Of a stretch of DNA of 64,000 nt, positions 1 to 64,000 are shown piece after piece. The notes below the pieces were generated by a model, which saw only the letters and a program-made list of their open reading frames with translations, did not search any database and was not told where the DNA came from. Origin of the DNA: Camelus ferus (taxonomy: Eukaryota); contig NC_045696.1 of NCBI RefSeq assembly GCF_009834535.1, forward strand, positions 83,206,001 to 83,270,000, given 5' to 3'. The translations under genes were made by a program, and so were the position numbers. Positions within the stretch are counted from its first letter, which is position 1. Each line of letters opens with the position of its first letter.

Positions 1-877
1 AAAATCATACAGATGACCAATAGGCACATGAAAAGATGCTCAGCATCACTGATCATTAGGGAAATGCAAATTAACACTATAGTGAGGTATCACCTCACAC
101 ACGTCAGAATGGTCATCATTGAAAAGTCCACAAACAATAAATGCTGGAGAGGGTGTGGAGAAAAGGGAACCCTCCTACACTGTGGGTGGGAATGTCGTTT
201 GGTGCAGCCATTATGGAAAACACTATGAAGATTCTTCAAAAAACTAAAATAGACTTACCATATGATCCAGCAATCTCACTCCTGGGCATAATATATCTGG
301 AGGGAACTCTAAGCTGAAAAGCTACATGCACCCCAATGTTCATAGCAGCACTAGTTATAATAGCCAAGACATGGAAGCAACCTAAATGTCCACTGACAGA
401 TGACTGGATAAAGATGATGTGGTATCTATCTATACAATGAAATACTACTCAGTCATAAAAAAGAATAAAACAATGCGATTTGCACAACATGGATGGACCT
501 AGAGAGTATCATACTAAGTGAAGTAAGTCAGACAGAGACAAATATCATATGATACCACTTACATGTGAAATCTAAAGAATGATACAAACTTATTTACAAA
601 ACAGAAACAGACTTATAGAAAACAAGCTTATGGTTACCAAAGAGGAAAAGGGGTGTGGAGGTAAATTAGGAGTTCAGATATAAACTACTATAGATAAGAT
701 AGATAAACAACAATGTACTACTGTATAGCACAAGGAATTATATTCAGTATCCTGTAATAACCTATAATGGAAAAGAATATAAAAAAGAATATATATGTGT
801 AGCTGAATCACTACGCTGTACACTAGAAACTAACACATTTAAATCAACTATATTCAATAAAAATAAAAATTAAAAAA
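1..877 (+). mobile_element. L1 3' end (ORF2 C-terminus, 3'UTR, A-rich tail), cut by the window edge
   Basis: ORF 13-228 [19 protein letters not shown]...[19 protein letters not shown] is the L1 ORF2 C-terminal region; ends in aataaaaataaaaattaaaaaa. Confidence 0.95.
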
Positions 878-3178
878 TGTTCCCACTTTTAAAAATATCT
901 AACCCTTCCTACAATATTACTTAAAATACAAACCAATGTGAGACTCAGTTCTCTACAGTAAACCTTTTCTTTCAAAAGAAATAAGCAAACAGTTCTTGTC
1001 CTCAAGCTTGCATTATTAGTAGTTAAATACAAAGTGCTTAAATTCTTCTTGAGCTCCTTTTAACAATGATTGCTGTAATCGTGTCAACTGAGATTCTTAA
1101 GACCATTCTTTGAAACCGAAACTTCAGGGAATGTATGAGAGACGCATGAAAACTTCCTCAAAGGTCAGTCTCTGGGCTCTCAGTCCAGTACTTCTGTAGA
1201 ATGATATCCAAGGGGTTGAGCGCTTTAAAATGACTGCAGTCATGAAATCCGTACTGCTCCTTAGCTTAATCTGCTCGATATATCTGCATATATACATATA
1301 CACACTATGTATACATATACATACACACTATGTTGAAATTCTGCACAAAGATATGATCAGCTTAAGGAGCTGTAAATATGCTATTACCATAGTGTCCATG
1401 TATTTGCACAATAGGAACTGGATTTTAAAGAAAAGCAATAAAAAAGGTAAAGCATAATATTCTTATCCAAGTCCACTTTTGACATGATGTCATTAAAACA
1501 AAAATTGGAAAGTTCAAGGGCAGTGGTGGTGAGAAACAAGGAAAGAGCTAAATCCTTCTACTAAGAAATAGCTAATAACTGCCAGAATTTAGAAAATTAA
1601 TTATACTTGAAAATATAATTTAGTTGGTTTTTAGTTGGTTGCTAGAGTGTTTATTTTGCCTTATCAAAAAGACCAGATATCATAGATTTATATAATTCAT
1701 TGCTTTGCAAAATACATTTATAACAGACACAAAAATTCACCAGCTCGTCCTTTACTGATAAATACCCCACCTGCATGTATTGGTAATCCTGCTCCTAAAC
1801 ATTGTGTGGCGAAGAGAAGTTATGGTTAGAGTGGCAGTTTAAGGATGTTACCAGCTGAAGACCTTACAGGCTGGGGGTGCGGATGGGAAAGGGATCCCTG
1901 TTGCTAAGAGCAGAAATCCTGCAAAAAGGAGGGGATTTTGGGGGATTTCATAAACATGCACGTGCTGCTGTCCCACTGCGGGTGCCTGCTGTGGATGTAG
2001 TCATTATGATATCAAGTTCCCGGGAAACCACAGTATGACCTGTATCTCTGCCCTCACTCAACATGGAAAAGTCCTTTTTTGCTCTCAGAACCTCCATTTC
2101 CTCATATCAAAATCAGACCTACAACTAGGACATCTTTACCTGTTTCCCCTGACCTTCTCTCATGTCCTATAAGACATGTTAAGAAAAAGAAAGAGGAAGC
2201 ATATGTTACAGAATTGGGTGAAATTGGCTGATTTCTATTCCAAGTTTCATAATTACAGAACACTTACAAAATACTAATAATTTGAGTAGATGGACAAGTT
2301 AACAATCCCTATGTAAATTAAACCAGCAATTAAATTGTGATATATAAGGAGCTACTCTTTCAATATAATAGATATTTTTAAAAGGGACCTGAAGATGAAA
2401 TCAGAATGTGCTTGTGTCATCGGAGGATCTCATTCAATGAAAAAAACACACTTTCATGTAAATTGCTTCAGTTAAAACAAAAAAGAACATTCATAAATCA
2501 CGCAGGAAGCATAATATTTTAAGGTATTCTGTGTCTTCTTCCTGTGTACATACTCATATTAGGAAATTTATAAAATTCAGAAACATTCAAAGACTTAAAA
2601 TAATAGTTCTACTGCCTAAAACTGATATCTAAGAATATTTTGATATACAATAAGTATATCAAATAAGAGTAACCTCAGATTTAGTGTGTGTAGTTTTAAC
2701 TATTCTTGAGCAACCGGAAAATCCTTAGTATATAATCTGTTACAATTTTTGCTGTTACAGTGAGTCCAGTTCTGAGTCTGGTTTGAACTGAGTGAACATT
2801 GCAGCTCGTGACTGTAACAGCCCAGCTTCCTCTCTTCAGTGTGGCTAGGTGTTAAACTTACCGTATATATGCAATAATTAACAAATGTATACTGAACTGC
2901 ATATGGCAGAAATGATACGCTATGGAAACAGTCACACATCTGGAGATTGAAGTTTTGCTTATGAATGTTAATTTCTGTATTTCCTACCCCATCTTTTTTG
3001 TCTTGTACTCTCTTTTAATAGCAAAATATCTTTTTTATTCTAAGAGATAGAATTGTACTTGAAAACCGTCAGCTTCTAGAGAGATTTTTATAACAGAAAA
3101 ACCTTTTCTTCCTGCCCCTACATGGGCAGGTCGATTTTCATTGAAAACGACGTCAAGCTGGTTCTAATATTTACTCAC

Positions 3179-3301
3179 TTATGCAGGTGCGTCCATCAGC
3201 ATGGAGTCTGTATCCTGTATCACATTCACAGTGGAAGGTGCCCAGAGTGTTAATACAGCGCTGCTGGCAGCCACCATTCACCACAGCACATTCATTGACA
3301 T
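3179..3301 (-). CDS. EGFEM1: EGFEM1 exon encoding the next calcium-binding EGF domain (frame intact)
   Basis: Minus strand: acceptor tcttcctcctctag|ATGTCAATGAATGT...ACCTGCATAA|gtgagt donor; 123 nt, phase 1-1; translates to (D)[40 protein letters not shown] with 6 Cys and no stop. Confidence 0.9.
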
Positions 3302-5570
3302 CTAGAGGAGGAAGACAGATGGCCAGGATTACAATGTCATTCCAATGTCAGCTTCAGAGAAGTAGCACAGTATTTCTTTGATACACAGTATGTGTTAGAT
3401 TGTACAAAGGCGCTGTCTCTGTGGCCACAAATCTTTGCTTGTTTGATCCATTTTACTCTACAGTATAAACAAGAAAATGTAGATAGAAACTTTATTGAGC
3501 TTTTTAAAGCCCAGCAAAATTGAGCATAGGGATTGCTTCACAATTTTCTCTTCTTCACGTCCTGATTAATTAGACAGATCCGAGATACAGCTCCTTCCTT
3601 AGGGAAGGAAACCTGGAGGGGAGAATTAAAATGAGCTACTCTATCTGGAGCAGCACATAGTAGATAAACATCTATTATTGGTCTGAGGCTGTTGAATAAA
3701 GTCAGTAACAGAGTTAAGACCTTGACTTTCCTTGTGTATTATGGTGGATGTCGGGGCAGAGATAGATAAATTCAAATAAAACCATGGTTTGGAGTTCTTA
3801 AAAAGACATCAATACATTTGCCCCATTGACTCAGATTCTTCCTTATCACTCAGGATTCCGTTTTCTGAAATACTTAGCATGTGTATGTGTGAGGTAACTT
3901 TAACTTAGAAAGTATGAAAAGAGGTCAAGACTCACGGTCACCTATGTCTTATGATCAGTCAGTCATAAAGTCAATCATATTACACTCATCTACCATTAGG
4001 AAAGGGAAATCCGTTTCTCTCTCAGAACCTATACTTCCTTGTACTCTGTACAATCAATACCTAAATATCTAAACCCACAACAGGAAGATATCCACACACA
4101 TACAGAAAGCTTTTCATATGACTGGTGATTTTAAGGCTTTTAAATTTTCTTGTTTGGAGAATTTTTTTACCCAAAATCTGTTTTTTGATATGTCAAAGAA
4201 AAAAATCAAGCAGAGAGGTCAAGACTTAGTGTGGGGAAGCACATGTCTCATGCAGAGGATGTCCCTGACTTCTCATGCCCCCAGTTCCAAGTATTCTGTC
4301 AAAGAATGTTGGGCATAAACATTCTTAAAACAAAACAAAACAAAATTATCATAATAGATCATTAGCTTTATAGTGAGTGAGATTTAATTCCACAGGGCAA
4401 GATCCTTACTTGGGAAGACATCAACATTGAGAAGGAAGATTATTCCAGTGTCTTATCATAGGACCTCTTTATGCTGAAATCATAAGGAATGTTTTGTACT
4501 GTAGTAAAAATGAGTTTTCTTTTCATTGGCACTAGTTTTTGTTATAAAAAAGAAGAAAAAATGGCTGTCTGGTCAGGTCTGGGGGTGATGAGCACCAAGG
4601 GACCTTCTTTCCAAACATAAAGAACATAAATCACAAAATTAGTACCACGTTTTAAAATGACTAGTTTACTATATTATAGGCATTTTACACAGTCTAGTAT
4701 TCTCCTTCTAAACTTAGATATTCTGGAGTAATTGCTGATGTTTTTAAAGGAATCTTATTTTAGCAATAAGAAATACTGACTTTTTGAAGTATTAGAATTT
4801 TTATTGAATTCTGAGTCTGTGATAAACAAACTGCTACATTTTTCCATATAAACTAATATTAAATCAGAATTCTCCATTTGCTACCAGTACTTTGTGCAGG
4901 GCTTTAATATTTATGCTAGCTAAATTTTTATCTTTCTAGCTTTAGGGTATTATTCCACAGGGTTGAGATATAATTTTGAATCTGTCAAGCCCTGAATTAG
5001 ATATCCTTCTCAGGTCTTTTCCTTTAAACATACTAATCAAACTCTTAATTCCCAAGAGTCATAGTTTTATCAACGTAACAATCAACACACCAATATTTGC
5101 CATCATTTGGAGTTATTATAATATATCACATATATGTGTTTAAATACCCTAAAATGTCTTAAAGAGTGTGCACAGATAAAACGATTACTTGTGAAGAGGG
5201 AAGGAAGGTACCTAGACTGGGTGGGTGGAGTGTGGGATGTGCGTGTGGAGGTGCTGGACGAGAGACTTCATTCATCTCCATACTGTTCTGATTTTTCACA
5301 AGAATGTTGTTCAGGTATTACTTGTGTATTAAAAGTAATTTTAAAGAAAGACAGACAATAAGAGCTCCTCCTTTTGCCCCTACCCATCAAGCTTCAATAA
5401 TTTTCTGACAAAAGAAACCAAGTGACTGTAAAAAAGAAAAATCATTGAGTTCATTCCAACGACAAGAGTGGACATTGATTTTAAGGATGAGACTTCTTTC
5501 AGTATGTTTTCAGCGTGTTCATAGTCTTAATCTGGCCCAGAACTATAATTAAAGTACCATAACATATTAG

Positions 5571-5572
<2 letters not shown>

Positions 5573-5608
<36 letters not shown>
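5573..5608. repeat. (AC)18 microsatellite
   Basis: Perfect AC dinucleotide run read directly. Confidence 0.97.
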
Positions 5609-5610
<2 letters not shown>

Positions 5611-6384
5611 GCAAAAGCGAAACAAATTTCCTCTGTGCTTTGAGTCAGATGGCCTTGGGGAAAATATCTTAGTGTTGACACTTACTAGCCTGTCGTCTTG
5701 CCTCTCTGAGACTCAGTATCATCATCTGTAAGAAGGGATAATAATGGCTGTCATATGTACTATGCCATGACTTCTGTTTTCCTTTCCTATTCATGTGTAC
5801 GATTTTGGAATAGATTGCTAATGCTTGAGATTATGTGTAGAAATTAAACAGGTAACTGTACTCCACTAAACAGTGGCGCTAACACTACAAGACCGTAAAA
5901 TGAGAGCACATGACAGAAGCACTGAGCAACACAGGAATTCAGGAAATGGAAAATACACTTGGGCTACAGTGAAAAGGGGACATTTGAGGTAAAAATTGAG
6001 AACTGAGTGCACGGAAAAGAGGGTGGCTAACTCAAAAGTGCAGTAGTTTAAACATGCAGTGTCTGAGATTCAGCATTTAGACCTACCTGTCAGGTTGCAG
6101 AATGAGGTTGGCAAAAGAAAGTAGAGAAACAAACCTAAAATCTTCTTTTAATTAATTTGGATGGCAAAGTGTTCCTCTTCTTGATTTACAATACAATACA
6201 CTTCTGGGCAGGCTGAGACATAATAGGCTGTGTTCACACAGTAGCTAAGCCAACGTATTAACAGGTAAAAAAAAAATCAATCATTTATAGAGTGGCACTA
6301 AATGCAAAGTAATTGGTTTGACTTTCTCCTTTCTTGTCCTTTCAGAATACACTGAATTTACTGATTGCTTGGGCACTGGGTAAC

Positions 6385-6700
6385 CAACAGTTCTCAAATC
6401 TGGCCGCACGTTAGAATCGCTTGGTGAGTGTTTAGACATACCCATGCCTTGGTCCTCCCTTTAAAAAAGTCTGATCTAATAGGTCTAGAGTAAGAACTGA
6501 GAATCAAACATTTTAAAGGCACCTTTCATGATTCCAATGTGTAGTCAGAGTTCAGATCCCCTGATGTATTAATGCTTTAATCACCTAGATATCTTGTTAT
6601 AATGTACATGCTAATTCATTAGATCTGGTGCTGAAGGAACTAACAGATCCAAGGCATTTCTGAAGCTGCTGGTCTGGGGACCCTACTCTGAGTAGTGAGA
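6385..6700. mobile_element. Degraded MER5-type hAT-Charlie DNA transposon fragments
   Basis: cagttctcaaa...ttagaatc...ctgat...ggtct... and gctgctggtctggggaccctactctgagtag motifs resemble MER5A/B. Confidence 0.6.
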
Positions 6701-8229
6701 GTGTAGATCATCCTCTGTTCAACTGTAAATGCCACACACATCATGAATGTCATGATTTGGCTCAGCTTTTCAGTTGTTCAGCCAAAGCAAAGCAATTCAG
6801 CCTAAATAGATGATAAACCAATACTCTGACCAAGACAGTGTGTTTATACTTACATACATGTATTAAATTATTTATCAAAAATCTCTGAAAATAAACCACC
6901 AATATTTCCCATAGTATTTGCTTAATAATAGTTAATAATTTTAAGACAATTTTAGCATTATGTGTTATGAGAAACAACTTTCTTCTGTAAAACACGAAGG
7001 ACATTTTAGTTCTTTTCTGATGGAATACCTCTGATATAGGATAAAACTGGGTTAAATTGCCATGATATTAGACACCCACACTGAAGCTGTCACAAGTGAT
7101 TTTCTTTTCCATCAAGATTCTGCCCAACAGAGTTAAAAACTACAAATGTCAATATTGCATTAAAATGTTATTATCAAGTATACTTCATTTGAAGAAACCA
7201 TTTCTCCAAAATTTTTCTCAGTTCTGTCTTCACGTTAGGTGCTTACAGAAAGCCCTGCCCTTAGAATTGGAGCTCCAGGACACTGCTGGGAATAATGATA
7301 AAGTGATTAGAATTTTTTCAGCATTATCACTGTGATATGGACCAAGGATTTGATGATTTTTATACTGTAAAAGAATGTTAAAAAGAATCAACTATATCTG
7401 CTATTCTTCAGTTTTAATGTTCTATCTCTAAATATTTCTGCTGTATTTATCCCTAAAACTATTTCCCTAGACGGTTACAGAATATAATAGCTTAAAGGAA
7501 TTCACATTATTATCAAATGTATTTTGCACATAAAAGCTCCCCAAGACAACAATCATCCACTTTTGTTTCCAAACAACCAAGATTGTTTCATGTTATTTTT
7601 CTTAAAAGTGTGCAGCCAGAGTTAAGATAAATTATTCTTCCATTTGCCTTTTAATATGCTGTTCTCAGAAACCCATTGATTGGAAATAAGTGTTTCTAGG
7701 TTGCTTTATGTTAAGGATTGCATTGTATCAAAGTGTTAGGTTTAGAGGAAATATGAAAGGCTGTGTTGAAGATTCCACTAGATTTTCCATGTGGCTTTAT
7801 TTTCACACTGCTCTACTCTGCTTTCACTCTGATACACCATAGCTTATCAAAACGGCTGATTTTTCACTTGTAAGTCTGTAGTTCCTGATTGAATGGACTT
7901 CTTAAGGTCAAGGATCCTGCTATATCAAGCATTTTCTGGCATAGAGTTGATACCCCATATATGTTCTACAAACAGATGAATGAATGTGTAGTTCAAGAGT
8001 CGGCCATGCCATTCAGTCTCCGTATCCCCCCACGTTTATCAGTGGGATTTCTTAGGATTGGGCTCTACTCCACCTGCTCTCTTTTCACTCTTGATGTTTA
8101 TTTTTGACCCTTCACAAGTTGCTTTAAAAAGTCCAGGACACAGAATACTTCTTCATTTGCTAATGAACAAATTCAAACTGTGTCTAGAATGACTATCCAT
8201 GAGGTGTTTGTTTGAGATTCATCCATTTT

Positions 8230-8790
8230 TATTCTTCCCTAATACTCAATAACCGTCAGGTTTTCCTTTGGGGGATTTTCTCCCTTTCATTTTAGAGAAG
8301 CCATGCCAATTATGTGGGATTAACGAATACCACTTCTGTCTCAGATCTGAGGTGGGCTCTACTTGACATAATCCTACCTCTATTTGCCACAGTGTTTGGA
8401 CCCGGTAATTTCTTCATTAGCACATGGCTCTCTCAGGAATGAATGAACCAGTTCAGATGTGATCCAATCAGCATGACGCTCAACATACAGGTTGTGAACC
8501 CTGGGACATGGAGACCCTCTTGTTCTGGAAATTGTAATGTGTGGATGTGAGCCTTTCTACAGTAGACATTTTGCTCCCATGAATGAAGATACAGTAAAGA
8601 TAAAGTCAGCAAACAAGAAAAAGCTGAAAGACTCACAGAGAACAGGAGATAGAGCCCTGACTGAACTAGGCCTGAAGTCCTCCCTACCTCTGACCTTCTC
8701 AGTTAAGTGATTCAACCCCCTCCCTTTTATTGTTTAAGCATTTTAAGCCCCATGGTTCTAGTGCTTATAAAAGAAATCATCCTAACTGAC
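8230..8790 (+). mobile_element. Old MaLR (MLT1J/K-like) solo LTR
   Basis: Typical 3' end: gcctgaag...cctacctctgaccttctcagtta...ttgtttaagc...catcctaactgac. Confidence 0.6.
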
Positions 8791-9529
8791 GCATGCATAC
8801 TGTAAAGCAGGTGTGCAGGAGGAAGTTACCAAGTGCAGCTCAATCTCAACACACACTTTCCAAAAATAGACTTATTGTCCTCTAATTAGTAGCATGTTTT
8901 AATCTATATTTCATCAAGGCTTGGGGCAAGTCATGTAGTTCTTCCTTATAGTACTATTGGAGCAATTACATTTCATCAAGATTCTGATGCATTTGGAGAG
9001 TTGTCTCAATTTTGGTTCATTTTTCATTACAAATATTAAGGGCTATCAAACTGCCTGTGCAAAGTTGTGACACATCTGATAGTGCCAGACAGGTTGAAGG
9101 AGGCTTCTTGCACGGTTTCCTCACAGTTCCTCTGGGAGTGGCCCTTCCTTAGCTTTTTCCCCAACCATTCACCTCTGCTTTCTCCATTTGCTCCTTTTTT
9201 GGTAGCTACAACCTCAGTTAGCTTGATGCTCAGAACCAAAATAGTAGTAAGTGAATTAACATTGGTAACTTTGCAGATACTATGGTTTCCCTACCCTTTG
9301 GTCTTGCTATAGCTTTTTTTTTTTTTTTTTAATGTTATTGGTTTTCTAGCCCAGACATTCACCCAGCAATAAAGGTGGCCTTTCTCAGCAAAAACCATCC
9401 AGTTCACAAAGAGGCAAACAAGTACTAGGGAGAAACAAAGCTCAAAAGACTTGTTATCATGCACTGAGGATGGGAGAGTACATGCTTTTGAAGACAATGA
9501 AGTTGATCTGGTCTGTATAGTTATTTAAG

Positions 9530-11600
9530 GCAAAAAGATTATGCTAAAGATGTGGCTAGGGCCTGATCATGGGGGGCCTTTTCTGCCCTACTAAGGAATC
9601 ATGGCTTTACTTATGGACCAGGGGCATCAATAGTGTGAAGAACAGATTAGAGAAGTGGGAGACTGAAACAAGGGAGGCCAAGTAATAACTATTGCCAAAA
9701 TCCAGATGAAAGATGATAGGGCCTTGACCCAAGCCAGCAACAGTGGAAATAGAGAGATGTGGGCAGATATAAAAGAGATAAAGGAGAGAAAATCAAAACG
9801 ACTTGGTTATGAACTGTATGTGATGGAGAAGAAAGAGCCAAGGTCCACTGACTTGAACAATTAGACGGATGGCTGTGGCATTCACCAAAATGGCACAGAA
9901 GAGGGAATATCTGATACTAGAAGAGTAGCTTTGTTTTGGACATCGTGGTTTGATGGGCAAGTGAGATGGCAAGTTAAGGTTATATCATAGGCAACTGAAT
10001 ACATGGACTAAAATCAGGAGGAAAATGTGGGCTGATTTTTCAGCTACCATCTGTCTACCCGCACGTGCCTAAACTTGGGAGTCATCCTTGATACTTTCCT
10101 CTCTTTCACCCATATTTGACCTAATATCAGATTGTACTATATCCAGCTTATCTCCTAAAACATCTCAAATCTGTCCATTTCTCATGTCCACTGACACCAC
10201 TCTAATCCAAACTAAAGCCCCCTCCACATCACCTTTGGGTCCTCCAATATCTTCATGCTGCACCACAATAATGTTTCCAAACCAAAAATGTGATCATGTC
10301 AACCACTCCCTCACTCCTGCCTCAGTTTCGTACCCTCCAATCCCTTCCCATCGCTCTTATGATCAAGCTGAACGCCAACACTATCTGCAGACCCCTGTGT
10401 GGTCTGGTCTCTGCCTCTTTCTCCAATTCTATCCTGCTCTTCTTCTCCTCTTTCTGTGGTTTAGCAACACTGACCTTCTTTAAGTTCTTTGAATACTTTG
10501 TATTCCCTTTTATTTCCTCCTTGCCTCCTTTACTTAGTGAGTATGTTTGCTCTTGTAGATGTCCACCACTGCCTCATGGAGGCCTGCATTTCTCCTTCAT
10601 CCTAGGTCAGAGTTTGTGTTTTACTTTCTTAGGACTAGCTTCCTTCCCTTTGGATTCATTAACTCGCCTATAGTTGTAGATACAAATGTGTGATTATTTG
10701 ATTGATATCTGTGTTCGCATTAAAGACTAAGTCCCATGAGACCAGGAATCCTGTTGGTTTTACTCACAACAGTAATCCCAGTGTTTGGTACATGGAAGAT
10801 GCCCTTTAAGTGTCTGTTAAATAAGTAAATAGAAAGGTACAGAGTACTGGGACTCTCCATATACACAGTAATTCAAGCCACAAGAGTGGACAGTATCATT
10901 AAGCAAAAATACGTAGATAAAGAAGAGAAAGGAGGTTAACAGAGGACCTTAAGAATATCAACATTTAACACAGGCTGAGGCAGAATATACACATCTGACC
11001 AAGAAGACCTTCCAGAGAAGAAGGGGGAAAACTGAGAGAGTCTGACATCTTGGAAGCCAGTGGAGGGGGAGTTTCAAGAAGGAAAAAGTGGTCAACACAG
11101 GGATGTCAAATAGGAACTAGAAAGTGCCCACTGGATTTAGCGATAAGAACTTCACTGATGACACTGATGAGGAGGAGGACACTAATAATAACAAGGCACC
11201 TAACATTACTGAACAGGAGCAGTGTGCCCGGCACTGCTCTGAACTCTTAACATATGTTAACACATTTAACACCCAAAACAGCCCTGTGAAGTAGATACTA
11301 CTATTACTCTGACCTGCAGAGGACGAAGCTGAGACATAGAAAGGTGCTTCAATAGAGTAGCTGAGATTGATCCCAGATTGCAGTGTGTTGGGTTGAAGAA
11401 GAAGAGGGAGACAAAGAAAGGGAGCAGAAAGTTAAGACAGGTGTTTTAATAAGTTTGACTATTGAGAAGAGGAGGTTAGCTGGACAGGAGAGTACGGTAG
11501 AGAGAGAGGGTTTCAAGGTGGAGGAGACTTGCAGTTTAAATGTTGATGGGAAGAGACCAAAAGAGAGTGTTGATTTAAAAAATGTAAAAGAGAGAGGGAA
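9530..11600 (-). mobile_element. L2 (minus strand) interrupted by a second L2 and a MIR
   Basis: Purine-rich L2 antisense motifs (ggcctgatcatggggggccttt, ggcaactgaata...gggctga) resume colinearly after 10830 (gtaattcaagcc...gtagataaagaagag). Confidence 0.65.
10040..10830 (+). mobile_element. L2 3' portion nested in the opposite-orientation L2
   Basis: aaacttgggagtcatccttgat...tgatcatgtc...gactaagtcccatgag...ttaagtgtctgttaaataagtaaat (L2 3' end pattern). Confidence 0.75.
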
Positions 11601-11655
11601 TTCTCAAATTAGTGAAAATCTCAAATCACATTAGTGCATTCCAAGAGAAAGTATA

Positions 11656-12100
11656 TGCTGGAAGAAATAATCCACCATGGGCCCTGAGCACCTTTATATA
11701 TATTTTTGCCTGATCACTATTTACTCAAGCTATTTTTCAGGGCTGTGTTTGCACAAAGAGAAGAGTTAACATCTCCCCCGAGAAAATGAACTGGCTTGTT
11801 TCCACTAACTCTAAAAGGGGTGGATTCCCCGAGTGCAGTGTTTCCCTTGTATAATGCAATCAACCGCATGTGTACGCATCCATAACAAGCCCATTGTGTC
11901 ATGGCTATGGGATCTGGGGGGACATGGGGAATTGACACGAACAAATGAAGCTCTGGCTACTGCTTTTGCCAGGAGTAATAAAGTCCTTTGTATCTGACCC
12001 AGGAGTCTCATGTATTCTGCCATCATCCATGAAACAGTCCCAGGCTAACTGGTTAGTGTAAAAGTAGAGTAGACTCTGAGACCCTGCACAGTTCTTGATA
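11656..12100 (+). mobile_element. ERVL-class solo LTR with 5-bp TSD GTATA
   Basis: GTATA at 11651-11655 and 12101-12105; starts TG, ends gttcttgata (CA decayed to TA); internal AATAAA near 11977. Confidence 0.8.
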
Positions 12101-12291
12101 GTATACGAAACAGGAGTCATACACATAATCAGCTAACACTCTGGGTTAGAGAGCATGTCCACTGCAGAGCAGGAGGACCTGAGGAGCCACAGAGATGGTC
12201 CCGGTTTCTCCTTGTTTCACTTATGCCCGATGATTGCTGCAGCCTTGAAATGATGAATAAAGCATGATACTGGATAGATCTCTATCTTCCT

Positions 12292-12489
12292 GGGCCTGAT
12301 CTGATGATCTGATCCTTTGTGTTAGCTCAGGAAGGTGGAAGGAAATGACGTCACGCTAGTGTGCCTTCATGATATTTTAAAGAACAGTGAGGGCCTGACT
12401 TGATGATCTGATCCTTTGTGTTAGCTCAGGAAGGTGGAAGGAAATGATGTCATGCTAGTGTGCCTTCATGATATTTTAAAGAACAGTGA
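12292..12489. repeat. Tandem duplication, 2 x 99 bp
   Basis: 12292-12390 and 12391-12489 differ at 4 positions. Confidence 0.97.
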
Positions 12490-12524
12490 GAACAACCCAG
12501 GGAACCAACAATTTTGCTACAGCA

Positions 12525-12660
12525 TTAGCTCCTTGAGGGCAGAGATCGTATGTGTTTTGCTTATCACTGTGTTTCTAGCACTTAAGTCAGAGCCTGGCCC
12601 ATAATATATGCACAATAAATATTTGTTGAAAAGGTGGAAAAATGCATGGATGAGTAATGG
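12525..12660 (+). mobile_element. L2 3' terminus
   Basis: gctccttgagggcagagat...gcctggcccataat...aataaatatttgttgaa. Confidence 0.8.
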
Positions 12661-13282
12661 ATAGATTAATCTGCAGAAGAAGAGGGCTCAGCAAAAAAGC
12701 CTGAGAAAGACGAGTAGCAGAAGGCAGACAGTGTAGAATCCTGGTACCCAAGGGGGAGAGTCTTTTTCAAAGGGAGTGAACAACAAAATCAATTCTGCTG
12801 TAAATCAAATAAAATGAGGACTGAAAACAATCTGGTAGATTGGGAAATTATAAAATCTTTTGGCTACAGTGCAAAATGTGGATAGCAAGTTAGCCTTTGG
12901 GGACGACTATTTCTTTAAAATTTTTCCCAAGCCCAGAATAACCTATTCTTTCTTCTTATTGAAAACAGAGCTTCCAAGGTCAGGCTTTCTTGGATCTTTT
13001 ATATTGCTGCTTCATTTATAACATGACCCAATATCATCCCTGAGGAACACAGGGTGACAAGGCTCTGGTACACTGTGATACAATATTGTCATCACAGGCT
13101 CTCTATCTGAGGGAGCAGCAAGCAATGAAAATAAAGCATGTACACAGAGCTTACCACAAACATCAACTTGACATACACTTAATGATATGCAAAACCATTT
13201 CTGTAGTTCATAGTACTGGGCACAAATGGCAAAGGAAGGCGAGTGAGCCAGTAAAACTGAGCTGAACAAAAATTCATAGTTT

Positions 13283-13432
13283 CTTTTTTTTTTTTTTTTT
13301 TTTGAGGGGGGAGGTGATTAGGTTTTTTTTTCTTTTTAATTTTATCTTTTTAATGGAGGTACTGGGGATCAAACCCAGGACCTTGTGCATGCTAGGTATG
13401 CACTCTTACCACTGAGCCATACCCTCTTCACA
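13283..13432 (-). mobile_element. tRNA-derived SINE (camelid Vic-1-like) with 9-bp TSD
   Basis: Reverse strand gagggtatggctcagtggtaagagtgcat...ggtcctgggtttgatccccagtacctcc (A and B boxes) plus poly(A); TCATAGTTT at 13274-13282 and 13433-13441. Confidence 0.88.
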
Positions 13433-14077
13433 TCATAGTTTATTATTCTTAGTTAAATTTTCTCTACATTCAGTTCGACTCACAGTCCAAATACACTGAT
13501 TCTCTTCCAGTTTTCAAGAAAAAGCCAAACCCTCTGTAGGCTCTGAGAGCTAGGGATAATATTTCCAGGAGTGGAGAAGCATTCACCCTGGGCATTTGGT
13601 TAGAGAAAAAGAAACCTTTAGCCAAACTCACAGGTCACACTCTAAAAGAATGAATGGTATGATCCTCTGAGAGATTTTAATCTTTTGGACAGTGACTGGC
13701 TCTGTGTCTCCTCTTTTGCTTGGGGTCTAACATAACTCTAGCATTTAGATGGTGCTGCGTAAGTGTTTCCTAAACAAATGGTGAATGGAGACACATTGAG
13801 AGAGGGAGAAGAAGGGTCACAGGAGATGGAGGGCCAACACAGGGCTTGGAAATTAGAGGCAGGCAATGAATAGTGGTTGGCTGACTGCCTGCCTGATTGA
13901 GATAACTAAGTTGGTCTAGAAATTATGAAGACCCTTGAATACCTAACTCTAAGAGTCTCAAATGGGGGGTGGGGGCGCACCTGGAGCTCGGGATACTTTA
14001 GAGGTCACTGCTTGAAAGGTGAATCTTTTCCCAGGTGCTGGGATACAAAGGGACAGAATACACACTGGGGTTCCATT

Positions 14078-14160
14078 GATGGATGGATGGATGGATGGAT
14101 GGATGGGTGGATGGATAGATAGGTAGGTAGATAGATGAGACACAGATGGATGATAGATGG
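14078..14160. repeat. (GGAT)n/(GATA)n compound tetranucleotide repeat
   Basis: Read directly. Confidence 0.9.
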
Positions 14161-16505
14161 GGAGCTTTTCTTTCCATTGATTTTATGAGTGAATGTGAAA
14201 ACACTGCTGGGAAAGTGAACGTGATGCTAGCATTCTCACCTCAGGGTGGATTTTGATTAGCTTTATCCCCACGTATCAGTTTCAAGGAAAGAGTAAAATC
14301 TCTCAATGGTAGTGAGAGAAGGAGAAATACACAAGTTGGGGCCGCCAGCAAAGAAACTAGGACAGTAGCCGATGTGGGACCTTGGACACTCTAGGTCACT
14401 GGGCATCTGGGGGAGCAGGGTGAGGATCCAGAACCTGGGAATTAAGACTCAGAAAAGGAGCTCAGAAACCAGCCTCTCCTTTCTACTATCCCTGATTAAC
14501 CCCATCCCCTTTTAATCAACTTCCTCTCTACATCACAACCTCAACAGTCAATTTTATAACATCCAAAAACCTCACAATTCACACCATGAATAGGGGTTTG
14601 ATAGAAACCAAGTGATAAATTGATATTATGATTTTAGGGGGTTGTAGATGATTTTATCTGCACAAACCTTTTTTCTCTTCTCTTCTGCCTGATTACAGAG
14701 CTCCTTTCTTGTGGGTTGGGGCAGAGTGAGGGCTGTTGCCACCCATCTGTCCTGTCCCATGACCATCACCAAACTGTAGGGGGGCACAGGAACCCGGCTG
14801 AGACAACCTGAGAATTCTATCTCCCTAACCACACTTAGATCAAGGAAGGGCATGTGACCCAGATGAAACAATCTCACCACGGACTTTTGCTCAAGCTGCA
14901 TACTAGGAAGAAGCACTACCTTTTCCATATAATGCTTAAAATTGCTCTCTGTATTATAAAAGCTTGAGTTTGTTTGAATATAGTTAAATTGTGTGCCATT
15001 CCTAATGCCACCTTTATTTCTTTTCTAGTAAAAATTTTTATTAAAATGCTAGGAAGAACTTATTTAGCCATTTGTAGAATTTGAAAGGACCTTAAAAGAT
15101 AAACTAGTCCCAACTCCTACACACTGTAGGAGTCTCTTCTTTAAAATTTTTAACAAACGGCTATTCATATCCTGATTAAACACTTCCCACTGCAGAGAGC
15201 TCGTGGTTTTACCCTTCTTATGTCTTCTTCCTCCTCCTGTTTTTTCTTCTCCTCCCCTTTGTCTTTTTGTATTTATGTAACAACCACATACAAAATACTT
15301 GGGAGAAAAAATTCAATAATGATGCACTTTTTCATCAGAGAAAGCTATTTTAAAACATAAAAATTATATGCAAAACAGTACAAATATAACAACACAACAT
15401 TTTGCTACTTAATTAGCAAAATTGTGACCTTTACTTTGCACTTTATTGATCTCAAGAATAAACATTTTATGTCTGTTTGTAAGTTTTACTTCTTTGGGGG
15501 GAAGATATATTTTTATGTTTTTTCATCCATTAGTAAATCACATCTCTGTAACTTTGTAAAGTTTCTCTGTAACTTTCCTTGTCTGATGTTTACCCAAACA
15601 GGTACCATTTGTCACAAAGTATCACACACTAAAAACAGAATCTTTTTTTTTTTTTTTCAGTTTTTTTTTCCTCTTTGCCAACAGCTTTCAACCAAACTTC
15701 CAAGAAAATCAATTTAATTTAAAGTGCACCTCTAGACTATCCAGGATTTAAGCATTTAATTAGAAATCCATTAAAATAATTGTATTCCCTTTTAATGTAG
15801 TCACTTAACCTGTAGTTAAATGTGACTTCTATTATTATAAAATAGCTCATATATAATCTGATGTTACATTGCTTAAAATTATCTCAGAAATATTAGTACT
15901 TGTAAATTAAGTAGAAATGTGCTGAATTTAAACCCTGAAGTTCCTGTTCACAAAAATTGGTTCGCTGATTACATTTAAAAGCCCCACCTGGAACAAAACA
16001 ATATTCCCTTTTCTCATTTTCTTTCTTTAATCACAGCCAAATAAGCTGGAACTGGGTGAGTATAATTTAAGGATCTTCCTTCTTAAAATTTAAGAATCAT
16101 CTAAAGAGCCTTTTTTTCCCCTAGAATTTATTTTCTAGGGAATTACCTATTGATGACTTAAAATATTGTGTATATACAAAGAGTAATATTAAACATAAAA
16201 ATAAAAGTTAGGTGGTCCATGACTGGCCTTTCTCTAGACCAAAGCTTTGAACCTTTTCATTTTCTGCATGTTTCAACACCACAGGACCTAGACTATTTCC
16301 CTCTCTGACTCCACACCATTATTTACTTATTAATCATTCCTCCTGACTACTTCCCTCGCCTTCCACTGTGGCTCCAGACCCTCACCTAACAATTCCTCAT
16401 TCCCTAGAGACTTCCTGTTCTTCTTTCCACTCAGCCAGGATATCCCTTCCCTGACCCATCCCATCCCACGATAATGTGTCAGATCCGAACGACACGACCA
16501 TCCAC

Positions 16506-16690
16506 AAGGGGCCGAATTACTCATGAGGCATAGTCGTAGGACCCATGATACTTAGGTTGAAAAAGTATTTTAATGTAAAATATATCATTCAATCATAAAA
16601 TACACCTTAGAATTTTTTTTTTATGACTGAAAGGGTCCATTAAGGTAAAAATGCCTTGGGTCTATGAATATCATAATATGATATTACCAT
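16506..16690. mobile_element. Short hAT-Tip100-like non-autonomous element (degraded)
   Basis: ggggccgaattac...aggcatag...taggacccatgatact ... aaggtaaaaatgccttgggtctatgaa pattern; subfamily uncertain. Confidence 0.45.
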
Positions 16691-16845
16691 CTACTCTGCT
16701 TGCCCTCCAAAGACACCAACCAGGGCTAGCATTCCTGAGGGAACTCTCACAAACAGTTCAGCTCATGTCAATGCCCTGTTGAAGTCTACAGTGAATATTC
16801 TGAGCTTTTATATGACACACACGTGCACACACACACACACACACT

Positions 16846-17710
16846 CAGAGGCAGCTTTATGGGCATGTGACAAATACAATGGCAGATGGCACTGGGCTCA
16901 GAAGGGCCCAGTGTTTAGGGTTTAATGTTCTATGTTCACGATTTTGAAATATCTAATACAGTGTTTGTGTTTTGGAAGCGAAGTCAGGTGGGACAACGGA
17001 GCACAAACCAGGGACTTGGACCCTCAACTCACCCATCTTTCCATCTCCTACCACCTCCCCTTCACTCTGGAATGGTTCTGCCAGGCTGCCCACCATTTCC
17101 TTCCCTACCTGTACCCACTGACCACTGATGCTTTCTCCTGCCCCCACCCCTCTGTGAGTGCCTGAGCACGGGTTGGGAGAGGGTCAGAGCTGGGTGAGCA
17201 ATCCCTGTGACTTCTTGGCAAGTTACAGTAGCAGGTGGCCACACTCCAGACTGGCAACAACATAGCACATTTGGAGGGCGACTTTGCAGGGCTGAGCCTC
17301 CCACCTAGCCTTGAACAAGTACTGAGCATGTCCAAGCAAAGAGGACCCTTAGGGTTTGCCCATCTATTGTGGGGAGGGGTGTTGGCTGGTAGGAAGAAGA
17401 GAATAACTTTGCAGCCAGCAGCCAGGGCACTGTGCCGGTGCTCAGGCACGCATGTGCTGAGTTGCAAGGAGGGACTACTTGGCCCCTGTAAGCATCTGCA
17501 CTTCCCCAGGTAACCACATGCCCCAGGCCCAAGGAGCACAATAATAAGTAAAAAAAAAAAAACATCAGGACAAGATGAGAGAGAAATTACGTTAAAAAAT
17601 AGAAGTCTTATATTTTAGTACCTATAATAACACTTTTGTTTTACTTTTTGAACAAAAACTACACATTTTCATTTTTGCACTGGACCTTGGGACTTATGTA
17701 AGTCACCCTG
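16846..17710 (+). mobile_element. MER45B/C-like hAT-Tip100 DNA transposon with 8-bp TSD
   Basis: CAG...CTG termini; MER45-type ends (gctcagaagggccc...gtttaatg; cattttcatttttgcactgg); CACACACT at 16838-16845 and 17711-17718. Confidence 0.85.
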
Positions 17711-18049
17711 CACACACTTCTCAGGTTCCAAGAGCTGCTCCCCTTTGATCACATTGTGGACCCCGAGCAAGCTGATGAGAACCCTTTTGGTGTTCCTTCT
17801 TCCATCACAAAACGCCTCCTGCTTCCACTTCCCTTGTTCTTCTTTTTATGGGCTCTAAAGTCAATCTGTCTGCACAATGCCCTCGATCTGATTCCATCTT
17901 CGTCCTTTAGACTTCATAACATCAGTTATTGCCTTAACTCTCCCTCTCTCCCTTAGTCATTTTTCCCTGGGTCTTCCGTGTTCCAATCCCTCCCTCACCG
18001 TTCTGCTGCTGCTGCTCCAATTCTAAAAGCCAATGGTCCAACAATCACT

Positions 18050-19170
18050 GTCTCTGCCTCACTGACATCCTCTGGTAGCTTAGCCATCTCCCTCACCCCA
18101 TTGCTAAAACTGCCTGATCAAAGCTTACCTGAGATTGTCCCAGAGTCACAGACCTGGTGCTTTGGACCTTACTGTAGATGTCGATAGTACTGACAACCTC
18201 CTTCCCTCCTCGTTTCTCTCTCCTAGCTTGGATTGGCTGACCTGGCACTTCAGTAATCCTCTCTCACTTTCCTGAATATTTCTTCCCAGTCCTGGGTATT
18301 TTCTATACTCCATCCTATTACTCACCAAATGGACGTTTAACAGGATGCCCCATAAAGATCTTAACATATCTGCAGTTGGAATATTCCATATTCTGGGCCC
18401 ACAAGTAATGTGCGTTTTTCACGGTAGAGACTGAAACTCTCCATTGGGATTAATGCCTCTTTCCTAAAAGAGATTTCTTTGGTGTATGTACTCTTTTATT
18501 TAAAAAGTCCTTCAGGAATCTCAAAATCAATGAGGTAACTCAAATGCAGATACTTCAGACTGAGATGTCACATGTTCAGTTTAGTCATGTAAGTTAGCTA
18601 TATTGGCAGAGCTGTACTTCTGCTACAACATTAAAAAGTTATCCCTTATGCAGGAGAGTTTTATGACCAGACGTCTGAAAGTTATTAGCATACTGGTAAT
18701 TTCTAAAATGTTCAGTGTGTCCCTAATGCCTACAGGATGGGCTGTAAACTCCTGACATCTGACTCCAGGTCAGCTCTTTTTGAGCTATGACCCTCCTTTC
18801 TCAACTTACATCCCATTACTTTGCTTTAGGTACTCAAGGTTCTTACGAAACTGAGTCACTGAGTATAGCAGTAGCTTTTTGCTAACTCCAGGTCCTGGCT
18901 CATTCCAATCCATGCATCAAGAGTGATCTCTGCATTTCCCACTGGCCAATATGCTACCATCCATCAGGGTCCAGCTGAAATTCCTCATCTTTCATAAAGC
19001 CTTCCTGGGTTCCCCCAACTGGAAATGACTTACTTGCCAGGAAAACTCCTACAGCATGTTTTCTGTCCTTCCCTCTTACAAACACTCTAGCTTTTACAGT
19101 TATTTGTAAATACTTTTTTATTCTCCTCCATTCAACTATAAGCTCACTAGGGGTAGAAAACATGGATAAT
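18050..19170 (+). mobile_element. Degraded L2 fragments
   Basis: Pyrimidine-rich L2 motifs (cagctgaaattcctcatctttcataaagccttcctg; actataagctcactagggtaga). Confidence 0.5.
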
Positions 19171-20449
19171 TATTTTCTTATAGTTATCATTTGTCATAAT
19201 CAATTATAAAGCAAGTTGAAATTCATTTAATTACTGTGACATCAGTAAAAAACATATTATAAGCCCCTTGCGAGAGAGACATGGAAACTGAAGCCGAGGT
19301 AAGTTCAGTACTTTGGCCGAGGTCAGACAGCATCTAAATGTCAAAGCCAGGAGGCAAACCCATAGTTTCTGCTGCTCAGTCTAGTGCTTTTTCTCCTTCA
19401 TACCATACTGCCTACAACCATGTTCACGTGGGCTAAAGTCAACGACCCCTGGCACTTAGCCTGGTATCTCGGGCAGAGTAGATTCATTAATTAAATAAAT
19501 TAATGACAATATACATGAATACAAACAAAAGCACCCACATTGAAGCAAGATAACTTGCTTACCATAAAAGAGATCTAATAAAACAATTCATTTATCAAGA
19601 AAAACATCTTTAATTGAAAAGAGTCAGTGATGCCAAAAATCTTGTTGGCAATGTTGGAAATATTCCAACAAGCGTCACAGAATGGACTAAGATTGAAGTC
19701 ATTCATTTTAGAGAGTGGATCTGATTTTAAAAGGGACAACTCTGTTAGCACCCGATGTGACAGGGTAAGGAAAATACATTCTCAGGTTTACCGTTTTAGA
19801 GTTTCTGACTGCAGGCAAACAAGACATAGATGAGGTTCTTGGTGAGAAATGAACAGGGAAAATAAATGTGTAGGGCTGAAGTGCTTTAGTGAAGAAAACA
19901 GGCATTCTGGCCCCTATGCTCTTTCTTCCACGAGTGTCTCTGAACATGATTTTGTGGACTCACAAAGGCAGCACAAATGAAAGAGATGGGAAAGTACAGG
20001 CTAGTAACATTCAAAGGGAAGCAAAAGCTGCCTGGATTCAGGCTGATAACGCTGAATTTGTCTAGGGATGGATTCTCTTGAAATTTGCACTTGATGCTCA
20101 AAAGGCTGTACCAAGAATTATCAGCTATAAGAAGGCACTCTAATTTAGCTTATGAAGCAGTTATTGCTCTGGTTGAATGGACATTGATTAGAAATTGGAA
20201 GAATGTGCTCTAGTAGGTCAGGTTTTTATAATGCATGTCTCAAAAATGGGAGGTTTAACCTAAAATACAAACTTTTTTTACAGGTAGACTTTAATTTATA
20301 GTACTGCATCTATTTTTGAAGAACCTGGCATTTGTTATTATGTATCACATAATGTTACAGAGGAACTTAACATTCTCAGAGAAGAGAAAAGCACAGAAGA
20401 GGCTGCTTCAGAGAAAAGAAACATACGGAAAAGAAGGATTTAAAAGTAT

Positions 20450-21125
20450 ATTTTAGATTATATTAGAAGATTTATTTTACAATTAATATCCTGTCTTAAG
20501 AAATAGCTAAATAATAATTTACTGTTAAAAATTTGCAAAATTTAAGCATCAAAAATGGAGAAAAGTACACTTTGATCTTAGAAAGACATAAAAATTATCC
20601 ACATAAAAATTAATTTAATAATAAATTAACTATAATAAATTAAATAAAGACATCTTCAAAGAACACTAACCTACATACTTTGAACTAGTTAAGTAAAATT
20701 GGTCAATCAGCCCTATGGAATACTCTGCGGCAGTTTCAAAATAAAAAGTTCTATTTAAATTGGCATAAAAATATGTCAGTGTCATAATGCTAAGTAAGAG
20801 AGAGAGAGGAGAGAAAGCGAGAAGGCTCCTGAACAGTATATATGGTGTGATATGGATGTGTACATACATACACATATATTTACACAAATGTTTAGGATCT
20901 ATGAATACATACACAGACATATTCATGCAGATGCATGTATGTGGATGTTTAGGTAAATGCTTAGAAGAAGGCCAAGAAGGATGCACACAGAAGTGAAACC
21001 AGTGATCAATTCTGCCTAAAGGGAAGGGTGAGCACAAAGGGGAGAAAAGGTTACTGAAGAGAGAATGCACCTTCTCATTATACATTTATACATATAATGA
21101 GAATGAATCACTTCTATATTTTAAA
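20450..21125 (+). mobile_element. Old L1ME-like 3' fragment
   Basis: tatggaatactctgcggcagtt...atgctaagtaagag...aacagtatatatggtgtgat resembles an ancient L1 3'UTR. Confidence 0.55.
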
Positions 21126-22103
21126 AACTACTTGCATTATATCACCAAAACTGGCAACTGAAATCACCCATGGCACCTGACTGCTAATCCGTGTTTATCA
21201 AAGAGTGAATAAATTACAAATTCTCTATGTGATATCATAACTAGAATTAAGCCTTTTCTAGGGTTTCTTTAAACTTCCTCCGTAACTTGAGCTGCATCAC
21301 AGGCAAGGCCTACTGCCCACATTTCAAACCCTAAACTTAAGGAAAGAGCATCAATATTTAAGCCACATTTCAGATTTTTCAAAATTTTGATATAATCTGA
21401 GAACAAATGCTCTTCTTTCAAGGTTTAATATATTCCCACGTAACTGCTACAAACACATGTCTGATCACTATAAAACATGTAAGTTGTTCCGGTGGTGTCT
21501 GTTTACCACTTGTATTAAGGTTTTACCTACAAATTCCATAGAAAATAAAAAGGCCAGAGAATAATCATTACATGTAATTTAAAACTGATTACTGTTCCTT
21601 CAGTTTGTCTTTTACATCTGAATCACATTTGCGGGTTGGCTAGCTGAACATTCTTTCAGCTATTCCACAGACAATAATTATCCTTCCTTCTATTCTTAAT
21701 CTTTTATGCAAACCATATGGCACATTTAGAAATTTTGCAGGCTCTAATTAAAAGTGTCCATTCAAATTAAACAAGGTCAAAAGAGACACTCTTTTAAGAT
21801 CTACTAAATATTTTTAGGGGAACTACCCATAGAGAACAATACAGCAGATGCATTGTCATTAAATCTATGGGCAATTTTCACGCTGATTTTTAAGGCACAA
21901 AAGCTGAGAAAACAAAGCACATCACTGGCTGGTCTTCTAAATATGCAAAGAAAGCCAAAATGTCAGGGAAACGAAGACGTAGGAAAAGAAAGCAGCATCT
22001 GCTCGAGGATTCCATGTGCCAGGGCTGTGAGTGTGCCTCAGCTCAGAACAGCTGGCTGTAGAGGCAGGGAAACGTGTCCAGCTCTGCTCGTGGTATAGAC
22101 TCG

Positions 22104-22548
22104 TGTACTGGACGCTATGATATGCCACCCAGATGCCCCTTTAGGAATGAAGGACCTACAGGCTGGGTGTCAGGAGTGCTGCCAGTGTGCAACCTTCAGC
22201 TGTCATCCCCCTTCAGGACCTACCTACATGGGAGACAGCTTCTTTATCCAAGGATTCATCCCCTTTCGGGGGCAGCCCAAATCTCATGATTGTTCCGTGT
22301 AGAGTATGAAACCCAGTCCTTGGCCCCAAGTTAGCACAATTCTGAAGAGCCATCTCAGCTTCAGAACTTCCCATGAGATCCACTGAAATTTCTGTATGAC
22401 TGTAGCACACCCCATTTTCTTTTTCTGCCCATTCCTGTTTCCCTTCCTTGCCTTCCACAGTTCTCCATCCTTAGGGTACCTTCTAATAAAATGCATGCAC
22501 ATCAATCTCCATCTCACAGTCTGCTTCCTGGGAGCCTATCCGGTGACA
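22104..22548 (+). mobile_element. ERVL solo LTR (LTR16-like)
   Basis: TG...CA ends; ctaataaa...atctccatctcacagtctgcttcctggga...gtgaca 3' signature. Confidence 0.75.
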
Positions 22549-24810
22549 GTCTATTTAAAAATCAGGCAAGGAATCAGATTTGAAACAAAATAATTCACCA
22601 GAAAAAAAAATTTCAAAAATATGGTAAAATGTGAATGTTGGAAATAATTTTTATTTTCATATTCCTGTGAATATTGAACATATTTCTGATATAATGTATG
22701 TATTTCTATGAAACAACTTTACTATTAATTTGTAAGAAGAAATCTTTTGGAGGAAATTATTGAATTCCCTCTGTACGGTTCTCATGAGGCAAAAGCAAAA
22801 TATGTTTATAATTAAGAGAGATAAAAGTGTAATAAGGACTCGATGCCTATTAATATTAAATGCAAGTAAAACTACCGATACTTGAAAATAAGTGCTGAGG
22901 TCATTAATGTGGAAGCCTGCTTAGGAACCTGGACAACCACAGGCATTATAACTGAATAAGATAAGACACAGCAAAAGAATGACAAATTTTTAACCAAGAA
23001 ATACCTAAAACAACATCTAGAAAATTACTTCTAATAGACATAGTTAAGAAACACTCCAAATTGTAGGTTATTTTGCAATGTGCTTTTGGAATGTATAATG
23101 GCAGATAAATTTCCGGTTAACTAAATTAATAAGAGATCACTGTTAGTAACCACCCCATGTGAGGTTTTGCAGAAGACACAAAACATTAAAACTTAGCCCT
23201 CATCATCAAGAAACTTAAAATGCAGTTTATCAAAACTTCCCTAAGAAAAGGCTTTTCTTCGAGAGGAAATCTAAAAAAGAAAATTATGAACTGTGAATTG
23301 AATGCACTTTTAATTAAAGATGTAATTTTTAAAACTGGAAAGTCATACAAGGGAAAGAGAACTTCTTCTCAATTTCTAGTTGTTAATTTACATTCCAAGG
23401 AGAAGAGAACTCTATTTTTTTCCTTATTGGAATTGCCGTTATTTTGACTTACTATAAACACCTGGTAATTGTTTTATGTAAATCACCCATTACAAAAGTT
23501 TAACTATAATTGTAATCAACTCTGAACACAATACATTCAAGGTTCTCTCAAAAAATTCTTAAAATAAGAGTAATAATATTTGGTATGAGTACATAAATTA
23601 TATAATAAGGATATTAAAGATTTATTTTAAAAATATATTATTTGAAACTAAATTCTAACATTTGGTGCCATTTTCATTCCTTTATTAAAAATCTAATAAT
23701 AGGGTTTGACAAACTTAATTATTCAAAAACATATTTTGAGCCTAGAAAAATACTTCCGATTACTTTTAAATATTCTTACATCAAAATGTACGTCTAATAT
23801 TCTGATGAACATTTTCACAGAAATTTAATGCATATCTTTCCAATTTAAATCACATTATCAAAATGTCATCTCAAAAGTAATATGCTGAATCTTTCTATTA
23901 CCAATTTTTGAAAATTTTTCTTTTGATTAGGAGCAACTTGAATATTTAAAAAGCTGTTGTTTATTCCTTCATACCAACTTCACAACGTTCAAGACCCTAA
24001 ACATAATTACTTTTAATGGATATGGGGGAAAATATAAGTAATATAGCAACTGGTCTTAAAAACAGTTCTAAACACAGAAAGGGAGAGGTAAATTAGTTTG
24101 AAAAACCAGTGAACACAGTTTAGCATGTTCATTAGCATCTTACCCAAACCTCTCTGAATACTTTATTAAAAACCCTGACAACATCCCTAAGGGATGGAGA
24201 TAATGAGTCATTATATATACTCATTTTCTGAAATGTTAAGGAACAGCAGAAAGGGTTAATTCACTTTCCTTTTCCTCAGTTCTTACCTTTCCCATAAAAG
24301 AGGCACAGACAACTCCAGCTGATAAACTCTTGGGTGGTTTCTAGCTCACTAAGATCCTCCTTCTGATGTGGTTGGTAATCCTCATTCTAAAATTTACTTA
24401 CTCTTTTAAACTATGTCATTCATTGAGCTCAATGGGAGAAAAAAGAAGTAAAGAAGATCAAGATTACAGGTTGGATTCCAGGATAAAATCTAAAGAAACC
24501 GCTCATGAGAACTTACTGTCTAGAGGTTACTCACTATCTTGTACCCTTAAGCAGCCTCCATACATATGTGCATTTTTAATAAAAGGAAAAATATGAATAA
24601 CCTCGTACAGTCCAAAAGCTTTATAGCCTAAAACTGGTTTAATGCACACATCACTGTGTATCAGCCAGCATGCCCATCCCTGCAGAGCATGACACAGTAC
24701 AAACTTCTCTTCATAAAGAAAAGTGGAAATGAGAATTTTAAAACCTAGAGTGCCCACTATCTTCTTCATCTAAGAAAATAGGGTGCTGGGGGGTGCTTAT
24801 TCAAAGCTTA

Positions 24811-25359
24811 GGTAGGGGAATAAAACTTGCCACCCCAAAATGTGTCTCTTTGGCTCTAAGTTTATTTTGAGCCAATTGTTTTTAAGGGACAAAAGTCTCA
24901 GGAAGTCTTTCTTTTTACTTCCCTCTTAATTGCCTAAAATAATTAGAAAAAGGGCCTGATCCAGGAAAAACACTACCACCAGAGACATCTACAAACACAT
25001 GGGCGAGGCGTGGTAGGGGGAACTCAGCGGGACCGGGAGAGCAAAGTCCATTCTGTGTCCTATTGTCTCTGCGGCCCAATAAATATTTTTTTTTAATCAG
25101 ACATTCATTTTTTTCATCTCCACGTCACTTGCCTCCCTCCCCTTTGAAATCCTAAGTCCTTACTGCCTTCTCCTTCTCTCAGATACTATACAAGCCTCAC
25201 TTGCCTAACTAGTCCTTGGGCCTCATATTCTTAGGAAATCCCTCAAATGCACCAAATTAAATTTGATTTTCTCCTGTTAATCTGTCTCATGTCCATTTAC
25301 CTCTTAGACCAGCCAGAAGAACCTAAAAGGGTAGAGAAAGACTTCTTCCCTCCCTCAAA
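24811..25359 (+). mobile_element. ERV1-class solo LTR with 4-bp TSD CTTA
   Basis: CTTA at 24807-24810 and 25360-25363; gccaccccaaaatgtgtctctttgg start; attaaatttgattttctcctgttaatctgtct U5-type motif; termini decayed. Confidence 0.75.
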
Positions 25360-28300
25360 CTTAACTCATGCATAAACATTTAAATACATTTTTATGATTC
25401 TAAAAGAAACACCTTACCATTGTTGACAAGGTGGGCATTACAAAAAAAGAATTTTTAAAAAGGAAATTAAATATCCCATAAAGTCACCATTGGGAGAGAG
25501 TATGTTACCAGTTTCAGTGTATTTATTTCTAGTCTCACGTGTCTGATCTGTATCTGTATTTCTACCTTTATGAATTTCTTTCTCAGCCTCCATATCTCTA
25601 TCTACATCATGTCTACTTCAATTTCTGCTTTATTTATTTTTCAGTCTCTCTGAACAGACATCTCTCTATCAGGTAGTGAACCTTAGGGTGAACCCAAAGT
25701 CATCCTTCCATTTCCTTGGATCTTCCTTCAAGGCATCCTTGCAGGAAGCATTCTCTCCGCCACCCCCTCCTCTTTTTTTCTGCTAAGCAAAGTTCTCCCA
25801 TTTCATGCCAATCATCTGGACCTGAACCTGGCAGTACCCCCACTTCTGGCTAATTAGAGATTCTCAAGTCCATTTCAGCCCTATTTGAGGCTCTAGTTAT
25901 AGCACACCTTTTCTAATACAAATTTCAAATCATGCTGCATAAATCTGTATTCTGCTTTTTTTCACTTCATAGTGTATTATAATCATTTTCTCATGTTGTA
26001 AGTATATTTTCAAAATTACTCCTTAATATTCCAATGTGTCGCTTACATTTCTAATGTGCTTTCTTGTCTAAAAGTAAGTCCAGAGCTAAATAAGAGGAAC
26101 GGATCAGAAATCAGGAGACATTTAGTTAAAATGAAGAAGAGGTGAAGTAACTATAAAAAGCCAATCCAGTACTTCTAAAAAGCAGTGGCATGTTTCACTG
26201 TTTTGTAAAGGTAAATATACCGGCATGTAAGGCCCACGCACAAAGTTAAATCACTTCATGCACTGCGTAAGAAGCCAAGCCCGGATGTTTTATGTCTGTG
26301 TTAGATGTTCACTAGATTCCACACCACACGAGATAAGACACCTCAGTTTTACTTTCTTTGTTAAACCAAGTATAATCTGCACTTATCTCCACCAGACAGG
26401 GAATTCTTTCTGGGTCCTTCAGTTGCGGAAAGAGGCTCTTCCTCCTCAGGGTGACACAAGTCTTAGGATGCGGTCCTTCTCTTTCTCCACGACAGGCACA
26501 TGCAGGCTTCTCAAGGGCCCTCTGCAGGCAGCATCTGTCACTCCTGGGCCACGCGTGGGAATGGGACGGGCCTTTGTGCCATGCTAGGAGCCCTTGTACT
26601 AAGAGGCCACTTTCCAGGGGCTCTGTCCAGTCCCTGGCATTCTGCAGCCATGGGGCACGATGCTATTGCCATTAGAGACACTGACGTGCCCAGCTCCTTC
26701 CCAAGTGCTCAGCAATTTCTCCCCACTTCTTCCTCAGGCTGCTTCTGCCTCTTCCCCCTTTTTATACTGCCCTGAATTATCTCCACATCCCAGAGTCCAG
26801 CAACATTCCCTTCAGGTGCATAGGCTTTCAAAACCTGCAGCCTGGCAACTACTTTACGAGGCAAATGAGCCCAAAACCCAGGGAAGGGGCGCCTGTGTGA
26901 AGGTGAGGGAAAGCAGACAAGAGGAAGGAATGGGTGGAGAAGCCTTTTCTTTCTCTCTTGACTTCTGAGGCCACGGCAACAAGAAATGCATTCTGGTCAT
27001 TACTGTTGCAATGTATTCTTTTCACTTCCTCTGATTTTAATTTAGAAAAGTTTCCATCAAATTAAAAAGATCAGGTGCATAAACATAAAAATACCCCTAG
27101 AAGGCCCGGTTATCTCAATGACTAACTCCTGGAGATATCAAGATGATCTTGGTATCACTGTAGACTTTTCATAAACAATGGTAGATCAACTGATTGCTTT
27201 ATCCAAAGATACATCCCAATCACTCAGAATAGAATTCAAAGAGCACAAGTAGTTCATTTGGCTAATATTCCTTCAGCCACTCAGTGCACTACCATTTGCG
27301 TGTTGTCAAAGATTTAATGAAAAATTCATAGGAGACTTGGTTGCTCTGATGGTGTTGGGTGTATGGGGCCTTTCTTTATAAACCTAGACAAAATAATGCC
27401 AGTGAAACTAGCCTGCTTATGTGCTATGCTTTGCAACACTTTGAAATACAGCCTGTTTTAGTTTCAAGTGTTCTTAGAAGAAGAATTAGCGAATAAGATA
27501 CTGGTATATAGGGAATTAGGTCAATTTAATGCATTGGTTCAAATTTAAATTTTTTACAGCGTATTAGTGTTTTGCCCCACCAAGTCCCAGCAGTTAAATA
27601 CACATCACACACCTGAAATACAGAAAGCGCGGCAGACTGTGGTACCATCAGCAATGCCCGTTCATTCTGTGTTCTTCCTCTTCACTTGGGTCGGCCACCT
27701 GCTCGCTCTTGGAAGCACGTACCCATGCACGTGGTGCATTTTGATCAGTCCTCAAAATTTATAGTTCAAAACTTCAGCACTTTTGTACTTCCCTTTAATC
27801 AAGCTACTCTCTCTCTCCCTTTTTTTTTTCTTTGCTTTAAGATAACATCCTATATTTACTGCAGAATTTCTTTTTTAGGAACTTAATTGGTCTTTTGAAT
27901 CACAGTAGTATTTTTTATGAGTTTGGTTGTTTTACATATAGTTCAGGTTATAAAGTTGCGTGTTTTTAGTGTCATGCCCTTCCTATTTTTAACGTTGCAT
28001 TATTTTTAGGGCTGTGAATGTTTTTAGTAACACATGTTACAGTAGAAAGATCTGTTCATTGTGCTTTCTGATTCTCTTAATAAAATTATGAGGTAGGTAG
28101 GGCATTTTATGGATGAAAGGAGGCTTGGGAGCTTAAATGATCCATCCATCAGCATGTGATAAGCAAATGGTAAACAGCAGCCCTGGTCTGCAGATTCTTA
28201 TTCTAGTGCTCTGGACACAGTGCCAGAGTCAACATCTTTAATGACATCTGCATAAATTATTTTATTAATTATGATGCACTTTAAGACATGGCTTATCTTG

Positions 28301-28852
28301 TTGCTTTAACTGAGTTTTCAAGCTTTGATGCTTGTTGTATGTGTTCACAGCTTGTCTGCTTGGCTCCTCTTATCTGGCACGCCCTGAATACCCAGAGTGC
28401 GGCAGAAGCCCTCTCCCCTACAGTCCTGACCCCCACCCTTTCAAAACACAAACACAACAAGTCCAGTGCACTGCTCAGGCTTGGAGGCCTTCAGAAGACT
28501 GCTCCACTTCACAAGTGAAAACCCCATCACTGCACACTGGCCCTGGAGTCGCAGTAGCCTGATGTCTGCTTGAAAGGAATTACCAATCTTTCAATCCGTA
28601 AGAAAAGAAAACACACCTGGATAAAGTGGGCTTGTGAATTATCGGATCATCTCATCACCTTCAATAGAGCTACACAGAATGAATCATTGCACATTGACCC
28701 ACAACTATAAAGTGTATTTATGAACACTTCTCATGACTGAGGCACATTCTTAGGCCCTAAAACAAAGGCACAGCCTCCTGCTGTCTCGCACGAGGCAAAA
28801 AAAGACCCTTGTGCGTCTTGGAAGTTCCACTGGAAAGGCACAGTGTAAGGCA

Positions 28853-29020
28853 CTGGTTCTCAAACTTTAGGATATCCAACTGGCCTGGAGGATTTGTTAG
28901 AACAGCAATCTGTTTTTAACAAACCCCAAAGCTCCTGGTTCTTTAGGTCTGGGGTGGGGCCTGAGAATTTGCATTTCTAACAACTTCCCAGGTGATGTCC
29001 AGGCTGCTGGTAACAGGCCA
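28853..29020. mobile_element. MER5A hAT-Charlie element, followed by a MIR fragment to ~29160
   Basis: ggttctcaaactt...ggtctggggtggggcctgagaatttgcatttctaacaacttcccaggtgatg. Confidence 0.85.
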
Positions 29021-30078
29021 CTAAGCTTTTATCATCTGTAAAAATGGAGCTTTGTAATAGCGCCTAACCCATAGGTTTGCCTTGAGAATAAAAGTCGTCA
29101 ATAGCATAGGGTCTGGTACCCAGTGAGAAGTCAATAAATGTTAGCTTCTATTATTATTTTTATTATTTTCGTTATTATTAAGGGATTTGGGGAGGATTCA
29201 TCTAAATTCTCTCTCCTACCTCAGAACGTCTGAAATCCCTTTAACCAAAGACAAACTGATAAAAATTAAATAAAATTCTCCGGGAGAGTTTACCTCCAGT
29301 AATACTAGGAATTAAATTGGCGGTATCATACCCTTTCCTTATTGTGCTTTTGATAAGGTGCAGACCACTGGGGCTCTAACAGGTGTTGATAAAGGGGAAG
29401 GCATTATCCTGAGGAGAACACAGAAACAACACCAACAAGAAAGCCTGAAGTAACAAAGAGAACTTAGGAATTCTCCCGAGCTCTGCCCTATCCCCACGGA
29501 CACTAAATTTCTGTCCAACAGAGTTCCATCTACATTCTATTTGTCTCTGTAAAACCAATTATTATCATTACAATAGCAAAATCATTAAAGAAAAAATGCT
29601 GGACTCCTTTTTTCCAGTTGAAGGTCAGCTGTTTCAAAACTCAAGCTGTGTCCAGCTCTGGTATATGACAGGCCCCCTGAACATCCCCTCAGCAGGACAT
29701 GACGCATGTTGAAAATCAGGTTATTGAAAAAGAAATTCAGAAAATAATGATTGATCTCCCATAGAAAACAGATGCTTCTTGTTAGCAGCTAAGCAAGTGC
29801 TCTCTCTCTGGCTTTTGCAGAAGTCTTAACACTGGGAGTAAGGAAATGCCAAGAAGGCACATACAGTCTGAAAGGAAGACAGCAAGTGCTTTTTCTCAAG
29901 GAAATTACTTCTAACTTTGAAGTATATGAAAATCTCTAAATAACAATTAATACCCAAGAAAAGTGATGCCTGTCCTAGGTCAATGAAAAAATGAGACATT
30001 TCTTACAGATGGGCTCTTTGTTACTCGCCTGACAATATAAGAAATAAATCAAAATCCAAAACTATTTAAACACTAGGT

Positions 30079-31178
30079 TTACACAGCAAAGGAAACCACA
30101 AGTAAAACGACAACATACAAAATGGGAGAAAATATTTGCAAATGATGAGACTGACAAAGGTTTAATTTCCAGAATATATAAACAGCTCATACAACTTAAT
30201 AACAAAGAAACAAACAACCCAATCCAAAAATGGGCAGAACTAATAAAACTCTCCAATGAAGACATACAAATGGCCAATAGGCACATGAAAAAATGCTCAG
30301 TATTGCTAATTATCAGAGAAACACATATCAAAACTATGAGGTATCAACTCACACCAGTCAGAATGTCCATCACTAAATGATAAATGCTGGAGAGGGTGTG
30401 GAGAAAAGGGAACCCTTCTACACTGTTAATGGGAATGCAGTTTGGTGCAGCCGCTATGGAAAATGGTATGGAGATTCCTCAAAAGACTAAAAATAGACTT
30501 ACCATATGATCCAGCAATCCTACTCTTGGGCATATATCCAGAGGGAACCTTAATTCAAAAAGACACATGCACCCCAATGTTCATAACAGAACTACATACA
30601 ATAGCCAAGACATGGAAACAACCTAAATGCCGATCAACAGATTACTGAATAAAGAAGTTGTAGTATATTTATACAATGGAATACTACTCAGTGATTAAAA
30701 AAGAATAAATTAATGTCATTTGCAGCAACATGGATGGACCTGGAGATAGTTATTCTTAGTGCAGTAAGCCAGAAAGAGAAAGAAAAATACCGTATGATAT
30801 CACTCACATATGGAATCTTAAAAAAAGAAAAAAAAAAAAGGAAGGAAAAAGAGGACACTAATGAACTTATCTACAAAACAGAAACAGACTCACAGACATA
30901 GTAAACAATCTTATGGTTACTGGGGGAAAGGGGGTGGGAAGGGATAAATTTGGGAGCTTGAGATCTGCAAATGTTAACCACTATATATAAAAACAGACAA
31001 ACAACAAATTTCTTCTCTATAGCACAGGGAATTATATTCTATATCTTGTAATACCTTTAATGAAAAAGAATATGAAAATGAATGTATGTATATATATGCA
31101 TGACTGGTACATTATACTGTACACCAGAAAGTAACACATTATAACTGACTATATTTCAATTAAAAAAAAAAGAATAAA
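30079..31178 (+). mobile_element. 5'-truncated L1 with poly(A) and 11-bp TSD
   Basis: ORF2 remnants ([40 protein letters not shown]); AAACACTAGGT at 30068-30078 and 31179-31189. Confidence 0.95.
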
Positions 31179-31321
31179 AAACACTAGGTGCCACAATCAA
31201 ATTAGTAGAGTGTCCATGTGATAAGTTACCTTTTTTTGGCTTCTTGCTGAGCATGGGATGCCCTATTCAAGTATACAAGAATATACTTGATTCTTTGGAT
31301 TCTAATTCCTAGGGGAGATTT

Positions 31322-31765
31322 AATCATTGTTGCAAGGGGGAATATTGTGTTATGTTTCTGCAAGTCTCTGGTCACAACATTCTTGACAATCACACAATAC
31401 ATAATGTTGTTCTATGTGTGCTTCTGTTTAAAGACACCATATTCAATATGTATTTTGGGACCATTTTGAACAGCAAAATCACCAACAAAACGCACAATTA
31501 TATGAAGCATTAAACTTTTCATTTAACACCATCTTCATCTAAAACAAGGACTTTTTAAAAGTAAGTTTACAGTCCGAAAGCTAAAACAATAAGGCAGACC
31601 ATTGCCCTCTTTGACCTCATGAGAGAACATGCACATTGGGTGACTCAAATTTTCAGCTGTTCGGTGCATGTCAACAAATGACTGTGAAAGCACTGGGAGT
31701 ATTGACTGGGGGTTACAAATAAATTTTAGTGAGTTGGTGACTTCACAAATAATGAAGATTGACTG
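31322..31765. mobile_element. MER82-like TcMar-Tigger element (internally deleted)
   Basis: ctctggtcacaacat...ctgtttaaagacacc...ggggttacaaataaattttag...aataatgaagattgactg terminus. Confidence 0.75.
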
Positions 31766-31799
31766 TGTGTTCGTCACCATTTTGAAGATCTTGCTCTAT

Positions 31800-32800
31800 T
31801 TTTTTTCTAGATTCTACTATGACAAATTATCTGTCGTTTTAGGCTATTTGTCTTTTCTATCTTGTCGCTTTTAGAATTCTTTCTTTATTTATGATGTTCT
31901 GAAGTTTCACCATAATGCAGAGAGGTATGAATTTAAATTACTTCTACAATAGTTAGTGTCCATATCCAATCTGAAAATATATATCTTTCTCTAATTCTGG
32001 AAAAACATTTTTCAGCCATTATCTCTTCAAACATTATTTCTCTGCCATTTCTCCCTTATTTCTGGGACTCCTAATATACAGATATGGAAACTTCTCAATA
32101 TAACATCTATATATCTTAATTCTTCTTTCATATTTTTCATCTCTTCAAATCATTTGATTATGTGCTAAATGAAACTTTCAGAACTAACTTTTAATTCTTA
32201 AGATACACATATATATAATACATATACATACATATGCACACAAACACATCCACAATTTCTATGAATTTTATATTATGATCCCTTTTTCGGATTTACATCT
32301 GCCAGTTTTTGTTTCACTGTTTTCTTTTAGTATTCCTTTCTTTTTCTTTTTGGGGAACTTGAACATACTTATTTAAAAGCTATTTATGACTAGTATGTTA
32401 TTCATTTGTTGATGGAACTAAATTTATCTTCTCACTGTTGAGTTTTTAGCTCTTTTCCTTAACATTGATTTTTTTCTATGGACTTCAGAATTTTGGTTGG
32501 TGACTTCAATTTGCATGAAAGCGTTTAACTCTCTTTGCTGTCTCTCTGAGCTCATTCCTCTCCATCTATCGGTTTTGCAGTCACCTGCACCTGGACACTC
32601 CAGAACAGCTACTGCATTAGGGCACATGCATTCCTGGAATGGGGCTGCCATAGACAGTCTCCGAACAAGCAGGTGCCTTGGCCTGGTTCTGACTCCCTCT
32701 CAACACCTGAAGTATGCAAATTAGAACAAGCAGCTTGAGTCATGGTCCTTTCAAAGCCAGGGAAATACTTTCCTGGCTCCTGGTTTCCTGCCAAGAGACT
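31800..32800 (-). mobile_element. Ancient L1 (L1ME-like) fragment
   Basis: T-rich antisense L1 motifs (ttctgaagtttcaccataatg, aattctggaaaa...cagccattatctcttcaaa). Confidence 0.55.
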
Positions 32801-32816
32801 GACCTTGGTACCATGC

Positions 32817-33385
32817 TGTTACAGGTTGCATTATGTTTCTCCCAAAATGTGTAAGTTCTAACCCCCAGCACCTCGGAATGTGATCTTATTTGGAAACAGC
32901 GTCATTGCAGATGTAATTAGTTAAGATGAGGTCACATTGGAGTAGGATTAGCCTCTAATCCAATATTTATAATCTTTACAAAGATTTCTCTTCACATGTG
33001 TGTGAAGAGAAAGATACACAGGGAGAGTGTCATGTGATGATGAATGCAGAGATGGGAGTGATGCGTCTATAAGCCAAAGGACACCATATATTGCCAACAA
33101 AGGATGACAAGTAGCAGAGAGGCCTGGAACAGATCCTTCCCTAACACCTTCAGAGGGAGCATGGCCCTGCTGACACTAAACCTCGGGCTGCTAGCCATAG
33201 GAACTATGACACAGCACATTTCTTTTCTTTTCTTATTAAAGTATAGTCAGTTATAATGTGTCAATTTCTGGTCTACAGCATAATTTCCCAGTCATGTATA
33301 TGCATGTGTGTGTATATCTGTGTATTCTGTGTTTAAACCACTCGGTTTGTGGTAACTTGTTACAGCAGCCATAGCAAACTAATGA
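32817..33385 (+). mobile_element. MaLR MLT1 (B/C/D-like) solo LTR containing a short antisense L1 3' tip (~33220-33320)
   Basis: aacccccagcacctcggaatgtgatcttatttggaaa...ccttcagagggagcatggccctgctgacac...ttgttacagcagccatagcaaactaat; the insert gtatagtcagttataatgtgt is the reverse complement of the L1 end near 31135-31152. Confidence 0.85.
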
Positions 33386-36300
33386 CCTCACTATTTGGTT
33401 ACTTCAGTCTCTAAGTCCAGTTCCTGGTGTCTTGCCTGTTTCCAGACTTGAGCCACACAGGTCTGATTTAGCCAACCCCATCCCCACTCATTTACAACTC
33501 TGTGATTCTGTGTCCTTTTTTTAATATGGAAAAGTGTTTGCGTGTGAGTGTGTGTGGTTTTTTTTAGTTTGGCTATTCTTACTTAATTAAAAAAATATGG
33601 TCTATTTACCACTATCAAATCTCTGGAGAGGATGAACGAATTTAATATGAAAACTCACCATACAATCTTTACTGAAAATCTCTATTTTCTAAGTATTCTG
33701 TAAGAAACATATATTGTTTTTATAATAGGGAAGACTATTTTAAGAAAGAAAGTGATATAATAAAGTATATCCTGATCCATGGTTTTAAGAATATTTTATA
33801 AAAGAAAAGAAAAAATTAGGAAGGAAAGAAAAGAAAGAATGTAAGGAAATAAAGGAAAGAAGATACTATTTCTCTCCAGAGCATAAGCAAAGATTCTTCT
33901 ATATACAGAGTCAAAGGAGCAGGTAAGGTGAAAAAAAAATCAATAATCAAAATCTATTGTCATTTCTGTTTGCCTCTAACTAATTTTAAATTTTTTCTAA
34001 TCCACTGTTCTAGGTCCAATGGATTCCTTAATTCCTTCTACTGGTGAATTTTTCACCCATGTGTCTATTTGGAGAAAAAAAAACACAGCATTAAATCAGG
34101 TCCCCTAGAAATGGCTATGGGTGGTGCCAAACTTCCCAGGTTTTCTGGGAAGCTGGGCAGGATGACATACTTTGCTACCCAGAGACTAACATCCATATGC
34201 ATTTGTGCTATTTTCACTGATGAACAGCTTGAGAAGTATTCATTAATAAAACCTTTCAATGATTCCAGATTCAGAATGTCTGCAAACATCAGTCATGACC
34301 CAGAAACAAATCAAAGCAGCCTAGAAAATTTTAAATAGACTTGAACTTAGTTTGGAACAAGCATTAAAAAATGTTGGATAAACCTGGGATCTAGGTCATA
34401 GTCATAAAAAAGAGACCATAATTACATAAAATAAAGCAATGGAATGACCTCTCACTAAATTCTTATCTAATTTGTCTTGTATTTATCAAAGGAAGCATTT
34501 CTGGGATATTAGCTATACATTTGCAACTTAAATTTTACATTAGAAGGATTATAAATATCTTTGCACAATATGTAAGTGGAGGCAGGTGGCATTGTGGAAA
34601 GACTGTTAGATTTGGGGTAAAAAAAAAAAGTCTGGATCTACCATTTACTGACCACAAGCAAATCTTTTAATCTTTCTAAGCCTCATTTTCCTCACAACTG
34701 GAAATAGGAATAATAATACCTTCTACCTACATAGTAGATTATATGAATTACAAAGTGTTATTCAACAAAGAGTGTTTATTTACATTATTATAAAATTTAG
34801 AGTAAAAGAAAACCTGAAAACAAAAATGAAATTCGGCATAGACTAATGATGTCCTTAGAGATCGCCGTGTAAAGGCCCACGGCGGCCTTGCCCTTTCAGC
34901 TCCTGAAAGGGTATACACGTGCCCAGTCAGAATAACCCGGAGACTCAGCTGAGTAGCTCGGGCTCAGAGACCCCGGCCCTGATCTTTCTGCTTCGTGTTC
35001 CGACTCTCAGCACGGCTGATTCAGAGGTCTGAATGTGGTGGTTCACACTGAGGGCCTGAGAGAGCAAGGACGCACAGGTTCAAATGAATTCCTATTTATG
35101 GATCTATTAGTAGCTTAAAAACCTGGACTGTTCTTCACAGTGAGTCAGGTACCTGGGGAGTAGATCTACTCAGGAAACCAAATTATAGATGAGAAGCTGG
35201 CAGTGTCCGTCTGAACAAAGAAAGTCACATGCCTTTAACACTTCATGCCCTCAAGCTCAAAAACCCAGTGATTGCCATCCTCTACTACACATTATTTCTC
35301 CCTGTTTAAGCAGGATGGGTAGAAAAGCAGGCTCTTCCTTGGGGAGAATCAGAAACATCAATTCGCCAACATTTATTTTCTGTGCTCCAACAGTGTGCTG
35401 GGCCCTGGGTCGACAAAAAGATGCATGAAAGGGGGCCTGTACTCAGGGAGCTTTGAGTCTAGAAAGACAGACACGAGAACCACTAACCATAAAAAGACAA
35501 GGTGAAGGGAGTTTGTGTGAATTTGGTGCGAGTGTGCAGTGAGCGGTGAACAAAGGACAAAGAAGCTAACATTCTTCGGGCACTCAGATTGGCGGGACAG
35601 TAGGCATTTTGCACGTATTATCCCATTCAATTTAATTCTTCCAACAATTCCATAAGAAGGAGATGTAACCCATGTATCAGCCACAGTCATCTTGTTCTCT
35701 AATTCTACAGGAGATTGACTCCAACAGTCCCTTTGCTTCAGCAGGCCCTCAGCTGACAGGGTCGGTGGATACCCAGGGAAATCACAGGCTCATTCACGGG
35801 AGGCTGAAAAGTCCTGCCGCAGCGCTTAGCGAGAGGAGTATGAATGTCCTTACTACTCTGGTGTTTTTCATTTACTATGTGTTATAAATCACACACATTT
35901 TATGGCATATAATGCTTTTTGTATGTTTAATACTTAAAACTATAAAATTTTAATTACTTAAGTAGCCCTCCACCCTTTATTCTCCAAAGTATCCTAGTTT
36001 GTACAATAAGTGTAATGATTTTCTTACTGTGACCCCAATAGTCACCTGGCCCAGTGTCCATGGCAGCCATCTGCAGGGACACTCCTGGAAATAATTGTAA
36101 CTATCCATGGCTTGAAGTCCTACCCAGCTATGGGGCCCAGAATTTTTTGATTGATATTTTAGTGGAGTACACATTATCAACCAGTACACCAAAACTCAGC
36201 CAGGATGAGAACAGATTTTGATCCTCAACCAGGTCAAGAAACTCCCCATGTCTACCTGGAGAGGCTTAGCCCACCATCTCATTAACCTCACTATAAAAAG

Positions 36301-39300
36301 GGAGGATTTTATGCCATTAAATCCCTTAAGTTATTTTATTATGATCATATTTCATATTGCTTACTTGCCAGAGAAGAAGAAAATATGGATTACATTTCCT
36401 GAACCAAGTTTTGGTATACATTAATCAAAAATATGTTTTATGTATACATTTATTTATATAATACATGTTATAAAACAAATAAGTATTGAGTAATGCCTTT
36501 AATAAATTGCCTTTATTAAAAAGAATAAGTTCATTAAAGCAGGACATTCTTACAAAATTTGGTTAATGTTTTCATTTATGTCAAAAAAAATAATGCCTGG
36601 ATTAAGGGCTTCCAAATTATAAATCATTTGATGGATCCTCCTAAATGATCCTAAATTATTCTTTTCTAGCTTTAGAAAAAGAATTGCAACCAAGATATGA
36701 AAATAAATCCTGAAATCATCCTGAAAGGGTGTCATTAACCTGAAAGAAAGTGTTTCTGACTCCTTTAAAATTGAAAATAACAAGCTAAAATTAGCATTAA
36801 CTGAGCAACAAAATTTTAAAAATATATTGCAGGTTTGCTCATAGAGAATACCGTGACAATAACAAATGGGAGTGAGTCATACACAGAGTGTAATTTGAAG
36901 AGTCCAGGTGCGGCTTGGCATATAGAGATATCATATAAACTAGTGCTTGAAATGTAACAGTTACAGTAATAACCCAGGAGCAATATCCAAAAAAGCAAAC
37001 AGATACATCAAAGTGAAAAACAGGTTCTGTAATTCCTACCCTTCATGGTAAGGTACGGGAGCACACCATTTTCCATGAGTAAAATAAGTAATACTTCCAA
37101 GGAAACTAGATTGTCTCTGCAGGGCAAGTAAAACTGTCATTGACTGAATTGTACCCAGGAGCCCAGGATGTTAATTTATCTCATCTTGCCCTCCTTGTCT
37201 CAGGCAGGATTAGGTAATCATTAGGGATGAAACAATGAGGACAGCCAATGAATGCTGGAGGAGAACTGATTTTAAATATATGTTTGTAACTTTGCCCTAC
37301 ATCTGGTCTAATGATCTTTGGGAATTTAAAATAATTTTGGATAAACGATCAGAACACTAAAGCAAATAGATTCAACAGTTAGACATGTGATTTAGAAACT
37401 AATAATAATGAACAAGAATACATTATTAATATTCAAATTCTGCAATTCCAAACCTTAAAAACCAATCCAAAATGGCTTTAATGGCTCGACTGACATACTA
37501 AGAACTGAGTATGTTGCCAAACTTAATGCCCAAAGCATACAATGGTAAATGGTGTCTGACGTCTAAGCTGTATAATGAAGACTGAATATTGGCGAAAGTT
37601 CCACTAATGTGTGCAGCAGAGAAGGATAACTAGCAGAAAGTGTATAAAGTCCCTTTCCGGCTTTTTTAATTGTTGTTAAGTCCACTGTGAGTCCTGGTAG
37701 TCTAGTAACTATGGCTTGGATTTCCTGTCATTGTAATTAACTATCAATGAAAATTTGCTTGCATGTTTTCAATTTAATAGTGTATATTCATCAACTTTTT
37801 GGTTTGAATATTTTTACTGGATGTAAAATACAGTGAGGCTTAAGGGAACTGAATTGTGCCATTTTGAAAATGTTTTGTTTTTATTACAAAATGTTCCATG
37901 CTCGAGGCAAAAAAAAAAAAAATGTAAACAGTATAGAGAAACAAATGAAAATAAAACCTCTCCCTTTTTGACTGCCCTCCCCTATCCTCCCAGATCTTGA
38001 AGCCATATTCTTAATAATTTGCCGTAAGTTCACTCAAGATATTTTCAGTACCAGGCCTAACACCCACACGTACACTTGCCACATACACACAAGGATTCAC
38101 ACAGCCTGAGAACTTTCCTTCACAACAAAGGTACTGTCTCCTTCTTTTTGATGATTACCTCATGTTTTAATTTTCTAACATCTTTTTTTAAGGCAGGAAA
38201 GTCTAGGTAAGTAAACACTTTTGTGTACATGTCTGAGGCCCAACAAAGGAGACCCTCCCTAGAGAGAGGAGTCAGTAAAAAAGACAATTATATGGAAAAG
38301 ACAAGTACATATGATGAATTTGCCCACTGTTGGTCCATTCTGCGAACATTAGGTCAGGTAAAGGCTCTGGTCTTTTTGTTTTATAAAGTACAGTCAAATG
38401 GGCAAACATCGTGTGAGCATGGTGTCATTCGGAATTCATTTGCGTGTTAACAAGCTAAGGGGTATTTCTATGTTAATCCACTATTTCCTCTCATGCAGAA
38501 TCACTTAGAAACACTGGCATTTTCAATGAACTATGTGTTTGAGGAAATGGATACAAGTCTGTACTTTGAAAATAAGAACAAAATGCAATTTTGTTTGTTA
38601 AATTACTCTAAGTAGCAATTTAACTGGATTTTTTAAATAATTGAGCTTCCTGACCCTTCAGCTAGTCTTTTAATATTAAACAATCCCACTAACATTTTGC
38701 AGATAATCATGCCTAAAGTAGTGCTTCAAATTGGGCTGTTAATGAGAGTACTGGCTGGCAGACCTGAGTTTCTTGCAAAATCTATTATGGATTGTTTTAT
38801 AACTTTATTAAGGGTATATCAGACGGGTCCATAAAATACAGGGATGTTTCAATACAGAATGTGACTTTTATTAGTTCTCTCATGATAAACGACATCAGCT
38901 TGATTCGAGATGGCAATAAAAAATATATAGCCTATTCTAGGGAGCTCCATTTCCCAGATCTTGCGATTTGTGATTAGCAGGCAAAGAATTTATACCACAT
39001 AGCAGTCAAGGTAATGGACAACGTAAGATTTACCTTACCAAACATTTCCACTGAAAGTCAAATCTCTACAGCCTGGCAGCTATAGTGTGCCTCCTAACAT
39101 TTCTTGTAAGCGCATTCAAGGATTACATACACCTTTTTGTCATGCTTAAGATTAAGAATGGGGTGACCCATTTACAGATAGTTAATAGTTAAGCTACCTT
39201 AAAAATACTAAAAAATGTTTGAGAGTTTCATATTATCTCTAAAACAGCAAAAAAAAAAAAGAAAGTTAATACCATGTTATAATTTAGAATATGTTCAATC

Positions 39301-41744
39301 CAAACAACTTTAAAAGTTACTCTTCTTTTACAAAATAACTCAACTATTCTGTATATTATGACAAAGATTCCTAAGCCTTTAGGCTTATGTAGCGGACATA
39401 CCTCTCTGACTTTGACAATACCTCCTCCTCCACCGTAGTCTAGTCTAAAAGTACATTCCTTTTTCCAAAAAATAAAAAATCTTTTGAATAAGATCTATAA
39501 TTGTTTTAAGTCTATTTTTAATGCATTAACATAAACATACGAACTCAGATATTAGAAATGAATCATGTTTCCAGGAGTCTACCGGAAAAATATCTACAAG
39601 TTGATGGACTAATATTTCCATTAAATTTTAATATAAAATTTGTAATGTCCTGTGTCTTGAAAAAAGTTCCTTAATGTTCAAGAAGAGCAATGCTTTGTTA
39701 AAACCTTACTAAATCCTGTCTCTTCCTATTACTTCATGGTGATCTACGTTCTGCCTATTCACCCCTTGTCCTAACAGTCATTGAGCATCTGCTACATGCC
39801 AGGCCCTGGGCAAGGCATCAGTCAGGGCTGCTAGGGGACTAAGACAAGATTCTTAACTTCAAGGCATTTGTGGTCTGATGGGAGAGACAGACAATTTAAC
39901 AAACAAATAGCCTAAACCATGTGAAGTTCTAACAGAGAGTTTGCCCAAAGGGCTAGGGGACCAGAAGAATCAAAGAGACTAAGTGTTCACTAGATCCTTG
40001 GGAAAATGGAGCCCAGCAAGTTCACAGAGAAGGTGGCTGTGGGCTGAAGATATTTCCTCCATCCTTCCCCTCCCACCTCCATCTACATTAAGCCTCTTTC
40101 CCACGATTCTGACTCTTCCCATGTTGGTGATATACTATATAATTATTAGGGAGCTTATCTGCAGTAAATGTCTCCACTGCTTGACCACATTTTCTTTTAA
40201 ATGGGACTTTGGGGAATAGGATACTTCCTGGTAGTCAAAATTATAATTAGGTTCTTAACGACTCCAGAAAAAGGAGAAATTACATTTCCACCTACTCTTA
40301 CCTTTAAGGCCTATCCCAGTATCTTGTGTTTCTTTCCGTGGTAGGAGACATGTTGAAGATTACTCTTCTGTGTAAGTCTTACCCCATCTAGGCTCTAGGT
40401 TCAATGGGATTTAGGAAGGTACCAATACAGCATCTAGTACATCACCGATCATCTCACAGTATCAAAATTTCACATATACAAACACTTTTACTATTTACAT
40501 ATCCTTTTCACTGATACATTTTCATTTGATTCTAAAAAAAAAAAACTGTGAGTCTGGTAGGACACATATAAATTTTATCCTCACTTTAGAGATGAGAAAA
40601 CTGAGATTCGGCAAGTACAATGGCAGAAACTGGACTAGACTTTGAGGCTTTTTTCTGTCTCCTCATGATGCCTTTCATTCACTTGTCTAATTTAAATTAA
40701 TTCTTGGACTAATCATTATTCTGGAAATAGAGTCTGAAAACCCTAGCCAATATTTTTTTAATATCCATAGGAAGGAATATCTCTCACACTCAAAGTATTA
40801 GAACTATTTAAATTTTCTTTAGTTATATGTATATTTTACATACATGTTAGTATTTGACTCATTATTTTATTCAATGATTAAAATCATAGCATGTGAATTA
40901 TTATTTCTGATTTTAATTAAGAAAATTGAGTAGCAGCATGATTTTTCAGCTGAATGAAAGCTGAAGTATCTAATCTCAGATGGCAGCTTTTGTGTGCTGT
41001 GTGTGCTTTTGTGTGTGTGGTTGGGGGGGTGTCTTGAGATTACCAAATATAATATTAATAGCAATGTGGTAAGAGATCAATTATAGTTATAATGGTTAGT
41101 AGAACAGTGAGTTAAAATATATTTTTTTTCCAAATAGATCCACGAGAGAAGAGAAAGTCTCTGTGAATATGAAGTTGCCAGAGTACAGTGACCGCTGAAG
41201 AAGAATTTATACAACACTGTTTGTCAGAAAGCCATTTCCTCCATAGAAAGTTGTGCAGAAGTCTATCGAGTCTAGGTAAGAAAAGCAAGTCATCTAAAGA
41301 TAAACCACAACTCAGGACCTAGCTGATCTGGGGACATTTGATCACCATAAAGAAAAATGAAGTAAACAATCATCTTGACAGCTGATCATCAAAACTGGCA
41401 GAGAGAAGCGTGACAGCATTGTAGTGGGGCTTTCCTCAGTGAAGAAACAGTGGACCATAACCTTTCCGTCTCGAACCTTCCACCAGGGAATTATACCCCA
41501 GCTAGGCTGGGAAGTCACCTGACAAACACCAGCTAGCTGCCTCTCTCGAGATTTCTCTCAGGTTGACACTGCTAGGATGAACTTCCCTGAATCCAAGGGC
41601 AGGTCTTGCCACTTCATTCTGTCTTCTTAGGGCAGGTGAATATGTCAAATCAGAGAATAACATAATGGTTTACACTGATGTTTATGCCGCATGCTCATTA
41701 TTAGCCAAATCAAAATCCAGAGTTGTTTGTCAAGCATGGGAACT

Positions 41745-43052
41745 GCATGAGTCAGCTTTTGTTGCAGTAAAAAAACAAACAAACAAACAAACAAAAAAAC
41801 AAAACCTCAGGGGTGCATAACCATCAATACCCTTTCTTCTCTTAGTAGTCTACAGGTTGGCTGTGGCTGCACCCAGCTCTGTACCTCATCCTGGGACCCA
41901 GATGAAAGAGAAGCCTCTGTCTGGGACTTGCTTTCTTCACAGCAGAGGGCAGAGAGGCAAGAGACTGGGCCGAACCACACGTTCATATTTAAAACCCTGC
42001 TTAGAACTGCATTGTATCACTTCCACATGAACGCTATCGGCCCCAGCAAGTCCCATGACCAAGTTGGCAAAGGATATGGGAAGTGACCTTGTCCTCAGGG
42101 GAGTACCCAAGTACACATGGCAAAGAACACGTGTTTATAATTCCCGTATGCGGGGATGGTTGCAGTGATGAGCGTAATTGGGATTTTTGCCGATTGTTGA
42201 TTTATTGCTTCCCAGCTCCAAATTCACTTTTTTGCCCTCTCTGAAAATGGATCTGGGCCTTTTAAGCAATGTTCCTTTCTTAGCAGACACGATGTTAAGC
42301 CTTGCTCGTGGAGGGCACTGGGGAGACACACTAAAGGAAGGTGTTCCCCTTTCTGGCTGCAGCACCCTCTCTAGGCAGGTTCCTGATGCAGCTCCTTGAG
42401 TGCCTGGCTCCCTTAGCACAGAAATCTTCACCAGCATCTGGCTCTTGCAGGGTGCCGGCTCTCCTACTGCCCCGATTTTAAGGCAGGCTATTTGTCCAGC
42501 ATCACACTTCTGCAGCCTGGGCGGCTTCTCCAGCACTAGGATGCTGCCTTTGTGCACAGCTCCTCCGGTGCAGGTGGCTTCCTCAGCTCCCGGCTCCTGC
42601 AGTGACCGACGGTCAGCAGCACCAACAGCCAGCAGCTTCCCTCGAAGAGACAACTCTCCGTGAACAGTCTTGTCCAGCACCCTAGGGAGCTGACTTCAGG
42701 CAAGTTCCAGAAGTCACATTTCCAGCAAGTTCTGCAGGAGTGGCCCCACAGTGGCCTCTCTGCCATCCAGTGAGCCATGACCACACCCTTTCCAACAATG
42801 TCTGGGTCTCAGTCCTGGGGAGTTTCTTCCTTGGGTGCTCCAGTTTTCAGCCCTGGGGTAGTAGTTGTAATCCTATGTTCTTTCAAGTTTTCTATTATTT
42901 TTTACTGGCCAATTCCTCTTTACTCCAACCTCCTGTTATGATTAACAATTTCTTGTATTAAACTTCCCATGTTCAAATTACTGTATGTTTCTGTCTCTTC
43001 TACATGGACCCTGGCTGATACCGATACAGGAACCAGATAATAATCTATCACA
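41745..43052 (-). mobile_element. Old MLT1-like LTR interrupted by another LTR
   Basis: gagtcagctttt...gttgcagtaa start; aattggga resumes as accagataataatctatcaca after the insert. Confidence 0.55.
42189..43022 (+). mobile_element. ERVL-type solo LTR (LTR41/LTR33-like)
   Basis: cccagctccaaattcac...agagggcactgg...attaaacttcccatgttcaaattactg...ggaccctggctgata; explains the GC-rich spurious ORFs. Confidence 0.7.
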
Positions 43053-45999
43053 GAATTCTAACAAATGGAATTAGATGATACTTAGATAAATTAGCCTATT
43101 CGCTGGCACACAGAACTGGAATTCTCCAAGTTTGTTGTTTAAGGCTCCGTTTCTCCTGGGTATGCTTGGATGAGCTATCTTCTTTCTTCATTTTTATGCC
43201 TAACCACCCTTGACTGACAAACTCTCTTTCAAGCTCTGTGGGTAACTTAAGGTGGCGGCTGGCATTTCCAGTTTCTCTGAGAACAGAGTTAAATCTGTTT
43301 ACTCTTACTCTAACTGATTTTGTGTTGACTTTCAAGACATCCAGTTGTCTTTAGCTCTCCAAATTCTGGAGTTTGGCCTCACTGGAACCCTTACTTACGC
43401 CAATATTATAAACACATTCGAAATAACTCATGAAAAGTGACTTTTTAAAAGGTTACCATCCCCTTAAAGCTATAACTGTTACTTTTCATTTCTGATATGC
43501 TTCTTAACTTATGATAAATATTAACTGAACTATGTGAGTGTGTTTCAAGTATGCCCAGAAAACAGGACAAAATTTTTTTATTAATTCTTGTGTTAAAATA
43601 AGAATCATATGTCCCTATATAGTTTAAAATTTCCTGATATTCAGCACAGAAAATGTAAACCATTTTATTGGACAAAAAGGAACTTACATTTTTATTAACA
43701 TATATGTATAATTTACAGAGACAGCAGCTACTTCTCTCAAGTTAAAACTGAGCAATTCAAAGAATTATTTGAGGAAATAAAATACAGTGCTTTATTTTCT
43801 TATCTAATATTTCCTCTAGACTGACTACTGATAAAAATAATTGATGACAATAAGTTCAACATGGATATGCTGAATATAAGGTGGGTGTCTGCTGTGCTGG
43901 AGCTGTGGGAATCCAAGAGAACTTTTTTTTTTCCTTTAGAGACACAGAAACAAGACCTATATGGAAAGTGATGTTATCTTAAAGCTATGCTTAGAAGGCA
44001 GGTGGGATCCATGGCTTATATCCACTAAAGTTTAATTGCTGCTTATGGTTTACTCTTTTCCATCCTCTAATTTGATACGATCTCACATCTTATCAGATAT
44101 CTTAGGTTCTCGGTGTAGCCCGAGGGCTAATAAAGAGAAGTTGGGGCGTTCAGGGAAGAAGTCTTTACGCTGTCATCAGCCTCTAGAAATCACGTCCTGG
44201 CCTCTTTCACAGAATTCCAGCTTTTGGATTACATTGAAATTTGTAGGTTTATGCTTTCTGAGTTATGGAATTTACAACCCAGAAGATGCTTTGAGATTTC
44301 TCAACCCAAATGTCTTGTTTTACAGATGAGAAAATTGAGGCCCAGGGAAGGGAAGGGATATATTCTGAGTTTTTAGTGGTTATCGAAGTGGTTTCCTGAT
44401 GTCCACATTAGTGATTTTCATACTCATGTGAGCCACAAGGGCGAATCTTTACTGATATTGGAGAGTAGCACTTTGCAAAATGAATGGAGGCTGAAACAGC
44501 TATAACTGCAGAAAAAATGCTGGCCACAGGACTATCTGCACGTTGTGCACTGACAATGCACAGCTCTCAGAGACTTATAAATCTACCTAATTTAAGAACT
44601 ATCACCCATAATTTTCATACTCCTCTTGATATAAATAAAGGTATATAATTAACACCCTAAGATTCTGCCTGTGTTTTTGTGTTTTAGGCAAAAGTTTTTT
44701 TTTTTTTAAGCTAACATTCTTTTTTGTTTGCTAACTTGTTTGTATATGAAGAGTTTTTTGTTTTTTTTTAATGTTGTTGCTCACTTGTGGCAAACCATCT
44801 GGCAGTTCCATTTTCCACTGACATCCAACAAAAGGAAAACAGTAAGTAGAACAACAGGAACCAAAGTGAAGGCAGGTCACCTCTTCAAAAAGAGAACGTA
44901 CATACAACCAGACTTGAGCAGTGCTCAGTAGTGTGCCCAACAACATAATTGATAACATTCAGGGGAAGTTTTCATCTTTAATCTTACCTCTCATTAATTT
45001 GAAATTGACTTAACTTATGTTTAATGAAGAAAAATAGGAATCAGCATTAAAACAGCCTAGGCCCATAATGAAGACAATGAGCAGGCTCTGCCGGATGGCA
45101 ATATCAAAGCCTATGGCAGGTCACACACAGAAATCAAGGACAGAATTTCAAGTGAGAAATGAAAAAGAAAAGGGTTGGATGTTCTTATAATGGTAGACAT
45201 TTTTATACAGATAGTCTAATACATCTGGTTGGAATGTCATGGTTCTGTTCAGTACTTTTTCTATCATATTGCATGTGGCATGTCTGCTATTTATACTTTA
45301 TTCCATACTATTTATCACCTTATTTACAAAGACTTTGGCATTTCCCTTCTTCCTTGGGTCCAGTATGTCATCAGAGCTTACTGGTTCCTGTTTCTTTATG
45401 CATCTTATGAATGTCAAGAGCTGGGCCATTTCAATGGTCTCCCTAACATTTCTATATCTTTTTGTCTTTCAGCATCATTCTCCATATCATGGCCAGAACA
45501 ACATTTAGAAATCACAGTTTCATCCTATTATTTCTCTGTTCAAATATCTCCCATTGAAAACCATACCCCTTCCCATGTACTTACAGAATGTACTTCTTGA
45601 ATTGAAGCCATCTGCTGTCTAGCCCAAACAAATCATTCACAAGTTCCCTGAATATACTCTTTGCCTCATCCAATAGTTCTTCTATATCCACAACATAGAA
45701 TTAAGTGATTTCTCAAAATGCATTCTACAAAATACTACATCCTTGAGATGTAACTATTTCACTTTCAAAGATTTCCAAATAAGCTTTCTAACATGTTTGG
45801 GAAAGTGGGTTAAACAAAATTAAATGGTTCTTCTTTTGCCTAGGTTTCTTTAAGAGAGCTTTGTATGCAGTGTTCCCCAAAATTATTTAACCATGGAACT
45901 CTTCTCATGAAGCCAATTGCCTAATATATATCTATCTATATGCATACCCACATAAGTAGTTATATTTCTAAATCTTATTTATTTCTTTAAATTAAAAGC

Positions 46000-47825
46000 T
46001 CCCAAAATATATACACAGAGTTACCCAGTGATCCCATTCCTAGGTATATACTCAAGATAAGTGAAAATATGTACACAAAAACTTGCCCATGAATGTTGAC
46101 AGCAGCATTATTCATAATAGCCCAAAGGTGGAGACAACCCAAAAATGTCCATCAGTTGACAAATGGATAAACAAATGTGGTATACCCATAAAATGGAAGA
46201 TTATTCAGCCTTAAAAAAGAAGAAAATTCTGACACATATTATAATATGGATGAATCTTAAAGACATTACACTAAATGAAAGAAGCCAGTCATCAAAAAAA
46301 TATATTGTATGATTCCATTCATATAAATGTCCAAAATAGGGAAATCTATAGAGCCAAAGAGTAGATTTGTGGTTGCTTAGGTATAGAGAGGAACAGGGGG
46401 AGATAAGGAGATGATACTAAAGGGGACAGGTTTTCTTTTTGATGTGATAAAAATGTTCTAAAATCAACTGTGGTAATGATTGTATATTTTTGTGAATGCA
46501 TTAAAAAATCATTGTGCTTAATTAGATCCCATTTGTTTATTTTTGCTCTTGTTTCCTTTGCTTTAAGAGACAAATTTTTAAAAATATTGCTGTGATTTAT
46601 GTCAAAGAGTGCTCTGCCTATGTTTACCTCTAGAAGTTTTATAGTATCCAGTCTTACATTTAGGTCCTTAACCCACTTTGAGTTTCTTTTTGTATATGGT
46701 GTTAGAGAATGTTCTAATTTCATTCTTTTACAAGTAGCTGTCCAAAGGAAACCATCAACAAAGCAAAAAGACAGCCTACTGAGTGGGAGAAAATATTTAC
46801 CAGTAAGGGGTTAATATCCAACATATATAAACAGCTCATACAACTCAACAACAAAAAAACAAACAACTTGATTAAAAAATGGACAGAAGAACTGAATAGA
46901 TATTTTCCCCAAGAGGAAACGCAAGTGGTCAACAAGTGTATGAAAAGATGCTCAATATCGCAAATCACAAGGAAAATGAAAATTAAAACCACAATGAAAC
47001 ATCACCTCACACCTGTCAGAATGACTATTATCAAAAAGAACACAAATATCAAATGTTGGCGAGGATGTGAAGAAAGGGGAACCCTTATACACTGTTGGTA
47101 GAAGTGTAAATTGGTGCAGCCCCTGTGGAAAACAGCATGAGGGTTTCTCAAAAAAACTAAAAGTACAAGTCAGATATGACCCAGTAATTCTACCCCTAAT
47201 ATATGTCCAAAAACAAAAACACTAATTTGAAAAGATATATGCACCCCAATGTTCATTGCAGTGCTATTTATAATTGCCAAGGTATGGAAGCAACCTAAGT
47301 GTCCATCGATAGATAAATAGCTAAAAAAGATGTGGTATGTATATAATGGAATACTACTCAGCCATAAAAAGAAGTGAAATTTTGCCATTTGCAGCACCAT
47401 GGATGGACTTGTAGGGCACTGTGCTAAGTGAAATAGTCAGGCAGAGAAAGACAAATACTATATGGTATCCATTTATATGTGGAATCTAAAAAAATATAAC
47501 AAACTAGTGAGTGTAACAAAAAAGAAGCAGATTAACAGATACAGAAAACAAACTAGTGGTTACCAGTGGTGGGAAGGTGGGCAATGTAGGGGTGAGGGAG
47601 GTGGAGATACAAACTACTGGGTGTAAGGTAGGCTCAAGGATGTACTGTACAACACAGGGATTATATGAAATCATGTGTGTGGAACTTTTGAAAATTATAA
47701 AGCACTGTATAATTAAAAAAATCTTTCATTCAGTAAAAAATAAAATAAAAAATAAAAATCTTTGAATGGTACATTTTAAAGGATGAATTGTAGGGTATGT
47801 GAATTACATCTTAATAAAATTGTCT
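46000..47825 (+). mobile_element. Older L1MB-like 3' end split by a younger L1
   Basis: tgtgaatgcattaaaaaatcattg (to 46514) continues as aatggtacattttaaaggatgaattgtagggtatgtgaattacatcttaataaa (from 47765). Confidence 0.85.
46515..47753 (+). mobile_element. 5'-inverted (twin-primed) L1
   Basis: 46515-46744 is antisense ORF2 (MKLEHSLTPYTK..SKWVKDLNVR..INKWDLIK); 46743 onward is sense ORF2 + 3'UTR + A tail; TSD AAAAATCATTG / AAAAATCTTTG. Confidence 0.92.
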
Positions 47826-50800
47826 TTTTTTTAATGTGTTTAAAATGTTGAGAATAGCAGGTTATCACACCATTTTGTAACCCCTTGCTATGGCTTTAAT
47901 TAGCCAGGGCTTAAATAATTATCTGACAAATGAACTGAGAGAAAAAGCTAACAAAAGGCTGTTCAGCTCAGGGTGGTCTACGGTCTATACCCTGGGAGCC
48001 TGTTAGAAATTCAGATTGTCAGGCTGAAAGAGAACTGCATTTTGGCAAGATCTAAGTACATTATAGTTTGAGAAACACTGAACTGTGGTGTCTTCTGACT
48101 GTTGAGAACACTAAGATTTTACATAGCTATTTTGCTTTCTCGTGCCTTAGGGCTCTTAATAGGGATTAAATCAGTTCACTATTAATAAGGACAGCATCTA
48201 ATGAATTACCATTAAACTAATTTTCTCAGCTGCAGTTTTAATATGTTTCCAGTGCTCAGTCAAGCCTCCAAAATGTAATGATTATTTAAAATATAAGGAA
48301 TTATATAAAATAAATAGATAACTCGTTTAGGTCTTTTAGTCCCTTGAACTTTACAGACACCCCATCTTTTCTAATCACTGATTTAAATGCAAAAGCTTAC
48401 AGTTACCTTGCACAAAGATACATAACAAACTATTTTAAACCAGCTTTTTCTCTCATCAGTGAAAAGCAATTTATAACCACTTTTTTTCCCTTAGTATTGT
48501 CAACATTTTTTGATGAATTAGCATGGGTCATTTTGGTCATGCTCAAAAAATATGAAATATACATGAGGCAGAGAAAATACTTTTTTTTTTTCATGACTCC
48601 ACTGGATGGTTTGTGCTATTGCTGGGAATGCTGCAACATTTGAAGTGTCACACATCTGTAGGCTTGTCGGAACTAGAGAAATTTATAACTGAGAAACATG
48701 TACTTAATTACAATATAAAACATATGTAAAAATGCATCCTTTTCAAGGATTATTCTTGTTTCTCTTCCTTCCTGCCCCTGACCTCACACCCACATAGAGG
48801 GAAGCCTGAGGCATCTTGGTTCTGCTGTTCTCCATCCCAACCCAGAAATGGACCCACTGGGACTATAGGACCCAGTGACAAACTCAGACCAACCAGGGCT
48901 GACGTCTTTCCCCATCACAGGTATGCAGCTGGGAGGTGAAGGTCTCCTGTGATGAGAAGCACCTCTTAGCACTGTCAGGTGGTCTGTGATTAGGGAGTTA
49001 TCAAAGGGTTTTAGAGAAATCGAACTGCTTTTCTCAGTCTGCTAGACAGACTGCAAATAACAATTAACTTATGATCAATTACCCTGAGTATTTTGATAAA
49101 AAATCACAGAAGTGTATGCTTTTATACAATGCCAGAGGCCGACCAGACCCCTTGGTAAAAAGAGAGCAATGCTGTATAGAAAAATCCTCAGATATGATTC
49201 TTTTAAATATATCTTTCCTACCTACGGGGAATGGTAAAATATATAAACGCTTATGTTTGTAACAGCATGAAGCACTTGGCATATTGGTAGTATTTACTGT
49301 TCTTAAGGATATACTATCACCAATGAGACACTTGTATAGAAGAGATAAAGAGAAAATACAAAGAAATGTGCATCCTCCCATCTTCTGCTTGGTTTTACTG
49401 GCAATGCATGTGGAATATATCCATCAAGTGTATCCACAATAAATAAAATGAGTGATGTCCTTTTATGTTGATATTAGTTTTATCAAAGAAGTGCAGACTT
49501 GGCTTGTTAACAAATGGAAAACTAGAATGAATAATAAAAACTAAAACTTAATTTGAAATTATGAACTAAGGTACACAGTTTATTTTCAGAAATGAGCAGT
49601 TTTAATTCTATGAGACCCTATATTGAGGAAGTTCTGGTCTTCAGCTAAGGTCACTAAAAATATGGACACATGAAAGCCAATAGCAAAACAATGAGTCAAT
49701 TTTAACTGGCTTATTTCTTGATAAAATATATAATATATCTACGTCTATATAGACATGTACATATATATGTAGGGTACCCCTAAGAATATATATGTATGTA
49801 TGTATGTATATGTGTATATGTATTCAGAGTCCTCCTTAATGATTCCTTATTGAAAGAAAAAAAAAGTCTCCATTATTTAGAAATTGATAGAGAATTTCTT
49901 ATAGCAAGAAAATTAAAAAATCAGTTATCCATTACATTTTTATGATAGTAACAGAAAATAATACGGGTCTTGCAAAGGTAAGAACCAACCCTCTACATTT
50001 CAGAAGTCTCAAAAGATCACTCTTTTGAATGCAGGGTCATACTTATCCTTTGGTAGGCATGATTCCATAATCTAAAAAATATCTAGAGAGAAAACACAAA
50101 TCTGAGAACTTCAGGTAGGGTGCCTCAGTTGGGGAATTTTTCTTGGAAAAAATAAAAGTGGAACAAAAACATCTTTCAAAAAGATCAGCTCATTTTTAAG
50201 AGGACTAAATAGAAAAACGCAAAATAATTGTGAATGAAATGAAAAGGTTTCATTCTTAAGAATAATGAATGTATGTTATGTGCATCCTGGTATACAGTAA
50301 AGTTTAAGGATCATGAGCCACGCTTTGGAAAGAAGGTCTCTTGTGCCCATCACTCACAGACACGCCCATGCAGCCACTGCCCTGATCAGCTGTTCTGTTT
50401 CATTGTCTTTGCAAGTGGCAAGGGCTACTGAGGCAGTAGGTTTACCTGTAGTTAATTTTTGTCCTGGAGTATTACCAACAAGAGGACCCAGCAAGAGATG
50501 TTTTGCTTGTCAGCCATATACTCTGGGGGCCTGTTTTTCTGGTCTCCCTCTTTTGGCACCACCTAAAGAGCTATGCTGCAAATCCGTATGTCTCTAATAA
50601 AACTTGGAAAGTGAGCCAAGCTCAGCTTGGAGAATCTCTATCAGTTATAGTCTCTTCCAGCTTGTCTGACTTCCAAATACACTTTTGACTATAATAAGTA
50701 TTAGCTGAAAGCTCGGGTGTTGAAATGATTACTCTGAATTACTAGGGCAGAAATGATGGGCTTTAGTTAAAAGATTAACTTAAAAAGAGATAAAGTGGAT

Positions 50801-53589
50801 TTCCACTTTCATAGCAGAGTTTCAGATGTGAAGAATATGTTTTCTCTCTAGATGAAAAGACACAGATCCTTAAGGATACACTCAGAGTTTCTACAAAGGA
50901 TCGTCACGGTGTGGAGTGGCAGCTCTGCGGCTCACATCTCAGATGCCTCCAGTGTCAAAGAGGCTTAAGGGAGAGTGACAGCAGGACCGGTGGTGTTAAG
51001 AAGCACCCCAACAGGAGAGTTCTGAAGGAAGTTAAAGAAATGGAAGGAGGGCTGTTCAGTCCGGGACTGAATGATTAGTGTCTGTCCCTGTTCCTTGCAG
51101 TCCGTTTCGATTCCACGGTGGGTTTATCTCTTTCTCTGGTTAATTCCCACCGCACTTGGCCTGTGCCTGCCATATATTTACCTCTGCTATCTTACACTAA
51201 AGCTGTTTGTGTATCCATCTTATCTCCTTTATTGAACTGGAAGCTCCTTGGAGAGAGAAAGATAACTTTACACATATTTTTATCTGCAGCAACATATAGC
51301 ATAGGAGGAAATTAAAAAATGAGGAAAAGAAGGAAAATTTCTTGAGCATGTATTATGCATTAAGCAAAGGCAAGGTGTTAGTATGCGAAAGGCTATGATA
51401 ACAAGTGTGCCTTCCCTGCCTGACTTTTGAATTAATTGAGATTTAATCCCAAGTAGGCAGATGTAGACAAAATATCAGCTTTATTTTTGTTGAAGTTGAA
51501 ATTGGAGAAAAGGATTTCAGGGTTTCTTAAAAATGTATGCAGAATTTGGCCAATGCTGCTACCTGGTCACAGGTGTAGCTGGAAAACCTGTCTTTCCCAC
51601 ATGGGGTCCTGACCTGGCTAAATATACATCACAGAGAGCAGACCAGCAGGCGCATTTCCTGCAGGCATTTGCAGGTCCTAAAGAGGAGACAGGAAGGTGG
51701 GCCGAACTCTACAGTTTCTTTCTCTAAACAATTTCTTTCCCCAAACTTGTTGATGAGGTAATTAGCTCCTCCTCCCCTGGGAAGAAGGGAGAGAGGAAGG
51801 GGGGAAAGAGATGTCAGGATTGTTACCCTAATAAACATCCCTCTTCACGTGGTTATGAAGTAGGGGAAAGGAGGCTTTCCCACCACCGAGATAGTTTCAG
51901 ACATCTCATTTAATCTCTCAGTCTATGTCAGGTTAGAGACTGTTATTCTGGGTTTTACAGATGAAGAAGGGACAGCCCATAGATATTAAGTAAATTACCC
52001 TAAGCCTCACAGTTAGTAAATGTCAGAGTCAATATTCAAACCCAAAGTGTGTGCTCTTTGTTCAGCATGGTCCACAACGTATCGGTCAGACATGTTTGCT
52101 GAGTGGATGGATGGACGGATGGACGGATGAAGAAAAAGAGAACTTTGCATACATTTAAGTGTCAAATATAATAAATCCCAAGAATCTTAAGTGGCTCACG
52201 CTTCTTAAAGATAATGAATTCCATATTATAAATGTGTCTCAGTAAATTCAAAAAAGGTAAGTTTTTCTTAAGTGTATGAGGATAGACTGTGTAAGACTTT
52301 TCTCAAATAGTTCTTCATTTATGTAGCATCCCAACAGTGTTTGTACTTTGTTGAGGAGGGCACAGAAGTGAGCTATAAGTATGGAAAGAACTAGCATAAA
52401 GGAGGATTCTGATTAGTTAAGTCTTTCTGAGCTAAGAAGAAAATAAAATCAAAAAGGCTTAAACTTCAGCAGAAGGCATGTAGATTGCACATAAGAAAGG
52501 CTTTCCTGATAGCAAGGGTTATTAAACTGACTGTGGAAAAGAGCTGCAGGACCTCCCCCCTCGGAGATCTCTAATACGAGGATAAACCACTGGCTGGTTT
52601 TAGACACAGCGCTGCTTGGGGGCAAGGAGCCGACCTGGGTGAATGCTCAAAGCATATAATATAATTACTCATACTTTCATTTAAAATATTACGCAGTAAT
52701 TTCAGTCTAGATGCTTAATGACACTGAAACCCTATGATAGCAGAGCCCATATTTTGCATGACTCCAGCACTCTCAGATTGCCCTACATAGTGCTGGGCAT
52801 TTAGTTAGTAGTTACCCAATAAATATTTACTGACCACATTGATCAGTCAATTGGGAAGAATGGCAATTGGGAAAAGAACTTGATTCACTTCGTAGCTCTC
52901 TAAATAAATTGTCTGGGAACTGGAGGAAATCAGTCAATTTCTTCAGGTCTTAATTTTCCACCTCTGTAGACCATGGCCTCTGTGGGTTGAGGGTCTCTGG
53001 GCCCCTGTAGCACTGTGATGCCACAGTTCTGATTAATGTGCTCTGTTCTCAGTTCATGCTACCTGTCAATCTCATCAAGGGGAAGTAAGAAAGCTTGGTT
53101 CCTAGTGTCACTTTGTCCACCAATCTGCATTTCAAACTTGTTCAAATCATTTAATTTCCATACGATTCCATCTATAGAAGCCTTCATTAGCCCCAAATTC
53201 TATAATTCCATATAGACAACAATGGCTTGCTGAGTTACATTGTTTATTCACGTTATCATTTCTAATGTGTTTCAGGGAAAAACTGGCTAAAAATATTATC
53301 AAATTACTCTTAGATGTTTTAACAGCCAAGTCATTAAACAATATACCTTTATGTTCATTTATTTCTTCCAAATGGAAGACTTTATCCCAACTGTCCAATG
53401 TTCATTACCTTGTAACTTCACTTATTAAAACGTACAGTAATGTTAATTACCATTTCATTTATTTATTTATATTTTTGGTAAACATAATGGAAGCAAGTTT
53501 TATTTATTTTGCTGGACTGGAGAGACTGGAAAAGTCCAGAAAGTTTTCTTGGATGAAGTGAGTTTTAAGCTGGGATTTATGTATTTATT

Positions 53590-53900
53590 TGTTATTATTA
53601 TGTTTTTAAATAGAAGTTTAGTCAATTTACAATGTTGTCTTAGTTTCTGGTGTACAGAATAGTGATTCAGGTATACATTTATATATGTATTTCTTTTCAT
53701 ATTTTTTTCAGTATAAGCTATTGCAAGATATTGAATATAGTTCCCTGTGCTATACAGGAGGACCTTGCTGTTTATCTGTTTTATAGATAGCAGTGTGTAT
53801 CTGCAAATCCCAAGCTCCCAATGTATCCCTCCCCATCCCTTTTATCCCTATGATATCACTCATATGTGGCATCTTTAAAAGGACACAAATGAACGTATTT
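53590..53900 (-). mobile_element. Short L1 3' end with a small inverted 5' piece
   Basis: 53590-53845 is antisense to the 3'UTR of the 30079 L1; 53849-53900 (tatgatatcactcatatgtgg...ggacacaaatgaac) is in sense orientation. Confidence 0.85.
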
Positions 53901-54778
53901 ACCTTTTCATTTAGGAAAAATTCCTTGATTCTATGGCACTACCACGATCAAACAATCACAGCAGCTATGTTGCTGACCAGTAACTGAGACCAGCTGCGTG
54001 GAGAAACCTCAGGAAGCTCAAACTACGCTAACACTGATTTGCCCTCCAGAAGTAAAAATGTGATTTGCCCTTTCAAACGAAACAGACCTGTTATCAGTAA
54101 ATATTTGCACAAAGACTTACAGATAACCAAATGGCATAACTAGTCAGACTTTAAATGACAAAGCCAACAGGACTAAAATTTGTACATAAGAAAATGAATA
54201 AAAGGTGTACTGACCGTAGGCTTGCATGCTTTTATGTCTGAATGGAAGGATATGTATTCATCCACCTATTCATCCATTCAGAAAGCATTTATGGAATTCT
54301 GCTAGGTACTAGACACCTGCGAGGTGGGTATGAAACAGTGGTAAGACATTGCCCTTATCCAGGAGATATTCCCAATCTAAAAGACAGTACAAATGTGTAA
54401 ATAAATATTGTGCCCATGAGAAGTGTCATGTTAGAGGTATATACAACATCAAAGGACAGAGAGTCTGACTAAGGGCCTGGAAATAAGAAACAACAGATTT
54501 AGACTCCCCCATGAGGACCTTAGGTGTTGGAATCAAAGAATACAGAATGGCTATGTGTGAAATATTAAAAGAAAAGGATACAATTATAAAAATGAGCATA
54601 CAACAGAAAGGAACTTAGAGATTTGAGAAAAATGAGACTTCTAAAAATGTGAAGTTAAATTGTTGATATTTGAAACACAGTAAGATTGAGCTTATGTTCT
54701 AAAGAGAGTCAAAGAAAGCAGCATATGAGAGAGAATGAGAGGGTCCAACATAAAGACAATCAGAGTAACAGAAGAAGA

Positions 54779-54908
54779 AGTTTAGGAGTATCCTGGCCTC
54801 TACCACTAGATGCCAACAGCACTTTCTCCACTCAGTTGTGAAAATCAATGTCTTCAGACGTTGCCAAATGTCTCTGGGGGACAAAATCCCTCCAGTTGAG
54901 AACTGCTT
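54779..54908. mobile_element. MER20 hAT-Charlie fragment within old L1 remnants
   Basis: cctggcctctaccactagatgcca...cagacgttgccaaatgtctctgggggacaaaat...gttgagaactgct. Confidence 0.85.
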
Positions 54909-57119
54909 CCATAAAAACATGTAAGAAACACAAATTACTGGCCTATTTCACTCATGGGTATGGATGCAAAAATAATAAACAAAATAATAGCAAATTGGAT
55001 TTAATAGCAAATAAAGTGATAAAATCCAGTTAGGAGTTTTGTTTTTTTTTTTTCCTGAAATGCAAAGATGGTTTCATATTTGAAAAGCTATACATATTAT
55101 AACCCACGTTAACAAATTAGAGAAGAAAAACCTTATGTCCTTTCAATACATACATACTCTCACAGTGCCCAAGGGTATGCAGTCACTCCCCTCTTTAATT
55201 AACACATTATAATCATCTACCCGAAGAATGAATTAGAAACCACGCGTTAGGTTCAGTGATATGCTTGAAGGAAGAGGATACTCATCTAACTGAGCTAATC
55301 AGAAGACTCCTCCACAAGTTTATAGCTCTTTAGAGAAAAGGTTAAAAACCAAGATTAGCTAACAAGGCCGTTTACAAACGTTTCAGTTCCACTGAAAGGC
55401 GGACTCTAGATGTATTTTAATAAACACTTTAATAGTATTTTAATATAATTTTAACAATAAAGATCTACTAAAATTTTGATCTTTATTTTAAAAAGCAAAT
55501 TCAAATAAGTTAAAATCCAATTTATATTAATGCAAAGAAAAAGTCTTTTCAAATAATTGTTTAATTCTATGTCTGTGACATTCAACACAGGGGTCTTTGA
55601 AACCAACTGACCTTTACTGTTAGCATCCAGTAAATAAATGTGAATGACTCATTAGTGCACTCACATGAATTGAAATACTCATTTCCAGTGGCTTTACAAT
55701 GCATTTAATTTCAAAATGACCTCTATTATTCTTATTGAATTATGTATACAAACAAATCTGAGATCATTGCATGTTCAACAGTTAAGCAAGATGTATCTCT
55801 AGCATCACCATGTCTACAAAATGGCCATTTAAAGAAATGAAAAATATGCTAAGTATGAGTCTGGGAGAGGTGAGTGGCCCCACCCCATACTACCATCCCC
55901 GGTTCTCCACCTCGTTAAGTAGGAAGTCAATGTTCACTCAGTGTTAAATTCTTGATTCACTCAAATACTGATCTTACTCTTACTCAGTTTACACAAATGG
56001 GTATCAGTTAAATGAGAGCATAGACATCACTTCTCTAAGTATGTCAATGTTTATATGAAGAGTAATTTCAATTAAAATATGAGATAACTGTATATAAGTG
56101 AACTAGCAGATATAAAGTCTAACATGCCTTACCAGCCTAATAGTTATTATAAAAATAGTAACAATAATTATCAAACCTAACACTGGCTTGATGTGCTGGG
56201 CACCCGAAATGTTTCTATAATAATGGTCACAACTTCTGCCAAAAAGAAACAAAGAGACGGCTGCCTGTCAGGCAAAGGAGGGGTTGGGAAAATAATATTC
56301 TCACCAGGCAGACCGTGCTATCTTCAGTGGTCATCTGGACACCAGGGAGGTCTTGATGACTCTGGTTCTCTGACACTGAATGGATACTGAAAACACCAAT
56401 GCCAAACAATCTCGTTGGAAATAAAGATGATCTCACTTGAGTGAAAAAAAGGCTGGGTGAATTTAGGGCTTGCCTTTATAAATTTATACCCTTAACAGAC
56501 AGAGGACCCTGCCTCAGGTGAAACCTGTCTCAGAAAGGCCCAAATGCAGTTGCCTTTGAACATCTGGTTGTCTGTTTGGAGCCCTTCCTATTGCTGCCTG
56601 CCAGAGCCTTTCTGGACAAGACTGAGCCACCCTGCTTCCTGAGAATCTGATAAGTTCTCCAACCTACTCATGTCGACTACCTCTCTTGTCTTGGCAGTCC
56701 TAACCAAACCCACAGCCCCAGCCCCAGACACCTTCAGTTGGATGTCTTTTGTTCGTTTTGTTTTCTCCCACCAACTTATTCACATATGTTCCGTTAGGAA
56801 TAGACATTGTCAGGGGAAAAAAAATGTGTGATTTTGTAAGGTCAATGGGAAGACATAGTTAGAATAAATGCATTTCTGTGTGAGCTAAGAAAAAGCCTGA
56901 ATACATAAAATGCTCAAGCATTTTAATAGTATGACTAGATAGGGAAAAAAGTCAGAAAGGACAGTTGTAAGGCATGGTATAGGGGATCAATTTAGTTTGG
57001 GTATCTCCCCTTTTAGAGAAGAAGAAAAGGAAGTCTCTGGTCCCAATTACATTCCCAATATAGGAAATAGCTGAGGTCATAAATGAAAGTATAATTCATA
57101 GCTATCATTTGAATACCTA

Positions 57120-57340
57120 CTATAAACCACCCACTCTGCTAAATGCTTTAGATGCATTATCTTATTTAACTCCCACAGCAACTTCCTTGTGGTTTTAGGA
57201 ACTACCATTATCCTAAATTTTACAGATGAGGAAAGAGTCTTAGCAAGATTAAGTAGCATGGCCAAGGTTACATAAATTGTAAGTGACAGAGCTGAGACTC
57301 AAATCCAGGTCTCTTTGAACCCAATGCACTTAACCTCATT
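57120..57340. mobile_element. MIR SINE (other MIR remnants near 5700, 19250, 28100, 34600, 40550, 44300, 51920)
   Basis: MIR core: ttttacagatgaggaaa...ggccaaggttaca...gtaagtgacagagctgagactcaaatccaggtct. Confidence 0.85.
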
Positions 57341-58012
57341 CTATAATGCCTTCAAACACTGTTCTGTAAAGTTTCGGCTTATGTTTCAATCTTTGCCTCT
57401 AATCAGTGAGCTCCTTCAGGGCAGAATTTATTTCTCATTAATTTTTATATCCCCAGAGCATGGAATAATGCCTGATACAGAACAGCAACTCAGTGATTGT
57501 CAACTGAACAAAATGATGAATTAATAAATAAAGGAAGGAAGGAATTCATTTAAAAGGGAGACAGAAAATGGAAGTTTGTCAAAAAAAAAAAAAAAAAAAG
57601 AAGCTAATTCTACACCAAGACTTTTATTCCTGCGGTTAGTTTTGTGCCCCTCCATTTCTATTGTAACATCATGTGAGCATTTTATGATAAGCACCTTTTT
57701 CACTTTAGAATTAAGCAAAATGCTTTCGAAAATACGTGCTTTAACCAGGGATTTAAATGAACGATTGAAATTCCATAATCAGAACGTGACACAACCAAAC
57801 CAGCGTATAATCATATGTTTCCTATAATAAGCTACTTGAAGTGTTCTTAGGGTTACAATTTTGTAATCTAGACATGAGAGGAAGATCTCTGCTCTTGACA
57901 ACATTCAGCACAGGCACTTCAACTGGCTCTGGATCAAAGACAAACTCCCTCCTTTGCATTACAGAGATGTTCTCTCTTTCCTTATCAGGGAGCAGACAGT
58001 CCTAACTGTTAC

Positions 58013-58135
58013 CTTCACATCCTCTGCCATCTTCCTCCAGCTTCTGGCCAGCTTAACACTTGCAGTAATAACTGCCAATTGTATTACAGCATTGGTCCTG
58101 ACAGCTACCATTGTCAATGGTGCACTCATTTATAT
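58013..58135 (-). pseudogene. EGFEM1: EGFEM1 exon encoding a calcium-binding EGF domain, with premature TAA
   Basis: Minus strand: acceptor ...caattgcag|ATATAAATGAGTGC...GGATGTGAAG|gtaaca donor; 123 nt, phase 1-1; cbEGF consensus DINEC...C.NT.GSY.C.C; codons TGC AAG TGT TAA GCT with the stop at 58053-58055. Confidence 0.9.
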
Positions 58136-61100
58136 CTGCAATTGAATATGTAAACAGAATTAGCTTCCTAGAACTAAATACAGAAAGACTTCATTGGTGT
58201 TCCTAAAAATGTACCATCCCAGAGTGACATCATTTTTTTGACCTCAGATGAAACAAGATAAAACTATACAATCTTATTCTAATTAGAGCTAACACACTCT
58301 AATTTTGAAGAAAAAGAAAAAGACAGGTCATAATCTTTGGTTTTGAAATATTTTTTAATAGTAGACTAAGGAGTTGCCTAGTCTTAAGGAATTTGGAATT
58401 TGGGGGCTTACGGTACAGATCCACAAATTCCACATCCGAGTCATCATCTGAGGGTAAGATTGAAAAAAGAGTGGTGAAATAGAAGTCAGATCACCAGATC
58501 ACCTTTTTATCCATTAAATATGTGGTCACTGGCTTCTCAGGTAAATAATTACTGAGCACGAACCACTATATATTTGGCATTGTGCAAGAAAGTGTGAGAA
58601 ATGTAAAAGGGTAGTTTCATGGTTTCCAATGGTTAAAATCCAGCTGGGGTTCAGGACTAAGCAGAAGTGTGATTTGGTTGCATCCATATGCTGGATGAGT
58701 CCACAGCCCACTTTTTAACCTGTGGCCACAAAGCATCTTTACAGATAGGACTCAGTTTTATGTACACCCCCATCCAGCTTCCAACTGAGAGACATTCCCA
58801 CCCAACTGTAGGTTTGACAGTGAGTGGCCTGTTCTGCTCAAAGTAGCCACTTCTACTGCATGCTACTAGCCAACAATAGTATTTGTTTCCTGAGATGAGT
58901 GCGGCTGGAGAGAGACAAGGTGGAGAGGACAGAGAGGAAGTGGGAAGGGGCAAGTGAGGATGGGAGAGTGAAGAAGAGAGAGACAGAGAGGGAGGGAGAG
59001 TGAGTTAGTCGGGAACAGCCGAAGAAGCTGACAAAGTAGAAACACTGACAAAGAGGAGCTGAGTCCCCATAACTGGGGAACCAGGAGTGCAGAGAGCTGA
59101 TGCTGAGAGATGACGAGGTACCAGGCAGAGTGAGCCACAGGGCACCTCAACTGAATAGAAGTGCTGTGCACTGTTGAGAATGCTTTAGTTTGTTTTTAGT
59201 TAATTTTTCATGGACATGAATCATACACATGAAAAAATATATAAGTCTTAAGGATAGAGTTTGATGAGGTTTCAGAAATAAGATATAGCAATGAAACCCC
59301 AAGAAACAGACCATGGTTGGCACCCTGCTTAGCTGAAGGTAACCACCATCCCAATCTTTAACGCTATCAATTAGCTTTGCCTTTTTGAACTACATATAAG
59401 TAGAATCATCATCAAATGCGCATTTTTGTGTGTCAGGCTTCTTTTGTCAAATATTCTGTTTATGAGATTATGAGACTGGACTTGTAGTTTGTTCATTCTT
59501 ATTCCTGCATATTATTCATACGTATGAATATACCACACTTTTTATTTATCCATTTGACAGCTGATGGGACTTAAGCTATTTTCAGTTATTGTAAAGAATG
59601 TTGCTATGAACATTCTTATACATGCCTTCAATGAACTTATATATACATTTCTGTTGGGTAATGTATCTAGGACTGGAGTTGGGTTAAAATGTATAAGTCC
59701 TGCTTTAGCAGTTACAGCCAAACAGTCTTCTAAAGAGGTTATTCTAATTTACACTCCCACCAGAGGTGTATTAGAGAACAGATGCTACTCACCCTTGCCA
59801 ATGTTTGGGATATTCTGTTCTGTTTTGTTTTGTTTTTTGTTTTATCTCTTCTGGGGAGTGTATAATAGTATCACATTGTGATTTTAATTTGCATATTCCT
59901 GATGATTAATTAGGTTAAGCACCTTTTTTCATTTATTGGCCATTTGGATAATATCTTCTTGAAGTGCTTGTTCAAATATTTTGTCCTTTTGCCCAGTGCT
60001 TAAAATATTGCTTCTTTTACTAGTGGGTCAAATAGAATGTTAAATAGAAATGGTGGCAGTGATTATGCTTGTATCGCTCTGAATTTGAAAGGATAGTTTT
60101 TAACATTTCACTGTAGGTATGATGTGTTCTGTAGGTTTGTTTTTTTTAATAGATTAGCCTTATCAGATTAAGAATGTTTCTTTCTACTTCTAGTTTCCTA
60201 AGTATTTGTTTCATAAATAGGTGTTGTTTTATTTACTGCCTTTTCTGAATCTGTAAGGATAATTATATGGTTTTCCTTGTTAATCCTGCTAATGTGATGA
60301 ATAACAATGAATTTTCTGCACCCCTGAAATAAAGCCAGTAATGATACACTGCACTTTTTCAATATTCCTGGATTCAGTTAGCTAATAGTTTGTTTAGGAT
60401 TTTTGTGACTGTATTCATGAAAAGGATTTTTTTCCTGCACTTTCCATGTTTTCATGTTTCTCATATCTTTATATCCTTGAAAAATTTTTACGCACTTGTT
60501 ATGTATCAGTTAGTGAGAGAGGCATAGTAAATTCTCTCTGATTTTAAATTTGTCCTTTAATAACTGCAATTTTTGTTCTATATATTTTCAAGTGCTGAGT
60601 GGCATACAAGTTTAGAATTGCCACAACTTCCAAAAGATTAACCCTTTGTTGTCATAAAAGGTTCCTCTTTATATCTAGCTACTTTTCTTTCAGTAAACTT
60701 GAGAGGTTAGCAAATATGGCCCTGTCTAAAATGTCCCTAAGTCATTTTGTCTATGCCCAAAAATTCTTGATATTTGGTCCTGTCCATAACTTCCATTAGA
60801 CATCTGGTACTTGGTGAAAGGTCCCAGATACTTGGTCTTGTCCAAAACCATCTGGCATGGACCTAATATGCTTACGGACAGTGTGGACAGGATCAAACAT
60901 CTTGCAAGAAAATTGAGGTTTTATGATATTAGTAGTTATGTCAGTTTTCTTTTGGTTTGTGTTTGTATGACATTTCATTTTCTAAATTTTACTTTTACCC
61001 TTTTTTGTATTCATATATTTGAGAAACTATATACATGTATCTATATCTATATGTGTTAATTCAAACATTCTAACATCTCTAAACTGTCGTATTGTATCAT

Positions 61101-61689
61101 TGACATTTAATGTAATTACTAACATATTTGGATTAAATTTAACATTTTATTATATTTCTAAATTTCCTTATATTTTATGTTACTTTTACCTTTCACTTTT
61201 ACATCCTTTTAAATGTATTATTTTTAGTGTTCTATGTGCACTCTTTATTAGGTTGTCAGCATAGACTCCTTTATTATTCTTTTAGTGGTTACTCTAGATA
61301 TTATGACATCTATTATTAAACTCTTATATAAATTAGTACTTCAGCCACTTCCCTGACAATGCTAGAAACTTATACTTTAATTCTCTGTATGCTTTTCCTG
61401 CTTTTTATATTATCGTTATCATGCATTTTAACTTCAGATATTTAGAACTCATAAGTCTTTATTGTTATTATTTTATATAGTCAATTAACAATTTAGCTTT
61501 ATCCACATTTGCCTTTTCTGGTATTCATCATTGCTTCCTGGATTTATGAGCTTCTTTTTCAACCAACGTTTTCTCTGCATGAAAACTGCGTTTAGTGTTT
61601 CTTTTCACAGGGATCTGCTAGCAACAATTTTTTTCAGATTTTATTTGTTAGGAAATAACATTTTTCACCATAATTTAAAAATAAACTTT

Positions 61690-62380
61690 AAAAATTTTAG
61701 AACATTTTTAGATTTACAGAAAAGTTGCAAAGATAGTACAGAGTTTCCATATATCCCATTTATTCCATATTCCACTCTTATAAATACCTTGCAATAGTAT
61801 GGTACATTTGTTATAATTAATGAGCCAATATTGATACGTTATTATTAACTAAAGTCCATACTTTATTCAGACTTTCTTAGTTTTCCCTTCCCAGGGGATC
61901 ACAGTGTATTTAGTTGTCATGTTTAGGTTCCTCTTGGCTGTGACACTCTCTCAGACTTCCCTCGCTTTTGATAACCTTGACGCTTTTGAGAAGTACTAGT
62001 CAGGCATTTTATAGGATGTCTCTCAATTTGGATTTTTAAGATATTTATCTTATTATTAGACTGGGATTATGTGTTCTGAGGAGGAAGACCACAGAAGTGC
62101 CATTTTCGTGACATCCTATCAAGGGTACGTACTATCAGCATATGACTTAGCCCTGCTGATGTCGACCTTGAGCCCCAGGCTAACATAGTGTTTGGCAGGT
62201 GTTTTTACTCTTAAGTTTACTCTCATTCTTCCCCCTTTCTATACTGTACTCCTTGGAATAAAGTCATTATGCACAGCTGACATTTAAGGAGTGGAGTTAT
62301 ACTTCTCCCTCTTCAAGGGCGGGGTCTATGCATAAATGATTTGGAACTCATCTGCACATACTTGCCTCTTCCCCATGTAT
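61690..62380 (-). mobile_element. Nested L1MC-like 3' end
   Basis: tttagatttacagaaaagttgcaaagatagtacagagtttccatatatccc...attattaactaaagtccatactttattcag. Confidence 0.75.
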
Positions 62381-63088
62381 CATACCTTCAGTTTTGAAAA
62401 CTATCTTCAGTAGAATAGAATTGTAGCTTGACAGTTCTTCTCTGTGAGCACTTCAAACATGACATTCCAGTATCATTTACATTTCCTTTTGAATGTAATA
62501 TGATTGTTTTTCTCTGTCTGCTTTTAACATTTTCTTTTTGTCCTGTTTCTGGTATGTTTTACTATGATATGCTTTAAAGTGTGTGGGCTTTTCTTTTTCT
62601 TTTTCTTTTTTTTTTTTTTTTTTTTGTAGTTTTCCCTCCTTGGAGTTTGTGACGCAGCACAATTCTGTGATTTAATGTCTCTCATTCAGTTTTGGAGAAA
62701 CTGTTCTCACCATTATATGTTCAAATACTGCTTTTGCTCATTTCCCTCTCCTCTTTCTAGTATTGCATAATACACGTTTCTGAGACCTTTGACCTCTACA
62801 TCATTCATCTTATGCTACTTTCTGTTTTGATTTATTACCTTTTTTTTCTTTGTTTGCTTTCACCTAGATATAGTCCACTAATCTGTCTTTCAGGTTATTA
62901 ATTCTACAAACAACTGTTTATGAAATACCATTAATTCCATCTACTGCTTTCCCCACTAAAGTTATTTTCTTTTTCATTTCTACTATATACAGTTGATTCT
63001 TTTTATAAATTCTACGTCTTAAGTGAAATTTTCCATCTTGTCATCAATTTTCTCATTTTTATAAATCCATTCTTTATTTACTTTCTTT

Positions 63089-63630
63089 ATGATATTGAAA
63101 CTGCACTCTGTAAACCTTTCTGCTTTGCCAGCTGGTACAATGGTAAGCCTTCTTAATAGAGGTCACTGGAGAAACACTGCAAGAGAAAGGACTTATCAGT
63201 TTGGTTCCAGTGCTTTCCGTTTTGCAGGTATGTTCACTGTGGCTGCCAGCACGGTGCTTCCTTGTCAGTGGGAAGCTTGTCTGTCAGCAAGCAGCAACCC
63301 CGCCAGCGGGTCTCACCCATGCTCCAGCAGGCAGCTTCCCAGTGAGTCTCACTGCTACCCCAGTGGGCAGGTTCCTGCCCACCATCCCTGGGCAGCAGCC
63401 CCTTGGCAAACTTTTATGCTACAAGTTCTTCAATGAGCTCTGAATTTCAACTTGGTGGAAGATTGGAAGAATGCTTCTAAGTTTGTTCCTTTCTTGGGTA
63501 CTCTCCTAGACATAGTGGCTGTTCCCTACATCTGCTATTCCTATATTCTTTAACATTCTCTTAACCCTTCTTAATACTGTATCTCCAGTTTCTAATTAAT
63601 AATCTTTATAATACTTTTTTTTTCTGATCA
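63089..63630 (+). mobile_element. ERVL-type LTR related to the 42189-43022 element
   Basis: Shared motifs (taagcctt...tagaggtcactggagaaacact; ttcttgggtactctcc; gtggctgttccctac). Confidence 0.55.
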
Positions 63631-64000
63631 CATCCTTGCCGTGGCTTTTCTGTTACTCGACTCTGGTATTCCCTCTCTCCAGTAGCTTGATTCCTGAAAC
63701 TTTGGCTTCCATGATGGCTCTGAATTCCAATTCACACCTTCCCAGCCCAGTGAGAATGATGATTGCCCTTTTCTTCTTATTAGCAGCAGTTTTCTTATCT
63801 TCCGGCATTTCCTACTACGTCACTTATGAATCAGTCCCGCAAGGGGAAAATCCTCACTGATGTTCCTGGATGCCATGATATTCTCTGATACCTGCAGATG
63901 ACTGATTTTTCTTTTTATGTTACATGAAACTTTTCTAGTTGTTCTCGGCAAGAGTATTGGTCTGCTACTATTTAGATCATTGTAGCCAGTAAAAGAATGC

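Follow-up and report, generated by a model that had tools for sequence, protein, structure and literature searches.

EGFEM1 is interrupted by an in-frame TAA in an exon lying within a 64,000-nt stretch of the Camelus ferus genome (hereafter, the window), and the question raised by this locus is whether the stop marks the loss of a working gene in camelids and, if so, whether that loss was independent of those in other mammals. By itself, a nonsense mutation in a camel gene that has received little study would be ordinary. Here, it gives entry to a gene apparently in independent decay across many placental lineages, one that would escape human-referenced screens. The kind of event is well known, and the history of EGFEM1 itself appears to be undescribed. 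By title, none of the listed papers on EGFEM1 dealt with its evolution, and those under the names 6130401L20Rik and C3orf50 were unrelated; no EGFEM1 knockout paper was among those listed, and no paper was found that names EGFEM1 together with camel or with MEGF6. The gene is not named in the main text and one supplement of a primate unitary-pseudogene survey (PMC2864566), nor in nine supplements of a mole-rat gene-loss study (PMC8851862), and its loss may stand in subscription papers, bioRxiv supplements or TOGA tables.

The interrupted exon belongs to EGFEM1

The window falls wholly within EGFEM1, with most of the gene lying outside it, and the only EGFEM1 coding exons that tblastn found there are the two termed here exon A and exon B (Table 1). 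Judging from the order of protein segments, exon A is probably the fifth coding exon of the gene. No further EGFEM1 coding exon was detected in the intron between them by tblastn with 118 proteins, and a pattern scan for additional Cys-rich exons was too noisy for use.

Table 1. Coordinates of the EGFEM1 features in the window
Feature	Position	Strand	Remarks
EGFEM1 exon B (second calcium-binding EGF exon)	3179..3301	-	123 nt, phase 1-1, open; 100% identical to Camelus models
Intron between exons A and B	3302..58012	-	54,711 nt
Exon A splice donor, GTAACA	58003..58012	-	
EGFEM1 exon A (first calcium-binding EGF exon)	58013..58135	-	123 nt, phase 1-1
In-frame TAA	58053..58055	-	Site is Gln in 32/36 orthologues
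AGC (Ser)	58104..58106	-	Site is Gly in 31/36 orthologues; second change within exon A
Exon A splice acceptor region, ending CAG (...TTGCAG)	58136..58165	-	

The original prediction of an in-frame TAA in an EGFEM1 exon was confirmed on the minus strand at 58055-58053, where it forms codon 27 among the full codons of exon A (context TGT TAA GCT, reading C-K-C-stop-A-G-Q). With X placed at the stop, the exon scored 30.2 bits against Pfam EGF_CA (PF07645; cut-off 27) and displayed the six-Cys pattern and the D-x-N-E-C start of a calcium-binding EGF domain. Among the 36 of 51 aligned rows that contain exon A, the stop site is occupied by Gln in 32, including mouse, six ruminants, porpoise and marsupials, by Pro in three (non-mammals) and by Arg in one; a wider count over all collected proteins with the motif gave Gln in 70 of 82, Pro in seven and His in five. 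The original prediction placed Gln at this site in mouse, and the mouse model (P0024) indeed carries it. Since CAA>TAA is the sole one-step path from Gln to TAA in the genetic code, we infer that the stop arose by this single transition. The exon had also been described as otherwise clean, with intact splice sites. Both splice sites are canonical, and the acceptor is probably the ancestral one, because its translated region resembles intron read-through in the ORFs of other mammals, and the description as clean is nearly right, the one further change being Ser at 58106-58104 where most orthologues have Gly.

Exon identities, exon order and phase, and tree placement all agree with the proposed assignment to EGFEM1, a paralogue of MEGF6. 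Mammalian EGFEM1-type proteins match exon A at 78-93% identity, compared with 63-65% for MEGF6-labelled bird and fish proteins, while exon B is 80-95% identical to other mammals and at most 78% to MEGF6-labelled bird rows. Residues 147-187 and 188-229 of the mouse model (P0024) map to exons A and B, respectively, with the same strand and order. Exon B retains all of its Cys residues and matches the C. ferus and C. dromedarius EGFEM1 models completely, with alpaca differing by one residue; the predicted camelid origin is thus correct, and the window is from Camelus. In a quick IQ-TREE search of 43 rows, which left out mammalian MEGF6, the camelid models were placed inside the placental EGFEM1 clade (SH-aLRT 100), and an EGFEM1 clade of 34 rows spanning fish to placentals (SH-aLRT 99) excluded the bird MEGF6 and fish megf6b rows. 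The stem length in this tree was 0.34 for camelids vs 0.069 for ruminants, a difference that was not counted as evidence because a skipped exon can misalign.

Most EGFEM1 models, mouse included, end at about 570-690 aa, and buffalo, vole and bat models continue into more laminin-type EGF repeats; one fish member of the EGFEM1 clade reaches 1770 aa (P0024, P0137 and P0017 compared with P0138, P0150, P0031 and P0153). In mouse, Egfem1 may itself have been shortened from an ancestor as long as MEGF6.

The stop codon is very probably carried by several animals

The sequence around the stop was compared with sequencing runs by means of 121 sampled 31-mers covering 57500-58600, and 14 DNA runs displayed a high share. 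All 121 words were present in six of these 14 runs; therefore, the TAA very probably exists in several animals. Four of the six come from two studies that carry no flag as a possible source; studies of the same year may belong to one sequencing campaign. The remaining eight runs had a share of 0.97, which is what a single substitution anywhere in the 1101 bases would leave (it would cost about 3.5 words, giving a share of 0.971, and the chance that a given base is uncovered by the sampled words is 2.3%). Six RNA runs with other labels (share 0.07-0.11) were counted as no evidence.

Exon A can be skipped in frame

A stop codon lying more than 50-55 nt upstream of the last exon junction directs its transcript to nonsense-mediated decay (NMD). 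The TAA is only 40 nt from the 3′ end of its own exon, but exon B and further exons lie downstream, placing it where this rule applies. On this ground, the original prediction took the stop to imply loss through NMD. The argument holds for transcripts that include exon A and not for those that skip it; at 123 nt and phase 1-1, the exon is symmetric and can thus be skipped in frame. In the mouse X9 and Mastomys X3 models, the preceding exon is joined directly to exon B, and in mouse RefSeq isoform a (NP_083688.1) and the Mus spicilegus and Peromyscus models another short exon takes the place of exon A. Exon A is also absent from all eight camelid models (three of C. ferus, four of C. dromedarius and one of V. 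pacos). Because exon A is skippable in frame, and rodent isoforms skip or replace it, the stop alone is no proof of loss and by itself does not kill the gene. According to the part of its description available to us, TOGA scores a gene as lost only when all of its transcripts are lost (10.1101/2022.09.08.507143). The case for loss rests instead on other lesions, which lie outside the window and are read from protein models.

Two dromedary isoforms (P0119 and P0055) carry, before exon B, a cryptic exon of 24-25 residues that is absent from the window, which suggests real transcripts bypassing exon A.

Camelid EGFEM1 models carry further lesions

For the comparison of lesions, the buffalo model P0138 was cut into exon-sized segments, 51 hand-chosen proteins out of about 230 were aligned, and a segment was counted only above a hand-set, per-segment identity threshold. 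Outside exons A and B, the lesions are those of predicted protein models, in which model ends and homopolymers can give false changes. The NCBI annotation lists the camel gene as protein-coding with several isoforms, and no intact camelid EGFEM1 protein was present among the protein search matches. All eight camelid models are devoid of a signal peptide; seven begin at one shared internal Met inside the EMI domain, the eighth begins in intron-derived sequence, and the dromedary and alpaca models end at 201-244 aa.

Conserved Cys residues were lost at 6 of 47 positions in C. ferus, 4 of 25 in alpaca, and 4 of 25 and 3 of 31 in dromedary. None were lost in Mus (0/74), Microtus (0/84), Myotis (0/84), Rhinolophus (0/64), armadillo (0/52), fallow deer (Dama, 0/82) or two marsupials (0/81 each), nor in lizard, tuatara, bird or bichir. 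Conserved Cys residues were no better preserved than other sites in C. ferus (Fisher p 0.48) and alpaca (p 0.73), and they were far better preserved in Mus (p 4e-8) and Dama (p 4e-4). A panel of 13 rows, which does not contain Mus, Rattus and Bos mutus, has 221 invariant columns, and changes at these numbered 14 of 139 in C. ferus, 1 of 201 in Mus, 2 of 221 in Rattus and 1 of 186 in Bos mutus. This protein-level proxy, comprising Cys loss and changes at invariant sites, points to relaxed selection in camelids. Invariant columns still change less than variable ones in camelids (ratio 0.25-0.39, p 6e-5 to 0.002), a ratio that is no test of neutrality because the variable columns include old divergence, and the camelid EGF5 segment has kept every Cys.

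The reading frame of the C. ferus model P0118 is affected as well. In it, a stretch of 10 residues is a shifted-frame reading of a conserved stretch, after which the frame returns; a match of this length was reached in none of 2000 shuffles, the best of which gave 8. A second shifted run of 9 residues follows a Lys run in the same model and may be a homopolymer error. At a single A-rich spot in a late exon, P0118 and a monkey-like model (P0023) both go out of frame, through different repeat expansions (a Lys run and an Asn run, respectively), and this spot is likely an indel hot spot. One Cys of the EGF3 segment (P0117-P0121, P0069) varies among assemblies: alpaca has Arg there, as do one C. 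ferus and one C. dromedarius assembly, and another assembly of each of these two species retains Cys. At a damaging site, this pattern points either to a polymorphism held in common or to a CpG reversion.

Decay probably began before camels and alpacas diverged

Four changes at invariant sites are common to Camelus and Vicugna, namely three Cys losses and a Glu>Lys change in the calcium-binding consensus, and private changes number one in C. ferus and three in alpaca, one of the latter being an exon-end artefact. The split between camel and alpaca is put at about 16.3 Ma in the portion of PMC12337305 available to us. Because these four changes are shared, the decay would predate the split, and selection was probably relaxed well ahead of it, although counts this small give no date.

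Deer, buffalo, yak and bison have kept the signal peptide, exon A with its Gln and nearly all Cys residues, and whales do not carry the camelid Cys changes. Set on the cetartiodactyl species tree, the intact ruminant genes and the whale pattern argue that camelid decay was not inherited from a cetartiodactyl ancestor, and the intact ruminant genes further argue that it was independent of the human and whale losses. The predicted independence from the human loss was borne out in addition by gorilla, gibbon and macaque models, which carry Gln at the site of the camel stop. Both pig models are devoid of exon A and, past the EMI domain, either terminate or go out of frame, so pig cannot date the stop; a pig copy-number variant overlaps EGFEM1 according to the accessible part of PMC11344843. 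A stop common to all cetartiodactyls is largely contradicted by Gln in the porpoise and six ruminant models.

EGFEM1 models are damaged in several mammalian lineages

Cys losses at different sites were also found in mustelids (10/39, 13/54 and 10/39), harbour seal (4/21), toothed whales (6/53, 5/47, 5/47 and 3/40), Old World monkeys (3/39 and 4/43), manatee (6/85) and oryx (4/47), with intermediate levels (three losses each) in sheep, beaver, Fukomys and Pteropus, and NCBI labels several models of the damaged lineages 'low quality protein'. Thus, at the level of protein models, the repeated loss across mammals that had been proposed is supported, with differing lesions in several lineages.

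The human orthologue EGFEM1P is, as its symbol implies and as we take it, a pseudogene. Its locus is described as a transcribed lncRNA in the seen part of PMC9650597, and as a host gene co-expressed with miR-551b in that of PMC7391693. By analogy, a role as miR-551b host could explain why splice sites would persist after protein loss. A broader proposal, which we advance tentatively and rate somewhat below even odds, is that EGFEM1 went from coding to non-coding at least five times in placentals (camelids, toothed whales, mustelids plus seals, catarrhine primates and manatee), surviving as a spliced miR-551b host and remaining invisible to human-referenced screens, while this old vertebrate paralogue of MEGF6 would still be under constraint in deer, some bats, murid rodents, armadillo and marsupials, as well as in birds, reptiles and fish. 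Such invisibility would follow from the design of TOGA, as far as it was available to us, because the gene is a pseudogene in human.

Additional features of the window

The intron resembles whale and bat loci near exon B. Just upstream of this exon, positions 3677-3880 (minus strand) display 58-76% protein-level identity to the N-termini of Kogia, Monodon and Tursiops models; because these N-termini match intron sequence, the models lack genuine 5′ exons, and the intron itself is orthologous. Positions 18327-18389 (minus strand) correspond to the first exon of the C. ferus GenBank model EPY72654.1 (21/21 residues match), which is probably a prediction artefact. A tRNA-like element occurs as a single copy in the window at 13354-13426 (minus strand; Rfam tRNA, 37.9 bits), followed by an A-rich tail at about 13326-13354, and it is probably a tRNA-derived camelid SINE. 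A 99-nt unit is tandemly duplicated at 12292-12490, with 96% identity, and Rfam reported no miRNA within the window at gathering score.

Discussion

Taken together, these comparisons of genomic and protein-model sequences favor, with a probability of roughly 0.75, a reading in which the TAA is one of many lesions gathered after a working EGFEM1 protein had ceased in the common ancestor of camel and alpaca. Selection would likely have been relaxed before their split some 16 Ma ago. Transcripts including exon A would then be truncated after about 170 residues and become targets of NMD, and those skipping it would stay in frame and yield a leaderless protein with broken disulfides. The locus may nevertheless go on yielding a spliced, non-coding host transcript, as human EGFEM1P does for miR-551b.

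The principal rival, which we regard as unlikely, is that the gene is alive, with camelids skipping exon A to make a shorter working protein and the stop sitting neutrally in a disused exon. The symmetry of the exon, its skipping (mouse X9, Mastomys X3) or replacement (mouse isoform a, Peromyscus) in rodents, the intact exon B and the annotation of several coding camelid isoforms are all consistent with it. However, it must contend with the lack of a signal peptide in every camelid model, with dromedary and alpaca models that stop at 201-244 aa, and with damage outside exon A that skipping would leave in place, comprising the three shared Cys losses, the Glu>Lys change of a calcium ligand and two frame-shifted stretches in C. 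ferus. Less probable still is the converse, that exon A is constitutive and that the TAA was the first, gene-killing hit, sending the mRNA to NMD before the other lesions arose; the alpaca model, which also omits exon A, could be explained by a shared stop, and many downstream junctions satisfy the NMD rule for transcripts that include the exon. Against it, because exon A is skippable, a lesion in a constitutive exon is the likelier first hit.

That the assembly errs at this codon, or that the TAA is a rare allele, with CAA in most camels, seems very improbable to us. Eight of the 14 sequencing runs fall at 0.97, as they would with one substitution anywhere in the 1101 bases, but the other six are complete, four of them from studies not flagged as the source, models from several camelid assemblies all omit exon A, and the other lesions would stand even with CAA in its place. 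We give hardly any credence to one old loss common to all cetartiodactyls, or to a protein restored by stop-codon readthrough. The damaged toothed-whale models and the pig models that end or leave frame after the EMI domain would suit an old loss, which is largely refuted by the ruminants, with Gln in six ruminant models as well as porpoise and 82 of 82 Cys kept in fallow deer; as for readthrough, TAA with a G after it is not known as a leaky context.

The favored reading of a decayed gene casts doubt on the 'protein-coding' label that camel, whale and mustelid EGFEM1 models carry. The locus is also a caution against taking a stop in a symmetric EGF exon as proof that a gene has been lost. More broadly, EGFEM1 offers a replicated test of paralogue redundancy, with MEGF6 as the paralogue, and of coding-to-non-coding conversion in a microRNA host gene.

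Among known systems, the closest is mouse Egfem1 (Q8C088; NP_083688.1 and other isoforms), an orthologue with the same domain order whose exons A and B are 83% and 88-90% identical, respectively, to those of the camel. There, exon A behaves as a cassette: isoforms b and c contain it, and isoform a and X9 do not. Unlike the camel gene, the mouse gene displays clear constraint, with no Cys lost of 74 and a single change at 201 invariant sites. MEGF6 shares the layout of EMI, calcium-binding EGF, acidic linker and laminin-type EGF repeats and forms the sister clade, but it is a separate paralogue that lies outside the EGFEM1 clade. Human EGFEM1P is the same gene with its protein apparently lost and, as far as the sources seen in part describe it, its locus transcribed, whereas the human loss is an event independent of that in camelids. 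EGFEM1 differs from GBA3 (PMC7360587, seen in part) and the unitary pseudogenes (PMC2864566) in having no known phenotype link, and it resembles them in its manner of decay: GBA3, too, is one gene decaying independently in several lineages with lineage-specific lesions, and independent decay with lineage-specific lesions likewise marks the unitary pseudogenes.
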